In this document: in pieces, positions 1 through 64,000 of the stretch | How positions within the stretch are numbered: the stretch's first letter is position 1 | Layout: each line of letters starts with the position of its first letter | Source of the DNA: an uncultured bacterium | Lineage (GTDB): Bacteria; Arandabacterota; Arandabacteria; JAGLYR01 | Reading direction: 5' to 3' | Assembly: GCA_964610505.1 (NCBI GenBank) | Contig: CAZSXU010000014.1 | Coordinates: 4,652-68,651 of the forward strand | DNA length: 64,000 bases | The notes under the pieces: model-generated | Seen by the model: the letters and a program-made list of their open reading frames with translations, nothing else | Told to the model about the DNA's origin: nothing | Database searches by the model: none | Position numbers and translations under genes: made by a program

Positions 1-1405
1 GATCTGCGACATGTACTGCGACGAGGCGAAGACCGCCCGCTACTCGGATCTGGAGAAGGAATTCAACGAGCTTCTCAAGGAACAGAAGAGCATCATCGTC
101 AAGGATGAGCTGAGTGAGATCTATCGGAAACACGGCGGGTTCTTCCTGAACGCTTTCACCTCTTACGACATGACCGCCTACTTCGTGCGGCTTCCCAAGA
201 ACAAGATCGAATTGTTCCTGTGGATGGAATCGGACCGAATGCAGAACGCCGTGTTCAGGGAGTTCTACTCGGAACGCGATGTGGTGCTGGAGGAGCGGCG
301 GATGTCCCTGGAATCCACACCGACGGGCAGGTTGGTGGAATCCTTCGACGCCGTGTTCTGGGAATCCGGCCCGTATGGGTGGGACGTCCTGGGATGGCCG
401 AGCGACATCCGGTCGATCTCCCGGGAGGACGCGGCCTGGTACCGGGATACGTATTACGCGCCGAACAACGCCACGGCCCTCTTCGTCGGAGACTTCGATC
501 CCGACGAGCTCTTCCGAAAGGTCAAGAAGTACTTCGCGCCCATTCCGCGCGGGAAGGAGGATCCCCCCGACGTGACGACGCTCGAAATCGAGCAGGTGGG
601 AGCGAAGCAGCTGGTGGGGGAAGCGGACACGTCTCCCCAGGCCGAGGTCCGATTCCACACGGTGGGCTTCCAGCATCCCGACAGCTATCCGCTCCAGGTG
701 CTGGCGGGAGTGCTGAGCGGAAAGTCGGGCCGCCTGTACAAGAAGATGGTCCTGGAAGACGGGATCGCCCTCTCGGGGACCGTTTCCGAGATGATGGGGC
801 CCAGGCTCCACGTCGACGCCGAACAGGACTCGAGAAAGTACGGCGGGTACTTCGCCGCCAGCGCAGAGGGAAAAGACGACGTTTCCCCCGAGCGGCTGCG
901 GGACGCCATCCTCGAGATTCTGGAGGATCTGAAGGACAGTCCCATCACGGAGTACGAGCTGGACAAAGTCAAGAACCAGGTGCTGGCCCGCAATGTGAAG
1001 ATGCTGCGGCGGTTTCAGGGCATCGGGCTGATGTTCTACCTCGGATCCTACGCCGCGCAGGGGGACTATCGGGAGATGAACACCGGCATGGACAAGGTCA
1101 TGGCCGTCACGCCCGAGGACGTTCAGCGGGTGGCAAACACCTACTTCGATCGCTGGAAGCGAAATGAGCTGCTCATCCACCCGAAGCAGAGGGAGGAAGG
1201 CGCCGTTCGACTCGACCCTGAAACTCAGCAGTTTCTTGGCATGATCGAGAGCTCGAACGACACCGATCGCCTGGGGGGAATGATCGGGATGATCCAGGCG
1301 AGGATGGAGAGCATGACCGAAGAGAAGGATCGCGAGCAGGCGAAGGTCCTGCTGGAAGCGGCCAAGAAGCGGCTTGAGGAGCTCAAGGCGAAGAAGGACT
1401 CGTAG
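1..1405 (+). CDS. M16 family peptidase homolog, C-terminal portion (5' end outside window)
   Basis: Reading frame is open to the window edge (codons before the ATG at 11 are in frame, no stop). Translation resembles the M16 middle/C-terminal domain (e.g. YYAPNNATALFVGDFDPDELF). A second M16 homolog follows 66 bp downstream. Confidence 0.75.
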   Translation, partial: ICDMYCDEAKTARYSDLEKEFNELLKEQKSIIVKDELSEIYRKHGGFFLNAFTSYDMTAYFVRLPKNKIELFLWMESDRMQNAVFREFYSERDVVLEERRMSLESTPTGRLVESFDAVFWESGPYGWDVLGWPSDIRSISREDAAWYRDTYYAPNNATALFVGDFDPDELFRKVKKYFAPIPRGKEDPPDVTTLEIEQVGAKQLVGEADTSPQAEVRFHTVGFQHPDSYPLQVLAGVLSGKSGRLYKKMVLEDGIALSGTVSEMMGPRLHVDAEQDSRKYGGYFAASAEGKDDVSPERLRDAILEILEDLKDSPITEYELDKVKNQVLARNVKMLRRFQGIGLMFYLGSYAAQGDYREMNTGMDKVMAVTPEDVQRVANTYFDRWKRNELLIHPKQREEGAVRLDPETQQFLGMIESSNDTDRLGGMIGMIQARMESMTEEKDREQAKVLLEAAKKRLEELKAKKDS

Positions 1406-1471
1406 CCTCGAAACGGTGAATGGGTGTGAGACCCGCGATGCGGAGCGGGTCCGGCAAGAAGGGAAGGGACC

Positions 1472-2953
1472 ATGAAGTCAGGCATAGAAGTCATGATCGT
1501 AGGGGTCGCGCTGGGCTGCGTGCTGGCGGCCGGTCCGGCCATGGCCGGGAAGGTTAAGCATCCGGATGATCTCAAGTTCCCCGATCTCGTGTACACGCCT
1601 CCCGAGGCGGAATCCTACCGAATGACCCTCCAATCGGGCGTTCCGGCCTTCATCGCCGAAGACCGGGAGGTGCCGACGTTCGACCTCCAGGTTCTCGTTC
1701 GTACGGGTACGATCTACGAACCTCCCGAGAAGACGGGTCTGGCCGACATGGTGGGGGATCTCCTGAGAAACGGCGGCACCCGATCCTTCACGGGCGAGGA
1801 GCTCGACGACCGCCTCGAGTACCTGGCCGGATCCATCTCGTGCCGAATGGGGATGACCTCGGCCACGGTGACCGTCTCGACTCTCAGCAAGGACATCGAC
1901 GAGGCTCTGGAGATTCTCAAGGAAGTGCTTCGGTATCCGGTCTTCGATCCTGAGGCGGTGGAGCGCTACCGCGCCGACCGGATCCAGAATATGAAGCTGC
2001 GTAACAGCGAGACGCGAACGATCGAGGCTCGGGAGTGGGCGTTCCTCGTCTATGGAGATCACGCGTACACCCGCCAGTTCCGCCAAACGCAGGCGTCGCT
2101 GGAATCCATCTCCATCGACGACCTCAGGGCATTCCATCGGAAGTACTTTTTCCCGAAGAACCTCGTCGTTGCCGCGGCCGGAGATTTTGATCCCCAGGCG
2201 CTTGCGCGGAAGTTGGATCGGGTATTCGAGGGGTGGGAGGATCATCCCCTCGATCTTCCGGACATCCCGGCCGTGACCTACCGGCCGAAGCCCGGCGTCT
2301 ACCTGGTTAACAAAGAGGACGTGAACCAGGCCCGGGTCCGGCTCGGGCACCTGGGAATCCGGCGGGACGATCCCGACTATTTCTCCGTGTCCCTCATGAA
2401 TTACCTTCTGGGGGGCGGAGGGTTCAGCTCCCGAATCACGCAGCGGGTCCGCTCGGACGAGGGACTCTCGTACAACCAGGGTAGCTATTTCGCCACGCCG
2501 GTTCTGTACGAGGGAGACTTCCGGGCCTATTTCCAGACCAAATCCTCGACGGTGGCTTTCGGAACCGCCATTATCCTGGAGGAGATCGACCGCATTCGGG
2601 AAGAGCGGGTGGATGAGGAAACGCTCGGGAACGCCAAGGAGAACATCCGGAGCATGTTGGTCAACAACTTCGTGGACAGATGGACGACCGTGAGAACCTT
2701 TGCCCTGGACTTCCTGACGGCCCGCCCGGCGGATTTCTGGCAGACGTATGAGGCGCGCTACGAGGCGGTATCGGCCAAGGACGTGCGCGACGCGGCGAGG
2801 AAGCACCTCCACCCGGAGGAGATGGTGTTCCTGGTTGTGGGCAATGCCGAGGACATCAAGAACGCCACGACGGAAAGGAGCCCGGCAACGATCGCCGATT
2901 TCGGGCGAATCGTCGATCTGCCTCTCCCGGATCCTTTGACGCTCGAACGGTAG
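1472..2953 (+). CDS. M16 family peptidase homolog with signal peptide; no HxxEH zinc motif seen (likely non-catalytic partner)
   Basis: ATG at 1472 preceded by GGGAAGGGA. N-terminal hydrophobic signal (MKSGIEVMIVGVALGCVLAAGPAMAG). M16-like fold motifs throughout; I could not find HxxEH in the N-terminal domain. Confidence 0.75.
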   Translation: MKSGIEVMIVGVALGCVLAAGPAMAGKVKHPDDLKFPDLVYTPPEAESYRMTLQSGVPAFIAEDREVPTFDLQVLVRTGTIYEPPEKTGLADMVGDLLRNGGTRSFTGEELDDRLEYLAGSISCRMGMTSATVTVSTLSKDIDEALEILKEVLRYPVFDPEAVERYRADRIQNMKLRNSETRTIEAREWAFLVYGDHAYTRQFRQTQASLESISIDDLRAFHRKYFFPKNLVVAAAGDFDPQALARKLDRVFEGWEDHPLDLPDIPAVTYRPKPGVYLVNKEDVNQARVRLGHLGIRRDDPDYFSVSLMNYLLGGGGFSSRITQRVRSDEGLSYNQGSYFATPVLYEGDFRAYFQTKSSTVAFGTAIILEEIDRIREERVDEETLGNAKENIRSMLVNNFVDRWTTVRTFALDFLTARPADFWQTYEARYEAVSAKDVRDAARKHLHPEEMVFLVVGNAEDIKNATTERSPATIADFGRIVDLPLPDPLTLER

Positions 2954-3111
2954 GGGAGAGGTCTCCGGTCCCGCGGGGGCGGGGCGTTCAGGAAACATCC
3001 GAGTGGAGGGTTCGCGGAGTCCCCGTGCCGGCGGAATGAAAGCGGGGAGATGCGCGTGTCGTGCCGTAATTCCCTAGGTTCGTGTTTTTCTCGGTTCCAT
3101 CCCTTCGTCGC

Positions 3112-4596
3112 CTATCCCAGTTGCTCGTCGGCGATGCGGACGGCCCATTCCTCGGCGTAGTACCGATTCCAGATGGGGTCGGCCAGCTCCTTCAGCCGCT
3201 CGTCGAACTCGCGCATGCGGACCCGGTATTCGGGATCCTCGAGGGCGAGTCCAGCGTTTTCCTCTTCGGGTTTGGCCTCCTCTGTCAGGATGTTCTCCCT
3301 GAAGTTGTCGTAGTGGTCCCGAATGGAGCAGGGCATCAACAGATTCCCGATCTTCACTCCATCCTGAAGGGGCCTCTGGGGGTGCCCCTGGTAGGAGCAC
3401 TGCCAGTTGCGGCCCCGGACCATCATGGGGGAGTCCAGGGCGTCGGTGATGGTTTTCCCGCGAGCGAAGAGATCCTGGACGGTCTGTTCGTAGTACGGGA
3501 CGAACACGCAGGGCATGATCTTGCCGTCCCAGTCGACGTAGATGTAGCCGTCCTGCTTGCCGTACGCGATGCATCCGTCCGCGAGGATCCCACTGTTCCA
3601 GAAATCGGCGATCGTGTACTGCTTCTCGACCGTGCATTTGAGGATTCGGTCGCGAATCGCCAGGCGCTGCTCCGGCGTGATCATGAGATCCATCGTATCT
3701 CTGGCCAGGCCGATGGGCATGAGGTGGAAGGACCACATGTAGAGGCTGCCCTGCTCCTCGAACCAGAAATCGTAGAACTCGTCGCCGGCCAGAATCCCCG
3801 CGTTCTCGAGCGTGGCCGTCACCGAGGTCCCGAAGGGGACTCCGTGGCGACGCAGCGTCTCCTGGGCCTTCAGGATTCTCGTGAAGGTCCCTTTGCCGCG
3901 CCGGGCATCGGTCTCCCTTTCGTAGCCCTCCACGGAAATCGCCGGCGTCACGTTTCCCAGCTCGGCCATTCGGGACGCCGCCTCGTCGTCGATCAACGTG
4001 CCGTTGGTGTAGTACATGAAGTACATGTCTCGATACGTCTCGAAAATGTCGAACACGGTCCGCCCGTTGTCGCGGTACATGAGAGGCTCGCCGCCGGAGA
4101 GAACGACGAAACCGGCGTTCCACAAGTCACGAACTTGCCCGACGATCCTGTCGAAGATCTCGAACGGCAGCTTCGAAATCGTCTGATTCTCGCACGCGGC
4201 GTAGCACCCCTTGCACCGGAGATTGCAGGCGTTGGTCGGTGAGATCACAATGAAGGACGGAGGCTCCATCCCGCGTTCCTTCTTGAACGTCTGCCGTAGG
4301 GCGGCGTTCTCCTCGCTCGTGTGGCGCGTGAAGAGAGGGAAGAAGTTGATGAGAGCCTTCTGAAGGTAGTCCGAGGAGATGTAGCCTCGATCCAGGTTCC
4401 GGCAACTGCCCCGAAGGATGCTCGAAATCCACCGCAGCTTCTCTTCCTGTATAAACGCGGGGTGCTGGAGGGGATCCTTGCGGACGAGGAGGTCTTCGAG
4501 CTTGGACTCAAAGATCCCCACGGCGCCGCGGCGCAGCCTCTTTGACGTGATCGCCGTCTTCACGGCATTGAAAAGGATCCGTTCCATCTTTGTCAT
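3112..4596 (-). CDS. Radical SAM enzyme with SPASM/twitch-like C-terminal region
   Basis: CX3CX2C cluster in ISPTNACNLRCKGCY. C-terminal GCIAYGKQDGYIYVDWDGKIMPC resembles the start of a SPASM/twitch auxiliary-cluster domain. Strong SD (GGAGGAGGGG) immediately upstream of the ATG at 4596. Confidence 0.8.
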   Translation of the reverse strand: MTKMERILFNAVKTAITSKRLRRGAVGIFESKLEDLLVRKDPLQHPAFIQEEKLRWISSILRGSCRNLDRGYISSDYLQKALINFFPLFTRHTSEENAALRQTFKKERGMEPPSFIVISPTNACNLRCKGCYAACENQTISKLPFEIFDRIVGQVRDLWNAGFVVLSGGEPLMYRDNGRTVFDIFETYRDMYFMYYTNGTLIDDEAASRMAELGNVTPAISVEGYERETDARRGKGTFTRILKAQETLRRHGVPFGTSVTATLENAGILAGDEFYDFWFEEQGSLYMWSFHLMPIGLARDTMDLMITPEQRLAIRDRILKCTVEKQYTIADFWNSGILADGCIAYGKQDGYIYVDWDGKIMPCVFVPYYEQTVQDLFARGKTITDALDSPMMVRGRNWQCSYQGHPQRPLQDGVKIGNLLMPCSIRDHYDNFRENILTEEAKPEEENAGLALEDPEYRVRMREFDERLKELADPIWNRYYAEEWAVRIADEQLG

Positions 4597-4703
4597 CGAT
4601 CCCCTCCTCCTGGATCATTTTGCCCGTCCCCAGTCCTCCCCCCATCAATAATCACAAACTGTGCCAATCTCGACGGCGTATTCCCAACGAGTTAGGTGAT
4701 TCT

Positions 4704-4796
4704 ATGCGGAAGCTTCGCAACGTTTCTGTTGCAGTGTTGCGCGACGTATGCTACGCTAGTTGCGTGGGCGGTCCACTGGGGGGATCCGGCCTTTGA
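4704..4796 (+). CDS. Candidate 30-aa small ORF (MRKLRNVSVAVLRDVCYASCVGGPLGGSGL); speculative
   Basis: ATG at 4704 with AGGTGA 5 nt upstream; stop TGA at 4794-4796. Lies in the intergenic gap between the radical SAM and the sigma-54 activator. Could be a chance ORF in GC-rich DNA. Confidence 0.15.
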   Translation: MRKLRNVSVAVLRDVCYASCVGGPLGGSGL

Positions 4797-4820
4797 AGGC
4801 CCCAAGACGAGGATGGAGAC

Positions 4821-6482
4821 ATGAACGAAGCGATGAAGGAATTCGCCTCCCTCTTCACCGTTGATCCGGGAAAGGGAGCCATTCATCTGTTTGGTGAGAG
4901 AATGGCCATCTTCAACACCGAAGCCCTGGGTCTCTGCCGGAAGGAGCTCATTGAGACCCTGGGGCCGGAGAAAAGCCGGCACGTTCTCACCCGCATCGGG
5001 TTCGTATTCGGACTGCACGACTATGAGGTGCTCAAGCGAGTTCTTCCCCAGGCCGAGGTCCTCTCCCTCGCCGGGATGACCAAGCGGCTCTTGAGTCTTC
5101 AGGGCATGGCCGGCATGGACGACATGGTGGCCACCGGGTCACTCACGGACGACGGCGGCCAGCAAATGATCATCGAATGGCAGAACTCCATAGAGGCCGA
5201 GCTGCAGCTTGCCCAGCTGGGACCGTCGGAAGAGCCGTCGTGCTCGATGATGACGGGCTACGCGTGCGGGTACGCGAGCGCGCTCCTCGACAGGAGGGTG
5301 CTTTTCATCGAGACGGAGTGCATGAGCCAAGGGGCCGCGCGCTGCCGTGTGGTCGGGCGACTCGATGAAGGCTGGGGCGACGAGGCCAACCTGGTCCGCA
5401 GCCATCTTCATCCCATCGATCTGGAGGCGATCCTGCGGGATCTCGCAGAGACCGTTGAGGCACAGCAGGCCACCCTCCGGAGGAGCGAAGCGGAACTCAC
5501 CCGCCTGCGGCTGAGCGCCAGACCTTCCTTCAGTTTCTCCCACATCATCGGCGAAAGCCACGCGATGCGGCAAGCCCTCTCCGTGGCCGAACGCGCCGCC
5601 AGGTTCGACACGACGGTGCTGGTCCAGGGGGCGAGCGGGACGGGCAAGGAGATGCTGGCCCGCGGCATTCACCGGGCGTCCGGCCGCAAAGACGGGCCCT
5701 TTATCGGCGTCAACTGCGGCGCGCTGACCGAGACGCTCCTGGAGAGCGAGCTGTTCGGATACAAACGGGGAGCCTTCACCGGAGCCGAGAAGGATTCGGA
5801 GGGGCTCTTTCGAGCTGCGAGCCGGGGGACGATTCTCCTGGACGAGATCAGCGAGATTTCCCCCGCGCTTCAGGTCAACCTGTTGCGGGTCCTGCAGGAG
5901 AGGGAGGTCCGTCCCGTGGGCAGCGCCACGCCCGTTCCCGTCGACGTCCGTGTGATCGCGGCCACCAACCGAGACCTCAAGGAGAGGGTCTTGAAAGGTC
6001 TGTTTCGGGACGATCTTTTCTACCGTCTGAACGTCATCTCGCTGCGCCTGCCCTCCCTGAGGGAGAGGGAGAACGACGTGCTTCTGCTGGCCGATCATTT
6101 TCTCACGGCGTTCTCGAAGAAACACGGTCGTGACGTCCAGGGGTTCACGGCCGGGGCGCGGCGCGCCCTTCTCTCGGCCCGGTGGCCGGGGAACGTCCGC
6201 CAGTTGCAGAACGCTATCGAGCGAGCGGTGATCCTGGGAGATGGCCCCGTGGTCGACGTCGTTCACCTGCCGGGCGATCTCATCTCATCCGCCGTGGACG
6301 ATTCTCCGGTGGGGTATCTCTCCGAGGCCGCCTTCGGCATCCGTTCCGCGGAGGAGCCGGAGGCGAGGGAGATCCTGGCGGTCCTGGCGCGATGCGGCGG
6401 GAGCCGGACTCGAGCCGCTGCCGCTCTTGGTGTCGCGCGCAGCACCCTGTGGAGACGGATGAAAAGACTGGATCTGTGCTAG
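4821..6482 (+). CDS. Sigma-54-dependent transcriptional activator, XylR/DmpR type (N-terminal ligand-sensing domain, AAA+ sigma-54 interaction domain, C-terminal HTH)
   Basis: Walker A GASGTGKE, GAFTGA motif (YKRGAFTGAEKD), RWPGNVRQLQN, C-terminal Fis-type HTH. N-terminal ~200 aa resemble the XylR_N/V4R effector-binding region. Confidence 0.9.
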   Translation: MNEAMKEFASLFTVDPGKGAIHLFGERMAIFNTEALGLCRKELIETLGPEKSRHVLTRIGFVFGLHDYEVLKRVLPQAEVLSLAGMTKRLLSLQGMAGMDDMVATGSLTDDGGQQMIIEWQNSIEAELQLAQLGPSEEPSCSMMTGYACGYASALLDRRVLFIETECMSQGAARCRVVGRLDEGWGDEANLVRSHLHPIDLEAILRDLAETVEAQQATLRRSEAELTRLRLSARPSFSFSHIIGESHAMRQALSVAERAARFDTTVLVQGASGTGKEMLARGIHRASGRKDGPFIGVNCGALTETLLESELFGYKRGAFTGAEKDSEGLFRAASRGTILLDEISEISPALQVNLLRVLQEREVRPVGSATPVPVDVRVIAATNRDLKERVLKGLFRDDLFYRLNVISLRLPSLRERENDVLLLADHFLTAFSKKHGRDVQGFTAGARRALLSARWPGNVRQLQNAIERAVILGDGPVVDVVHLPGDLISSAVDDSPVGYLSEAAFGIRSAEEPEAREILAVLARCGGSRTRAAAALGVARSTLWRRMKRLDLC

Positions 6483-6498
6483 TTCAAGAGGAAACGGC

Positions 6499-7053
6499 AT
6501 GGAATCGGGACAGCGGACTCTACGGGTGGGAAGAACCCGGGTACGCCTGGGTCGGGGCAAGGCTTTCGGCTCCGGTGAGCACGAAACCACGAGAAGCTGT
6601 CTCCACGTGCTAGAGCATCTCGCCCCCGCCGAGGGAGCCGCCGTGCTCGATGTCGGATGCGGCACGGGGATCCTGGGAATCGCGGCGCTCAAGCTGGGGG
6701 CCCGCTCGGTCGTGGCGTTCGACACCGATCCCGACGCGCTGGAGACCACCCGGGTCAACGCCGGTCTCAATGGTGTTTCCGGTCAAATGACGCTCTTTCT
6801 GGGGGAGGTCCACGCCCTTCGCAACGTCCGCTTCGATCTCATCCTGGCCAACCTCTACGGAGATCTTCTGCTCGCTTCCATGCGTTCCCTGGCGTCCCTC
6901 TTGATTCCCGGGGGCCACTTCCTGATGTCGGGGATCCGGTGGGAGGACAGGTTCGAGCTGGAAACGTCCGTTGGTCGGCAGGGTCTGAGCATCCGGAAGG
7001 TCTTCATGCTGCCGGAGTACGTGACGGTGCTTGCCCGGGCCGGCCGCGATTGA
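6499..7053 (+). CDS. PrmA-like class I SAM-dependent methyltransferase (ribosomal protein L11 methyltransferase catalytic domain only)
   Basis: KAFGSGEHETTRSCL and VLDVGCGTGILGIAALKLGA match the PrmA catalytic domain. Only 184 aa; the usual N-terminal substrate-binding domain has no room upstream because the activator ends at 6482. Confidence 0.6.
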   Translation: MESGQRTLRVGRTRVRLGRGKAFGSGEHETTRSCLHVLEHLAPAEGAAVLDVGCGTGILGIAALKLGARSVVAFDTDPDALETTRVNAGLNGVSGQMTLFLGEVHALRNVRFDLILANLYGDLLLASMRSLASLLIPGGHFLMSGIRWEDRFELETSVGRQGLSIRKVFMLPEYVTVLARAGRD

Positions 7054-7070
7054 GCCTACGTCTCGGAGGA

Positions 7071-7973
7071 TCAACCCGCCAGGAGAACCGCGATTCCGAT
7101 GAAGGCAACCACCGTGCCGAGGATGGCGCGCGGGGACACCCGCTCATTCAGCTGCCAGTAGGCAAGGGGGAGGATCAAGACGGGAGGAAGCGCCATGATG
7201 GTGGCCGCGACGCCCAGACGGGAGTATTGGATCGACACGAGAGAGAGCCAGATTCCCAGAGCGGCTCCAACGATGATGGCGCCGAACAGCGGTGCCAGAG
7301 CCTCGCGAGTGAAGATCGCACGAATGATTCGAGGCGCTCGGCCGCTCAACAACGAGACGCCCCACATCGTCGCGGCGGCGGCCACCATGCGGATGAGCGT
7401 GGCCGAGATGGCGGGAAAGTCTCCGGCCATTCCCTTTTTCGCCGCGACGAGTCCCAGCGCCTGACCCAGTGCGCCGGCGACGGCGAAGATTACCCCTCGA
7501 GCGTAGCGCTTCGGTCGCCCGGCGTCTTGCCCGTTGCCTCTCTCCATCACGACCCAGCCGATCCCCGCCACGGCGATGAGGACGCCGGTGAGTTCCAGCG
7601 GCAGGAGCCTCTCCCTCAGGAAGATCCAGGCGGCCGTGGTGCTCAGAATGGGCACCAGGGACATGATCAGAAGCGCGAGCCGGGGGCCGATGAGGGCAAA
7701 GGCATTGAACAGGAAAGAATCCCCGAGAACCAGGCCGATTACGCCGGAGAGGGCCAACCATCCCCACCGGTAGGACTCCACGTCCACGGGAAACCCGCGC
7801 CCGCACGTTACCAGGTGGATCCCCACCATGAAAGGAAGGGCCAGGATCACCCGGGCATGATTGACGGTCACGCCCCCGATGAGGCTGGACGCGCGCGTGA
7901 AGAACAGGGCGCTGACCGTCCAGCAGATCGCCGTGCCGAAGGCGGCCAGTTCCCCGATGCCTGTAAGGGTCAT
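7071..7973 (-). CDS. EamA/DMT-superfamily transporter
   Basis: 300 aa, about 10 predicted TM helices, two-repeat architecture typical of EamA permeases. Confidence 0.75.
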   Translation of the reverse strand: MTLTGIGELAAFGTAICWTVSALFFTRASSLIGGVTVNHARVILALPFMVGIHLVTCGRGFPVDVESYRWGWLALSGVIGLVLGDSFLFNAFALIGPRLALLIMSLVPILSTTAAWIFLRERLLPLELTGVLIAVAGIGWVVMERGNGQDAGRPKRYARGVIFAVAGALGQALGLVAAKKGMAGDFPAISATLIRMVAAAATMWGVSLLSGRAPRIIRAIFTREALAPLFGAIIVGAALGIWLSLVSIQYSRLGVAATIMALPPVLILPLAYWQLNERVSPRAILGTVVAFIGIAVLLAG

Positions 7974-8063
7974 TGCTCTCCGACGGTTCCATTGCTTCGC
8001 TGCTCGGCTGCTTCGCGTGGATTATACACCAATTCGGGGCGGGCGGTTCGTGAATAATTCAAC

Positions 8064-8744
8064 CTAGGCGGGTACGGGTCCGTCCGGGGTGATTCGGCCG
8101 TCCATCATGTGAACGATGCGTTTGGACTCCCGAGCGATGGAGGCATCATGGGTGATGATGATGACGGTCCGACCTTCTTTCCAGAGGTTGTGAAACAGAT
8201 TCAGAATCTCTCTCCCCGAGCCCGAGTCCAGATTGCCCGTCGGCTCATCCGCCAGAATAATGGCCGGAGCATTGGCCAGGGATCTCGCAATGGCAACCCG
8301 CTGCATTTCTCCCCCCGAGAGCTCGCCGGGTTTATGATCCAGGCGGTCGCCGAGCATCACCAGATCCAGCAACTCCGAAGACCTCCTCCTCCGTTCGCCG
8401 GCCGTCGTCCCCCGGAAAATCATGGGCATCTCGACGTTCTCCCGGGCGGTGGCATAGGGAAGAAGATTGAAATTCTGAAATACAAAGCCGATCTTTTCAT
8501 TCCGGATTTCCGCCAGCCGGTTGTGGTGGAGTCCCTGGACCTCCTCGCCGTCCAGCACGTACGTCCCGGAGCTCGGTACGTCGAGACATCCCATGATGTT
8601 CATAAGCGTGGACTTACCGGAACCGGAGGGGCCCATGATCGAGATGAAATCCCCCCGCTCGAACTCAATGTCGATCCCTCGAAGCGCCTCCACTTCGATT
8701 TTGCCTGTATCGTACACCTTGGTGATGTTTGTCATCGAGATCAT
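8064..8744 (-). CDS. ABC transporter ATP-binding protein (MacB/LolD-like)
   Basis: Walker [13 protein letters not shown] signature [15 protein letters not shown], Walker [12 protein letters not shown]. Confidence 0.9.
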
Positions 8745-8765
8745 CCGTGCGGGTCCTCCTCCCGT

Positions 8766-10016
8766 TTACTCGTAGCGCAGAGACTCGGCCGGGTTGATGC
8801 GAGACGCCTTGCGGGACGGGAACAGTCCGGCCACGGTGCCGATCAGGCCCAGGATGCAAACCGTAATGAGGCCGATCTCCCAGGAAATCTCGGGCTTGCC
8901 CAGGAATTGAAGGCCCTCGTTCTCGATTTCGATTCCCTGGAGGACCGAGACAAGGGCGGCCGAGACGGCCAGGCCCACGGCGCCTCCGACGAAGGCGATC
9001 AGCAGGGATTCGATCAGGAACTGGTGCATCACGTTGGAGGGTTTCGCCCCGATCGCCATCTTAATTCCGATTTCCCGAGTCCGCTCCTTGATCGTCACGT
9101 ACATGATGTTGGCGACCCCCACCCCGGCCACAAGCAGGGTCAGGCCGCCGATGACTCCGAGAAACACCTGAATGCCCATCATCATGTTGGACATGGATTT
9201 CTGACTTTCGATGGCGTCCCAGATGGAGAGAGCGGACTCGTCCGTCGGGTCAAACTGATGTTTGGTGCCGAGGACGCGATAGATCTCCCGCTCGACGCTC
9301 TTGCGCGCCTCCGGGTCCTTGGGCTGGTACACGAAATTGCCGAAGTACGATCGCTGGGCGAATAGCGTCTCCATCGTGGTGAGGGGGATCGCCGCCTTGT
9401 CCACGTCGGGCCCCGAATACATGCCCATTTGCAGTTTCTCCTTCATCACGCCGATGACCGTGAAGGGCATCCGGTCGATGACAATCTGTTCCCCAACGGC
9501 CTGGCGATCTCCGAAGAGTTCTTCTCTCAACTTCGATCCGAGGAAGACGACTCTCCGTTTTCTCTCCATGTCCTCTCGGTCGAAGAAACGCCCCCCCCGC
9601 TCGGCGATCCAGTTGCGCATCAGGCCGAATTCGGGGTTGACCCCCACCATATGGCGGCTGACGCTCTTGGCGCCGTGGGTGATCGGGGTTCCCCAGCGGC
9701 TGTACTCCCCGCTGATCCTCCGGATTCCCGGGATCCGCCGCCGCAGAAGGTCGATATCCTCGTCCGAAAGACGAACCGGGCGTCCCCTGGGTAATCCCTT
9801 GTAAGGGAGACTGGTCTGCCCTCCCCATACGATCACCAGGTCCTCGCCGAGTCCCTTGCGGGCCCTGAGAATCTGGTCTTTCATCCCCTCGCCGAAGGCC
9901 AGGAGCAGGACAATGGAGAGGGTTCCCCAAGCAATGGCGGCGACCGTCAGGGCGATCTTCTTTCGCTGTACCTTGAGCTCGCGGCCATAGTACCTAAGGA
10001 GGAAGATGCTTTTCAT
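8766..10016 (-). CDS. ABC transporter permease, FtsX/MacB-type
   Basis: N-terminal TM helix, large periplasmic domain, C-terminal FtsX-like 3-4 TM bundle. Same strand as the ATPase. Confidence 0.85.
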   Translation of the reverse strand: MKSIFLLRYYGRELKVQRKKIALTVAAIAWGTLSIVLLLAFGEGMKDQILRARKGLGEDLVIVWGGQTSLPYKGLPRGRPVRLSDEDIDLLRRRIPGIRRISGEYSRWGTPITHGAKSVSRHMVGVNPEFGLMRNWIAERGGRFFDREDMERKRRVVFLGSKLREELFGDRQAVGEQIVIDRMPFTVIGVMKEKLQMGMYSGPDVDKAAIPLTTMETLFAQRSYFGNFVYQPKDPEARKSVEREIYRVLGTKHQFDPTDESALSIWDAIESQKSMSNMMMGIQVFLGVIGGLTLLVAGVGVANIMYVTIKERTREIGIKMAIGAKPSNVMHQFLIESLLIAFVGGAVGLAVSAALVSVLQGIEIENEGLQFLGKPEISWEIGLITVCILGLIGTVAGLFPSRKASRINPAESLRYE

Positions 10017-10041
10017 CGCTTACCTGCCCGCCGGATCCCGG

Positions 10042-11274
10042 CTAGGGTTTGAGGGCTTGTACAGGGTGTAGCGACGCGGCCCGCCGGGCCGGGAAATAGC
10101 CCGAGATCATGCCCACGAGAAACAGCAGGCCGGCGGCGGCCATGGCTACGAACGAAGACACCCGGGGCACGCCCACGTATTCCTCGAGATGAAACGCGGG
10201 AAACACCGCCACGATTCCCCAGGAAATCAAGAACCCGACGGCGCCTCCCGCGACCGTGATCGTCAACGTCTCGGCCACGAACTGCCAGAGGACATACCGC
10301 CGCTTGGCCCCCAGGGCCATCTTGACGCCGATCTCACGCGTGCGCTCCTCGATGACCACATTCATGATGTTGGAGACGCCGATGCCCCCCACGATGAGCG
10401 TGAAAGAGCCGACCACGCCCAGGAACATCCGCATTCCGTAGAACAGCGCGTTGAACATCTTTTCCATTTCCGATGTGTCCCAGGTCATGAAAGCTTCCCG
10501 ATCCTCAGGATCGAAACGGAAACGGCGGGCGTAGAACCCGTACATCTTGTCGACAACGCCCTCCCCATCCAGTCCCTCTCGCGGCTTAAAGACGAAGTTG
10601 TTGACGTACTGCGATCCATAGAGAGATCGATAGGTCGTCCAGGGGATGAACAGCTTGTCGTTGTCCCGTCCGCTGTAGCTGGAGTCCTGTTCCTTGGGAA
10701 TGAGAACGCCGATGACCAGAAAAGGGACCGAATCGATGAAGACGTGCTGCCCGATCGGATCCTGATCCGCGAACAACTCGTTCTTGAGTTCATCCCCGAG
10801 AAACACGACACGCCGCTTGTCCTCGATATCGGTGGGATTGAAGAAGCGCCCTCCCATCTGAGGCACGACCCACCGCATGGGCCCGTAATCGGGGTCGACG
10901 CCGTGCAGCCGCTTCAGGAGGATGTTCTCGCCGTGCTTGACCTGAACCTGCCAGTTCGTGTACTCGGGGCTGGCGTATTGGATTTCGGGGATTTCCTTCT
11001 TGAGCAGGATGACGTCCTCCGGCTTGACGCGAATCGCCCGGCCCCGCTTGAGCCCCTCGAAAGCCTTCGCCGTCCTGGCGGGCCACACGATGACGATTCT
11101 CTCGCCCAGCGCCCGGGATTGCGCGGCCACGTTTCTGTGAAGACCCTGACCGAAAGCCAGAAGGAGGATGATGGCGGTCGTTCCCCAGACGATTCCGAAC
11201 ACGGTCATCAGGGTGCGGAACTTCTGAGACCGGACGTCCCTCCAGAGCTGCCCCAGGAACATCAGGAGGTGCAT
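10042..11274 (-). CDS. ABC transporter permease, FtsX/MacB-type (second copy)
   Basis: Same architecture as 8766..10016; paralogous. Confidence 0.85.
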   Translation of the reverse strand: MHLLMFLGQLWRDVRSQKFRTLMTVFGIVWGTTAIILLLAFGQGLHRNVAAQSRALGERIVIVWPARTAKAFEGLKRGRAIRVKPEDVILLKKEIPEIQYASPEYTNWQVQVKHGENILLKRLHGVDPDYGPMRWVVPQMGGRFFNPTDIEDKRRVVFLGDELKNELFADQDPIGQHVFIDSVPFLVIGVLIPKEQDSSYSGRDNDKLFIPWTTYRSLYGSQYVNNFVFKPREGLDGEGVVDKMYGFYARRFRFDPEDREAFMTWDTSEMEKMFNALFYGMRMFLGVVGSFTLIVGGIGVSNIMNVVIEERTREIGVKMALGAKRRYVLWQFVAETLTITVAGGAVGFLISWGIVAVFPAFHLEEYVGVPRVSSFVAMAAAGLLFLVGMISGYFPARRAASLHPVQALKP

Positions 11275-12362
11275 TACTCGATCTCCTTGGGAGGTTGTTC
11301 GACGACCCGATCCCCCTCCTCCAGACCTTCCACGATCTCAACCTGCAGGCCGTCGCTGAGGCCCGTGACCACGATCTTTCTTGAAATCACGCCGTGGGCG
11401 CCCTCCACCTCAACATAGGTGCTGTCCGCGTCAAAGTGAACCAGCCGCTCGGGCGTGACGAGAACATCCGACTTTTCCTGGATGATGATGTCGGCATTTG
11501 CCGAATACCCGGCCCGGAGAGGTTTGTCCCCGCTGGAGATGATGTGGATTTCCAGGTCGAAGAGAGTGGTGTTCTCCTCTTTCTTCGCCTGGGGGCTGAT
11601 TCGATACAGGATCCCCTCCACGGGTTGGTCCGGAAGAGCGCCGACCTTGATGCGGACCGGCATGCCCTCGTAGAGCTTTCCAACGTCGATTTCATCCACG
11701 GTGCCCGTGAAAATGAGATCATCCATGTCCGCCAGGGTGAAGAGGGCGGTGCCGGCTTGGTAGGAGGTGAGGGGAACCACCGGATCACCTTCGTCGACGA
11801 ACCTCTCGAGCACGATGCCCGCGATGGGCGACTTGATGACGTTCTCGATGTCCCGGTTGGCGATTCGCGTTCGACCGTCTTCAATCAGGGCCAGCTTCTC
11901 TTCGGCCAGCTGTTTCCGGAGGCGGCTCTCCCGGAACTCGCTCTCCGCCTGGTCGTATTCCCTTTGGGACACCAGCCCTTTACTTAGGAGACTCTGAACG
12001 CGGGCGAAGTTCGATTCGGCCGTTTCGAAGACGACGGTTGCGATCTCCATCGATCGTTTCGCGTCCGCGTATTCTACGGGAGTGGGGTCGGGCGCGATGC
12101 CGACGAGGATCTGGTCGATGGCGACCCGGTCTCCCATCTCGACGAAGACATCTCTCACGATTCCCGGAATCTTAGACTTCACGTCGATCCGGTGCTTCGG
12201 GCCAATCTCTCCAATGGCCAACGCCTTGTCGACAATGGTGCCTCGCTCGACGGGGAACGTCTTGATCCCGTTCTCATCTTTGCTTCCCTTGCCGTTCCTC
12301 ACGGCGAGGAGCACGACCACCGCGGCCACGAGGACAAGCAGAACAATACCGACCTTCTTCAT
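11274..12362 (-). CDS. Efflux periplasmic adaptor subunit (HlyD/MacA family)
   Basis: Start chosen at internal ATG 12362 (MKKVGIVLLVLVAAVVVLL membrane anchor) rather than the ORF-track start 12572. Coiled-coil and beta-barrel adaptor regions. Stop overlaps the permease start. Confidence 0.8.
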   Translation of the reverse strand: MKKVGIVLLVLVAAVVVLLAVRNGKGSKDENGIKTFPVERGTIVDKALAIGEIGPKHRIDVKSKIPGIVRDVFVEMGDRVAIDQILVGIAPDPTPVEYADAKRSMEIATVVFETAESNFARVQSLLSKGLVSQREYDQAESEFRESRLRKQLAEEKLALIEDGRTRIANRDIENVIKSPIAGIVLERFVDEGDPVVPLTSYQAGTALFTLADMDDLIFTGTVDEIDVGKLYEGMPVRIKVGALPDQPVEGILYRISPQAKKEENTTLFDLEIHIISSGDKPLRAGYSANADIIIQEKSDVLVTPERLVHFDADSTYVEVEGAHGVISRKIVVTGLSDGLQVEIVEGLEEGDRVVEQPPKEIE

Positions 12363-12939
12363 AACGATCCTCTCTCTGCGACTCCACAAAAAGCAGGGAC
12401 GATCTCGGATGTGTTCAACCCGGAATACGTGCGGGACGGGCAGGGGTTCTCCCGCATCCATCTCCATGAGGGTATACGAAACCGGGGCGGCCCGGTTTCG
12501 CCCGGATACGAGGAAAGATCCGGGCTCGCCAAGGGATTCTACCGACAGTTCGCCCGGAACGCAAGCTTGCATTCGGGTAGGGCAACGGAGAAGAAGAGAA
12601 ACAGGGAGGCCGGCACGTGAGGCCCGCCCCGGATCGAGCTTGCGGTTTTTTGCCTCAACGGGGCCGTTTTCTCGAGGGGTGGCCGGGGCGCGGTACTTGA
12701 GGGCCGGCGTCCGCCCGGCCCCTCCGGACGGCCAACAGAGCCGGAAGGGTCGCCGGAGCCGGCCGAGCGGCGGAGGTTGGTCTACAGGCCCGAAGGGGAC
12801 GTGCCGATGGTACGGTAGGATGCAGGCTCAGGGAGAGGGGCGTGCTCAACGAAGGCACTTTTGGCCGCGTGGCCCGCCTCTGGCCCCCCTTTTTCTGATC
12901 CGCACAGGGTTACCTCTTCCGTCGAAAGGGAGGACGCGA

Positions 12940-14157
12940 ATGCAGCGAACACAAACCACTCCTTCGGCCGGAGTCGGCACCAGCACTGCTCTTGACTCCG
13001 AACAGGCCGGGGCCGAGGCGGCCAAGACCGCGATGGAACATCTCGAAAGCGGGTCCTGCGATTTCGTTCTTGTCTTTGGCGGCATGGGCTACGAACACCG
13101 CGGTCTACTCCGGGGAGTCCGCTCGGTTACCGGAAACGCGCCGCTGGTCGGGTGCTCGACCCAGGGAGTCGTCGGCTCCCGGTGGGCGAGGGAATCGCCC
13201 AGGGCCGTTGCCGTCATGGCTCTGCGGTCCCGCGATCTCACCTTCACGCACGGCGTCTGCGAGGGGCTCAGCCGGGACTCCTATGAGGTTGGACGAAAGA
13301 TCGGGAGAGATCTCCTTGCCTCGCCTCCCGATCATCCCGTGGTTCTGTTCTGCGTATATGATCCGCTGACGGGCGTCAACGTCGATCGGCTCCTCGGGGG
13401 TCTCGAGAGCGTTCGATCGATCCCCGTCGTCGGCGGTGCGGCCTCTCAGCCCTGGGGTCGGTTTGTGGAAACGCGGCAGTACTTCGACGGCGAACCGCTT
13501 CAGGACGCGGCCGCCTGCGTTCTGGTGTCCGGTGCGGCCACGGCGGAAATCGGCGTCACCCATGGAGCGGTTCCGCTGGGGATGGAGGCGACCATCACCC
13601 GAGCGGAGGGCAACATCATCTATGAGATCGACGGACGTCCGGCCTACCGGGCATGGAGAGATCAGGTGTCCGCGCAGGACGACTTTTCCACCGAAGACAC
13701 CGCGCAATGGGCCATTGGGATTCGCCCGGCGGAGATTCTCCAGGGTGACTATGAAGGATGTGTGACGCGTTCTCTGTTCAAGGTGGACCCTGAGTCGGGC
13801 AGCATCTACCTCCAGTCGGAAATCCCCGAGGGATCTCGAGTCGTGTTTCATCGCCGGACCTTCGAAGCCGTCATCGATCGGGCCGCCCGCATGGGCGAGC
13901 GCCTGGGACAGCGAATCGGAGATCGGTCGCCCTATTTCGCACTGAGTTTCGAGTGCGGCGCGCGGTCGAGTCCCTTCTTAGGACATCCGGGTGCTCTGGA
14001 TGAGCTCTGCCGGGTCCAGGCCGCCATCGGCGCCGCCAGCGGCGCAGAGATACCCTGGCTGGGGATGTACGCCTGGGGTGAAATCGCTCCCCTGGGAGGC
14101 CGAAACTACTTTCACAATTACACGTTTCCCGTCTGTGTGCTGCTGCCGGATCGGTAG
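12940..14157 (+). CDS. FIST domain sensor protein
   Basis: ATG at 12940 preceded by AGGGAGGA. FIST N/C-like motifs (PLVGCSTQGVVGS, VVGGAASQPWG). The upstream 858 bp of the 691-aa track ORF lies antisense to the adaptor gene and is treated as shadow. Confidence 0.75.
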   Translation: MQRTQTTPSAGVGTSTALDSEQAGAEAAKTAMEHLESGSCDFVLVFGGMGYEHRGLLRGVRSVTGNAPLVGCSTQGVVGSRWARESPRAVAVMALRSRDLTFTHGVCEGLSRDSYEVGRKIGRDLLASPPDHPVVLFCVYDPLTGVNVDRLLGGLESVRSIPVVGGAASQPWGRFVETRQYFDGEPLQDAAACVLVSGAATAEIGVTHGAVPLGMEATITRAEGNIIYEIDGRPAYRAWRDQVSAQDDFSTEDTAQWAIGIRPAEILQGDYEGCVTRSLFKVDPESGSIYLQSEIPEGSRVVFHRRTFEAVIDRAARMGERLGQRIGDRSPYFALSFECGARSSPFLGHPGALDELCRVQAAIGAASGAEIPWLGMYAWGEIAPLGGRNYFHNYTFPVCVLLPDR

Positions 14158-14160
14158 GCG

Positions 14161-16548
14161 GTGTTTCGGGTACAAACCATGAATCCTTCAGCAAACAAGG
14201 TCGAAGTCGAAAGGCTCCAGGCTCAGGTCGAGGATCTCGAGAATCACGCGAGGGCTCTCCTGGTTGCCGAGCGGCGCGCCTATGAGGCCAAAGTCAGTCT
14301 GGGTCGGCAGCTGGAGCTTCTTCAGAAAGTCAACGAACTCGGGAAGATCCTTTCCGCCACCAGCGGTCCGGCCGACATCCTCAGGCAGGCCATCGAATTC
14401 ATGGTCAAGGAGTTCTCCTACGAGGCGGGGGCCGTCTTGCTGCTCGACGGAAGTCTGAAGAAAGCGTCGACGGTGGTGGCGGTCGGCGGAACGGGATCCG
14501 CTCCCGAGTCATTTGACGTGAGCCATCTGAAGCGAGAGCAAAGTGTACTCTGGGCGGCGCTCGCCGAGAACCGTCCGGTCCTGGTCAACGGAAATCTCGA
14601 GCCGGGGGATCCCGCTCGGGGTTTCGGTCTGGAAGATCTCTTCGTATTCCCGTTGGGAGTGGAGAGGTCCATTCCCACCGGGCTCTTCCTCCTGGGCAAC
14701 ACTCCCGACACCGGAGTCTACTACAGGGCGGTCAAGGATAGTGACGTCGCCCTCCTTTCCAACATTGCGGGACAGATGGCCCTCATGTTGGAAAAGGCCG
14801 AACTGTACGAGCACCTCCAGAAGGAAAAGGATGAACTCGAACGGGCGCAGATGGAACTGCGCAGCGTGAACGAGAGCCTGGAGGCGCGGGTTCGGGAGAA
14901 AACACAGGCTCTTCACGTCTCCATGGAAAAGCTCGAGGAGTCGAGGTTCCAGCTGGAAGAGTACAGCCGGGAACTCGAAGCGCAGGTGGAAGAGCGCACG
15001 TTGCGGCTGAGGGAATCCGAGCAGATCTACCGAAGCGTCATGGCCAATTCCAAGGCCGGCATGGCGGTGTACCGGGATGGATTGATTCTCGAAGTGAATC
15101 CGGCTTTGACCGAAATCGTGGGTGAGCACCTGGAGGGCCGCAATCTGTCCTGCTTCGCTTCACGGGTGGCGGATCCCACGCGGAGAAATGACCTCAACCG
15201 GGTTCTGAGCAACGAGCCGTTCGACAACGGCAACGCCGACGGGAGTTTCGAGGCCCAGGCGAAGCGCGGTGACGAGGAACGGATCTGGAACATCAGTGCC
15301 TTTCCGCTGGACTCCGAGAACAGACTGTTCGGGTTGCTCGTGTTGGATACCACGGAGTCCCGTCGGGTCGAGGAACAGCTGTTCGGGTCTCAGAAAATGG
15401 CGAGTCTCGGCAACCTGGCTGGCGGAATCGCTCACGAGTTCAACAACATTCTGGTGGGCATTCTGGGGAATGCATCGCTGCTCAAGACCCGCATTCCGGA
15501 GGAGAGCGGGTCGGGAAGCCTTGTCGATACGATTGAGAGTTCTGCGCTCCGGGCCGCCGAACTGGTGCAGCAGCTCCTGGGATTCGCCCGAAAAGGCAAG
15601 TACCGATCCGAATCGATGGATCTCAATGCGGTGGTCAGGGACACCCTGGAACTGGCCCTCCGTTCCTTCGGTCCGGGCATCGACATTCGAATGGATCTGG
15701 TGCCCGAGGTGTGTCCGGTGGAGGGAGACGCGACTCAGATCCAGCAGGTTGTTATGAATCTGGCCCTGAACGCGAAGGAGGCGATCGGAGAGAGCGGTGT
15801 TCTCGTGGCGAAGACCCGGTTGCTGACCCTCAACGAAGAGGAGGCCCGAACCATTCCAGGCTTGCATGCGGGCCGCTGGGCGAAAATCGAGATTCAGGAC
15901 ACGGGTCCCGGCATCGATGAAAACACGAGGCGGGTAATCTTCGAACCTTTCTTCTCCACGAAGGGCTCCGGGGCGACGGGGCTCGGCCTGCCCATGGTAT
16001 ACGGAATCGTCACCAACCACGGGGGGGCGGTCGACGTTCGGAGCGAGCCCGGAAAGGGAACGTCGATGCTCGTTTATCTCCCCCTGGCGGGGCCGAAGGA
16101 CCGGTCGGCCCCCTCGGCGAAAGAGAATCGAGTTCGGCCGAAGGCCAGCATTCTGGTGGTCGACGACGAGGAGATTCTCCGGCGGATGTGCCGGGATGCG
16201 CTGACCGAGTTTGGGTATGACGTTCACACGGTCGGAAGCGGGGACGCGGCCTGCGAGTACATTCGCACAGGACACTCGGCCGATCTCACGCTTCTCGATC
16301 TGGCCATGCCAGGGAAGAAGGCGGAGGACACCTTCCGGGAGCTTCGTCGGATGTGCCCGAAGATGAAGATCGTCATCTGTTCCGGAAGCGACGAAAGCGA
16401 GTGGCCCGAATCACTTTCGAAGGCCGCGGTACACGGGTCCTTCTCAAAGCCCTTCACTTGCCATGAACTCCGGGCCGCCGTTGAGCACGCGCTTTCGGAC
16501 GCCTCGGTTCCCCAAACCGAGCCGACGTTGCTCAAAGACTCGTCCTAG
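14161..16548 (+). CDS. Hybrid sensor histidine kinase / response regulator (GAF, PAS, HisKA, HATPase_c, REC)
   Basis: H-box LGNLAGGIAHEFNNIL, ATPase motifs (DTGPGIDE, GLGLPMVYGIV), C-terminal receiver ILVVDDEEILR..LLDLAMPG. Start begins 4 nt after the FIST stop; ATG 14179 is an alternative. Confidence 0.9.
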   Translation: MFRVQTMNPSANKVEVERLQAQVEDLENHARALLVAERRAYEAKVSLGRQLELLQKVNELGKILSATSGPADILRQAIEFMVKEFSYEAGAVLLLDGSLKKASTVVAVGGTGSAPESFDVSHLKREQSVLWAALAENRPVLVNGNLEPGDPARGFGLEDLFVFPLGVERSIPTGLFLLGNTPDTGVYYRAVKDSDVALLSNIAGQMALMLEKAELYEHLQKEKDELERAQMELRSVNESLEARVREKTQALHVSMEKLEESRFQLEEYSRELEAQVEERTLRLRESEQIYRSVMANSKAGMAVYRDGLILEVNPALTEIVGEHLEGRNLSCFASRVADPTRRNDLNRVLSNEPFDNGNADGSFEAQAKRGDEERIWNISAFPLDSENRLFGLLVLDTTESRRVEEQLFGSQKMASLGNLAGGIAHEFNNILVGILGNASLLKTRIPEESGSGSLVDTIESSALRAAELVQQLLGFARKGKYRSESMDLNAVVRDTLELALRSFGPGIDIRMDLVPEVCPVEGDATQIQQVVMNLALNAKEAIGESGVLVAKTRLLTLNEEEARTIPGLHAGRWAKIEIQDTGPGIDENTRRVIFEPFFSTKGSGATGLGLPMVYGIVTNHGGAVDVRSEPGKGTSMLVYLPLAGPKDRSAPSAKENRVRPKASILVVDDEEILRRMCRDALTEFGYDVHTVGSGDAACEYIRTGHSADLTLLDLAMPGKKAEDTFRELRRMCPKMKIVICSGSDESEWPESLSKAAVHGSFSKPFTCHELRAAVEHALSDASVPQTEPTLLKDSS

Positions 16549-16554
16549 CTGCGT

Positions 16555-18306
16555 CTACCCTCCGCCGTCCTGCAATCTCCCGGGAACCGGGATCTCGGCC
16601 TCCATCTTCGACACGCCGAGCGACAGCCGCCCGACATTGATGGGGGTCCGGAGAACGGCCTGGTGGAAGCCTCCCGGTGGATCCGCCAGGTCCATATCGA
16701 ACCTCCTCTCCAGGACCGTCCACAGAAAGCGGTTGATCCGCATGGGAGAACGCAGGATCAGGCAGCGGCGTCCCTTCCGGAGTTCTTCGACCAAGAAGTC
16801 CGACACGTCGTGCGCCTCTTGCTCCAAACGATCCTCATTCATCATGAGCGCCGACTCGTCGAGACTTCCCAGGTGGGCGGCCATTTCCGCGGGAAACGAT
16901 ACGAGGACGCGGGGTTGCCCCCGGGCCATGAAGTGGTATTCCGTCGAGGCGCGTGCGAAACCGGTGCAGACGATGATGTCGTAGGGACGGGTCAGCGCTT
17001 CCGCGTGTTCGGCGATCTCTCGGTCACCGGCCCGCCGGTTGGATCCGTAGTAGGGAACGAGGGTCAGCAGGGACAGTGTGGTGAACAGGGCAAGCGCCGC
17101 AGCGGCCACCGCACGCCTTCTCATTCGCAATCCGCCGGCGGTGAGCAGAATGAGAAACACCGGATAGACGACCGTGTCCGTACGACCCACGGCGTACACG
17201 GGCTGAACGACCCAGGAATAGAGAAACGGGAGGAAGAGGGGAACGATGAACGCGAGAGCCGGTAATTGCCCGCGCAGGGAGGTGGGTTCGCTTCGGTCGT
17301 TCGCTCCGCCGCGGCGTGGCGCGATTCCCATGATCAGAAACGCCAGGGCCAGAAGAGGAGACCACACCCGGGCCCAGGCCAGCCCGCCGAGGTCCGTGTA
17401 AGACGGCAGGAAGCCTCCGGGTACGAAGGCTTCCAGGGTTCGATACAGGGCGGCCCACGGCGGATAGGTGCTCCAGAAAAACTCGAACCAGCTGTAGTGC
17501 GTAGGGTTGCGAAGCTGCTGGTAAAGCACCGGTAGCCACGGCACGACCAGGAGCGGGATGATGGCCTGCCAGAGCAGCCATCGGCGGAAGGTCGTGGAAG
17601 GCCGGCGCACGCCCCACCAGAGGAGCGCGGCCGAGATCCACACGAAGATTCCGACGTTGTGCGTGTGAACACAACACACGGCGATCGCCAGGTAGGCGGC
17701 CAAGGCGCCGCGTCCCCCCCGGCGGAGGAACCTCAGGGCCGACCAGAACAGAAGGACCGTGAGAAACGGCAGGAGCGAATACATTCGCACTTCCCGAGCA
17801 TAGTAGATCGCCAGGGGAGCGACGGTGATGAGGCCCGAGGCCCACAGACCGGCCTTTCGCCCCGAGATTTCCCGGCCGAGGAGGTAGGTGGCGGGGATCA
17901 GGAGAGTTCCGAAGACGGCGGACAGAGATTTCACGGCCAGCGATCCCATCCCGAAGACCTGAATCCAGAAGTGGAGGATGAGGTAGTAGAGAATCGGAGA
18001 GGAATCCAGGCGAAGGCGTTGGACGATTCCGGGAAGACTCTCGGCTGCGATGATGACGGAGTTGGACTCGTCGAGCCAGAGTCCCATTCCGCCGAGCCCG
18101 AAAAAGCGAAGCAGCGCGCCCGCCGCCGTGAAAATCGCCACCGCAGCGAGTGCGCGTTCACGATCTCGGTGATCCGCAGTCTCTTGCACTGCCCGCTCCG
18201 TTCGACGGAATCTCAGGGGCAGGGGTATCGTCCCCGGATCGGAAGCATGAGCCCCCCGCCGTCGCGCCGGGCCGGCGGGGACCGTGTGTGAATCTTTCGC
18301 GCTCAC
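16555..18306 (-). CDS. GT39/GT83-like (PMT/ArnT-type) membrane glycosyltransferase; start uncertain
   Basis: Multi-TM protein with a DE-type motif after TM1 (GLWLDESNSV) and a soluble C-terminal domain. N-terminal ~45 aa of the track ORF may not be translated. Confidence 0.55.
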   Translation of the reverse strand: MSAKDSHTVPAGPARRRGAHASDPGTIPLPLRFRRTERAVQETADHRDRERALAAVAIFTAAGALLRFFGLGGMGLWLDESNSVIIAAESLPGIVQRLRLDSSPILYYLILHFWIQVFGMGSLAVKSLSAVFGTLLIPATYLLGREISGRKAGLWASGLITVAPLAIYYAREVRMYSLLPFLTVLLFWSALRFLRRGGRGALAAYLAIAVCCVHTHNVGIFVWISAALLWWGVRRPSTTFRRWLLWQAIIPLLVVPWLPVLYQQLRNPTHYSWFEFFWSTYPPWAALYRTLEAFVPGGFLPSYTDLGGLAWARVWSPLLALAFLIMGIAPRRGGANDRSEPTSLRGQLPALAFIVPLFLPFLYSWVVQPVYAVGRTDTVVYPVFLILLTAGGLRMRRRAVAAAALALFTTLSLLTLVPYYGSNRRAGDREIAEHAEALTRPYDIIVCTGFARASTEYHFMARGQPRVLVSFPAEMAAHLGSLDESALMMNEDRLEQEAHDVSDFLVEELRKGRRCLILRSPMRINRFLWTVLERRFDMDLADPPGGFHQAVLRTPINVGRLSLGVSKMEAEIPVPGRLQDGGG

Positions 18307-18522
18307 TGGATTCGGATAAAAAGCGCGGAATCCAAGTACGGGCGACTGTTGAAGAAGTGATCTTCGCGGTCCAAGGGTTCGTCGTGACGGTCCGCGTCCG
18401 GTGTGAGGGGGTGTTCAACAGCCCTCCGGCCCCGTCAAACAGGTCAAGGGTAACATAGACGGACGGTGGAAAGCCAGCTTTCGAGCTTTCCGGGGAATGC
18501 GGAGGCGGAAACAACACGGGGG

Positions 18523-19818
18523 TCAATCTCCACGACCGTCGACGACATCCTCCAGGTGTTTCTTCAGTCCTGCGAAGCGTTCCTCAAACTGGGGCGGAAT
18601 TCCCTGGGAGAGTGCCCGAGCCACCTGTGAGAGGGCTTCTTGGGGTTTGCCCCGGGCGGAGGTGATGAGGGCCAGGTAGTACGAGAAGGTAGCCATTGTC
18701 CCCGGGTCGCCGGGAAAACCGCAGGATTGACAGATCGAGTGGAGGGCGGCCTCGGCGTTGTCCAGGCTCCGCTCGTGCCGGAGGCAGAATTCCACGAAAG
18801 CCACGCGCCGCGCCGGGTTTCGGGAGTCGGTGGCGTAAGCGGCCTGGAAGGCCTTCTCGGCATTGTCCAAGTCGCCGGCCGCCTCGTGCGCGGTTGCGAA
18901 GAGATGCCACAGGTCGGGCGTGCCGTCGGGAATGGAGGTCCGCAGTTTCTCCAGCTCGGTCAGGGCTTTCTCGGGACGGTTGCGATGAATGTGGATCCCC
19001 GCCATGGACAGTCTCAGGGCGTATTCTCCCGCCGGGATCTCTTCGATTCCCGCGGCCAGGATCTCGAGGGCCTCGCGATCTTTGTTCTCGATCGAATCGA
19101 GGATGGCCCCCAGGGAGAGCCGGGCATCCTGTCGTCGCGGGTCGCGTTGGAGCGCTTTCTGATAGGCTCTGCGAGCTTCGGCGGAGCGCCCGGCCATTTC
19201 GAGCGCCTTACCCCATTGTTCGTAGGTGATGGCCGATTGGGGCCGCTCATGCGTGGCCCGCTCGAGTTCCTCGGCGGCCGTTTCGAAGTCTCCCTCGATC
19301 AGGCTCATGAATCCCTTCTGGAAGTGGGCGCCGTAGGACCGAGCCTCCTCGGCGTCTTCGGGTCCCAGGGTATGGAGTGCCTGTTCGAACTCGATGATCT
19401 CTTGCGTGACTTCTTCCTCCCGAAGCTCCTCCTGCATCTGTTCTTCGTACTGCTGGTGCGACGCCTGGATATCGGATTTGACCCGGGCCCCAATAGCGGC
19501 CTCCAGCTCTCGAAGCTGCTCGTCGTACTTCCCCGGGTGTTCACGGGCGAAGTTGTGGGCGATCTCCAGCTGCTCCCGGGCGACGTCGGGCTCGCCGTCC
19601 TCCAGATGCTCGCCGATGAGACGGACGAATTCCCGAATCACGCGGTCGTCGGCCTGTTCCATCTTTGCTTTGAGCCGCGGGGCGGCGTCGGGATCCTTCT
19701 TCTCGCACTTTCGGAGGGCGGACCGATAGGCTTGCGCGGCACCCGCGAAGTCCTCCTGCTCCAGCAACCGATCGCCCTTGGCTTCGAGCTTCTCAAATGA
19801 ACTTCCAAAGAGACCCAT
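18523..19818 (-). CDS. TPR repeat protein
   Basis: Start chosen at internal ATG 19818 (MGLFGSSFEKLE) with GGAGGG upstream. Repeated A-x-x-Y/F-x-x-A-L TPR helices. Confidence 0.65.
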   Translation of the reverse strand: MGLFGSSFEKLEAKGDRLLEQEDFAGAAQAYRSALRKCEKKDPDAAPRLKAKMEQADDRVIREFVRLIGEHLEDGEPDVAREQLEIAHNFAREHPGKYDEQLRELEAAIGARVKSDIQASHQQYEEQMQEELREEEVTQEIIEFEQALHTLGPEDAEEARSYGAHFQKGFMSLIEGDFETAAEELERATHERPQSAITYEQWGKALEMAGRSAEARRAYQKALQRDPRRQDARLSLGAILDSIENKDREALEILAAGIEEIPAGEYALRLSMAGIHIHRNRPEKALTELEKLRTSIPDGTPDLWHLFATAHEAAGDLDNAEKAFQAAYATDSRNPARRVAFVEFCLRHERSLDNAEAALHSICQSCGFPGDPGTMATFSYYLALITSARGKPQEALSQVARALSQGIPPQFEERFAGLKKHLEDVVDGRGD

Positions 19819-20102
19819 GAGAACCCTCCGTATGGATTTGCGTGATACGTAGATTCTAGTGTGCGAAGAAGGATCCGTAAATCGTAAATCGAGCGGGTTT
19901 GAGAATGAACGGCCGGGGGCTGCAAGGGGGTACCGTTTCGCAATCCGCTGCTGCATGCAGGCGTATTGGATACGGGATGAGGGATGGCGGGTGACGTCTC
20001 CGGGAACACTCCGTAATTGTCACGAGACCGTTGAACGCGTATGATGGGCGGGGAAGACATGGAGAGGAAGACCCGCAATCTCCCGTTTCAGCGTGACCGG
20101 CG

Positions 20103-20789
20103 ATGAGTGAGCGACCCAGCAGATTCGACTTCGGAGACTCGGCCGCTTCGTACGACGAGTGGTACGGCACAAGCCTCGGCCGCACCTATGATCTCTATGA
20201 AAAGCGAGCGATCGAACGAGTGCTTCCGGACCCGGCCACCGGGAATCGGTTGCTCGACATCGGCTGCGGGACCGGGCATTGGAGCGCCTTTTTCAGCCGG
20301 AGCGGCTTTGTCGTGAACGGGGTGGACGTCTCTCCGGAGATGATCGAGATTGCCCGCCGGAGGCGCATCCACAACGCATCCTTTGAGGTAGCCGACGCCC
20401 ACGCGCTTCCCCTTGAAGACGGGCGCTTTGACGTCACCGTGGCCATTACAGCCCTTGAGTTTGTTCGCAACGCCGAGGTGGTGGTTCGGGAAATGGCGCG
20501 CTGCACCCGTCGCCCCGGCGGGGTTCTGCTGGTCGGCGTGCTCAATGCGTTGGCCGCCGTCAACGTAGGGAGAAAGGCGGATGCGCGGCCGCCCTACGTG
20601 GATGCGCGGTTCTTCTCGCCGGAGGAGTTGAAAGCGCTCCTGGTTCCCTTTGGAAAGACCCGGGTCGCGGCTACCACGTTCGTCCCTCGCTCAGCGTGGG
20701 CCGTGCCGCTCGCTCCGCTTACGGATCTTCTAGGCCGCGTTTTCGGAACCCCGCACGGCGCGTTCGTCGTAGGGCAGGTCCTGCTATAG
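20103..20789 (+). CDS. Class I SAM-dependent methyltransferase
   Basis: Motif I LDIGCGTGHWS, Methyltransf_11-like layout. Confidence 0.8.
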   Translation: MSERPSRFDFGDSAASYDEWYGTSLGRTYDLYEKRAIERVLPDPATGNRLLDIGCGTGHWSAFFSRSGFVVNGVDVSPEMIEIARRRRIHNASFEVADAHALPLEDGRFDVTVAITALEFVRNAEVVVREMARCTRRPGGVLLVGVLNALAAVNVGRKADARPPYVDARFFSPEELKALLVPFGKTRVAATTFVPRSAWAVPLAPLTDLLGRVFGTPHGAFVVGQVLL

Positions 20790-20861
20790 GTTCTGCGCTT
20801 GACAGGCTTCCAACGCTCTTCTTCGGAATCGGCCGTCTACTCTCGAATTCCTTGTTTTCCC

Positions 20862-20901
20862 GCAGAGAGGGGTTCGGCTTCAGCCGAACCCCTCTCTCTG
20901 C
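20862..20901. terminator. Perfect 17-bp inverted repeat between convergent genes (putative bidirectional terminator)
   Basis: GCAGAGAGGGGTTCGGC-ttca-GCCGAACCCCTCTCTGC between the methyltransferase stop (20789) and the C25 peptidase stop (20920). The T-tract lies on the 5' side on the plus strand, so not a canonical intrinsic terminator. Confidence 0.4.
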
Positions 20902-20919
20902 TGGCAGGTCCATCAGCAC

Positions 20920-23900
20920 TTACTTCAACATGATCATCTTCTTGGTGAGGATCTTGCCGCCGGCCGTCAACCGGCAGAAATAGATGCCGGAAGATGCCTC
21001 CACCCCGCGGGTATCACGGCCCTCCCAGTGCGCGGCGTGGGTGCCGGCCTTGTACAGGCCGTCGGCCAGGGTTCTCACCAACCGCCCGTGAACGTCGTAG
21101 ACCGAGAGGTTCACGGCCGTGTCCTCGGGCAGTGCGAAGACGATCTCGGTTACCGGATTGAATGGGTTGGGCGAGTTCTGCGAAAGCGCCACTTCCGTGG
21201 GGTGCCGCCTTGTCCGATCCGCCACGTCGGTGGCATCGGTGATGGTGAAGTCGGCATCGCTCATGTCGCTCGCCGAGTTGCCGCCCCCGTCCCAGGCGTC
21301 GATCCGAATTCGGCACGTGGTCGCATCCACGTCCACCACCGGCCAGACGTACACGGAGTCGTTGACCTCTCCCATCGCCAGGGTGTCCGGGAAAGTGAGA
21401 CCGCTGTCATAGGACAGGAAGATGTTGACGGCGGTCACGCCCTCATTGTCCTCGGCATGCCAGAGGATCGGGTAGTCCGTCGTGCTCTCCAGCTCCTCGC
21501 CGCCGTTGGGATCGAGTACAACCACCGTGGGCGGCTCGGTGTCGCCGGGAAGCGGACACGCGAGGATCTGAAAGTCGTCCACACCCGCCTCCACGATGGA
21601 TCCCCCGCCGGCGTCCTCGGCCACGAAGCGGACCAGAACCTGCGTCGTGAGGTCCACGTAATCTCCGATGTTGAATTGCTGGAAAGCCCAGCTGCGATTC
21701 GAGACATTCGTCGTCTCCAGATTCTCCCAGCTGCCCCCTCCGTCATCGGAAATGTCCACCTTCCATACGTCCGTGCCGGGCTCGCTGCCCGTGTCGTTGG
21801 TGTACCAGCGATAGTAGGATACCAGAGCGCTCGAGTAATCGGAGAGGTCGATCGTGGGCGAGAAGAGCGTGGTCTTGCCGCCGTCGACGTCGTTGTCGCC
21901 CTGAGCTGCGCCCACAGGGGATTGCCCGGTGATGTAACACTGAGTTCCGGGAGCGACCGTGTGGTCGTCCTCCGGCTGGACCTGGTGGGTGCCGTCGTTG
22001 GTGCCGTTGGGATCGCACCGTTCCCAGATCCCGGTCGTGGCGCCGTCGTCACCGGCGCCGACCGTCCACCCCAAATCCGACTCGAGGTCATCGGCGAAGG
22101 CGGCCGTGTAGGTGATCTGGAAGTCGTGGTACGCCCCGGGAGCCAGATTCGGATCCGTCTCCCGATTGTGGGCGGTGTCGACGGCCAGGATGTAGTAGCT
22201 CACCACGGTTCCGCAGGTTTGTGCCGGGATGTCGGCGCGATACTCGTCGGGTGTTCCCGTACTCCACATCTGGATCGGTTCCCAGTCGCCGAAGGTCTTG
22301 AAGACGACGAAGAGAGAATCCGGATCCAGCGGCGCGGCCGTCGTCGTGATCTGGGCGACGACCGGGTATGGATGTGTAGCATCGCCCGTATCGGCCAGCG
22401 GTGTGTGGGTGATGAAAATCACCGGCGGCTGCTCGGGAGTGGCGCTCACCTCGTTCGAAAAGATACTGGGGTTGCCGTCGGTGTCCACGGCCTTGATGCG
22501 GTAGTGGTACGTGCTGTCGTTCTGGACGGCCGGGTCGAGGTACGTCGTGTCCGGGGCGTACACGACGTCCAGGGAATCGGTGGGTTCGGGTGCACGGTCC
22601 CGGAAGATGATGTAGTACGACAGGTTCGGCTCCGTGTTTGCGTCCCAGCTCAGAACCACCTCGGCATCGCCCGGTTCGGCCGTGAGGCCGGTTGGTTTGG
22701 AGGGACCGGAGCCGCCCACCGTCAACGTCGTGATATAGGGACTCTTGTTGTAGGCCGTCACCGTAAGAGTCGCGGTTTCTTCGGACAGGGTGCCCACGAT
22801 GGGAATGTCCACGTACCCGGAGGCGTTGGTGAAACCGTGGCCGTGATACTCTCCATCGCAGCAAGAGATCGCGCACCGGGCTCCCTCAATGCCCACGACG
22901 GTCACGGCAAACGTCGTTGCCTCGGGATCGATCGCCTCGTCGTGGTTCACGCTCATGGTCGCGGGCGTATCCGTCCGGACGGCCAGAGAGGGGTCGCCGA
23001 ACACGGTCCAGTACAGGAACTCGCCTTCCCCAAAGGACCCGTACTCGTCCATCATCTGGCAGGAACCGTTGAAACACAGGGCTCCGAACGTACGCTTCTC
23101 GTCGGCCACCAGGAGATCCACGCATTCGTCCTGTGCGCACATGGGCGGGTCCCAGGACTGGGAGATCGTGGATCCGTAGAACCCGATGGCGCCGGTCGGA
23201 ACGGATCCGTTGGTTGCCCTGAGCCACGACTCGGCGAAGCAGGTGTAACCGTCGAATTCGCCCACGTTGCAGGCCACGCTGAAGATGAACGGGAGCATAT
23301 CATGGTTGGTGAGGGCGTTGACGTGAGAGACGGAAAACCCGGTCGTGCTCCACCCCGTGACGCCGCCATGGCCGCAGTACGTGCCGATGCTCCGTCCGCC
23401 GTTGACGGCGATCGTGACCGACGACGACGATGCGCCCGGGTCGTAGATCTGATCGACTTCCGTGTACGTGTAGGCCAGGAGGTCGGCGCGAATGTTGTCG
23501 ATGTGCTCCCAATCATCCTCGCCGTCGTCACCGGGCCCCTCGGCGGAACCGATCCCGAATCCCTTGTGGTACCAGGAGGCCCCGGGCTGGGGGTCCCGCT
23601 CGTACTCCACCGTTCGCTCCACCTGGGTGTCCAGCTGCCCCGTGTTCTCCGCCGAGAACCGGCCGATCAAAATCTCGGGGTAGTTGTCGGACCCGGTAAT
23701 CAGGGAGTAGGAGGGATCCGAGGCGGCGGAACTCACGATCGGAGTGGGGCATTCGAGGTAGTCGCCCACCAACAGGACGTAGACCAGTTCTCCGCCGGAT
23801 GCATTGTACGCGTTGGTGATGTAGGTATCGATGGCGGAGGCCGATCCGCCGGCCTGGGTGACGGTGACCATCTCGGTCTCGAGGCCCATCTGGTTTTTCC

Positions 23901-24672
23901 AATCGACCAGAGGTTGCACGTTGGAGGTCCAGGCATCGTAGCAGATAACGAGCATCGTGCCTTCTTCGTCGACGGACGCGTAGCGATTCGGGTCATGATT
24001 GATGAAGTGCTCGCTATAGACCTGGTTGAAATCCCGCGTGAGCGTCTGTAGAGAATGAAGGCGTTCCAGCTCGTTCACGCCGGCGGAAAACGCCGGCCGA
24101 ACCTCGACGACTACATGCGTGTACACGCGAAGCGTCTGAGTTGCCGGGTTGTACTGGAAGGGATTCAGGACCACGACGGCGCCGCGAAAGTCTCTGAAAA
24201 TGTAAGGATCTCGATGGGTCGCGACCTCGGCCGGATACCAGGCATCGGTTTCGTAAAACGGATCGAAGGTGTAGGGAACGTCCTCCGGGTTCACGGTGCG
24301 CAGAAGGTTGCCCTTTGAGGGAGTGACGAGAACTCCGGAGATCTCGCGGTATGCGGACTCGAGAATCCGAAGATCGAGGCCTCCCGCATCGGCGAGAATT
24401 ACGCTTCGGCAGATGTTGGGAAGTTCGGGAAACCCGGCGGTGAGGTCCTTGCTCTCTCCTCCCAGGCCGATCCTATGGTAGGTCTCCCCGTCGATTTCGA
24501 CCGGAGTACGATCGAACCCGTTCACGCGGTACTCGATCACCGTATTGCCGATGTCGGCCCGAAGAACCTCCACGGAGAACGGCAGGGGTCCCTGTCCGAT
24601 CTCGATCCAGTCGGCCAGCGCCGGGGTCGCCGTGAATCCCGCCATGATGAGCACCACTAGCGCATTCCGCAT
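20920..24672 (-). CDS. C25 (gingipain-like) cysteine peptidase with C-terminal T9SS-type sorting domain
   Basis: Signal peptide MRNALVVLIMAGFTATPALA; catalytic-region motifs (YCGHGG, FSVACNVGEF); C-terminal ~80 aa (SPNPFNPVTEIVFALPEDTAVNLSVYDVHGRLVRTL...SGIYFCRLTAGGKILTKKMIMLK) match the Por-secretion/FlgD-Ig-like tail by recall. SD GAGGAGAGG before the ATG. Confidence 0.7.
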   Translation of the reverse strand: MRNALVVLIMAGFTATPALADWIEIGQGPLPFSVEVLRADIGNTVIEYRVNGFDRTPVEIDGETYHRIGLGGESKDLTAGFPELPNICRSVILADAGGLDLRILESAYREISGVLVTPSKGNLLRTVNPEDVPYTFDPFYETDAWYPAEVATHRDPYIFRDFRGAVVVLNPFQYNPATQTLRVYTHVVVEVRPAFSAGVNELERLHSLQTLTRDFNQVYSEHFINHDPNRYASVDEEGTMLVICYDAWTSNVQPLVDWKNQMGLETEMVTVTQAGGSASAIDTYITNAYNASGGELVYVLLVGDYLECPTPIVSSAASDPSYSLITGSDNYPEILIGRFSAENTGQLDTQVERTVEYERDPQPGASWYHKGFGIGSAEGPGDDGEDDWEHIDNIRADLLAYTYTEVDQIYDPGASSSSVTIAVNGGRSIGTYCGHGGVTGWSTTGFSVSHVNALTNHDMLPFIFSVACNVGEFDGYTCFAESWLRATNGSVPTGAIGFYGSTISQSWDPPMCAQDECVDLLVADEKRTFGALCFNGSCQMMDEYGSFGEGEFLYWTVFGDPSLAVRTDTPATMSVNHDEAIDPEATTFAVTVVGIEGARCAISCCDGEYHGHGFTNASGYVDIPIVGTLSEETATLTVTAYNKSPYITTLTVGGSGPSKPTGLTAEPGDAEVVLSWDANTEPNLSYYIIFRDRAPEPTDSLDVVYAPDTTYLDPAVQNDSTYHYRIKAVDTDGNPSIFSNEVSATPEQPPVIFITHTPLADTGDATHPYPVVAQITTTAAPLDPDSLFVVFKTFGDWEPIQMWSTGTPDEYRADIPAQTCGTVVSYYILAVDTAHNRETDPNLAPGAYHDFQITYTAAFADDLESDLGWTVGAGDDGATTGIWERCDPNGTNDGTHQVQPEDDHTVAPGTQCYITGQSPVGAAQGDNDVDGGKTTLFSPTIDLSDYSSALVSYYRWYTNDTGSEPGTDVWKVDISDDGGGSWENLETTNVSNRSWAFQQFNIGDYVDLTTQVLVRFVAEDAGGGSIVEAGVDDFQILACPLPGDTEPPTVVVLDPNGGEELESTTDYPILWHAEDNEGVTAVNIFLSYDSGLTFPDTLAMGEVNDSVYVWPVVDVDATTCRIRIDAWDGGGNSASDMSDADFTITDATDVADRTRRHPTEVALSQNSPNPFNPVTEIVFALPEDTAVNLSVYDVHGRLVRTLADGLYKAGTHAAHWEGRDTRGVEASSGIYFCRLTAGGKILTKKMIMLK

Positions 24673-24888
24673 GAGCCTCTCCTCGGGTGAGTTCTACCAG
24701 AAAATACTGCGAACCGGGCGCGGCCATTCGTCGGCCGAGCACGGTCAACGTTCGGCAGAGGGTTTGAGTGTACCCGCAATTCATCACAAAACTATCACGC
24801 GATGCGGCTTCCCTCGCGTTCCATTGCCTTCGCTGTTTGATTCTCGCGCCTGGAACGCTCATCGCAACCGTCTGCTGCAGGCGCTGCA

Positions 24889-24920
24889 CAATAGAAAAGG
24901 GCGGACCCGGAAGGCCGCCC
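24889..24920 (-). terminator. Putative intrinsic terminator of the polysaccharide operon
   Basis: Minus-strand reading: GGGCGG..(loop)..CCGCCC stem followed by TTTTCTATTG, about 190 nt downstream of the sulfatase-fold gene stop. Confidence 0.5.
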
Positions 24921-25040
24921 CTGAATTCGATATGATTATGCCACATTCGGCCGGAGAAGTCAATCGGGAAACCCGACAAGGGCAACCACGGATTTCACGG
25001 ATTCCAGAGAGCCATCTTTCCTGCAAGGTGACGAAGATGG

Positions 25041-25100
25041 GGCAAAGAACCGAAAGCCGAGAGCCGAAAGCCGGAACCCCCATGCCCCGGGCCGGCCGCG
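25041..25100. repeat. Copy A of a degenerate repeated element (AAAGCCGAGAGCC ... CGGGCCGGCCGCG)
   Basis: Shares AAAGCCGAGAGCC and CGGGCCGGCCGCG blocks with 35118..35159 and GCCGAAAGCCGG-N2-CCCCC-N-TGCCCC with 35341..35367. Confidence 0.6.
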
Positions 25101-25112
25101 CAGAGAGCGAGA

Positions 25113-27101
25113 TCACTGAAGGTATCCCAACGACCGGAGTCTTTCGGTCGTCCGTCCGTCGAGGTCCGTCGGCGTGGCCGACGAGGCGGGCACGGTGCCG
25201 GAGGCCTTTCGCCAGGCTGAGAGGATTTCGATCAGCTCCTCCGTCCGGTGCGGTTCGGTGGACACCCGGTTGACGAGTTCTCCGGGGTCATCGGCGAGGT
25301 CGTAAAGGTGGTGGACTTCTCCCCCGATTTGAATGAGCTTCCAGGCGCCGTCGAAGACGGCCGCCTGCTCTCGGCCCAGGTCCGGATTCCTCTTCACAAG
25401 ATCCGGTTCGGGATGCAGTTCGGCAAAACAGCGTCGATGGGTGAGCGAGTCGATGGGCCCCGGTCCCGTCCACAGGCGCGCGAGGCTCTTGCCCTCCGTC
25501 TCTTCGGGAGGATCCAGGCCGAGAATCTCCAGGACGGTGGGAACGATGTCGATGGTCTGGACCCGAGTATCGACGCGAACGTTGCCGGGAACGCCCGGAC
25601 CGGAGATGAGCAGAGGGACCCGAAGGGTCGGATTGTACAGAGATCCGCGGTGCCCCATCCGCCCGTGCTCTCCGAAGGACTCGCCGTGGTCGCCGGTTAC
25701 CACGACCAGCATCTCTCGCTCGGTTTCGCGCCCCTCCAGGGATCGGAGCAGGCGGTCCATGACGGTGTCCAGATAGAGCAGCTCTCCGTCGTAGAGATCG
25801 GTGATGTAGCGAAGGTCCCGAGTGGAAAGGCCGGCTTCGTCGGCCAGAATGAAGTCATCATGGGAAGCCGGGTTTCGTAGAGGGCCCGAGTACTCGGGGT
25901 TCGACAGGAACGCTCTTCGGAATTCCCCCGGGGGGTCGTACGGAGCGTGGGGGTCGTTGAAATTCACCAGCAGAAAATACGGACGGGTCTCCAGTCCGTC
26001 GATCCAGCGAAGGACCGATTCGGCCGTGTTCTGCGCGCGTCTCTCGGCGTATTCCGAACGGAAGAGAAACGACAAACCGACCTTGCTGGCGATCCTCCAG
26101 AGAGATGTCTTGCGGATCCAGGAATCCAGCTCGTCGTCGTAGACGTCGAAACCCTGATCCAGATTGAAGATCTTCGACAAGAACGGATTGCTCACGAAGG
26201 CGCCGGTTGCGTACCCGTTACCGGCCAGGGTCTCGGGCAGAGACACGTTCTCGTTCTCCAGCTTCCAGTGCTGCCAATGGGCTCCGTGACTCCGGGGAAA
26301 GCGACCGGTGAGAATGGACGCGTGGCCGGGCAGGGTCCAGGGTGACGGGGACACCGCGTCTTCGAACGTCACCCCCCGGGCGGCCAGGGTCTCCAGGAAA
26401 GGCGTCGTCCGGCGCTCGTAGCCGCAGCAGGAGAGGTGGTCGGCGCGGGTCGTGTCCATCACCCAAAGAAGAACGTTGGGAAGCAGAGGACTCCCACGTG
26501 CCGGTGGAAGGGGAGGCGTGTCCGAAGGCCCCGGCGCTCTCATTAGAAGGGGAGGAAGAAAGGACATCCCCAGGACCACCAGGACCGACATTCCCCCAAC
26601 GGCCATGCACGGGCGTACGGCGGGTCCGCTCCCGCGGGAGATTCCCGGGAAGAGGACTCGCAGGATCCGTCGCCAGAGGGGAAACAGTGCGGCGGATCCG
26701 AGCGCCAGTCCCGCTGTGGCCGCCAGGCTCACCCCCGCCAGTAGATCCGTGCCCGGAAGAAGAGAAACATGGACGTACGTGGCCAGGGGAAGGAAAACGA
26801 GCAGACTCAGAAGAGCGGCTCCGGCGTCTTCCGGCCGCGGCGCACGTCCCAGGCGCCCGAGGCCCGCGGCGTAGACAGGGCCCCAGAGAAGACCCAGGAG
26901 GCTTCCCAGCCCGGCATGAACGAGAAACGCCCAGAGCACGATGGGGGTCCGGGCGGGCCAGTGGATGAGATCCACCACGATGGAAACGCCTTGAAGGAGG
27001 CCCAGTCCGCCCCCTGCCGCCGCGCCGACGACAAGTCCCCACGCTGCGAACCGGGCCCGAGAGAACCGTGGCGCTTTCTCTCCGGGATTCAGCGCCCGCA
27101 C
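25113..27101 (-). CDS. Membrane-anchored sulfatase-fold (alkaline phosphatase superfamily) enzyme; probable phosphotransferase (EptA/LtaS-like) rather than true sulfatase
   Basis: N-terminal ~230 aa multi-TM region then sulfatase-like domain (PNVLLWVMDTTRADHL...ILTGRFP). By manual alignment to the arylsulfatase C-T-P-S-R signature, the formylglycine position is Thr (T-L-P-G-H). Start set near a GTG that overlaps the GT2 stop; the track ORF extends to 27233. Confidence 0.7.
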   Translation of the reverse strand: MRALNPGEKAPRFSRARFAAWGLVVGAAAGGGLGLLQGVSIVVDLIHWPARTPIVLWAFLVHAGLGSLLGLLWGPVYAAGLGRLGRAPRPEDAGAALLSLLVFLPLATYVHVSLLPGTDLLAGVSLAATAGLALGSAALFPLWRRILRVLFPGISRGSGPAVRPCMAVGGMSVLVVLGMSFLPPLLMRAPGPSDTPPLPPARGSPLLPNVLLWVMDTTRADHLSCCGYERRTTPFLETLAARGVTFEDAVSPSPWTLPGHASILTGRFPRSHGAHWQHWKLENENVSLPETLAGNGYATGAFVSNPFLSKIFNLDQGFDVYDDELDSWIRKTSLWRIASKVGLSFLFRSEYAERRAQNTAESVLRWIDGLETRPYFLLVNFNDPHAPYDPPGEFRRAFLSNPEYSGPLRNPASHDDFILADEAGLSTRDLRYITDLYDGELLYLDTVMDRLLRSLEGRETEREMLVVVTGDHGESFGEHGRMGHRGSLYNPTLRVPLLISGPGVPGNVRVDTRVQTIDIVPTVLEILGLDPPEETEGKSLARLWTGPGPIDSLTHRRCFAELHPEPDLVKRNPDLGREQAAVFDGAWKLIQIGGEVHHLYDLADDPGELVNRVSTEPHRTEELIEILSAWRKASGTVPASSATPTDLDGRTTERLRSLGYLQ

Positions 27102-28282
27102 GTGATTCTCCGCTCGTCCGCAGGTTGCTCCGGAATGCCGCCCGGTGCGGCGGGATCCGTCGACCCGCCGCCGGGATCCCCCCGCGGCGCCATCGGTCCG
27201 GGGACGGAGCTTTCGCTTCGCCTTCGGCTGCATTCTCGAACGAGCCCCCAGAACGATCCGATCGCAAAGGTAAGATTACCCATAAGAACGAAGACGGGCA
27301 CCGCGAGTCCCAACCGGGGCGAAACCCGAAAGGCCCTGGCCGAAAGCGGAGTGGAGAGAGCCAGCGAGGTGAGAACGAGACCCAGGCTCACCAGCCCCGC
27401 GAGTGGGAAGACCAGGGCCAGGGGAAGGAAGAGAAAGGCAAGGCCGAGGAGCAGAATCCCGGTTCTCCGGGACTGGGGAGTGCTCCTGTCCGTCGTGACC
27501 TTGTTCGGGTACCGGCGGTAGAGGGAAAACGCATACCTCGAGTACTCGAACTTCCTTCGCAGATAGATCCCCAGCGTCTCCGGATGGCGATGAAGGACAC
27601 GAGCGTCGGGAACGTAGATCATCCGGTGCCCGCCCTCCGCAAGCCGGAAGGACAACTCCACGTCCTCCAGCCGCCGGTAGCGCTCGTCGAACGGATGGTC
27701 GACAAGAAGCTGCCGCCGGAAGGCCGAGTTCCCCGATCCGACAAAGTCGGTCCGATCCCGCCCGGCCATTCGAGCATATCGCAGATCCAGCTCGAACTGA
27801 ACAAACCTCGCCATGACGGACTCTTGTTCCGAACTACACCGTCCCACCGTTCCTGCGAGCGTGGTGTCTTCCAGCAAAGGTCCCGTCAGTTTCCGCAGCC
27901 AATCCCGATCGGGGTCACAGTCCGCATCGATGAACGCGACAATGTCCCCTCTTGCCTCGAACACGCCTCGATTGCGGGCCCCGGCGGGTCCGTGTTTCTC
28001 CTGGCGGATAACACGGGCACCGAACGGGGATGCCGCATCGGAGACCCCTGCCGCGGAACCGTCATCCACGACCACGATTTCAAATTCTTCCGAAGGCACG
28101 GATTGGCGCCGGAGCGAGTGCAGACAGCGCACCAAGTCTTTCATCGCGTCTCGAACGGGAATGATGACGGAGATTCTCGGGTTCTGCGAAGTCACTGGGC
28201 CTCTCTCTCCCCTTCGGCGTCCGCTTCCGGCCGGTCTCGGCCTTTCCTCGAATAAGGTATCAGGTCCCGGCGGGCGGTACAA
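27089..28282 (-). CDS. Glycosyltransferase family 2
   Basis: ISVIIPVRDAM, VVVDDGSAAG, DADCDPDRDWL motifs; C-terminal TM helices. Confidence 0.8.
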   Translation of the reverse strand: MYRPPGPDTLFEERPRPAGSGRRRGERGPVTSQNPRISVIIPVRDAMKDLVRCLHSLRRQSVPSEEFEIVVVDDGSAAGVSDAASPFGARVIRQEKHGPAGARNRGVFEARGDIVAFIDADCDPDRDWLRKLTGPLLEDTTLAGTVGRCSSEQESVMARFVQFELDLRYARMAGRDRTDFVGSGNSAFRRQLLVDHPFDERYRRLEDVELSFRLAEGGHRMIYVPDARVLHRHPETLGIYLRRKFEYSRYAFSLYRRYPNKVTTDRSTPQSRRTGILLLGLAFLFLPLALVFPLAGLVSLGLVLTSLALSTPLSARAFRVSPRLGLAVPVFVLMGNLTFAIGSFWGLVRECSRRRSESSVPGPMAPRGDPGGGSTDPAAPGGIPEQPADERRITCGR

Positions 28283-28369
28283 CCCACAAGTGCGCCGGGC
28301 GCAAGTGCGCCGGGCGTCGATGCTCGGGTTCGCCGGCGGACGAAGGGCCCGACATTGAAAGTACAGAAC

Positions 28370-29509
28370 TCATGAGAATGGAGGCGGATGGCCCTCAGGG
28401 AGCCGGTCGAGGATTTCCGTGAGCGCCGCAATGACGTCGTCCGGCGAGATGGCTTCCATGCACTCGGGGTTCCCGCGCTCGCAGTCCTTCTGCGAGCAGG
28501 GCGAACAGGGAAGCCCGCCGTAGAGGACGATGTGATCGGGACCGAACGGTCCGAAACGCCGGGGATCCTGCGGCCCGATGAGGGCCACGACGGGGGTTCC
28601 GACGGCGGTTCCGACGTGCATGATCCCGGTGTCCACGGAGACCAGTGCGCTTGCCTGGGAGATCACGGCCACGGTTTTCTCAAGGTCGGACGAGCGGGCG
28701 ACGGACGCCGCTCCGATTCCCACCTCTTCGGCGATACTTTCCGTTTCCTCGGCTTCCTCGCGTGAACCGGTGATGATGACGCCCAGCCCGCGGCCGTCGC
28801 GGAGCCATCGGGCAACCTGCACGAACCGGTCCCGGGGCCATTTCCTCAAGGGAGAGGCCGCGCCGGGATGGATCACCGCAAATGTCTCAACGTCTCCCAC
28901 AAGGCCGGGTCTTTCCCGCTGGAACCACTCGAGCGCCTGTCCTGCAATCGGCAGAGAGGGCCGGACCCCGGACCCCGGCGGCTCGCAGTGTCCAACGATG
29001 CACAAGTTGGTTTCCACCTCGTGCGTCGGAATGAACCCGGGGTCGAAACCCAGTCGGGCCGCCCATCGCTTGATCTTCATCCGGATTCGAACGGTGCCGC
29101 GGTCGACGCGCTTCCCGGCGCCGGAGCGAGCGGCGTAGGCGAGCGATGCCCGGTCGTCCCGCAGGCCCACGATGAGATCGTAGGATCGTGACCGAAGCAC
29201 CGTCGAGAGGTTCGGGGCGACCCGCAACGGCGCGCCCCGGATGTATTCGGGGCTGGCATAGATCAGAATCCGATCCAGCGCCGGGTGGGCTTTCATCAGG
29301 GGCCGGGCCCAGGGACCGATCACTCCGGTGATCTCCGCCTCCGGATGGAGCGCCCGAAGATGGGAGAGGGCGGGCGTGGCCGTCACGACGTCTCCGAGGT
29401 GATCCAGCTTGAAGACCAGGATTTTCCTCACGGGGCGCCTGGAGAACCATCCTCGGGCGTTGACCAGGAGACTCACAAGAGCCGAGGCTATGAAGAAGGC
29501 ATACTCCAC
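28370..29509 (-). CDS. Glycosyltransferase family 9 (LPS heptosyltransferase-like)
   Basis: KILVFKLDHLGDVVTATPALSHLR start and overall GT9 layout. Confidence 0.8.
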   Translation of the reverse strand: MEYAFFIASALVSLLVNARGWFSRRPVRKILVFKLDHLGDVVTATPALSHLRALHPEAEITGVIGPWARPLMKAHPALDRILIYASPEYIRGAPLRVAPNLSTVLRSRSYDLIVGLRDDRASLAYAARSGAGKRVDRGTVRIRMKIKRWAARLGFDPGFIPTHEVETNLCIVGHCEPPGSGVRPSLPIAGQALEWFQRERPGLVGDVETFAVIHPGAASPLRKWPRDRFVQVARWLRDGRGLGVIITGSREEAEETESIAEEVGIGAASVARSSDLEKTVAVISQASALVSVDTGIMHVGTAVGTPVVALIGPQDPRRFGPFGPDHIVLYGGLPCSPCSQKDCERGNPECMEAISPDDVIAALTEILDRLPEGHPPPFS

Positions 29510-30672
29510 TCCGGGCTCCTCTCAGATTCCAACGTTCCGTCGAGCAAGCGGGCATACGTGTCCTTGTGCGCCTCGACCACGCGCCGCCAGGTGAAATGCC
29601 GAAGGACCCGCTCGCGCCCGGCCGCCGCCAGGCGGGCGCATGTCCGGGGATCGTGGTAGAGCTCCTCAAGGGCCCCGGCGAGCGCCACCGCATCTCCCTC
29701 CGGCACGACGACGCCTGCATCGCCGATCACCTCCGGAATAGCCCCCGAATCGGACCCGACGACGGGAACCTCGCACGCCATCGCCTCGATCAGCACCCGG
29801 CCGAACTGCTCCTTCCACGTGGGAGTCGTAAGCGAGGGGAGCACCAGGACGTCCATGAGGTTCATCCGGTCCGGGACCTCTCCGTGGGTGACGTTGTCGT
29901 CGATGACCAGACGATTCTCCCACCCCTCCGCCCGGGCGCGGGCCCGAACGGCGCCGGCCTCCGGTCCGCCTCCCACGACCAGCAGGCTCCAATCCATTCG
30001 GAGAAACGACAGGGCTTCGAGCAATACCCGGATTCCCTTGGCCGGAATCAGCCGGCCCGCGAACCCGATGACGAATTCCCGAATGCCCCGTTCGGATCCG
30101 GTTTTTTCCACCTCCCGTCTGCAGAACCGCTCCGGATCCACGCCGAAGGGGACGTGGCGGATGGGCCGGGTGAATCCTCGGGATTCAAGGACCCGTCGAG
30201 CTTCTCCCGAAGACACCAGTCCGCAATCCGACACCCTCTGGACGATCCGCTGAACTCCCCCGTAGAACCATGACGGGCGGCAGGGGTACCGGAAACCCGT
30301 GTTCAGGTTGTCGAAGGTGTAGAAGACAATCCGCGTCGCCGGACACATGCGTTTCGAGAGGAGCGCAACCTGGAGCGCCATCAGGCTGTAGGGTTCTTCC
30401 ATCAGCTGGAGCACGTCCGGGCGCGCGGCCCGAAGCGCCCGCCGAACGCCCGTGTAGAAGAATCCCCGGTTCTCGTATCCCCGGAATCCGGCCTTTCCCG
30501 TGAGAATCCTGTACCCCGACGCGTCTCTTCCGGCTCTGACCACCCTTCCTCCCTCGACCCACGTTTCGGGAACGAACACCGTCAGGTCGATGTCCGGGTC
30601 CGTCGAGAGAACGCGATACCGCTCTCTGAACACATCGACGCCACCCGTGTGATCCACCGCCAGAACCCGCAT
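29488..30672 (-). CDS. Glycosyltransferase family 4
   Basis: GT-B C-terminal domain with E-x7-E-like region (EQFGRVLIEAMACEVPVVGSDSGAIPEVI). Confidence 0.8.
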   Translation of the reverse strand: MRVLAVDHTGGVDVFRERYRVLSTDPDIDLTVFVPETWVEGGRVVRAGRDASGYRILTGKAGFRGYENRGFFYTGVRRALRAARPDVLQLMEEPYSLMALQVALLSKRMCPATRIVFYTFDNLNTGFRYPCRPSWFYGGVQRIVQRVSDCGLVSSGEARRVLESRGFTRPIRHVPFGVDPERFCRREVEKTGSERGIREFVIGFAGRLIPAKGIRVLLEALSFLRMDWSLLVVGGGPEAGAVRARARAEGWENRLVIDDNVTHGEVPDRMNLMDVLVLPSLTTPTWKEQFGRVLIEAMACEVPVVGSDSGAIPEVIGDAGVVVPEGDAVALAGALEELYHDPRTCARLAAAGRERVLRHFTWRRVVEAHKDTYARLLDGTLESERSPEWSMPSS

Positions 30673-30673
30673 C

Positions 30674-32119
30674 TCAATTCTCCGAACCGTTGTCCCGCCG
30701 GGAGAGAACGGCGTCCCGAATTTGTTTCCTCTCCTCCGGACGGATCGCCCGCGTCAGCAGAAGGGTCGCCGCATAGACACCGGCCCCCACGGCCACCGCC
30801 CCGGCCAGGTTGAGCGAATCCCAGGCGAGAAGGACGGCCGTCATGGTACATCCGGAGACGGCCAGCTTGACGAGCCGCGCGGGGCTCAGCCGAACGCCCG
30901 TGTAGCGGATCACCAGGAAGGAGAACAACCCGGCCAGAAGTACCTGAGTCACGAGCGTCGCCCGGGCCGCGCCCAGATGCGCGTACCTCGGAATCAGAAT
31001 CAGGTTCAGCGCCACGTTGACGACGACCCCGACCAGGGAACAGTAAAACGTGATCTTCTGCCGGTCGATCGCGCCCAGGACGACACCGAGGAAGTTGTTG
31101 ATGAAGACGAAAAAGAGGGCGGCGCCGATCCAGCGAAGCACGGGGATCGTCTCCACATATCCTTCGCCGAAGAGGGTCCACACGATGCGGTCGCTGACCA
31201 GAGCCAGTCCCAGGGCCATGGGCAGCCCGAAGGCCATCATGAATTCCCAGGCCCCCGCAACGGCCGTTCGCAGCCGGTCCTCCGAAGTCGTCTTGAGCTT
31301 TGAGAGGGTCGGGAACACGGTGTTGATGAAGGCGGCCGGCAGGTACACCAGTCCTTCCAGCAGCCGATATCCCGCGCTGTACCATCCGACGTGTCGGCTT
31401 CCCTTCATGGCCGAGAGCATCACCACGTCGATTTTGAAGTAGACCAGTCCGAGCACCAGCGCCAGGGCAAAGGGCGTGGCTTCTCGGATCAGCAGTCGCC
31501 AAAAGGCGAAATCTACTTTCGGTGTGAACCGGAATCCCATCTGGCGCGACAGAACGGGCATCGAAATAACGAGATTCAGGGCCGCCTCCAGAAGAAAAAC
31601 CAGAGCGATCCAGACCATCCCCAGACCCAGGTGAACCACGAGTAGCCCGACGAGAATGGCGACCAGTTTGCTCACGACCATGATGATGGACGGGAACTCC
31701 ATCTTTTCCCGGCCGAAGAAGACGGAGTTGGACGTGGCGTAGAGTCCCGCGATGGACGTCGAGATTGCGGCGATGTAGACCGGTCCGAGCGTGGCGGTCG
31801 TGGCGCCCGTGTGGAGAGCGATGAACACCGTCAACGGGATGGAGATCACCGAGAGGGTCATGCGGAGCGACAGGACGTTGGAGAAGTACCGCGCCGCCTC
31901 TTCCGGGCGCCGGGCCACGGCGCGCGTGATGACCGAAGAAAACCCGAACTCGACGAGAATGCCGATGAGACTTCCGAGAGAAAAGGCATAGGTCAGGTGT
32001 CCGAACCGGGCGTCTCCCAGGTGGCGGGCGATGATGGCCAGCCAAACCAGACCCAGGATTTTCACCGTGACCTGACCGGCGAACATCACGCTGGAATTGA
32101 ACAGGACCCTACGAAGCAT
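30674..32119 (-). CDS. Polysaccharide flippase (Wzx/MOP superfamily)
   Basis: 481 aa, about 12-14 TM helices, polysaccharide-biosynthesis-protein layout; between a GT and the ligase-like gene. Confidence 0.8.
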   Translation of the reverse strand: MLRRVLFNSSVMFAGQVTVKILGLVWLAIIARHLGDARFGHLTYAFSLGSLIGILVEFGFSSVITRAVARRPEEAARYFSNVLSLRMTLSVISIPLTVFIALHTGATTATLGPVYIAAISTSIAGLYATSNSVFFGREKMEFPSIIMVVSKLVAILVGLLVVHLGLGMVWIALVFLLEAALNLVISMPVLSRQMGFRFTPKVDFAFWRLLIREATPFALALVLGLVYFKIDVVMLSAMKGSRHVGWYSAGYRLLEGLVYLPAAFINTVFPTLSKLKTTSEDRLRTAVAGAWEFMMAFGLPMALGLALVSDRIVWTLFGEGYVETIPVLRWIGAALFFVFINNFLGVVLGAIDRQKITFYCSLVGVVVNVALNLILIPRYAHLGAARATLVTQVLLAGLFSFLVIRYTGVRLSPARLVKLAVSGCTMTAVLLAWDSLNLAGAVAVGAGVYAATLLLTRAIRPEERKQIRDAVLSRRDNGSEN

Positions 32120-33596
32120 GTTCCGAATTCCCGGCGACGGGGGTTATGGATTTCGCCCTCTGCTTCGCTATCCGCGCGCAGACGGCCACGGCTCCGACGA
32201 AGGTCCAGGCGGGCACAAGAACCTTGTCCCACGAAGGGTAGTAGTTGAACAGGCCGTGAATGGCGTAGCCGACCAGGCCGGCCGTCAGGGCGACGGTCAT
32301 CTGCGCCACGGGTTGACCTCTTGCGCCCGCATCGCGGCAGAGGTGTAGCGTGCGGCGAACCACCGAGAAGAAAGCGATGGCAAAGAAGAGTCCCACCGCG
32401 GCGCCCACGACCCCTGTCTCCGAAAGAACGCTCAGGTAGATGCTGTGCGCGCCCGCCTTGGGGCTGGATTCCGTGGTGGCCAGCTGGATTCGGCGAAATT
32501 CGTAGTAGTGGTGTTTGTACATTCCGAATCCCACTCCGCCCAGCGGATGGGCCCGGAACATATCCCAGGCGGCCGCCCAGCGGTTGAGGCGCTCCAGGTT
32601 GGAGATGTTGGTTTTCAAGTTTACCACGGACTGGGCGTGCTGGGACAGCATCGAGGTGGATCGCAGGAGGGTGGCGCCCATCACGATGAGGGCCAGCACC
32701 AGGATCACCACGACGAACCCTCGGCTCCTTCGAGACTTGAGCGAGTAGTACAGGAAGGTGGCGAACATTCCGAAGAAGCCCAACCACGCCGCGCGGGTGA
32801 GTGAGAACAGGATTCCAGCCAAGGTCATGAATCCCACACAGGCGAAGAAGAATCTTTCGATGCTCTTCTTCGCCCACAGGAGGGACACCGCGGCCATGGG
32901 GAACGCGAAACACAGATAGGCGGAGAAAGTCCCGTGCTCGGCGAAGAAGGGCAAGGCGCTCACGTTGCTGCTCTCGACGCTGAGGCCGCCCCGGGCCAGG
33001 TTCACGAGATAGTAGCCGCCGGCCGCCGCTGCCGGGACGGAGAATACGGCGGCAAACCTCCGCAGGTCTCTTATGTTTCTCAAGCTTAGAAGTGCCAGGA
33101 AATAGCCGAAGATCACGTACCAGGCCAGATTGGCCGAGGCTTTCAGGCAGGCCACGGGATGACGCGTGTAGAAACAGGAAACGAAGGCCAGCGCCAGGAT
33201 CAACGACACGGCCCGGGTCAACCGCCGCGAGGAGAGCAGGATTCTGGATCCCTGGAGGAGGCGGAAGAGCCAGATGCCTTCGAGGAGCAAGATCATGGGT
33301 TCCGTGGGCGCCTGGAGCGCCGAGCCGGTACCGGGAATCATGATTTCCAGGGAAAAGGGTACGAGCAGGGCGACGGTCAACCACGCGGCGGTGGGCCGGA
33401 GCCAGGCCAGCGTAAGGAAGGCCAGCCCTCCCATCACGAAGATTCCCGCCAGGGGTCCCTCGATTCCAAGGGCCAAGAGGACGGCGCATTCCCCGAGGAA
33501 CACGGCTGCGGGCAGGACCCATCGAACAGAGCCCGGAGGAGGCGTGGACGGAGCCCCCGGGATGGCGGCGTTCTGGACATTTGCCGAATCGGTCAT
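32109..33596 (-). CDS. O-antigen ligase/polymerase family membrane protein (Wzy_C-like)
   Basis: Multi-TM protein with a large periplasmic loop containing the ligase-type GAHSIYLSVLSETGVVG motif. Confidence 0.7.
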   Translation of the reverse strand: MTDSANVQNAAIPGAPSTPPPGSVRWVLPAAVFLGECAVLLALGIEGPLAGIFVMGGLAFLTLAWLRPTAAWLTVALLVPFSLEIMIPGTGSALQAPTEPMILLLEGIWLFRLLQGSRILLSSRRLTRAVSLILALAFVSCFYTRHPVACLKASANLAWYVIFGYFLALLSLRNIRDLRRFAAVFSVPAAAAGGYYLVNLARGGLSVESSNVSALPFFAEHGTFSAYLCFAFPMAAVSLLWAKKSIERFFFACVGFMTLAGILFSLTRAAWLGFFGMFATFLYYSLKSRRSRGFVVVILVLALIVMGATLLRSTSMLSQHAQSVVNLKTNISNLERLNRWAAAWDMFRAHPLGGVGFGMYKHHYYEFRRIQLATTESSPKAGAHSIYLSVLSETGVVGAAVGLFFAIAFFSVVRRTLHLCRDAGARGQPVAQMTVALTAGLVGYAIHGLFNYYPSWDKVLVPAWTFVGAVAVCARIAKQRAKSITPVAGNSEHAS

Positions 33597-33683
33597 CGTT
33601 TCAGGGACCCCCGGAACGGCCGGATGTGGCTCCGCGCGCTGCTCGGAACGGGCCGCGGGGATTGCGGCTACGGGGTCACGCGG

Positions 33684-34922
33684 CTACCCACGAGGCCCTC
33701 CCCCCCTGCTGAGGCGGTTCCAGTCTTCCGTGAGGGCCCGCGTGATGGCGTCCAGGCGCCGAACGTTCTCCGGATCGCGGCGCCAGCGATCGACCGAGTC
33801 CATCCCGAAGGCCAGGGCCACGCTGCCGAGAAAAGCGGCGGCGAACGCGATGACGACGATCAGCCATCTCTTCGGCCTGGATTTCTTCTCGGGCGGCGAG
33901 GCCCGGTCCAGGACTTGGATGGTCGGGGTATCGCGCGATTCCATGATCTTGGCCCGCTCGTACTCTTGGGCCAGAAACGCGTGGATCTTGGACTGCAATT
34001 CCACGTCCCGGAGCAGTCGGACATACTGCATCCCCAGGGACGGCAGCTCGCTCAACGAGGGGAAAGGTTTCGATTCACCGTTCTGAAGGAAAGCCTCCGT
34101 CAATTCCGAGGTCCCGAGGAGTTCCGTCAACTGCTTTTCGAGGTTTGCCTTTCGGTTTGCCAGGGATTTGATTTCCGGGTTGCTGTCGGTGGCATAGGTC
34201 GACAGCGTGGCCAGGCGGATTTCGGTCGTGCGGATCTGGGACTCGATCTCGGCGGCGGCCGAGATGAGCGCCTGGGTTTGCTCCGTGAGCTCGACGGCCC
34301 CGTATTCCTGCTGGTAGGCCTGCAGCGCCTGCTCGGACTCGCCAAGTTCCAGCCGGGTTTCTTTGAGGCGTTCCTCGACAAACATCCGGGTCTTCTTGCC
34401 CTCGGTCATTCGCGTGGTCCGGTTAAATTCGTCGAGCACTTCCAGAAAAGCATTGGCCATGTCGGCGGCGCGGTCGGGATCCTTGGCCTCCACGGCAATG
34501 GAGATCAGGCCCTCATCCACCACACGTACCCATCGGTGCTTCTCCAGCTTGCGGATGGCTTTCTCCATCGTCTTCGCTTTGTACAGGCGTTTGAGGTCGA
34601 ACTCGTCGATGATCTTCTCCGAAACGTAGCGGCTTCGGAGGATGGCCCCGTACACATCGGACGTCGTGGCGAACCACGGAAGGTTGGCCGTAGCGGCCGT
34701 CATTTGCAGCGCTCCGAGACTCATGAGCGGATCCATCGACGTCTCGGGCGGCAGGATCACGGCCGTGGTTCTGTACCACTTGGGAAGAACCAGCGAGAGG
34801 ACGACGGCGAGAAACACCACGGCCGCGACGTTGATGGCGATCAGCCGACGGCGCCTCACCAGCGTGTCCAGGGCGTCCAGGGACACAGATCCTTTTCCGG
34901 GCGTCGGGTTGGCATCCTGCAT
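33684..34922 (-). CDS. Polysaccharide chain-length determinant (Wzz/PCP family, no kinase domain)
   Basis: N-terminal TM, long coiled-coil periplasmic domain, C-terminal TM (RWLIVVIAFAAAFLGSVALAF). Confidence 0.7.
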   Translation of the reverse strand: MQDANPTPGKGSVSLDALDTLVRRRRLIAINVAAVVFLAVVLSLVLPKWYRTTAVILPPETSMDPLMSLGALQMTAATANLPWFATTSDVYGAILRSRYVSEKIIDEFDLKRLYKAKTMEKAIRKLEKHRWVRVVDEGLISIAVEAKDPDRAADMANAFLEVLDEFNRTTRMTEGKKTRMFVEERLKETRLELGESEQALQAYQQEYGAVELTEQTQALISAAAEIESQIRTTEIRLATLSTYATDSNPEIKSLANRKANLEKQLTELLGTSELTEAFLQNGESKPFPSLSELPSLGMQYVRLLRDVELQSKIHAFLAQEYERAKIMESRDTPTIQVLDRASPPEKKSRPKRWLIVVIAFAAAFLGSVALAFGMDSVDRWRRDPENVRRLDAITRALTEDWNRLSRGGGPRG

Positions 34923-35092
34923 GATCGGTCCGCGGCCCGGATCGACGGTGCGGGAACCGGGCGGTTGAAGAACCGTGAGTTCGACATCCGGGCGTTCGGC
35001 CGCCCGGAGCGTTCCCTTACTCTATCCGGGCCGGTGGGGCAAGTCAATTGTAAAGGGGCGCATGGGCGACCCGGAGACTGCGGAACAACGGG

Positions 35093-35159
35093 ATGGCGGG
35101 ACTGCGAGTCAACTGCCAAAAGCCGAGAGCCAGAACACACAGTCCTCGGGCCGGCCGCG
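35093..35159. repeat. Copy B of the degenerate repeated element
   Basis: ACTGCGAGTCAACTGCCAAAAGCCGAGAGCC...CGGGCCGGCCGCG; related to 25041..25100 and 35303..35367. Confidence 0.6.
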
Positions 35160-35302
35160 GTGAAGGTTCGCCGGATCGAAAGCCGCAGCGTGGCCTGTTC
35201 GCCCGAGTGAATCGTCGCCCTCCGTGCCGACCTGTATTCCCCTTCACGCTGCGGCAGAGAGACGCCGGACCTTTGCCGCGGCTGGGGGCCCGCGCAGGAA
35301 AC

Positions 35303-35367
35303 GAGACTGCTGGTCAACTACCCAGAAACCGATCGGCGAAGGCCGAAAGCCGGGTCCCCCTGCCCCC
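35303..35367. repeat. Copy C (partial) of the degenerate repeated element
   Basis: GAGACTGCTGGTCAACTACCCAGAAACCGATCGGCGAAGGCCGAAAGCCGGGTCCCCCTGCCCC; 5' half resembles copy B, 3' half resembles copy A. Confidence 0.5.
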
Positions 35368-35505
35368 GCGCCCCAATTCTCTCTCTTGGCTTTGTCCGCC
35401 GATTCGACTATCCTGAGGGCGGCTTCTCGGCACCGAGGCGCCGAGAAGGGATCTCCGTGAAATCCGCGCAATCTGCGGTTGCGCCGTCGGCCTTGAGAGG
35501 TCTTT

Positions 35506-36720
35506 GTGAAGATCCTCTTCGTCACAACCGAAGTCCCCTCCCCGCGCGGGAGCGGGGGGTTGATCGCCAACTACTACCACCTGCGCGGTTTGGTCAGGGA
35601 GGGCCACGAGGTCACCCTCGTTTCCCTGGCGCCGCGAGGCGCGGCCGGGGCGCGCGTTGACATCGACGGGCTCCATCGATCGATGCTCATCCCGGGCGTT
35701 CCGCCGACCACGGTCGGCGGGCTGATGGCGAACGTGTTCCAGAAGGAGCCGTTTCCCATCCGCAAGTACATGAAGGTGGACGCCGGATCGGGCCTTCGGA
35801 CTCTCGCCGTCGAGCATGTCTTCGATCTGGTTCACCTGGCCGGCCTCCACACGGCGCATCTCGCCGAGGATCTTCGAAACGTCGTGCACGGCCCGATGGT
35901 TCTCTACGAACACAACGTGCAGGCGAAAGTGCACGAGTTGTTCTACCGGATGCAGCGGGATCCGCTGAGGCGATGGTACGCACGGCTCCAGTGGAAGAGG
36001 ATGTTGGCTTACGAGGCGGAGGTGTGCCGGCGCTTCGATTGCGTGCTCACTTTCTCCGAGCCGGACGCGGGGAGACTGGCGGGGCTATCGAAGGGCGCCA
36101 GGGTCTCATGGTTGCCTCTTGCCGTGGACGCCGAGAGGTTGTCCAGAATTTCGACGAGCGAGGCGTTCGATGTGCTGTGGATCGGATCTCTCCGGTGGTT
36201 GCCGAACATCGACTCGCTCCGGTGGTTTGCGGATGAGATTGTGCCGAAGATCCTTGCGGGTCGGCCGGAGACATCCGTCGCCGTCGCGGGATCCTCGCCG
36301 CCGCCCTGGCTGAAGAAGCTCGCCGGGCGAAGTCCGCGAATTCGCGTTCTCGGTGAGGTCGATGACGCCTACGACCTCATGGGCCGCTCGAGGCTGATCG
36401 TGGTTCCGCTTCGCATCGGAAGCGGCGTTCGAGTAAAAATCCTCGAAGCGCTTGCGCTTCGCCGCGCGGTTCTGAGCACGACGCTCGGATGCGAGGGGAT
36501 CGAAGTCGAGTCGGGCAAACATCTGGTGGTGGCGGATGATCCGAAGGCGTTTGCCGGCGAGGCAATTCGTCTTCTGGACGACGACCGTCGGCGGAGTGAT
36601 CTCGCCGCGCGTGGTTACGATTTGGTTCTCGCGCGTCACGACTACCGCAAGGTCGGCGCGAAGATGTCGGCACTCTACGAGAGCCTGCGGCAAGGCGACA
36701 CGGTTCAGGCGACACGGTGA
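35506..36720 (+). CDS. Glycosyltransferase family 4
   Basis: GTG start per ORF track; GT-B fold with C-terminal GT4 signature region (RVKILEALALRRAVLSTTLGCEGIEV). Confidence 0.8.
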   Translation: MKILFVTTEVPSPRGSGGLIANYYHLRGLVREGHEVTLVSLAPRGAAGARVDIDGLHRSMLIPGVPPTTVGGLMANVFQKEPFPIRKYMKVDAGSGLRTLAVEHVFDLVHLAGLHTAHLAEDLRNVVHGPMVLYEHNVQAKVHELFYRMQRDPLRRWYARLQWKRMLAYEAEVCRRFDCVLTFSEPDAGRLAGLSKGARVSWLPLAVDAERLSRISTSEAFDVLWIGSLRWLPNIDSLRWFADEIVPKILAGRPETSVAVAGSSPPPWLKKLAGRSPRIRVLGEVDDAYDLMGRSRLIVVPLRIGSGVRVKILEALALRRAVLSTTLGCEGIEVESGKHLVVADDPKAFAGEAIRLLDDDRRRSDLAARGYDLVLARHDYRKVGAKMSALYESLRQGDTVQATR

Positions 36721-36781
36721 CACGGCGAAAGAGCCAAGCCCCGAGCCATAGATCTCGCAGAGGGCGGATGGAGGAACCGGG

Positions 36782-37345
36782 ATGAACGGCGAGAGTGAAT
36801 CCGGACGTGGGGAAGGAGCAGGGGTCGAGCGAGCCGAGGCATGCCTCAGACAATGCTTCGGTGAGATGCCCGGCCGGTGCCTGATCGTCAACGTGTCGGC
36901 CCAGCGGCTGGTGCTGTTGTCGGATGGCGCGGTGACAAACGGCTACGATGTATCCACCGCACGATCCGGTGTCAACGCCCGGGAAGGATCCCGCGGGACC
37001 CCCCCGGGAGTACATCGCATCGCCGAAAAAATCGGCGGCAAAATGCCGCCGGGAGCCATCTTCCGTTCCAGGGTTCCCACGGGTCGGATCTGGTTGCCCG
37101 GAGCAACCGATGATCCCGATCAGGATCTCATATTGAGCCGCATCTTGACCCTGGAAGGCGTGGAGGACGGCATCAACCGTGGTCCCGGCGTGGACACGTT
37201 GGCTCGCCACGTCTACATCCACGGAACCAATCACGAGAGAGACATCGGGGCACCTGTCTCCGGGGGGTGCATACGAATGACCAGTGCGGGCGTCATCGAT
37301 CTGTATGACCGTGTCGAACAGGGGGATCCAGTTGTCATCATCTGA
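36782..37345 (+). CDS. L,D-transpeptidase (YkuD domain) protein
   Basis: Catalytic region HGTNHERDIGAPVSGGCIRM (His...Cys). Confidence 0.75.
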   Translation: MNGESESGRGEGAGVERAEACLRQCFGEMPGRCLIVNVSAQRLVLLSDGAVTNGYDVSTARSGVNAREGSRGTPPGVHRIAEKIGGKMPPGAIFRSRVPTGRIWLPGATDDPDQDLILSRILTLEGVEDGINRGPGVDTLARHVYIHGTNHERDIGAPVSGGCIRMTSAGVIDLYDRVEQGDPVVII

Positions 37346-38711
37346 GAAGGGGGGCGAGACACTCCCCCGGTACCACTTTGTCGGCATCGCCGGAAGCGGC
37401 GTGAGCGCGCTGGCGCAATATCACGTCATGATGGGCGGAACCGCGTCCGGAAGCGATCGTGCTTTCGATCGGGGAGAAAACGGCGGCGTCCGGCGGCGAT
37501 TGGAATCCCTGGGTGTCGAAGTGGTTCCCCAGGATGCCAGCGGTCTGGGGTTGGGATGTGACGCCGTGATCGTGTCCGGCGCCGTCGAGGGAGCGGTCCC
37601 CGACCTTCACGTGGCGCGCCAGCAGAAGGTCCCCGTCCTTCACCGCTCCGAGCTCCTGGCCCGCTACGTGGCCGAGAGACACACGACGGCGGTTGGCGGC
37701 ACCAGCGGCAAGTCCACGGTGACGGCGATGATCTTCGAGATTCTCCGGGCGGGGGGGCGCGACCCGTCCCTCATCACGGGCGGCAATCTGATTTCCCTTC
37801 AGGAGGAAGGCTACGTGGGAAATGCCTGGGTCGGCGATTCGGACCTCCTGGTGATCGAGGCGGACGAGAGCGACGGCAGCCTGGTCCGTTACGAGCCGTG
37901 GATCGGGGTTCTCCTCAACCTCAGACGGGATCACCGGGAACCGGAGGAACTGGCCCGAGTGTTCCACGAGTTTCGGGAACAGACTCGAGGAGCGTTTCTG
38001 ATTGGAGAGGATGAGAATCTGGACGCGTTCTCCGCGGGGGCCGTGGTGTTCGGTCTGGATTCGGGCGCGGATTTTCGCGCGGAGTCGGTGGATCTCGAAC
38101 TCGAGGGTTCCCGGTTCTCGATTGCCGGAGTCGAATTTCGCCTCTTGGCGCCGGGACTTCACAACGTGCTGAACGCCACGGCTGCAGCGGCCGCGTGCCG
38201 GGCGTCGGGCGTGAGTCTCGAAGAGGCATCCAGCGCGCTCTCCCGATTCCGCGGCGTGGAACGGCGCTTTCAGATCGTCGGGCGGCGCGCCGGCGTCGAA
38301 GTGGTCGACGATTTCGCTCACAACCCGGACAAGATCCGTGCGGCCCTGGCCACCGCACGGTACCGGGCCGACCGGATCCTGGCCGTCTTTCAACCGCACG
38401 GCTACGGGCCGACACGTTTCATGCGCGAGGATCTGGTGGACATGCTGGCCCTGGGTCTGCGTCGTGCGGACCGGCTCTGGATGCCCGAGATCTATTACGC
38501 CGGCGGGACCGCCGAACGCGACATTTCATCCCGCGAGATCGTCGAGGAAGTGGCTCGGCTTGGCATTCCGGCCGCCTTTGCGGAGAGCCGGGACGATCTC
38601 ATCGACGAGGTCGTGGCCGAAGCGCGAAGCGGCGATATCGTCCTTGTCATGGGCGCCAGGGACCCGTCGTTACCGGAGGTCGCGCGCCGGATCTTCGAGC
38701 GACTGAGGTAG
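37305..38711 (+). CDS. Mur ligase family protein (MurC/Mpl-like); start uncertain
   Basis: HFVGIAGSGVSALA N-terminal Rossmann motif, ATP-binding GGTSGKSTVTAM, central and C-terminal Mur ligase domains. Possible starts: GTG 37284, ATG 37305, TTG 37332 (AGGGGGA upstream). Confidence 0.75.
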   Translation: MTVSNRGIQLSSSEKGGETLPRYHFVGIAGSGVSALAQYHVMMGGTASGSDRAFDRGENGGVRRRLESLGVEVVPQDASGLGLGCDAVIVSGAVEGAVPDLHVARQQKVPVLHRSELLARYVAERHTTAVGGTSGKSTVTAMIFEILRAGGRDPSLITGGNLISLQEEGYVGNAWVGDSDLLVIEADESDGSLVRYEPWIGVLLNLRRDHREPEELARVFHEFREQTRGAFLIGEDENLDAFSAGAVVFGLDSGADFRAESVDLELEGSRFSIAGVEFRLLAPGLHNVLNATAAAAACRASGVSLEEASSALSRFRGVERRFQIVGRRAGVEVVDDFAHNPDKIRAALATARYRADRILAVFQPHGYGPTRFMREDLVDMLALGLRRADRLWMPEIYYAGGTAERDISSREIVEEVARLGIPAAFAESRDDLIDEVVAEARSGDIVLVMGARDPSLPEVARRIFERLR

Positions 38712-38730
38712 GGGGGCAGGCGGAGACCCT

Positions 38731-38749
38731 CAGCCACAGATTCCACAGA
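38731..38749. repeat. 19-bp exact direct repeat, copy 1 (CAGCCACAGATTCCACAGA)
   Basis: Identical to 48320..48338; immediately 3' of the Mur ligase stop and 25 bp upstream of a consensus promoter. Confidence 0.9.
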
Positions 38750-38773
38750 GGTCACTATAGGTTTTTTGTTATG

Positions 38774-38802
38774 TTGACAAAGCATTCCGTCGAATGTATA
38801 CT
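38774..38802 (+). promoter_or_regulatory. Near-consensus sigma-70-type promoter (TTGACA-N17-TATACT)
   Basis: TTGACA at 38774-38779, 17-nt spacer, TATACT at 38797-38802, in an AT-rich patch upstream of the metal-efflux operon. Confidence 0.5.
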
Positions 38803-38845
38803 GTAGTGGTGGACTTGGAATGAGCCGCTTCAGGTTTTTCCGTGA

Positions 38846-39301
38846 ATGGAGCGTGATTCTTTGAAATCACAGCGGTTACCGGCATTCTTGATCTGGGTAT
38901 GTCTGGCGGCGTACCTCCCGGCGGCGGTTCCCGGAACGGCGGCGTCTCCCATGTTCTGCGTGAGGACGGACGGGCGCGTGGCCGTGGAGACCGGCGGGGA
39001 AAGCCACTGCAACCCGATCCCTGTTTCGGACGCCCACGCCTGCTGCTCTCACACCCAAGAGAGCGTCCAATTCCAGGATACGAGGTGCCACTGCGGTCCG
39101 TGTATCGACATCGCCGTCCCGCTCGATCAGAGCATTGTCGGAATCCCCGACGTTTCGTTCAATCCCGTGACGGTGCCTCTCGCCATTCATGCCGAGATCT
39201 TCGTTCCGGACCCCCTCTCGGGAGAGAGCGAGGTTCGCTCCGTCCCGCCTGATAGCCGGGATCCGCTCTCTTCCCTCCGCACGGTCGTTCTTCTGATCTG
39301 A
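38846..39301 (+). CDS. Hypothetical small secreted Cys/His-rich protein (possible periplasmic metal-binding protein)
   Basis: Signal-peptide-like N-terminus; cluster HCNPIPVSDAHACCSHTQESVQFQDTRCHCGPC. First ORF downstream of the promoter, upstream of the TolC/adaptor/RND genes. No SD seen, so start uncertain. Confidence 0.4.
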   Translation: MERDSLKSQRLPAFLIWVCLAAYLPAAVPGTAASPMFCVRTDGRVAVETGGESHCNPIPVSDAHACCSHTQESVQFQDTRCHCGPCIDIAVPLDQSIVGIPDVSFNPVTVPLAIHAEIFVPDPLSGESEVRSVPPDSRDPLSSLRTVVLLI

Positions 39302-39414
39302 TCCGTCGAAATCGGTTCGCCCATCCACGGACGCCGACCGAGCCACCGGTCTTCTGCCGACATGTCGGACGTGCGTCCCACCGAGTTGACACGAGCGGAT
39401 TTCGAGGGAATCTC

Positions 39415-40833
39415 ATGTCAAAGAACAACTCCATGTTTCATGTGCTCCAGATCCTTGCGATGGCTACCGGACTCGCGGCGGCCGCAGGCTGCGGGGGGGC
39501 TTCGAGTGGCCCCTGGCCCGAGGCCCGTCCTCTCGGGCGAGACCTCGACGCCTACCGGGCGCCTGCGCGTCCGACGTCGGCCTCCGACGCGCCGGCCCGG
39601 AGTTCGGGTGCCGATCCCCCTTCGACCGTCCTTTCCCTGAAAGATGCACTGGCGTTTGCGCTTGAGCGGAGTCCCGAGCTGGCGGCCTCCTCCTGGGAGG
39701 TTCGAGCCGCCGAAGCGAGAGCCGTTCAGGCGGCCTTAAGGCCGAACCCCGAAATCGAGCTGGAGGTCGAGGAATTCGGAGGCACCCACGGCCGGCGGGA
39801 CTTCGACGGGGCCGTCGTGATTCCGGCCGTCACTCAGGAGGTTGAGCTCGGCGGTAAACGCTCCAAGCGAAAGCGGGTTGCTCTCCTGGATACGCAGCTG
39901 GCCGGCTGGGACTACGAGTCCAAACGCCTCGATGTGTACACGGAGGTGAGGATGGCGTTCATTGCCGTACTCGCCGGCCAGGAACGGGTCCTCCTGGCCG
40001 AGGAACTGGTACGGCTGTCCGACGAGGTCTACTCGTCCGTTGCGGAAAGGGTGAACGCCGGGAAGGTTTCCCCGCTTGAAGAGACCAAGGCGAGCGTGAC
40101 TCTCTCCACCAGCCGCATCGAGCGGGACCATGCGAAACGCGATCTTGCCGTGGCGAGAAAGCGGCTTTCGATTACCTGGGGAAATCCATCGCCGACGTTT
40201 GAGAGGGTCGAGGGGCAGCTGGAGTCACCGGGCCAGGTTCCGCCCGTCGAGACGCTGGTCTCCCGGGTTGCCGGGAACCCCGAGGTGGCCCGCTGGACGA
40301 CGGCGATCGAGCAACGTCGTGCCGCCATCGAGATGGAGAAGGCCGGGAGGATTCCGGACCTGACCCTATCGGGCGGCGTCCAGCAGTTCAGGGAAACCGG
40401 CGATCGGGCATTCAAGGTGGGGATCTCCATTCCGTTTCCGATCTTTGATCGCAACCAGGGGGCGGTGAGGGAAACCGAGAGCGCCCTGGCCAAGGCGAAC
40501 GAAGAACGCCGGGCCGTCGAGGTACGGGTTCGCGGCCGGATTCTGGAAACACATGAATTGTTAACGGTAGCTCATTCGGAAGCCCGGAGTCTCGGCGAGG
40601 TGGTTCTTCCGGCCGCCCGCCGGGCGTTTGAGGCTGCCGAGGAGGGCTACCGGAGTGGGAAGCTGGGATACCTGGATGTCCTGGATGCCCAGCGGACCTA
40701 CTTCCAGGTGAAAGAACAGTGGGTCCAGGCGCTCTCGGCCTATCACGGGGCCGTGGCGGAAATGGAACGACTGATCGGCGGGTCCCTCCGGGAAGCGGGC
40801 GGGCTCGAACCAAACCAGGAGAATCAACGATGA
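39415..40833 (+). CDS. TolC-family outer membrane efflux protein (CzcC/CusC-like lipoprotein)
   Basis: Lipobox-like LAAAAGCGG; OEP-type coiled-coil repeats; stop overlaps the adaptor start (ATGA). Confidence 0.85.
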   Translation: MSKNNSMFHVLQILAMATGLAAAAGCGGASSGPWPEARPLGRDLDAYRAPARPTSASDAPARSSGADPPSTVLSLKDALAFALERSPELAASSWEVRAAEARAVQAALRPNPEIELEVEEFGGTHGRRDFDGAVVIPAVTQEVELGGKRSKRKRVALLDTQLAGWDYESKRLDVYTEVRMAFIAVLAGQERVLLAEELVRLSDEVYSSVAERVNAGKVSPLEETKASVTLSTSRIERDHAKRDLAVARKRLSITWGNPSPTFERVEGQLESPGQVPPVETLVSRVAGNPEVARWTTAIEQRRAAIEMEKAGRIPDLTLSGGVQQFRETGDRAFKVGISIPFPIFDRNQGAVRETESALAKANEERRAVEVRVRGRILETHELLTVAHSEARSLGEVVLPAARRAFEAAEEGYRSGKLGYLDVLDAQRTYFQVKEQWVQALSAYHGAVAEMERLIGGSLREAGGLEPNQENQR

Positions 40834-42299
40834 AACGAACGGAGACCTTGGCCCTGGCTGTGGCGGTCTTTCTTTTCGCAGTCTCGGGCGTCCTGTGGCT
40901 CACGAAGCCCGACTCGCCGGGTGTCCCCGCGGCGCACGACGGCGGGGATCATACCGGCGGCGGATTGTGCGGCCACGACCATTCCGCCGAGGCACCGGCG
41001 GACGCGAACGTGCCCGCGTGCGGCCACGACCATTCCGCCGAGGCACCGGCGGAAGACGGCGCACCCTCGTGCGATCATGACCATTCGGGGGAACACGCGC
41101 ACGGCGAAGGCGCGGCGGATCTTGAGATGTCGATCGATGAAATCATGACGACCGAATGCGAGCACGGAGTGGCCACGCATCTCTGCGATGACTGCCGGTA
41201 CGAAGTCGGTGTCGTCAAGGTGGACGAGTCGCTCATTCGAAATCACCCCACCTCCGAAGAGGGACTGATCCGCGTCATCCCGGCTTCCCGATCGGCAACG
41301 CCTTCCGTCTTGCGGGTCACGGGGGAGGTGGGACTCAATGAAAACCAGGCCGTTCGCATCAGCCCGCAGGTCCCCGGCATCATCCGATCGGTGCCCATTG
41401 ACATCGGTGCCCGGGTGAAGAGGGGGGACGTGCTCTTCGAGATCGAGAGCCGGGAGCTGGGGCGGGCCTTCAGTGAGTATGAGAGAAACCGGGCGATGGC
41501 GGATCTGGCCAGGCAGAACTTCGAGCGGGAGAAGACCCTTTTCGACAAGAAGATCTCCTCCGAGTGGGACATGATCGAGACGCAGATGGTCTATAAGGAG
41601 CACGAGACGAATCTCCAGGCGTCGGAGACGGCGCTCCGGGTTCTGGGATTTACGGACGAAGATCTACGGTCGCCGGCAGGACCGACGGGCGCGGCGCGGA
41701 CCGGGCGCCTCCCGGTTCGTTCGCCCATTGACGGCAGGGTCATCGAGAAACAAGCCGTGGTGGGAGAGCGGGTGGACGAAGGCGATGACCTGATGATGGT
41801 TGCGGATCTCGGTGCCGTCTGGGTGTGGGCCGACATCTATGAACAGGATCTGGCGACTCTCATCGAGGCCAGGCGGCACGGTCCGGTACCGGTCGAGGTA
41901 TCCGTGCACGCGTTTCCCGGGTTGGCGTTTCCGGGGGAGATCGACTACGTCGGCGCCGTGATGCAGGAACGAACCCGAACCGTGAAGGTGCGGGCGACGG
42001 TGGCCAACGGGGAAGAGCTTCTTCGCCCCGGGATGTTCTGCGAGATCCGGCTTCTCCTGGGAATCACCGATGCCGCCCTGGCCGTCCCCAAGGCCGCACT
42101 CCTCTCCGACGAGGGCGTCGATTTCATTTTCAAGCATCTGACGGGCAACTGTTTCGTCCGGAGACCGGTGGACCTAGGACGAGAGTTCGAGGGCCGGGTG
42201 GAGGTTCTCGCCGGACTCGGTGCCGGTGAGATGATCGTGACCGACGGCGCATTTCTTCTGAAATCGGATGTCCTGCGCTCGAAGATGGGCGCAGGCTGA
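40830..42299 (+). CDS. RND efflux periplasmic adaptor (CzcB/CusB-like) with His/Cys-rich N-terminal extension
   Basis: Start at ATG 40830 (MKRTETLALAVAVFLFAV). N-terminal CGHDHSAEAPA repeats, then HlyD-type adaptor domains. Confidence 0.85.
   Translation: MKRTETLALAVAVFLFAVSGVLWLTKPDSPGVPAAHDGGDHTGGGLCGHDHSAEAPADANVPACGHDHSAEAPAEDGAPSCDHDHSGEHAHGEGAADLEMSIDEIMTTECEHGVATHLCDDCRYEVGVVKVDESLIRNHPTSEEGLIRVIPASRSATPSVLRVTGEVGLNENQAVRISPQVPGIIRSVPIDIGARVKRGDVLFEIESRELGRAFSEYERNRAMADLARQNFEREKTLFDKKISSEWDMIETQMVYKEHETNLQASETALRVLGFTDEDLRSPAGPTGAARTGRLPVRSPIDGRVIEKQAVVGERVDEGDDLMMVADLGAVWVWADIYEQDLATLIEARRHGPVPVEVSVHAFPGLAFPGEIDYVGAVMQERTRTVKVRATVANGEELLRPGMFCEIRLLLGITDAALAVPKAALLSDEGVDFIFKHLTGNCFVRRPVDLGREFEGRVEVLAGLGAGEMIVTDGAFLLKSDVLRSKMGAG
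40967..41053 (+). repeat. In-frame 51-bp tandem repeat inside the adaptor gene
   Basis: GTGCGGCCACGACCATTCCGCCGAGGCACCGGCGGA occurs twice, 51 bp apart (40967 and 41018), encoding CGHDHSAEAPA twice; a third degenerate unit encodes CDHDHSGEHAHGE. Confidence 0.8.
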
Positions 42300-42341
42300 G
42301 CGGATTAGACGGCAGGCGTGCCCTGCCCTGTGGGGAGAACA

Positions 42342-45300
42342 ATGCTTGACGGCTTTATCAGACTCATACTTGCCCGGCGTTCTCTCGTGCTGATCGGAAC
42401 GGTCGTGCTCGTGATCGCTGGACTCTTCGCGTGGCGGCACCTGCCCGTCGACGCGTTCCCGGACGCCACGAACGTACAGGTGGTGATTCTCACCGAAGCG
42501 CCCGGTCTGGCGCCCGTGGATGTCGAACAACAGATTACGTTTCCCATCGAACTGGCGATGCAGGGTCTCCCGGACGTACGGGAGGTCCGCTCCCTGTCGA
42601 AATCGGCCCTCTCTCAGGTCATCGTGATCTTTGAGGACCATGTCGATACCTACTTCTCCAGACAGCTGGTGTTTGAACGTCTGGAGGCCGCCAAGGATGA
42701 TCTGCCGGATTGGGTCGAGCCCGAGATGGGGCCCATCAGTACAGGCCTGGGGGAGATCTACCAGTATACCCTGGAGAGCGACGTCCGGTCCCCGACCGAA
42801 CTCAGGACCATCCAGGACTGGCTCATCGCCCCCCAACTGCGCCCTGTGGCCGGAGTGAACGAGGTCAACAGCCTCGGCGGGTACGTAAAGCAGTACCACA
42901 TCCTGGTCGATCCCAACCGGTTGCTGAAGTACGGCGTCACGCTTCGAGATGTGGTCGAGGCGGTCGAGAACAACAACGCCAGCGCGGGCGGGAACTTCAT
43001 CGTCAAAGGATGGGAACAGGCCTACGTGCGATCCGTCGGCCTGGTCCAGACGCTGTCGGATATCGAACACATCGTTCTCAAGGCCGCGGACGGAGCGCCC
43101 GTGTTCCTGAGAGACGTGGCCGACGTGGAGGTTGGCGCGGAGACGCGGCAGGGTGCGGTCACGCGGGATGGAAAAGGGGAAACGGTGGCCGGGATGGCCA
43201 TCATGTTGAAGGGGTCAAATTCGAAAGAGGTCGTGGATCGCGTGAAGGAAGCGATCTCCAGAATCCAGGCGGGTCTGCCCGACGACGTGAGAATTTCACC
43301 CTTCTACGACCGGACGGCCCTCATCCAGGCATGCATTCATACCGTGAGCAACGCTCTCCTCCTGGGCGGGATTCTCGTCGTCCTGGTGCTTCTCCTCTTC
43401 TTGGGGAATCTCCGAGGAGCACTGGTTGTTGCGGCGTCTCTCCCGCTCACGGCGTTTATTGCCTTCATCCTCATGGGATGGAGCGGGGTGACCGCCAACC
43501 TCATGAGCCTGGGGGGGCTCGCCATCGCGATCGGCATGATCGTGGACGCGTCGATCATCGTGTCCGAGAACATCTCCCGCCACCTGGCGGAGCGGGGAAG
43601 GCGGACCTCGCCGACCGCCGAGATTGCCTTTGAGGCCGTGCGGGAAGTGGCGAGGCCCGTGATCTTCGCAATTCTGATCATTGTCATCGTGTTTGTTCCA
43701 CTGTTCACGCTGGAGCAGATGGAAGGCAAGATGTTCAAGCCCCTGGCCATGACCATGGTCTTCGCGCTGATCGGCTCACTCCTTGTGGCATTCACGGTGG
43801 TGCCGGCTCTAATGACATGGGTTCCGCGGGGGCGGAAAGGGGAGGAAGACAACCGGATCGTTCGCATGCTCAGGCGGGGATACCGGCCCGCCCTTTCCCT
43901 GGCACTGAAGCATCGATGGCCGACCGTGGTGATCGCCTTGGTCCTTCTCGTCGGGGTCATACTCCTCGTTCCCCATCTCGGCACAGAGTTTCTGCCGCAG
44001 CTCGACGAGGGGGCGATCGCGATCAACGCGACCCGCCTCCCCTCGGCTTCGCTGGACGGATCGGTTGCCGTAGGGACCTTCGTCGAGCAACGCCTCGCCG
44101 AGTTCCCGGAGGTGCAAACGGTCGTGACCAAGACCGGCCGCGCCGAGATCTCCGAAGACCCGATGGGCCCCGAGCAGAGCGACTTCGTCATCATGCTCCA
44201 TCCGAGGAACGAGTGGAAGACCGGTCGTTCCAAGGCGGATCTGGTGGCGGCGATCCAGGAGAACCTGAGCCAGATCCCCGGGCTCCGGCTCTCGTTCTCC
44301 CAGCCGATTGCCCTGCGTGTGAACGAGCTGATCTCCGGCATCAAGAGCGACCTGGCGGTCAAAGTGTTCGGGCCGGATCTGGAGGTTCTCAGGGATACGG
44401 CCAATGAAATCGCCGTCCGGATGCAGGGCGTTCGCGGAGCCGAAGACGTGAAGGTCGAGCAGATCTCCGGATTTGCACAGATTGAGGTCGATATCGATCG
44501 TCGTGAGATTGCCCGTCACAAAATCAACGTTGCGGACATCAACGAGATCATCGAGACGGCCGTCGGGGGCAGGGTGGCGACGACCATCGTAGAAGGGCAG
44601 ATGCGTTTCGCGGCGGCGGTGCGGTTCCCGGAGCCGTTTCGCCGGGACGCTGCTTCGTTGGCGCGAATTCTGGTGCCCGCGCCCGACGGGCGACGGATCC
44701 CCCTGGGGCAGCTGGCGGACATCCGGCAGGTGGAGGCGCCCGGGCAGATCAGCCGGGAGAACAACCTGCGTCGTGTGGTCGTGGAGTGCAATGTCCGCGG
44801 GCGTGACCTGGGCAGCTTCGTGGCGGAGGTTCGGGAGAAATCCCGATCCATCGTCGCGGGGATGCCGGCGGGATACTTCCTGGATTTCGGAGGTCAGTTC
44901 GAGAACCAGCAGCGCGCCATGCGGCGGTTGTCCATCGTCGTTCCCGTTTCCATTCTGCTTATCTTTCTGATGCTCTTTTCCGCCTTCGGTTCCCTCCGGT
45001 CGGCTCTTCTGGTTCTGGCCAATCTGCCGTTCGCTCTCGTTGGCGGAGTGCTGGCCATTTTCCTGTCCGGAATCAACCTCAGTGTCTCGGCCGCCATTGG
45101 CTTCATTGCCGTCTTCGGCATCGCGGTGGAGGACGGCACCGTCATGGTTTCGTTCTTCAACCGATTTCGCGACCAGGGATTGAGCCCGATGGATGCCGTA
45201 CGGAAGGGGTGCGAGGTCCGCTTCACCTCGGTTCTGATGACGACGCTCACGACTCTCCTGGGACTCATGCCCATGTTCTTTGCCCGGGGAAGCGGATCGG

Positions 45301-45428
45301 AAATTCAGCGTCCGCTGGCGGCCGTGGTGTTGGGCGGTCTGGCTTCGGCGCTCGTGCTGACGCTGCTGGTCCTGCCGGTGCTGTATTCCCTCGTGGAAGG
45401 TCGATCGGAGGCGGATGCGGAGACGTAG
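42342..45428 (+). CDS. Heavy-metal efflux RND transporter (CusA/CzcA family)
   Basis: About 1030 aa, 12 TM with two large periplasmic loops, HME-RND type; ATG 42342 with GGGGAG upstream. Confidence 0.9.
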   Translation: MLDGFIRLILARRSLVLIGTVVLVIAGLFAWRHLPVDAFPDATNVQVVILTEAPGLAPVDVEQQITFPIELAMQGLPDVREVRSLSKSALSQVIVIFEDHVDTYFSRQLVFERLEAAKDDLPDWVEPEMGPISTGLGEIYQYTLESDVRSPTELRTIQDWLIAPQLRPVAGVNEVNSLGGYVKQYHILVDPNRLLKYGVTLRDVVEAVENNNASAGGNFIVKGWEQAYVRSVGLVQTLSDIEHIVLKAADGAPVFLRDVADVEVGAETRQGAVTRDGKGETVAGMAIMLKGSNSKEVVDRVKEAISRIQAGLPDDVRISPFYDRTALIQACIHTVSNALLLGGILVVLVLLLFLGNLRGALVVAASLPLTAFIAFILMGWSGVTANLMSLGGLAIAIGMIVDASIIVSENISRHLAERGRRTSPTAEIAFEAVREVARPVIFAILIIVIVFVPLFTLEQMEGKMFKPLAMTMVFALIGSLLVAFTVVPALMTWVPRGRKGEEDNRIVRMLRRGYRPALSLALKHRWPTVVIALVLLVGVILLVPHLGTEFLPQLDEGAIAINATRLPSASLDGSVAVGTFVEQRLAEFPEVQTVVTKTGRAEISEDPMGPEQSDFVIMLHPRNEWKTGRSKADLVAAIQENLSQIPGLRLSFSQPIALRVNELISGIKSDLAVKVFGPDLEVLRDTANEIAVRMQGVRGAEDVKVEQISGFAQIEVDIDRREIARHKINVADINEIIETAVGGRVATTIVEGQMRFAAAVRFPEPFRRDAASLARILVPAPDGRRIPLGQLADIRQVEAPGQISRENNLRRVVVECNVRGRDLGSFVAEVREKSRSIVAGMPAGYFLDFGGQFENQQRAMRRLSIVVPVSILLIFLMLFSAFGSLRSALLVLANLPFALVGGVLAIFLSGINLSVSAAIGFIAVFGIAVEDGTVMVSFFNRFRDQGLSPMDAVRKGCEVRFTSVLMTTLTTLLGLMPMFFARGSGSEIQRPLAAVVLGGLASALVLTLLVLPVLYSLVEGRSEADAET

Positions 45429-45532
45429 GCGTGGAGTCGTCGCCGTTCGACGCGGGATCGTCGGCGCCCCCGGCTGTCGGGCCTTCTCGTTCTCTTCTTG
45501 GTTGTACGGAATCCGGATGCTCCGTACAATAG

Positions 45533-47188
45533 ATGACGGGAGGGTTCGGAGTGAGGGGCTTCGGAAGCCGTCCCGGGGCCGGGACTTCCCGGCGCGATCG
45601 GAGACGAAGGATGATCCCTGGGAAGAGGAGAGCCGCCGACAGTTTGCGCGAGGGGGATGCGGAGAGGGGGCGGTTCGGGTTTCACGGTAAGCCGGCGGCG
45701 CTCGTTGTGTCGGTCTTTGTCGTTTCCCGAGTTCTCTTCTTCCTCGCCGGGGTCCGATTCGAGGCCACCCCCCTCAACAGCTACTGGCAGTATCTCGATC
45801 CTCAATGGCTCAGGGAGGATCTTGTCCGGAGCCTGTTCTATCTCCACAGCCAACCCCCACTGTTCAATTGTTTTCTCGGGCTGGTGTTGAAAACGTTCCC
45901 GGGTCACGAGAGCGGAGCTTTCGCCGTCAGCTACATGGCTCTCGGCCTGGTCCTGGGCATCTCTCTCTATTTGCTGATGATCCGGCTGGGCGTTTCGCGA
46001 TGGCTGGGCGCGGTGCTTTCGATCCTGTTCCTCATCAGTCCGTCATGCATTCTCTACGAGAACTGGCTTTTCTATACGTGCCCGGTCACCGTCCTCCTCT
46101 GTGTGTCGGCGCTGTTCTTTCACAGATTTCTGAGCACCCGCAGTGTGGCGAATGGCATCGTGTTTTTCACACTCCTTGCCGCCGTGGTATTGACTCGGAG
46201 CATCTTCCACCTCTTCTGGTTTCTGTTGTTCGGGGTGATTCTGGTTCTCTCGCAGCCGAGGCATTGGAAAAAAGTGGTCGTCGCGGGGTGTGTGCCGCTG
46301 GCGCTTCTCATGTTCGTCTATGCGAAGAATCTGTACCTCTTCGGGAGTTTTTCCAGCAGCACGTGGCTCGGAATGAATTTCGCCAAGATCACGACGGTTC
46401 GAGTGCCCAAGGAGCTGCGATGGGAATGGGTGAGCACGGGCACGCTTTCCAGCTTGGCCCTTCACCACCCCTTCGCCGGCCCCGGGAGTAGATCCTACCG
46501 CGGCTATTTCAGCCAACGGCCGAGAATCGGCGTCTCGGTTCTGGACGACGAGCTGAAGTCGACGGGACACGCGAACTATAACAACATCGCCTATGTCCGG
46601 ATCTCCAAGCAGTACTTCAGGGACGCGATGACCGTGTTGGCGCTCGATCCTGTCCGCTACCTCGGGGGGGTTGCCAAAGCCTGTGAGATTTACCTGAGGC
46701 CCGGAAGTCATTCGGAACTGTTGCGGGAGAATCGCAGGCGGCTGCGCGATTTCGAGAGAGCCTATCACATCGTCTTTCACGGGCAGGTTTCCGACGAGCG
46801 TGGAATCCCCCTCCAGCGTGGCAGCATTGCCGAGTACTATGTGCATGCCCGGGGAAGTGCGGGGTGGTTCACCAGCAAGGCCTGGTTCCTGATTGTGGGC
46901 TGCCCGCTACTCACGTTGTTCGGATTCGTTCTGGGGATGCGGGTGCTGAGGACGAGGGCGGACGCTCCCTTTGCGCTCACGATGCTGTTTCTGGCGGCCA
47001 ACATCGCCTACGTGACGGTGGTCTCCAACGCCGTCGAGATCGGTGAGAACAACCGGTATCGCTTCATTGTTGATCCTTATCTTCTCGTCATCGCCGGCGT
47101 GTGCCTGGAGCGCGGGCTCGGCGCGCTTCGGCGCCGCAGATCGGACATGAGCAAAGTGTGTGGAGACGAGCCGGGATACGGAGGGTAG
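45533..47188 (+). CDS. Hypothetical integral membrane protein
   Basis: Multiple TM helices, no family recognised. Alternative start ATG 45611 (MIPGKRR) has a better SD. Confidence 0.5.
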   Translation: MTGGFGVRGFGSRPGAGTSRRDRRRRMIPGKRRAADSLREGDAERGRFGFHGKPAALVVSVFVVSRVLFFLAGVRFEATPLNSYWQYLDPQWLREDLVRSLFYLHSQPPLFNCFLGLVLKTFPGHESGAFAVSYMALGLVLGISLYLLMIRLGVSRWLGAVLSILFLISPSCILYENWLFYTCPVTVLLCVSALFFHRFLSTRSVANGIVFFTLLAAVVLTRSIFHLFWFLLFGVILVLSQPRHWKKVVVAGCVPLALLMFVYAKNLYLFGSFSSSTWLGMNFAKITTVRVPKELRWEWVSTGTLSSLALHHPFAGPGSRSYRGYFSQRPRIGVSVLDDELKSTGHANYNNIAYVRISKQYFRDAMTVLALDPVRYLGGVAKACEIYLRPGSHSELLRENRRRLRDFERAYHIVFHGQVSDERGIPLQRGSIAEYYVHARGSAGWFTSKAWFLIVGCPLLTLFGFVLGMRVLRTRADAPFALTMLFLAANIAYVTVVSNAVEIGENNRYRFIVDPYLLVIAGVCLERGLGALRRRRSDMSKVCGDEPGYGG

Positions 47189-47189
47189 C

Positions 47190-48290
47190 ATGAGACGTCG
47201 GGTTTTCATCTTGTTCCCGGTGGCGCTGTGGATCGGAATCTGTTGTCGAGGTGCCGTTGTCCTCTCCGGCGGCGTCCCGGATGTCCCGACCGTACGGGGG
47301 CTGGCGGACACCGTCGGATTCGCGTACACGCCGGAGCAGATCGAAGCGGTCGTGGAGCTATCGGAGCGGGTTGAGGACGAACGGTGGAATCGCTCTCTCG
47401 AGCAGGGGCCCTGGGTGGGAGCGGTCGCGCCCCACGACGACCATCTCTACGCGGGTCCGGTCTACGTCCACGTCATGCCCGGCGTTCGGGCGAAGACCGT
47501 AGTGGTGATCGGCGTGGCCCATCGCGCGCGAACGTGGGGGGAGAAAAACCGGCTGATCTTCGACAGGTTCTCGGCGTGGCGCGGCCCGTACGGGCCGATG
47601 CCGGTCTCGAGTTTGCGAGACGATATCCTGGAAAGGATGAACCCCGACGACTATGTGGTGTCCAACGAATTTCACGCCGAGGAGCACTCCATCGAGGGGC
47701 TCCTCCCGTTCCTGCAGTACTACAACCGGGACGCAGAGATCGTGCCGGTTCTCGTTCCCTACATGGATTGGGAGAGGATGGACGAGCTGGCTTTGGATCT
47801 CGGCCTCGCGCTCGCCGAGATCTCCCGGGAGCGCGAATGGATTCCGGGATCGGACCTGGCGATCCTGATCTCGGTCGATTGCGTGCATTACGGAGACGAG
47901 GGGTGGGGGGGGAAGAACTACGCCCCCTTCGGCAGCGACGGCGGGGGATACGACCTGGCCGTGGCGAGGGAACGAGATCTGATCGAAACGCATCTGGTGG
48001 GGACCGTCCGTCCCGACAAGTTGCAGGCGCTGATGCTCCGCCTGGTAGACGAGGAAGACGTCACGCAGTATCGCATCACGTGGTGCGGGCGATTCTCGGT
48101 CCCCTTCGGACTCGATTGCCTGTATCACTATATGACCGAGATCGGACAGCCGACGCCGGCCGGAGTCTTCCTCCGGTACGGGACGAGCATCGATCTCGGG
48201 AGGCTGCCCATCGATCACTTGGGTATCGGCGTGACCGCGCCGGCGTCGCTCCACCATTGGGTCGGTTACGCGGCGGTCGGCTATCGATAG
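47190..48290 (+). CDS. MEMO1/AmmeMemoRadiSam-B-like protein with signal peptide
   Basis: VAPHDDHLYAGPVY and FHAEEHSIEGLLPFLQYY resemble Memo-family motifs; N-terminus MRRRVFILFPVALWIGICC is signal/lipoprotein-like; GGAGGG before the ATG. Confidence 0.6.
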   Translation: MRRRVFILFPVALWIGICCRGAVVLSGGVPDVPTVRGLADTVGFAYTPEQIEAVVELSERVEDERWNRSLEQGPWVGAVAPHDDHLYAGPVYVHVMPGVRAKTVVVIGVAHRARTWGEKNRLIFDRFSAWRGPYGPMPVSSLRDDILERMNPDDYVVSNEFHAEEHSIEGLLPFLQYYNRDAEIVPVLVPYMDWERMDELALDLGLALAEISREREWIPGSDLAILISVDCVHYGDEGWGGKNYAPFGSDGGGYDLAVARERDLIETHLVGTVRPDKLQALMLRLVDEEDVTQYRITWCGRFSVPFGLDCLYHYMTEIGQPTPAGVFLRYGTSIDLGRLPIDHLGIGVTAPASLHHWVGYAAVGYR

Positions 48291-48319
48291 GCTCGGCCGC
48301 GGAGTGCCACGCGAAGAGC

Positions 48320-48338
48320 CAGCCACAGATTCCACAGA
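48320..48338. repeat. 19-bp exact direct repeat, copy 2 (CAGCCACAGATTCCACAGA)
   Basis: Identical to 38731..38749; 30 bp 3' of the Memo-like gene stop. Confidence 0.9.
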
Positions 48339-48474
48339 TTTTGACGAGAGGGACAAGGTCAAGGGCCATCCGCAGATGACGCAGATCAATGCGTAACCCC
48401 GATGCCCCTGTCCAAGCTCAACTTTCGACTGTCGACTTTCCATTTTCTCGGGCCGGCACTGCCCGGCCCGTTGG

Positions 48475-49029
48475 CTACTCGCGCAGGAATGCGAAGATTC
48501 TGGTGAAAGCCCAGATGGTGGGGATACCGGCGAGAAGCGTTGCGGCCACGGCCATGACCAGAGGACGAGACAACACCTCCAGCGCAGAGACCTGTTCCAG
48601 CGGCACATCCGCGGCTCGGGCCAAGAATCCCATGACCGCATCCCCGATCCATGCGACGGGTGCGGCAAGTCCCTGGACCACGGGCTCCATCAAAGCGGGG
48701 AGAATGCGCGCCAGGTCCGTTCTGAACACGAGAAGGAGTGCGGAACCGACGGCAAATGCAAATACCGGAACCAAATTGGCCCAACGTTGCGCCCTCTTCT
48801 CCGCCGCGCGATCGCTGATTGCTTTCTCGGTAACCCGCCGGGCGAAATCGGCCGATAGCCCGGAGGGCAACTCCTGGACCAGAGCCTCGTGGATTTTCTT
48901 CTGCAGGAGGAGTTCGGCCCGGCACCGGCGGCAGCCCGAGAGATGGGCCTCGAGCTCCGTCATCCGGCGCTCGGGGAGTGATCCCTCCAACATTCGGGCA
49001 ATCCACTCCGTGTAGTCGAGACAGGTCAT
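48475..49029 (-). CDS. Anti-sigma factor (zinc-finger HxxxCxxC type, membrane-spanning)
   Basis: HLSGCRRC motif near the N-terminus, TM helices in the C-terminal half; start overlaps the stop of the ECF sigma gene by 4 nt. Confidence 0.6.
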   Translation of the reverse strand: MTCLDYTEWIARMLEGSLPERRMTELEAHLSGCRRCRAELLLQKKIHEALVQELPSGLSADFARRVTEKAISDRAAEKRAQRWANLVPVFAFAVGSALLLVFRTDLARILPALMEPVVQGLAAPVAWIGDAVMGFLARAADVPLEQVSALEVLSRPLVMAVAATLLAGIPTIWAFTRIFAFLRE

Positions 49030-49769
49030 CCGGTCTGCCCCCCATTGCTCACCGCATCGCCCGAGGGTCCGGCGACGAGGTCGGCAAGGTCCGTACTGGC
49101 GAGGACCAGTTCCCTCAGGCGGAGCTTGGCCCGGTGGATGTAGGTTTTGACCGTTCCCAGGGGAATCCCCATGATCTCGGCGATCTCCTCGTAGCGGGCC
49201 TGGTTGACGTAGAAGAGCGTGAGTGCCGTCCGCTGCCGCGCCGGCAGCTGCTCCACCAGGGCCTGAATGTTCTCGGACAGATCCAGCTGCTCAATTTCCT
49301 CTTCGAGGTCGGTTCGCGACGGGGGAAGCAGGCGGTGGACTTTCTCGTCGCCCTCTTCCTCCAGTGAGAGATGCTCGCCGCGCCGCCCGCGCTTTCGGAG
49401 TTCCGAGAGGCAGAGGTTGTGAGCGATCTTGTAGATCCAGGTGCTGAACTTGCTCCCGCTCCTGAAACCGGGGATCGCACGATAGACTCTGAGAAACACT
49501 TCCTGAGTCAAGTCCTCACCCTCCAGGCTCCCCACCATCCGCCTCACGAGCCAGTGAATTCGATGTTGGTACCGCGTGACGATCTCGGCGAAAGCCTCGT
49601 GGTCCTCCTCCCGGCACCGCTCGACCAGTTCCTCGTCCGTCCGTTCCGCCACGGGTCTCTTGTCGTCCACCGTCGATTCCGGGTTAAGAGGCTCATGAGT
49701 CCAGTCCGCCGGGGGCGGTGAGATTGCTCCTGTTCCATCGTAATCGGCTTCGGCAGGACCTGCAAGCAC
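49026..49769 (-). CDS. ECF-subfamily RNA polymerase sigma-70 factor; start uncertain
   Basis: Region 2 (LTQEVFLRVYRAIPGFRSGSKFSTWIYKIAHNLCLSELRK) and region 4 (TALTLFYVNQARYEEIAEIMGIPLGTVKTYIHRA). Confidence 0.85.
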   Translation of the reverse strand: MLAGPAEADYDGTGAISPPPADWTHEPLNPESTVDDKRPVAERTDEELVERCREEDHEAFAEIVTRYQHRIHWLVRRMVGSLEGEDLTQEVFLRVYRAIPGFRSGSKFSTWIYKIAHNLCLSELRKRGRRGEHLSLEEEGDEKVHRLLPPSRTDLEEEIEQLDLSENIQALVEQLPARQRTALTLFYVNQARYEEIAEIMGIPLGTVKTYIHRAKLRLRELVLASTDLADLVAGPSGDAVSNGGQTG

Positions 49770-49811
49770 AGGATTTGTCGACTTCGCCCTTGCGACCCCG
49801 CTCCTGTCCCC

Positions 49812-49840
49812 ATAGACTCCGTGAGCGGCCGAAAGGTTTC
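49812..49840 (-). promoter_or_regulatory. Candidate ECF-type promoter (GAAACC-N17-GTCTAT)
   Basis: Minus-strand GAAACC (plus 49835-49840) and GTCTAT (plus 49812-49817), about 40 nt upstream of the sigma start. Confidence 0.3.
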
Positions 49841-49978
49841 ATAAATAAACGTGGAGGAAAACCGGCGGGGAGTGAAACAATTCTGCCCCGCGGGGAGTCT
49901 ACCTGGAGTGAGCGGACAATGGCCGGGCACCGGAGGGAGCCCGGATAAGCGGCAACATAAGGAGCAAGGGGGTGCAAC

Positions 49979-50368
49979 ATGAACTGGCTACCTTTTATGA
50001 TTCCCATTACCTTCATTCTGGGCGCTTTTGCCGTGGGCATCGTGGCGGTGATCATGAAGTCCAAGGCAAAGGATCGTCAGCACCAGGAGCGTATGTTCTT
50101 GGCCGAGAAAGGATTGCCGGTTCCCCCCGAGCTCTATGAGGTTTCCGAGGAAAAGAAACCCAGCGAGTTTCGGGGGTTTCGTGCGGTCCTCATGGTGCTC
50201 GGGTGCGTCACGACGCTCGTGGGGGTTTCGGTCATGATCGCACTGGGTGTTCGGGACGGCATGCAGGACGGCATAAACGGTGTGATTCCTCTTCTGATCG
50301 GCATCGGGATTCTGGTGGCCGAGAGGATGATCAACACCCTCATCGTGAAGCCCGGCAGGGAACAGTAA
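49979..50368 (+). CDS. Hypothetical small membrane protein
   Basis: 129 aa, 2-3 TM helices; SD-like GCAAGGGGGTG before the ATG. Its stop codon is the first base triplet of the 44-bp repeat array. Confidence 0.5.
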   Translation: MNWLPFMIPITFILGAFAVGIVAVIMKSKAKDRQHQERMFLAEKGLPVPPELYEVSEEKKPSEFRGFRAVLMVLGCVTTLVGVSVMIALGVRDGMQDGINGVIPLLIGIGILVAERMINTLIVKPGREQ

Positions 50369-50555
50369 GACACCGGTCAATCAGTGTGAAGCGCGCCGGC
50401 AAGGAAGGGTAAGACACCGGTCAATCAGTGTGAAGCGCGGCGGCAAGGAAGGGTAAGACACCGGTCAATTAGTGTGAAGCGCGGCGGCAAGGAAGGGTAA
50501 GACACCGGTCAATCAGTGTGAAGCGCGGCGGCAAGGAAAGGTAAGACACCGGTCA
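50366..50555 (+). repeat. 44-bp tandem direct repeat, 4 full copies plus a 14-bp partial fifth
   Basis: Units start at 50366, 50410, 50454, 50498, 50542: TAAGACACCGGTCAATCAGTGTGAAGCGCGGCGGCAAGGAAGGG, with 1-2 substitutions per copy. No spacers, so not CRISPR. Confidence 0.95.
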
Positions 50556-50578
50556 TCGATTTCGTACCCGCTAGTGGC

Positions 50579-50615
50579 GGGAGGCGCCCGGAATGGACGC
50601 CTCCCGTCTTCTTGT
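50579..50615 (+). terminator. Putative intrinsic terminator after the repeat array
   Basis: GGGAGGCG-(11-nt loop)-CGCCTCCC followed by GTCTTCTTGTATCG. Confidence 0.5.
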
Positions 50616-50711
50616 ATCGCCTACGCCCCCGAGGCCATTCCCTCCCGTACCCTGCAAGCGACCGACATGCGCGGCGCTTCGTCCGTATCGCCGTTCACGA
50701 TCTCGTCCCGC

Positions 50712-50727
50712 TGGCACCGAACCTGCA
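50712..50727 (+). promoter_or_regulatory. Candidate sigma-54 (-24/-12) promoter TGGCAC-N5-CTGCA
   Basis: TGGCACcgaacCTGCA; GG and GC dinucleotides correctly spaced. About 270 bp upstream of the CDS at 50998. One such match per window is expected by chance. Confidence 0.3.
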
Positions 50728-50997
50728 TAACACTCCTCCAAACGCGGAGGCAGGCGCCATCTTGAAATCCGTAGGACGTTACCCCGCAACACGTTTCGTC
50801 TTACGTCGGCGACCGACAGGTAGGGTGTTCTCACCCGGGAATCGGGGGATTTTACCCGCTGGAGTGGACTTGAGTCCATCGTTGGTATGGAAGGTATCCC
50901 CGGAGACCATCAAAGGAAAGGAGGGGTGCTCGACCGAATTCGACAGTTCCGGTGTTGTCCCTTTGGCTGAGTATCCGAGAACCATGAGGAGGTTCAC

Positions 50998-51663
50998 ATG
51001 AGGTTCGCTACGTTTCTGACCCTGATCTCTCTGTTTGGATTGACGGCGATTGCCCACGCGGGCGTTCCTCCGACCACGAACAGATTGGATGGGGACCCCG
51101 TCGCTGACGGCGTGGAGTGCATCGTGCTGGATTCCTGTGTCCAATGTCCGGCGGACGGCATTCCCGAGAACGAGGACCCCTGCTACGACTGGTATGCCAT
51201 CCCCGACATATGGAACGGCGGCTGCAATTCCGACCCGCCCATTTTCCAGATTCTCGACCCGACCTGCGAGGGGTCCATCTCCGTCTGCGGGTGGGGTGGG
51301 ACGGACCCGGGCGGCATGGGCTGGCGAGACACGGACTGGTATGAAATCACCCTGGTCGAGCCCAGCCAGATCACCGTGTGCGTGGTCGCCGAGATTCCCG
51401 TCAATCTGTTCATCATCGACGCCGCCGCCGGCTGCGCCACCACGGTGATCCTGCACGAGGCATATGCGACGGTCCCGTGTGAACCGGTGTGCATCCAGAC
51501 CGCGCTCGCCGCAGGAACCTACTGGCTGTGGGTCGGAGCCAACGACTTCTACAGCATCCCATGTGGGCAGTACCTGCTGACCGTTGATGGATACTACCCG
51601 GAAGGCGGACCGTCCGCCACGGAACGGACATCCTGGAGTACGATGAAGAACCAGTACAAGTAG
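50998..51663 (+). CDS. Secreted Cys-rich protein with PPC-like domain and conserved C-terminal tail
   Basis: Perfect SD GAGGAGG; signal peptide MRFATFLTLISLFGLTAIAHA; DTDWYEITL...NLFIID resembles a pre-peptidase C-terminal (PPC) domain; ends ...TSWSTMKNQYK. Confidence 0.55.
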   Translation: MRFATFLTLISLFGLTAIAHAGVPPTTNRLDGDPVADGVECIVLDSCVQCPADGIPENEDPCYDWYAIPDIWNGGCNSDPPIFQILDPTCEGSISVCGWGGTDPGGMGWRDTDWYEITLVEPSQITVCVVAEIPVNLFIIDAAAGCATTVILHEAYATVPCEPVCIQTALAAGTYWLWVGANDFYSIPCGQYLLTVDGYYPEGGPSATERTSWSTMKNQYK

Positions 51664-51814
51664 ACCAAACACGAACCTCAGCAATCCGGAAAAGGAGCCC
51701 CGCGGGTGCGGGGCTCCTTTTCTGTGACGGGGCGCCTTGTCCCCTCTAAGTGAAGGATCTGCAAGACCCCAATGATGATGCGTAGCCCGTCGCTGCGGGA
51801 ATCCACGATCTCGT

Positions 51815-52558
51815 TCAGCGGGTGGAAGAGCTGCGGGATTCTGACGATCGGTCCCCTGGGGGATAGATCTTGGTGGCCTCGTGGATGGCGGCGGCGCCGA
51901 AGAGCAGGGGAGTCCACGTGACCCTCGCAAAACCCGCCTCTCGAAGCATCGCCGCCAGTTCCTCTGCCCCGTAGAACCTGGGGATCGTATGGGAAAGATA
52001 CCGGTATCCGGCGCCGGAACCCGAGATGAGTGTACCGAGGGGGCGGACGGTGAGCCCGACGTAGAAATGGAACAACGTGCGGATGAGGCGGGATTGCGGC
52101 CGGCTCGTTTCAAGGTTCACGAAACGTCCCCCGGGCTTGAGGACTCGCGAGTACTCACGAAAGGCGCCAACGAGCGCCCCGCGGTTGACGTTCAGATTGC
52201 GCGTGGCGAAGGACATGGTGACGGCGTCGAAGGTATCGCCGGCAAACGGAAGCGCCCGGGCGTCGCCGAGAACCGGATCGACGCCCCGCCCCTCGGGCTT
52301 CTCCACCAGCGGGCGGAGCATGGGCAGACAGAAGTCGCAGGCGACGACGGTCGTTTCGTTTCCTCCCAGGCGCCGAAGATAGGCGGCCGTCTCACCCGTC
52401 CCGGTGCATATGTCCAGCCACCGCTCGCCCCCCCGGCGCGCCGCGAGCGCCGCAGCGCGCTTGCGCCACAGAATATCCATGCCCAGCGTCAAGACGTGAT
52501 TCACCGTCTCGTAGGTGCGGGGTACTTCGGAAAAGATCTTCTGAATGCCGTGGTTCAC
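51815..52558 (-). CDS. ubiE: Demethylmenaquinone/ubiquinone methyltransferase (UbiE/MenG)
   Basis: Start at GTG 52558. Matches E. coli UbiE by recall across the length: YETVNHVLTLGMDILWRKR, LDICTGTGE, ARALPFAGDTFDAVTMSFATRNL, RVLKPGGRF, YRYLSHTI. Confidence 0.85.
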   Translation of the reverse strand: MNHGIQKIFSEVPRTYETVNHVLTLGMDILWRKRAAALAARRGGERWLDICTGTGETAAYLRRLGGNETTVVACDFCLPMLRPLVEKPEGRGVDPVLGDARALPFAGDTFDAVTMSFATRNLNVNRGALVGAFREYSRVLKPGGRFVNLETSRPQSRLIRTLFHFYVGLTVRPLGTLISGSGAGYRYLSHTIPRFYGAEELAAMLREAGFARVTWTPLLFGAAAIHEATKIYPPGDRSSESRSSSTR

Positions 52559-52793
52559 GGGTTGCCGCCTTCGCGGGCCGGGAGCGGCCGCTTCTACACA
52601 TTCCGAGCCGACAGAGTGTAGCAAAGAACCGAAACAAGCAAAAGCAATCCTGAAAAAAGACAAAAGGTCCGAGGATTCGGTGCCGATAAGGAACACGAAG
52701 GGGCGTTCGTGGGGAGAATCGAGAACCGCAGACCGGCCCGCCCGAGACCGTGTGGGGGGCCTGCATCCGAACACGAGATGAGGGGATCTGCTC

Positions 52794-53453
52794 ATGAAGA
52801 TGGTCATCGGGATCTGCATTTGGGCGTTTTTCGGATTGAGTCCGGTGAGTTCTGCTGTGGGGGCTCTGGAGGTTTTTCATCTGGAGAGCGACGAGGCACT
52901 GCTCGAGATTCTCCCGGAGGAAAACGTAGCTTTTGTCGCGGAGGGGAGAATCGGGGATCTGGGCGGAGCCGCCATGTTTGAACTGGATCTCGGTCAATCC
53001 GTCGGCGCCCCGGCCGTTACGGATCAGCACGACTGGCAAAGCGGCGTGACGGAGGCGTTCTCTCTCACCTATGACAAGACGTGGAACCGGGTCGACTTCA
53101 CGATCGGAGAGACGATGCTCCAATACACGCCCGGCCAGCTCTTCATGGAAATCTTCGTTCGAGCTTGGGCCGAGGATGCCGGCACGTCCATCTCTCTCGA
53201 GGATCTGATCCTCAACGGAGAGAGTGTGCCCGCGACCTGCGAAGCGACCGGCGCCGCCGGCCTGGACATCCTCCGAATCCGGGGCGGGACCCTACTTGAC
53301 GGATTCGTTCTCACCGGAACGGCGACGATGGAATGGTCGGCAAGCCCGCCGACGGAGTCCGGGCTCTCTTTCCAAATCAACGCCGGATCCCCGGACACCC
53401 AGGTTGCTACGGCAAAAGTCACCTGGGGACAGATCAAGAATCGATTCCGGTAG
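52794..53453 (+). CDS. Secreted hypothetical protein sharing the C-terminal tail of 50998..51663
   Basis: Signal peptide MKMVIGICIWAFFGLSPVSSAVGA; ends ...VTWGQIKNRFR; SD-like GAGGGG upstream. Confidence 0.5.
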   Translation: MKMVIGICIWAFFGLSPVSSAVGALEVFHLESDEALLEILPEENVAFVAEGRIGDLGGAAMFELDLGQSVGAPAVTDQHDWQSGVTEAFSLTYDKTWNRVDFTIGETMLQYTPGQLFMEIFVRAWAEDAGTSISLEDLILNGESVPATCEATGAAGLDILRIRGGTLLDGFVLTGTATMEWSASPPTESGLSFQINAGSPDTQVATAKVTWGQIKNRFR

Positions 53454-53534
53454 CCAAGGATGTGTTCCCATCCTCGGCGTCCTCGATCTCGATATGTCCA
53501 TCTGTGAAGTCTGTGGTTTTCCCTTCGGCGGTGG

Positions 53535-54833
53535 CTATTCGGGACTTTCCGTGCGGAGCACGTATCCCTCGGAGCGGGCCACGTATGCGGCGGCCGTGAT
53601 GTCGCCGGTCACGTTCAGGACCGTCCGGCACATGTCCAACAGGCGGTCGATGCCGAGGATGATTCCGATGCCTTCTCCGGGGACCCCCACGCTCTCCAGA
53701 ACGAGGACGATAACGGGGAGGGACCCGCCCGGCACGCCTGCGGTTCCGATTCCCGCAAGAACGGACATCAAGACGACCGTCACCTGCTGTGCGAAGGTCA
53801 GATCCACCCCGAAGAACTGGGCGAGGAAGAGAACGGTGACGCCCTCGTAGAGAGCGGTCCCGTTCTGGTTCGCCGTAGATCCCAGGGTCAGGACGAAGCC
53901 GGTGATGTGTCGGGGAACGCCGAGATTTCGTTCCGTGACGCGAATGGCGGTGGGGAGGGTGGCGTTGCTGGAGCTGGTCGAGAAGGCCGTGATCATGACC
54001 TCGCGAACGCCGCGGAAAAACCCGAGAGGGCTCATTCGGGCGAGGGACCGTACGAGAAGCGAGTAGACCACGAATTGGTGAATCGCCAATCCTGCGACGA
54101 CCACGAGCACGTACTTCGCCAACAGCCGGACGACGTCGAAGCCCAGGCGAGCCGTCACGGAGAACAGGAGGGCGGCGACTCCGTAAGGGGCCAACTTCAT
54201 GGCGAATCCGATGATCTTCATCACGGCTTCATAGAGCCCCTCCAGGAAAGCGATGAAGGTCGCCGTTTTCTCGCGATCGCCGATCGCCAGAGCCACGCCG
54301 AGGACGAGGGAGAAGAACATGACGGACAGGATCCCCCCGCCGGTGTAGTTGGAATCGAAGGCGCCCACGACGTCTTCAAAGGGATTCCTGGGGATGATGT
54401 CCACAAGGGTCTGGATGGGGGTCTTTGCCTCGGCCGCGCGCTCGACTTTCTCCGCCGCCTGGGATGCAAACGTTTCCAGCAGAATCGCCTGCGATTCCTC
54501 CGGAAGCCCGGTACCCGGGCGGATCACGTTGACCAGCGTCAATCCGATCGCCACCGAGATCGTCGTGACAATGAGCGTGTAGCCAAAGGTCTTGAGACCC
54601 ACCCTTCCGAGGCGACGCACGTCCCCCAGCTCGGCCACCCCCAGGGTGAGGGCCGAGAAGATCAGGGGAATGACCACCATGAAGATCATTCGGAGGAAGA
54701 TCTGACCGACCGGATAGGTGACGTTCCGGACGGTCCACTCGACCGCCGGGTGGGAACCCGCGATGAGATTGACGGTGATCCCCGCGGCCCCGCCCAGGAT
54801 GAGGCCGATGAGGATTTTTGTGTGAAGCGGCAT
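53535..54833 (-). CDS. Dicarboxylate/amino acid:cation symporter (DAACS; GltP/DctA-like)
   Basis: Start chosen at ATG 54833 (MPLHTKILIGLILGGAAGI). DAACS conserved regions (SSSNATLPT, GTALYEGV, GIDRLLDMCRTVLNVTGD). Confidence 0.85.
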   Translation of the reverse strand: MPLHTKILIGLILGGAAGITVNLIAGSHPAVEWTVRNVTYPVGQIFLRMIFMVVIPLIFSALTLGVAELGDVRRLGRVGLKTFGYTLIVTTISVAIGLTLVNVIRPGTGLPEESQAILLETFASQAAEKVERAAEAKTPIQTLVDIIPRNPFEDVVGAFDSNYTGGGILSVMFFSLVLGVALAIGDREKTATFIAFLEGLYEAVMKIIGFAMKLAPYGVAALLFSVTARLGFDVVRLLAKYVLVVVAGLAIHQFVVYSLLVRSLARMSPLGFFRGVREVMITAFSTSSSNATLPTAIRVTERNLGVPRHITGFVLTLGSTANQNGTALYEGVTVLFLAQFFGVDLTFAQQVTVVLMSVLAGIGTAGVPGGSLPVIVLVLESVGVPGEGIGIILGIDRLLDMCRTVLNVTGDITAAAYVARSEGYVLRTESPE

Positions 54834-55063
54834 GCAGCGATGGCGGTGATCCTGTGGGTCCAAGACGGTATCCTCGACGGTGGCGGACGCATCTATTGGT
54901 ACGTGATCCGCTCGCCGAGGACAAGGACAAAGTGCGGGCGGAGCCGAAGGGCAGAACAATAGAGCAATAGAGCAACTGGATCGATGGACCGCAATGGGGC
55001 CGGGTGTGTTTCTCTATGATGCTTCTCACCAGAATCTACTTGCTCGATTGCTCCATTGCTCTG

Positions 55064-55110
55064 CCTGGATGAATCCGGGCTCCGGTACCCGGCGCCCGGA
55101 TTCATCCAGG
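55064..55110 (-). terminator. 17-bp perfect inverted repeat abutting the lipid kinase stop (putative terminator or RNA element)
   Basis: CCTGGATGAATCCGGGC-(13 nt)-GCCCGGATTCATCCAGG directly 3' of the stop at 55111-55113; no U-tract follows. Confidence 0.45.
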
Positions 55111-56082
55111 CTACGACCGGTCCCACAGTTTCGTGATGGGATTGCTCTGAATGAGATGCAGAATCTCGGCCCGGAGGTCCGGGAGGCCCGTGCGTTTGAA
55201 ATCCGGAGGGGGAACGACGAGACGAAGAGCGCCCGGTGCACAGCGGATATCCACGGGCGTGGTGCCGACGATCTCACAGTCGGCGTGCACGGGCAGTTTC
55301 TCGGGCGAGCGGATCCGGACGGCGCCGGCCTGGACGTATTCGACGTCCTCGAGGTCGAGCTGTTTGAGTTGTGCGGTGGCGACCACGTAGCGGAGAAGGT
55401 CCGCCAGGCCACGCCGCTTGAAAACACAGATGTCCAGCTTTCCGTCGTCCAGGCGCGCCAGCGGCGTCACCTTGAACCCGGCGGCGTAGTTTCGTGAATT
55501 GCCTACGATCACGAAGTATCCCCGGCGGGGTTCGCTCTCCCCCTCGACGGAGAGTTCCATTTCGCACGGCTCGAACGTAATCACGGTCTGGAGAGCGGTG
55601 AGGGGGTACGCGGCCGATCCGAAGATTCTCTTCATGAGAGGATCCACCTCACTGGCCACCTGCGCGTCGAGACCGATCCCCACCATGAGCAGGAAGTTCC
55701 GATCCCGGACCACGCCCAGATCGACGGTCACCGTGTATCCCTCGAACATGACGTCCGTGGCGTGAGAGAGATCGAGCGGGATGGAGAATTCCTGTGCGAG
55801 GACGTTCTCCGTTCCCTGCGGGAGAATGGCCAGAGGGACCTCGCTGCCGGCCAGACCATTGATAACCTCATTGATGGTTCCGTCTCCTCCCGCGGCGATC
55901 ACGAGATCCAGGCCCTCGCGAACCGCCCTCCCTGCCGCCTCGGTTGCATCCCCGGGCGCACGGGTCCGGTGCACGCGAAGAGAAATTCCCCGCCGGGCCA
56001 TTCTCCCGCGGATGACGTCCGCGTCGACGCGCGGCAACCACGTGCCCGAAGCCGGATTGATGATGAGATATGCCTGGTTCAT
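55111..56082 (-). CDS. Diacylglycerol-kinase-family lipid kinase (YegS/DagK-like)
   Basis: LIINPASG and VIAAGGDGTINEV catalytic-domain motifs. Confidence 0.8.
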   Translation of the reverse strand: MNQAYLIINPASGTWLPRVDADVIRGRMARRGISLRVHRTRAPGDATEAAGRAVREGLDLVIAAGGDGTINEVINGLAGSEVPLAILPQGTENVLAQEFSIPLDLSHATDVMFEGYTVTVDLGVVRDRNFLLMVGIGLDAQVASEVDPLMKRIFGSAAYPLTALQTVITFEPCEMELSVEGESEPRRGYFVIVGNSRNYAAGFKVTPLARLDDGKLDICVFKRRGLADLLRYVVATAQLKQLDLEDVEYVQAGAVRIRSPEKLPVHADCEIVGTTPVDIRCAPGALRLVVPPPDFKRTGLPDLRAEILHLIQSNPITKLWDRS

Positions 56083-56084
56083 AG

Positions 56085-56153
56085 GAACGAACCTCGGAAC
56101 CTCAGAACTCAGAACCGAGAACTCAGAACTGGGACCTTAGAACTCAGAACCTG
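56085..56153. repeat. Tandem heptamer repeat (GAACTCA)n, about 9 imperfect units
   Basis: GAAC recurs with exact 7-bp period from 56105 to 56153 (gaactca gaaccga gaactca gaactgg gacctta gaactca gaacctg), preceded by two 8-bp variants. Fills the 72-bp gap between the GWxTD-like gene stop and the lipid kinase start. Confidence 0.85.
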
Positions 56154-56154
56154 T

Positions 56155-58242
56155 TCACCGTGTGACATAGAACGTCGTACTTGTCCCCGTCTCGGTACCG
56201 GCCACGGTGTCCTGAATGCTTAGCGTCAGAACGTATCGACCGAACCGCAGGGGCGCGAGATCCAGCGACAGCCGCCGGGGCGAGAATGAGGACGCGCCCT
56301 CGTATGTGAAGGTATTGGCGATGTGAGGTGGGGTTGAGGGCTTTCTCCGGAAGAGCCGGCGGATTCCTTCCCAGAGACCCCCGGCATCTTCGACGTCGAT
56401 CGGAATGACCCGCACGGTTGCCTTGAAACTCGAGCGGCCGCTCCCGTCCAGCGCCAGGCCGTAGACCTCGTAGTAGAAATGGACAGGCTTCGCGCGGCGG
56501 AAGCGGCGGGTCGGCTCCGGCTCGACGGTCAGATCCCCTTTATCGAACGGAGTTCTTCCGGGGGAGGGGCGGATGGCTCTTGCCAGCTGGATGTCGCTGA
56601 TCATCAGACTCGAAGAATCAAAGGCCCTGACGTCAAGCGCCACCTCCGTAAGGCCGATCAGTTCCTCTCGCTCATCCTCCACCGAGATGGCCGCCAGGTA
56701 TCGGCCCGGGAGTAGATTGTAGTCGCTCTGATGAATGAGCGCCCCTCTTCGCACATTCGTCAGCGTGCCGGAGACCTGGGTGATGACGGTGGTGGTTTCG
56801 CGGGCCACGATCTCCCAGTCTTCGTTGTAGATGAGGATTCGTCTCAGGAGTTTCTCCGTCCAGACATCGCCCTCCTTCACGAACCCCAGATCCTCCGCAG
56901 GGACGGCATAGTAGATTTCCTGCCGGGTGATTCCGGGATCGCGGAGGAATGAGCAGGCGTCCGCGATCATTCGAATCTGTGTCCCCTCGTACAGTGGAAG
57001 ATGGAATTCCGGAATCTCGCGGATCATCGTCTCCCAACGCCTCGCATCCGTTCTCCCCTCGTCGAAGGCGAAGCCGAACTGCCCGTCGAGGAAGCGATCG
57101 CGAAACGTGAGCTGGAAATGCTTGCCCTCCATCTCGTAGGTCCACACCTCAACCGGGCGGGGATTGCGCTCGACCTGGTCGTCCTCCATCCCGAGGGCAA
57201 TTTCGTCCTTTCTCAGTTTCCTTTTTGTCTCATCGAGGAAGGAAGCCCGTTCCAGCGGGGGGCCGTACCGGATGTGGGACTGGCCCCGTGCGGAATCCCG
57301 GCCTCGAAGACCGGCCCTGGGAGCTTCGAATCGAAGATCGGCCTGAAGGATACGCCGCCAGTGTTCGAGAAGACGTTCGTTTGCCTCCGTGCTCAGGTCG
57401 GGATCGCGGTTCCGCCACAACCGGCGCCCGAACTCCGCCACGACTGCGGCGTCGGCCTCCCCGGATCCGAGTCCGAGGTTCTCCGCGTACCCGTCGATCC
57501 CGAGAAACAGGGCTCGGCTCTCGCGACTCGTCTCAAGGATGGCGTTCCAGTACGCCTCCTCCGCTTCCTCCAGTTTCCCCCGGCCCTGGAGGGCCGCGCC
57601 ATACTGGAAAAGCGCTTCCGTGTCGGAGGGATCGTCCACGAGGATCCGGAGGAGAGCTTCCTCGGCCATGCCATATTCCTCCAGCTCGTTGGACACCCGG
57701 CCCAGGGTATAGAGCAGATCCCGGTCGGTGGAGCCCTTGTCGTAACCTTGGACAAGGAGGTCGTATGCCTTCCGCAGGTCCTTGTCCTGGTCCCGCCAGC
57801 GCCGGATGTAGATGGCGCCGCATTCCACGTAGGCCTCGGGTCTCTCGGGGGCCACCTCGATGGTCTTCAGAAAAGATTTCTCCGCATACCGGTCGAAGGA
57901 CTGGGCGGCCTGGACCCGACCGAGCGCCAGATGGTAGTCGGCGTTCTGCGGATCGTACCGAATGGCGAGCTCGTATGCCTCGGCCGCCAATCTTCGCGCC
58001 TCGATGGTGTTCAGCCGGAAATAGGCCTCGGCCAGCCGGGCGTGAGCATCGGCGAACTTGTAGTCCTCGTGGACGGCCGCACGGAATTCCTCGATGGCCT
58101 TGTGGGTGTCTCCCTGTTCAAGAAGAGCCACGCCGGCATCGTAGTGAGGGCGGGGTTTTTCGTCCCTGGCCTCGGCCGCGTGGCCGAGACAAATCGCAAA
58201 TGCGATCAGAGAGATCACGACCGCTTGTCGAGAAGTGACCAT
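56155..58242 (-). CDS. TPR + GWxTD-like domain protein (paralog 1), secreted
   Basis: Signal peptide MVTSRQAVVISLIAFAICLGHA; N-terminal TPRs; central FGRRLWRNRDPDL...GLRGRDSARGQSHIRYGPP resembles the GWxTD domain core with W replaced by R. Confidence 0.65.
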   Translation of the reverse strand: MVTSRQAVVISLIAFAICLGHAAEARDEKPRPHYDAGVALLEQGDTHKAIEEFRAAVHEDYKFADAHARLAEAYFRLNTIEARRLAAEAYELAIRYDPQNADYHLALGRVQAAQSFDRYAEKSFLKTIEVAPERPEAYVECGAIYIRRWRDQDKDLRKAYDLLVQGYDKGSTDRDLLYTLGRVSNELEEYGMAEEALLRILVDDPSDTEALFQYGAALQGRGKLEEAEEAYWNAILETSRESRALFLGIDGYAENLGLGSGEADAAVVAEFGRRLWRNRDPDLSTEANERLLEHWRRILQADLRFEAPRAGLRGRDSARGQSHIRYGPPLERASFLDETKRKLRKDEIALGMEDDQVERNPRPVEVWTYEMEGKHFQLTFRDRFLDGQFGFAFDEGRTDARRWETMIREIPEFHLPLYEGTQIRMIADACSFLRDPGITRQEIYYAVPAEDLGFVKEGDVWTEKLLRRILIYNEDWEIVARETTTVITQVSGTLTNVRRGALIHQSDYNLLPGRYLAAISVEDEREELIGLTEVALDVRAFDSSSLMISDIQLARAIRPSPGRTPFDKGDLTVEPEPTRRFRRAKPVHFYYEVYGLALDGSGRSSFKATVRVIPIDVEDAGGLWEGIRRLFRRKPSTPPHIANTFTYEGASSFSPRRLSLDLAPLRFGRYVLTLSIQDTVAGTETGTSTTFYVTR

Positions 58243-58248
58243 GGATTC

Positions 58249-58276
58249 ATTATCCGACTGTAGCCGGGCATGTCAA
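58249..58276 (-). promoter_or_regulatory. Candidate promoter TTGACA-N16-GATAAT ending 6 nt before the ATG (near-leaderless)
   Basis: Minus strand: TTGACA (plus 58271-58276), 16-nt spacer, GATAAT (plus 58249-58254), then gaatcc, then ATG at 58242. Confidence 0.4.
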
Positions 58277-58417
58277 GGTCCGGATACGGACGGGACGGCG
58301 GGTCTGCGAATGGACCCGACGAGGCAACCATTCTGTCATTAAACCCGGCAGTAGCCCGGGCATCCTGCCCGGGATGGCGTCCCCAAGATCCCAGAGGTTT
58401 CGTCGTGTTCGCCTGTT

Positions 58418-58852
58418 TCACAAATGCCTGACGTCGAGGCCGGTTCGGCGCGAAACCGTCTCGGCGAGACGGCTGCGATGACAGCGCCGCACGTCCTTTT
58501 CCACGCAGACGAGAACAGAGGGGGTGGTCTTCACGAGCTCGGCCAGTCGCTCAAGGGCGTCTTCCTGTTCGGGCAGGATTTCGTGCTCGTACTTGTCGAG
58601 GAGATGCTGGTATGACGCGTCATCTGTGAGATTCTTCCGGAGCTCTTTCGGCACGCCGAGGTCCGGCATGTGTACGTACCCGAGGCCGAGCTTCTCTCCG
58701 GTTTCGCTGAATTGCCTCTTGGAGAAACCATATCGCCGGGACACCGGATCGGCTCGCACGTCGACGATACACCGGATGCCCTCTTTCAGAAGCGGGTCGA
58801 AGAAGGCATCAACCGACTTTCCCTCGTAACCCGCTGTGTACACGGCAGGCAT
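58418..58852 (-). CDS. DUF488 family protein
   Basis: 144 aa; YTAGYEGKS...IRCIVDVRADPVSRRYGFSK resembles DUF488 (YeaO-like) by recall. Confidence 0.6.
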   Translation of the reverse strand: MPAVYTAGYEGKSVDAFFDPLLKEGIRCIVDVRADPVSRRYGFSKRQFSETGEKLGLGYVHMPDLGVPKELRKNLTDDASYQHLLDKYEHEILPEQEDALERLAELVKTTPSVLVCVEKDVRRCHRSRLAETVSRRTGLDVRHL

Positions 58853-58884
58853 GGTCTCCTCCTGTGTGTGCTCTGTGCACGCTG

Positions 58885-60933
58885 CTAGCGCGTGATATAC
58901 AGCGATGTGCTCCGCGCGGTTCGTGTGTCGGCCACCAGATCATGCACGCCCACGGTCACACGGTAGACGCCGGGTTTCAGCGTCGTAAGATCCAGCGACA
59001 GGTGCAGGGGGGCGGAGCCGGATGGATACCGGTGCGTGAAAGTACTGGCGATGTGCGGGGGCGTGGACGGTTTCCGGCCGAACAGCCGTCGTGCGGCATC
59101 CCAGAAGCTCTCTTCCTCTTCGACGTCCAGAGGAATCACGCGCACCGTGGACTTGAAGTGGGATTGCGCGCTCTCATCCAGGGCGAGTCCATAGACCTCG
59201 TAGTAGAGATTCACGGGCTTGGAGCGCCGGAAGCGGTGAGAGGGCTCGGGTTCCACGCGCAGGGAGACCTTATTGAACCGGCTCTTGCCCGTGGCGGGCT
59301 TGATCGAGCGGGCCAGCTCGATGTCGCTGATCTCCAGTTCCCGGCCTTCGAAGGTCCGGGCGACGATTCCGACCTCGGTCACTCCCAGCACCTCGGCGGC
59401 GGCGTCTTCCACCTGAACGGCCGCAAGGTAGGTCCCGGGTTTGAGATCGAAGTGGCACTGGTCGACGATCTGGGCGTCCCTCAGCAGCTCAAGGGAACCG
59501 GCCGGCTCGGTGATCACGGTCGTGGATTCCGCCGCCACCACGTGCCAATCCCGATCGTAGATCACGATTCGCCTCTCGAGTTTGCTGCTCCACCCCTCGG
59601 GGTCCTTCCGGAAGTGGAGCTCCCGTCCCGGCACCGTGTAGTAGATTTCCTGGTGTGTCTCACCCCGGATGCGGGAGAAAGAACAGGCGTCCGCGATCAG
59701 GCGAATCTCCTTGCCCTCGTATTCGGGCACGTAGAATTCAGGCAGCTGCCGAACGAGGATCTGCCAGCGCTTGGCCGACCCTCCGTCCTTTTCGGGTTCG
59801 AAGTCGAACGGAAAGCCGAATTCTCCGTTCAAGAAGCGGTCTTCGAATCGGAAGCGGAACCTGTGGCCTCCGATGTGGTAGCTCCACATCTCGTTGGGCC
59901 GGAGATTCTCGGCGATGTAGCAGGTCATCTCCGTCGGCGGACCGTAGCGGACGTAGGATCGGCCCCGGTCGGAGTACCGGCCCTTGAGCCCCGTCTTCTC
60001 CGAGGTGAAGTAGAGGTCCGCCTTGAGAATCCTCCGGTAGTGCTCGAGAAGCCGTTCGTTGACCTGGGTGGCGAGATACGGATCGTGCTCCCGCCAGAAT
60101 CGCCGCGCCAGCTCCGCCGTGCTGTCCGGATCGATCTTGCGAAGAAACCTCTGCAGCGGCTGGGACGCCACCTCTTCGATTCCGAGGAAGACCAACTTGT
60201 CCTGCACGTCCATTGCGGAGATCGCCCGGGCGTACTGAGTTTCCGCCTCCTCCAGCCGCTCCAGGTCATGGAGCGCCAGGGCCATCACGAAGCGCATTTC
60301 CGTGTCGTCCGGGTTCATCTCAAGCGTTCGCGTCGCGATGTCCAGCGCGGTCTCGGGATCCTCCCTCTCTATCGAAAGCCGGGCGAGATGGAACAGGATG
60401 TCGCGATCGGTGGAGCCCCGGTCGGAGGCTTCTTGAAAGCAGTCGTGGGCTCGCTCCAGATCGTCGTCGTACTGGCGGAAGGTGAGCCAGCGACGGATGT
60501 AAATGAGGCCCCGTTCGAGGTAAGCCTCGGTCAGTTCGGGGTCGATCTCGATGGCCTTGCGGAAGCAGGCCTCCGCGTACCGATCGAATGTCTGGTTCAC
60601 GTAGACTCTGCCCAGCGCAAGCTGGTAGTCGGCGTTGTCGGAATCGTACCGAAGGGCCAGACGATACTCTTCGACGGCGAGGCGGCGGCCTTCGATCGTG
60701 TCGAGAGCCGCGTAGGCCTCGGCCAGCTTCGCGTGAGCGTCGGCGAACTTGAAATCCTCGTGTACGGCCCGGCGGAGAGTCTCGATTGCTTCGCTGAAGT
60801 TGCCCTGGTCCAGGAATCTGAGGCCAAGATGGTAGCTGCGCAGGGCCTCGTCGCGGCCGGCGTGCGCCTGCCCTGTGAGAAGAAACACAAGGACTGCCAA
60901 GACTAAGCCAACGTACCGGTGATGGCGGTTCAT
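58885..60933 (-). CDS. TPR + GWxTD-like domain protein (paralog 2), secreted
   Basis: Start set at first ATG 60933 (MNRHHRYVGLVLAVLVFLLTGQAHA) rather than the upstream GTG at 60960, because the conserved promoter lies in between. Core ARRFWREHDPYL...GLKGRYSDRGRSYVRYGPP. Confidence 0.65.
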   Translation of the reverse strand: MNRHHRYVGLVLAVLVFLLTGQAHAGRDEALRSYHLGLRFLDQGNFSEAIETLRRAVHEDFKFADAHAKLAEAYAALDTIEGRRLAVEEYRLALRYDSDNADYQLALGRVYVNQTFDRYAEACFRKAIEIDPELTEAYLERGLIYIRRWLTFRQYDDDLERAHDCFQEASDRGSTDRDILFHLARLSIEREDPETALDIATRTLEMNPDDTEMRFVMALALHDLERLEEAETQYARAISAMDVQDKLVFLGIEEVASQPLQRFLRKIDPDSTAELARRFWREHDPYLATQVNERLLEHYRRILKADLYFTSEKTGLKGRYSDRGRSYVRYGPPTEMTCYIAENLRPNEMWSYHIGGHRFRFRFEDRFLNGEFGFPFDFEPEKDGGSAKRWQILVRQLPEFYVPEYEGKEIRLIADACSFSRIRGETHQEIYYTVPGRELHFRKDPEGWSSKLERRIVIYDRDWHVVAAESTTVITEPAGSLELLRDAQIVDQCHFDLKPGTYLAAVQVEDAAAEVLGVTEVGIVARTFEGRELEISDIELARSIKPATGKSRFNKVSLRVEPEPSHRFRRSKPVNLYYEVYGLALDESAQSHFKSTVRVIPLDVEEEESFWDAARRLFGRKPSTPPHIASTFTHRYPSGSAPLHLSLDLTTLKPGVYRVTVGVHDLVADTRTARSTSLYITR

Positions 60934-60939
60934 ATTCCC

Positions 60940-60967
60940 ATTATCCGCCCGATCACGCACTCGTCAA
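60940..60967 (-). promoter_or_regulatory. Candidate promoter TTGACG-N16-GATAAT ending 6 nt before the ATG (paralogous to 58249..58276)
   Basis: Minus strand: TTGACG (plus 60962-60967), 16-nt spacer, GATAAT (plus 60940-60945), then gggaat, then ATG at 60933. Confidence 0.4.
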
Positions 60968-60984
60968 GGGCGTCTGGAGAATCG

Positions 60985-62631
60985 TCAGAAGGGAACTCGC
61001 ACGCCGAGGGTCAGCATGCCCGTCGACGGATCGCCCGTCAGGCTGAGCCCTGCCGAGGCGGATTCGGGACGTTCGGGAACGAGGAGCGCGGCGTCCACCA
61101 GGCTGTAGAGGTAGATTCCCACGGAGGCGGCCAGGAACATCCGGCGGGTCGCCTTTCGGTCCTCGACGCGGTCGTGCCGCCGGTGGGCCTCATCCCAGGC
61201 CGAGGAAATGGTCTCCGGAGACACCTGGTTCAGGTACCGGTTCCAAGCGGTGTCGTATTCCTTCACCGCTTCGTTGTACGCGTCCGTCGTGATGAGGAGA
61301 CCGAACAGGGAACCCAACTGGGCCGCGGGGAGGAGAATGCTCCGAATTCTCTTTTCCTGGTGCCGCTGGCTCCAGCCGGGGATCAGGATTCGATAGAATC
61401 CACCTTCGTCGGACTTCGGGGCCCACTCCGGCTCAAGAAGAATCTCCTCGTTGGGAAGCACGTTTGCCTCGATCTCGATGGTCCGGTAGCCTGGAGCCCG
61501 AAGGCGGAAGGTCCGCATCCCCGCTACGACCGGCTGAGCCAGGACGGGCGCCCGCCACGTTTCCCTGCTCTCATCGAGCAGCGCCACGGTCGCCCCCGCC
61601 GGCGACGTGCCCCGAAGGGTGACGTATCCCCTGAGAGGATTGAGCGTCACGCGGAGATCGGAATTCGCCCCCGGGAGGACATCCGTCCTCAACCGGTACT
61701 CCTCGTACCCGGGAAGGCGGAAGACGAACCGCCGCTCTCCGAGCGGGACCGCCCACCTGAGCGGTGTGGTTCCAAGCAGCTCGCCGTCCATTTCGATCCG
61801 CGCTCCCGGAGGGCTCGAGAGGAGATGAATCGAGGTTCGCTCGGCCTCCAGCTCAACCGCCAGTGTCTCCGAGGCCCCTTCGGTGAATTCGATCGTCTGC
61901 GTCCACACCTGGTGATTCTCGAGATTCAGGGTGACCTCCGTCCGGCCCGGCCGCACGGAGTTGATGATCGCGGGGGTTTGTCCCTTGGGGTGGTCTCCGA
62001 AGTAGACCCGGGCGCCGGCGGGTTCGGATCGAACGACCAGCTTGGCCGGAACCAGAAGACGCGCATCGAGTCTCGATTCCTCCCCGGCCCGAATCTCCAC
62101 GGTTGCACGGTAGTCGGCGAATCCTTCGTGGTGGATTCGAAGATCGTGATCCCCGGCGGGGATCACGGGAAGGTGGAGAGGAGTGTGTCCTTTCTCCTCG
62201 CCGTCCAGAATGACGAGAGCGTCCTCGGGCGTCGAGAACACCCAGAAGGTTCCTCGGCCATCATTGAGCGTGAGTTCAACCGTCGTGAGTTCACCCACAC
62301 CCACGCGCACGCGAGTGGAGGCAAAGAGGCCGGCCTTTTCCGCTTGTACCAGGTGCCATCCCGACTTGAGCGGGAGGGGGGCCAGGGGAGTGACCCCCTG
62401 AAGTTCCGAATCGACTCGAACCCGGGCGCCCGCAGGGTACGTTGTGACGAGGAGATTCCCCAGATCGAGCAGCAGGTCTCCCGGAGGCGGCCCGAACGAA
62501 TTCGCTCCCGCATCCCGGCCGCCGCCCTCAGGGGCCGAGTCGAAACCGAATACCGGCAACGCTGCGAGAACGCCCATCAGCAGGATGAAAGTTCCCGGAA
62601 GCGTCTTGTTGCCGAGCCTGAGAATCTGCAT
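60985..62631 (-). CDS. PEGA domain-containing protein
   Basis: Signal/anchor then at least five P-x-G-A-x-V repeats (YPAGARVRV, PEDALVILDGEEKGHTP, PAGARVYFGDHPKGQTP, PPGARIEMDGELLGTTP, PAGATVALLD) and a C-terminal TM segment. Confidence 0.7.
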   Translation of the reverse strand: MQILRLGNKTLPGTFILLMGVLAALPVFGFDSAPEGGGRDAGANSFGPPPGDLLLDLGNLLVTTYPAGARVRVDSELQGVTPLAPLPLKSGWHLVQAEKAGLFASTRVRVGVGELTTVELTLNDGRGTFWVFSTPEDALVILDGEEKGHTPLHLPVIPAGDHDLRIHHEGFADYRATVEIRAGEESRLDARLLVPAKLVVRSEPAGARVYFGDHPKGQTPAIINSVRPGRTEVTLNLENHQVWTQTIEFTEGASETLAVELEAERTSIHLLSSPPGARIEMDGELLGTTPLRWAVPLGERRFVFRLPGYEEYRLRTDVLPGANSDLRVTLNPLRGYVTLRGTSPAGATVALLDESRETWRAPVLAQPVVAGMRTFRLRAPGYRTIEIEANVLPNEEILLEPEWAPKSDEGGFYRILIPGWSQRHQEKRIRSILLPAAQLGSLFGLLITTDAYNEAVKEYDTAWNRYLNQVSPETISSAWDEAHRRHDRVEDRKATRRMFLAASVGIYLYSLVDAALLVPERPESASAGLSLTGDPSTGMLTLGVRVPF

Positions 62632-62645
62632 CGAAGTCGGCCCTT

Positions 62646-64000
62646 CTACTGCCTTTCGAAGACGAGGATGCGGTGTTGATACGTATCCGCGATCCAGACC
62701 AAGTTGCCCGCCGGGTCCACCCAGAGCCCGTCGGCGGGGTTTCCGATGTCGCCGTCGCCCCAGGTTGAGAGAAGCAACCCTTCGGAATCAAACTTGTGCA
62801 CGACCCCGTCGCTCTTCAGAACGAATACGTTGCCGCTTGCATCCGCGGCAATGGCTCCCGGAACGCTGCCCGTCCCGAATCCGCCCCAGGAACCGGAGAA
62901 CACCCCGGTGTCGCTGAACTTCTGAATCCTCCGGTTGAAGCTGTCGGCCACGAAGACCGAGCCTTGCGCCACGGCCAGACCGTACGGCGTATCGAATTCG
63001 CCCGAGGCCGTGCCTCGCCCGCCCCACTGGCCGAGGTACACGCCGTTGGGGTCGAACTTCTGGACCCGGTGATTCCCCGTGTCCAACACGTAGAGGTTGT
63101 CGGAATCATCTGCACAGACGTCCCGGGGAAATTGGAACTGGCCGTTCCCGGTTCCCCGCCCCCCGATGCTCCAGATGTACGCGCCGGCGGAATCGAACTT
63201 GGCCACGCGGTGATTGTTCTGGTCGGTGACGAGGAGTGCTCCCTGGGCATCGGTTGCCAGCCCATAAGGGCTCTGAAACGGCGTTGCGCCGGCCAGGGTG
63301 ATGTTTCCGAGATAAACCTCGGGACGGGAGAATATTTGCACTCTGGCGTTATTGAGATCGCTGGCATAGATATGGCCGCGCGCATCCAGGGCCACGTCGC
63401 GAACCACCTCGAACTCTCCGGGTCCGGATCCCCGCGCTCCGTAGGAGGCGACAAGGACGTAGCCGTGGCCCGAAGGAACATGGGTCGAGAACGACCACGT
63501 GGACCGAGTGCTTTCGGCGCCCATCCCGTCGGTTGCCGCTACGGACCAGTAATACGTATGCCCGGGTTCGAGAACGGGCACCGGAGCCGTCGTGTCCGGT
63601 AGATCGGCCGCCAGGACATCCGTCGGGTCGGGGTCCGTCCCGAAGTAGACGGTGTAGGTGATCGGGTCCTGTTCGACATCCTCACTCTCGCCCCATGAGA
63701 GGCGAGGCAGGAGGGACCGGTCGGCGGAGCCGTCAGCCGGAAACGGGCGTGCCGGCGCCGCCGGAGCCCGGTTCACCGCCGTGAAGACACATGCCAGCGT
63801 GTCCGTTCGCCCAGCGCCGTCCTTCACGATGAGGCGAATCGTTTTCGACCCGAACACGCCGTACGTATGTGCGGCCGTTCTCTCCGTGGCCCACGGTGTC
63901 CAGGATTCTCCCTCATCCCACTGCCATGCGAACAGGAGGTTCTCGCCGGGCGTCACGCCCAACGAATCGTACGACGCGGACGCGTCGACAGTGAACCCTC
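62646..64000 (-). CDS. NHL-repeat (beta-propeller) protein with N-terminal PKD/Fn3-like region; 5' end outside window
   Basis: Repeated NHRVQKFD / NRRIQKF / QHRILVF NHL motifs; frame remains open from 63962 to the window edge, so the track TTG start at 63962 is probably internal. Confidence 0.7.
   Translation of the reverse strand, partial: GFTVDASASYDSLGVTPGENLLFAWQWDEGESWTPWATERTAAHTYGVFGSKTIRLIVKDGAGRTDTLACVFTAVNRAPAAPARPFPADGSADRSLLPRLSWGESEDVEQDPITYTVYFGTDPDPTDVLAADLPDTTAPVPVLEPGHTYYWSVAATDGMGAESTRSTWSFSTHVPSGHGYVLVASYGARGSGPGEFEVVRDVALDARGHIYASDLNNARVQIFSRPEVYLGNITLAGATPFQSPYGLATDAQGALLVTDQNNHRVAKFDSAGAYIWSIGGRGTGNGQFQFPRDVCADDSDNLYVLDTGNHRVQKFDPNGVYLGQWGGRGTASGEFDTPYGLAVAQGSVFVADSFNRRIQKFSDTGVFSGSWGGFGTGSVPGAIAADASGNVFVLKSDGVVHKFDSEGLLLSTWGDGDIGNPADGLWVDPAGNLVWIADTYQHRILVFERQ

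What the first reader, a model, noticed from the sequence alone, without database searches (positions are those of the whole stretch)
56155..60967. Paralogous TPR + GWxTD-like proteins with W-to-R core variants and conserved near-leaderless promoters
Two ~690-aa secreted paralogs (same strand, separated by a DUF488 gene) share TPR N-termini and a core like ...FWRxxDP...ERLLEHYRRIL...GL[RK]GR[DY]S..RG.S..RYGPP, which I read as the GWxTD domain with the eponymous Trp replaced by Arg in both. Both are preceded by the same promoter architecture, TTGAC(A/G)-N16-GATAAT, ending 6 nt before the ATG, implying leaderless or near-leaderless mRNAs; this also argues that paralog 2 starts at ATG 60933, not the upstream GTG.
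Basis: partly seen in the sequence, partly recalled or inferred. Interest (0 to 1): 0.5.

Follow-up and report, generated by a model that had tools for sequence, protein, structure and literature searches.

The report
Paralogous TPR-GWxTD proteins, leaderless promoters
Two duplicated genes of an uncultured Eisenbacteria bacterium encode exported proteins of a large family of unknown function, and each sits directly behind a conserved promoter placed so that its mRNA should begin at the start codon; this is real and tidy, but it is a new member of known kinds, not a new system.

Summary
Two same-strand paralogs, par1 (56155-58242) and par2 (58885-60933), are 51% identical and flank a DUF488 gene. 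Both have N-terminal TPR repeats and hit TIGR04514 (GWxTD) above its cutoff. An alignment of 201 family domains puts their G-R-x-S-x-R-G column for column on the canonical G-W-x-T-D-R-G, so the Trp-to-Arg reading is correct. That Trp is only moderately conserved, however: 68 of 118 occupied positions.

Both genes carry TTGAC[AG]-N16-GATAAT-N6-ATG, the only two such matches in 64 kb (0.01 expected). Neither has a Shine-Dalgarno sequence, although most neighbouring genes do.

New here:
- The promoter geometry is identical to the base in 7 of the 9 known clade members, covering both paralog lineages, while the spacers vary freely.
- It is absent from 75 distant homologue loci.
- The TGA inside the -35 box closes the reading frame 11 codons upstream, so the ATG is the only start shared by all members.

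This strongly supports leaderless mRNAs and ATG 60933. The protein's function remains unknown. A high-confidence model shows TPR, a GWxTD core and two beta-sandwich domains. Distant relatives often sit next to a TonB-like gene. Interest is modest.

The parts
58885..60933 (-). par2: a 682-aa TPR + GWxTD + two beta-sandwich protein, identical to database protein P0001, starting at ATG 60933
   Evidence: TIGR04514 60.1 bits; PF20094 28.4 bits. AF2 pLDDT 93.4.
60962..60967 (-). par2 promoter -35 hexamer, TTGACG; its TGA is an in-frame stop 11 codons before the ATG
60940..60945 (-). par2 promoter -10 hexamer, GATAAT, followed by an invariant G; 6 nt separate it from ATG 60933
60859..60933 (-). par2 putative Sec signal peptide, MNRHHRYVGLVLAVLVFLLTGQAHA|G
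   Evidence: By inspection. AF2 places helix 2-19 here at lower pLDDT. No predictor was run.
60184..60855 (-). par2 TPR region, about aa 27-250
   Evidence: Pfam TPR_11/16/19/2/8 hits. AF2 helix pairs and Foldseek TPR hits.
59962..59982 (-). par2 GWxTD-motif equivalent, G318-R-Y-S-D-R-G324, with Arg in place of the Trp that names the family
58418..58852 (-). DUF488 gene with its own GGAGG Shine-Dalgarno sequence, 32 nt after the par2 stop; probably co-transcribed with par2; absent from orthologous loci
58355..58373 (-). 8-bp GC-rich hairpin, CCCGGGCA-gga-TGCCCGGG, between DUF488 and the par1 promoter; no U-tract; possibly the end of the par2-DUF488 transcript
   Evidence: The fold of the whole region is not better than shuffles (z -0.14).
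58271..58276 (-). par1 promoter -35 hexamer, TTGACA; its TGA is an in-frame stop 11 codons before the ATG
58249..58254 (-). par1 promoter -10 hexamer, GATAAT, followed by an invariant G; 6 nt separate it from ATG 58242
56155..58242 (-). par1: a 695-aa paralog (P0008) with the same architecture as par2, plus a 21-aa insertion after the GWxTD motif (29-36 aa in the other par1-type members)
   Evidence: TIGR04514 35.7 bits.
57283..57303 (-). par1 GWxTD-motif equivalent, G314-R-D-S-A-R-G320

Best explanation
These are two old tandem duplicates, from a Candidatus Eisenbacteria metagenome genome, of a gene for an exported cell-envelope protein of about 75 kDa.

Each protein has a Sec-type signal peptide, about six TPR repeats, a GWxTD domain and two C-terminal beta-sandwich domains. 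In this whole clade the Trp that names the GWxTD domain is Arg. This is a lineage-fixed substitution at a position that is only moderately conserved, and every strongly conserved family residue is retained.

Each gene has its own housekeeping-sigma promoter, cTTGAC[AG]-N16-GATAATG. The last T of the -10 hexamer lies 7 nt before the A of the ATG. RNA polymerase should therefore start at that A and produce a leaderless mRNA, translated without a Shine-Dalgarno sequence from a 5'-terminal AUG. DUF488 is a later insertion in this lineage; it rides on the par2 transcript with its own Shine-Dalgarno sequence.

What is shown: paralogy, domain membership, the motif register, the promoter sequence and spacing, its conservation, and the absence of a Shine-Dalgarno sequence.

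What is inferred: the transcription start, leaderless translation, export, and a binding or scaffold role in the envelope. In that role the TPR repeats would bind protein, the beta-sandwich domains might bind glycan or protein, and distant relatives would work with a TonB-like partner.
For: Protein:
- TIGR04514 is above its cutoff for both paralogs, and Pfam TPR families hit both.
- A profile of the C-terminal 428 aa finds 8281 cluster representatives at E<=1e-3, most of the best 150 aligned over nearly the whole profile. The GWxTD core plus beta-sandwich region is therefore one conserved module.
- The motif register is established.
- The AF2 model has pLDDT 93.4 and pTM 0.87.

Promoter and leaderless reading:
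- The exact geometry is present in both genes and is unique in the window.
- Neither gene has a Shine-Dalgarno sequence, although most window genes have GGAGG-type ones.
- The same geometry occurs in P0002, P0003, P0006, P0007 and P0009, which are 47-77% identical at protein level and cover both paralog lineages. The only invariant upstream columns are G (3 columns 5' of the box), C-TTGAC and GATAATG.
- All 9 members start with ATG.
- The in-frame TGA of the -35 box lies 11 codons upstream in all 7 members with the exact architecture. Only window par2 has any alternative start.
- None of 75 distant homologue loci has such a promoter at its N-terminal start.
- Published work shows that a -10 motif 6-7 bp upstream of an ORF drives leaderless expression (PMC12340547; PMC3160421).

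Envelope link: a TonB_C-type gene lies directly downstream in 16 of 75 distant loci.
Against: - There are no transcript or protein data, so the transcription start is inferred from geometry alone.
- One orthologue (P0004, L011) has neither the promoter nor a Shine-Dalgarno sequence in the 77 nt available. Another (P0005, L012) has TTGACG-N16-GATAGT with 9 nt before the ATG. The architecture is therefore not obligatory.
- The 16-nt spacer is one base shorter than the E. coli optimum.
- The par2 promoter begins 17 nt after the stop codon of the upstream PEGA gene, so read-through transcripts may also exist.
- No function has been assigned to any GWxTD protein: no relevant paper, no solved relative by sequence, and no fold match for the GWxTD core.
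- The window itself has no TonB-like neighbour beside these genes.
Confidence: 0.72

Rival explanations
1. The promoters are real, but the mRNAs are not strictly leaderless. Either transcription starts a few bases before the ATG (a leader of 1-5 nt), or most expression comes from read-through of upstream genes with initiation independent of a Shine-Dalgarno sequence, as is common in Bacteroidota relatives of this phylum.
For: The par2 promoter abuts the stop codon of the upstream same-strand PEGA gene, in a 51-nt intergenic gap. P0005 has 9 nt between its -10 box and the ATG, and P0004 has no promoter in the 77 nt available. Start-site choice varies by 1-2 nt in known promoters (general knowledge).
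Against: The invariant 6-nt distance in 7 sequences, with a purine at the predicted +1, is the geometry seen in experimentally validated leaderless genes (PMC12340547). This genome plainly uses GGAGG Shine-Dalgarno sequences for most genes, so initiation without one on internal cistrons is not its norm. In the orthologous locus L004 the gap after the PEGA gene is 730 nt, yet the promoter-to-ATG geometry is unchanged.
Confidence: 0.17
2. The shared upstream element is left over from the gene duplication, or is an operator for a regulator, and is not a functional promoter.
For: The paralogs share ancestry, so some upstream similarity could be inherited. No experiment exists.
Against: The proteins have diverged to 51% identity, and the 16-nt spacers and flanks share no invariant base, whereas 13 promoter positions are invariant across 7 sequences from at least 4 different metagenome genomes. 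The conserved bases are exactly the two sigma-70 hexamers at canonical spacing.
Confidence: 0.03
3. The Trp-to-Arg change marks a functional shift in this clade's GWxTD domain, such as a new ligand or a lost ancestral activity, and is not a neutral lineage-specific substitution.
For: Arg is invariant in all 9 clade members in both paralog lineages. The clade scores 729 bits, against 247 bits for the next family member. The Thr is also changed to Ser in 7 of 9 members, and the Asp is lost in 7 of 9 (A in 6, S in 1).
Against: The W column is variable across the family (W 68, R 15, Y 11, P 5, F 4, plus shortened motifs), and Arg arose independently in at least 3 other members. All nearly invariant family residues are kept: W280, D284, P285, N292-E-R294, E297, H298, R301, G324, G331, P333, W350, Y352. 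The model is confident through the motif, with pLDDT 94-97.
Confidence: 0.15

Closest known systems
GWxTD domain-containing proteins (NCBIfam TIGR04514, Pfam PF20094)
   Same: Both paralogs hit the HMM above its cutoff. They keep the W..DP...T..NER..EH..R...RG..[IV][RK][YF]G.P core and the C-terminal module shared by thousands of members. The TPR N-terminus and tandem paralogs are common in the family: 20 of 75 loci hold two or more copies. NCBI already names orthologue P0003 'GWxTD domain-containing protein'.
   Different: The family's name-giving Trp is Arg, the Thr is mostly Ser, and the Asp is often Ala. The clade is small (9 clusters at 90% identity among 5.8 billion proteins) and well separated from the rest (729 against 247 bits). 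par1 falls below the Pfam model's threshold. No TonB-like neighbour is present. The family itself has no known function.
Leaderless genes with a -10 box adjacent to the ORF (Deinococcus-Thermus, Actinobacteria; PMC12340547, PMC3160421, PMC3898074)
   Same: A -10 element ends 6 nt before an ATG, there is no Shine-Dalgarno sequence, and the start codon is ATG.
   Different: Here this is not a genome-wide habit. Only 2 of about 42 window genes show it and most genes have Shine-Dalgarno sequences. Outside this family, related contigs show it at roughly the background rate seen in other phyla. A full consensus -35 box is also present. The organism belongs to an uncultured phylum where leaderless expression has not been described, as far as I found.
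Periplasmic TPR scaffold proteins (PilW/PilF, Tgl, GltE, PrsT, and the TPR regions of BcsC and PgaA)
   Same: A signal peptide followed by a run of TPR repeats. Weak sub-threshold hits to these models, and Foldseek hits to PilF.
   Different: All of these hits are far below the models' cutoffs and reflect the TPR fold only. None of these proteins carries a GWxTD core or the two C-terminal beta-sandwich domains.
Tandem beta-sandwich matrix and binding proteins (Vibrio RbmA, alpha-2-macroglobulin MG domains, Wzt carbohydrate-binding domain)
   Different: Sequence identity is 7-13% and TM-scores are low (0.2-0.36). This is generic fold similarity and is no evidence of shared function.

Membership tests
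GWxTD domain (TIGR04514 / PF20094) | Score above the curated cutoff of the family HMM | tested here: met
   TIGR04514: par2 60.1 bits and par1 35.7 bits, against a cutoff of 28. Pfam PF20094: par2 28.4 bits against 26.9; no hit for par1.
GWxTD domain (TIGR04514 / PF20094) | The literal G-W-x-T-D motif that names the family | tested here: not met
   par2 has G-R-Y-S-D and par1 has G-R-D-S-A, in register with GWxTD in an alignment of 201 domains. The motif is itself variable in the family: W occupies 68 of 118 filled positions.
GWxTD domain (TIGR04514 / PF20094) | The conserved core flanking the motif (W..DP, T..NER..EH..R, RG..I[RK][YF]G.P, W.Y) | tested here: met
   All invariant and nearly invariant columns of the 97-sequence alignment are present in both paralogs.
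GWxTD domain (TIGR04514 / PF20094) | The C-terminal beta-rich module (SDI.LA ... YYE.Y.L ... D) shared with the family | tested here: met
   Profile hits span positions about 1-424 in most of the best 150 representatives. S536, E579, Y581 and D665 are invariant.
TPR repeat proteins | Pfam TPR family hits above threshold and a helix-pair repeat structure | tested here: met
   TPR_11, TPR_16, TPR_19, TPR_2 and TPR_8 are above their gathering scores. AF2 predicts helices across residues 27-250, and Foldseek gives TPR hits with E down to 5e-10.
Leaderless genes | A -10 promoter element ending about 6-7 nt before the start codon | tested here: met
   GATAAT ends 6 nt before the ATG in both genes and in 5 orthologues. 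The positional criterion comes from PMC12340547.
Leaderless genes | No Shine-Dalgarno sequence before the start codon; ATG as the start codon | tested here: met
   There is no GGAG, GAGG or AGGA within 18 nt of the start, whereas most window genes have one. All 9 clade members start with ATG.
Leaderless genes | Transcription start mapped at the first base of the start codon | not testable with these tools
   Needs dRNA-seq, 5'-RACE or in vitro transcription.
Sec-exported proteins | N-terminal signal peptide: a basic n-region, a hydrophobic h-region and an AxA-type cleavage site | tested here: inconclusive
   Seen by eye in all 9 members, for example MNRHHR-YVGLVLAVLVFLL-TGQAHA|G. No signal-peptide predictor was available.
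DUF488 (the intervening gene) | Pfam PF04343 hit above threshold | tested here: met
   106 bits, E 2.5e-30.

The most novel reading that the evidence does not exclude
TPR-GWxTD proteins are the periplasmic component of an uncharacterised, widespread envelope system that works with a dedicated TonB-like energy transducer. That partner is operon-linked in about a fifth of distant loci. In the Eisenbacteria clade the recognition motif has been rebuilt (Trp to Arg), the gene has been duplicated, and both copies have been placed under leaderless promoters. Leaderless promoters could keep them translated when Shine-Dalgarno-dependent initiation is limited, for example under stress or in stationary phase.
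Probability: 0.12. Interest if true: 0.55.

Novelty: new member of a known kind. Interest (0 to 1): 0.33.

Why it matters
The finding gives a clean case, supported by comparative evidence, of gene-specific leaderless expression in an uncultured phylum (Candidatus Eisenbacteria) whose genes otherwise use Shine-Dalgarno sequences. It fixes the correct start codon of par2. It also shows that the residue naming the GWxTD family is dispensable, which matters for anyone using the motif to define the family.

The GWxTD family is large: more than 8000 clusters at 50% identity. It is confidently foldable, entirely uncharacterised, and often linked to a TonB-like gene, so it is a reasonable target for functional work. 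The window's two genes add a variant clade but no new principle.

Tried and rejected
- The genome-contig scan with the full-length alignment chose TPR peptide patterns. It returned almost only unrelated TPR proteins and one orthologue I already had, so it was of no use for the family's taxonomy.
- A second word-indexed protein search with the C-terminal profile added only a few distant members, all named 'GWxTD domain-containing protein' or unnamed.
- Literature search for 'GWxTD' found no relevant paper.
- PDB sequence search with the C-terminal profile gave nothing meaningful: one hit at E 0.033.
- Rfam and tRNA scans of the window found nothing.
- I considered whether leaderless promoters are a general habit of Eisenbacteria. 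Three further candidates exist in related contigs. Excluding the GWxTD family, however, the rate is about the background of 1.2 per 100 kb seen in unrelated phyla, so I do not claim this.
- I considered the conserved ATG inside GATAATG as an upstream start. It is out of frame with the main ORF, and the short ORFs it opens are not conserved (3 codons in par2, 11 in par1), so I rejected it. The invariant G is more simply the first base of a G-rich discriminator.
- I considered a lipoprotein signal for par1 (..FAIC..). The -1 position does not fit a lipobox, so I rejected it.
- The RNA between DUF488 and par1 folds no better than shuffled sequence (z -0.14).
Full report
**1. What is in the sequence**

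On the minus strand the region reads as follows:
- a PEGA-domain gene (60985-62631);
- a 51-nt gap;
- par2 (58885-60933; 682 aa from the ATG, 691 aa from GTG 60960);
- a 32-nt gap;
- a 144-aa DUF488 gene (58418-58852);
- a 175-nt gap;
- par1 (56155-58242; 695 aa);
- a DAGK/YegS-like kinase and an SDF transporter.

par1 and par2 are 51% identical over their full length. The window matches a 146.6-kb contig (ENA ERZ27256778) and JGI contig Ga0180431_10000360. The named orthologues come from Candidatus Eisenbacteria MAGs.

**2. Protein identity**

- NCBIfam TIGR04514 (GWxTD_dom, cutoff 28) scores 60.1 bits for par2 and 35.7 bits for par1.
- Pfam PF20094 passes only for par2, at 28.4 bits against 26.9.
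- Several Pfam TPR families pass their thresholds in the N-terminal 250 residues of both proteins.
- AlphaFold2 on a 97-sequence alignment gives pLDDT 93.4 and pTM 0.87. The model has an N-terminal helix (2-19, lower confidence, the presumed signal peptide), helix pairs from 27 to about 250, an alpha/beta core at about 255-400, and two beta-sandwich domains.
- Nothing matched the GWxTD core. No solved relative exists by sequence, and no paper mentions the domain.

**3. The Trp-to-Arg claim**

A profile of the C-terminal 428 aa of the nine clade members was run against 1.84 billion cluster representatives.
- It finds 8281 proteins at E<=1e-3 and 517 at E<=1e-30.
- The Eisenbacteria clade is a single representative at 729 bits; the next hit scores 247 bits.

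In an hmmsearch alignment of 201 domains, the window's GRYSDRG and GRDSARG align without gaps to GW[KERQ]TDRG.
- At the W column, W occurs 68 times, R 15 (9 of these are the clade), Y 11, P 5 and F 4.
- 83 rows are gapped at this column. 39 of these lack the whole motif region; the others have a shortened motif such as --WDRRG.
- Arg also occurs in P0075, P0136 and P0137.

Arg is invariant in the clade. All strongly conserved family positions are kept. The substitution is a lineage marker at a tolerant position and is not a striking loss. By the DSSP string, the motif sits at a short turn followed by the N-terminus of helix 322-330, with pLDDT of at least 94.

**4. The promoters**

- TTGACA-N16-GATAAT lies at 58276-58249 and TTGACG-N16-GATAAT at 60967-60940. 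Each ends 6 nt before its ATG.
- The pattern TTGACN-N15-18-GATAAT has exactly these two matches in 64 kb, against 0.01 expected.
- Only five matches of at least 10/12 to the sigma-70 consensus exist in the window, and all are intergenic. Only these two lie within 4-9 nt of the start of an ORF of at least 100 aa.
- Most other genes in the window have GGAGG-type Shine-Dalgarno sequences, DUF488 included. par1 and par2 have none.

**5. Comparative test**

I fetched the contigs encoding the other clade members.

The architecture cTTGAC[AG]-N16-GATAATG-N5-ATG is identical in P0002, P0003, P0006, P0007 and P0009 and in both window genes.
- That is 7 of 9 members, 47-77% identical at protein level.
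- They include both paralog lineages: par2-type (P0001-P0006) and par1-type (P0007-P0009). The par1-type members carry an insertion of 21-36 aa.

In a 7-sequence alignment the only invariant upstream columns are G (3 columns 5' of the box), C-TTGAC and GATAATG; the spacer and flanks vary.

There are two exceptions:
- P0005 has TTGACG-N16-GATAGT with 9 nt before an ATG that lies upstream of the called start.
- P0004 shows no promoter in the 77 nt available.

With this fixed geometry, the TGA within TTGAC is an in-frame stop 11 codons before the ATG in all seven. Only window par2 has any alternative in-frame start, the GTG inside the spacer. All nine start with ATG followed by a signal-peptide-like sequence. 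Public gene calls also use ATG 60933.

None of 75 loci encoding distant family members (21-30% identity) has such a promoter at its N-terminal start.

**6. Is leaderless expression a habit of the phylum?**

Related contigs contain three further candidates: L001:1686(-), L001:4668(-) and L007:5265(+), each with 6 nt before the ATG. Excluding the GWxTD family, the rate is 2-3 per 121 kb. That is comparable to the 1.2 per 100 kb seen in 572 kb from other phyla. The feature is therefore best described as specific to, and conserved in, this gene family.

**7. Mechanism**

In characterised systems, a -10 motif 6-7 bp upstream of an ORF acts as the promoter of a leaderless mRNA. This was validated experimentally in D. 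radiodurans (PMC12340547). A TA-like signal about 10-12 bp upstream of the translation start is the accepted computational mark of leaderless genes (PMC3160421).

Here the last T of the -10 box is at -7 relative to the A of the ATG, which is the canonical start distance (general knowledge of sigma-70 promoters). I therefore infer that transcription starts at the A and that translation begins from a 5'-terminal AUG.

The invariant G after GATAAT, usually followed by a second G, would be the start of a G-rich discriminator. This is inference only. DUF488 lies 32 nt after par2, has its own Shine-Dalgarno sequence, and is probably co-transcribed with it. It is absent from all other orthologous loci, so it was inserted between tandem paralogs that are directly adjacent in L001.

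**8. Function of the proteins**

Function is unknown. My best inference is exported envelope proteins acting as binding or scaffold modules. The grounds are:
- the signal peptide, judged by inspection;
- the TPR repeats;
- the beta-sandwich domains;
- the context of the wider family. A TonB_C-type gene of about 200 aa lies immediately downstream, often overlapping, in 16 of 75 distant loci, and tandem family paralogs occur in 20 of 75.

The window's own neighbours are PEGA, NHL and Kelch proteins, and there is no TonB-like gene beside the pair.

**9. Verdict**

The proteins are members of a known but uncharacterised family; NCBI already labels an orthologue as GWxTD domain-containing. Leaderless genes are a known kind. 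The new content is the clade-wide Arg, the base-exact conservation of a leaderless promoter across an old duplication, and the settled start codon. Interest is modest.

Noticed in passing
L101, L108, L112, L113, L115, L116, L119, L120, L123, L124, L132-L134, L136, L151 (directly 3' of the GWxTD gene); L125 (divergent): In 16 of 75 loci encoding distant GWxTD-family members, a protein of about 200-240 aa is encoded next to the GWxTD gene. It has an N-terminal membrane anchor and a TonB_C domain, and it often overlaps the GWxTD stop codon. This suggests a functional link to a TonB-like transducer.
   Followed up: partly
L098, L107, L108, L110-L112, L114, L118, L121, L123, L137, L138, L140, L149-L151, L153, L154, L167, L170: Tandem copies of GWxTD-family genes are common: 20 of 75 distant loci hold two or three family ORFs. 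Some may be single genes split by frameshifts. The paired arrangement in the window is therefore typical of the family.
   Followed up: partly
window 60963-60965 and 58272-58274 (minus strand); same position in L001, L004, L007, L010: The TGA inside the -35 hexamer TTGAC is in frame with the gene, exactly 11 codons before the ATG, in all seven sequences with the conserved architecture. The promoter itself therefore blocks any longer N-terminal extension.
   Followed up: yes
L001:1686(-), L001:4668(-), L007:5265(+): Three other genes on related Eisenbacteria contigs have a sigma-70-like promoter ending 6 nt before an ATG, so they are candidate leaderless genes. They encode a PTPS_related membrane protein, an AAA_14/DUF4143 ATPase and an ABATE/zf-CGNR protein. 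For two of them the ATG lies a few codons upstream of the called start.
   Followed up: partly
L011:1-77 (P0004) and L012:100-183 (P0005): Two orthologues depart from the conserved promoter. P0004 has neither a promoter nor a Shine-Dalgarno sequence in the 77 nt available. P0005 has TTGACG-N16-GATAGT with 9 nt before an ATG that lies 11 codons upstream of the database start, so its called start is probably too short.
   Followed up: partly
window 24693-24963 (minus strand): A strong promoter-like site (TTGACT-N17-CATAAT) is followed within about 15 nt by a GC-rich hairpin and a T-run (GGGCGGCC-ttcc-GGGTCCGCCC-TTTT). It lies about 250 nt upstream of the C25 peptidase gene. It could be a small RNA or an attenuator. 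Rfam gave no hit.
   Followed up: no
window 20920-24672 (-): A 1250-aa gingipain-like protein with Propeptide_C25, Peptidase_C25, an Ig-like domain and a type IX secretion C-terminal sorting domain. It implies that this Eisenbacterium has a T9SS.
   Followed up: no
window about 27089-36720: A surface-polysaccharide gene cluster: GT2, GT9 and GT4 glycosyltransferases, a Wzx-type flippase, a Wzy_C/O-antigen-ligase-like protein and a Wzz/GNVR chain-length protein. A sulfatase-family protein lies next to it at 25113-27233.
   Followed up: no
window 39415-45428 (+): A complete RND efflux operon with an outer-membrane factor, a HlyD-type adaptor and an AcrB-family pump. It is preceded by a strong promoter-like site at 38774 (TTGACA-N17-TATACT).
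   Followed up: no
window 58418-58852 (-): The DUF488 gene between the paralogs is absent from every orthologous locus examined. In L001 the two paralogs are adjacent, with a 398-nt gap. In L004, L010 and L011 the par2-type gene is followed directly by the DAGK-like gene. In the L004 lineage the par1-type gene lies on separate contigs (L007/L008).
   Followed up: yes
window par1 residues about 338-365 (nt about 57148-57231); P0007 and P0009 at the same place: All par1-type proteins carry a charged insertion of 21-36 aa (ETKRKLRKDEIALGMEDD... in par1) between the RYGPP segment and the following beta-strands. This lowers their GWxTD HMM scores.
   Followed up: partly
window 58355-58373 (-): A perfect 8-bp GC hairpin (CCCGGGCA-gga-TGCCCGGG) without a U-tract lies between the DUF488 stop codon and the par1 promoter. 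It may end the par2-DUF488 transcript. The surrounding RNA folds no better than shuffled sequence.
   Followed up: partly
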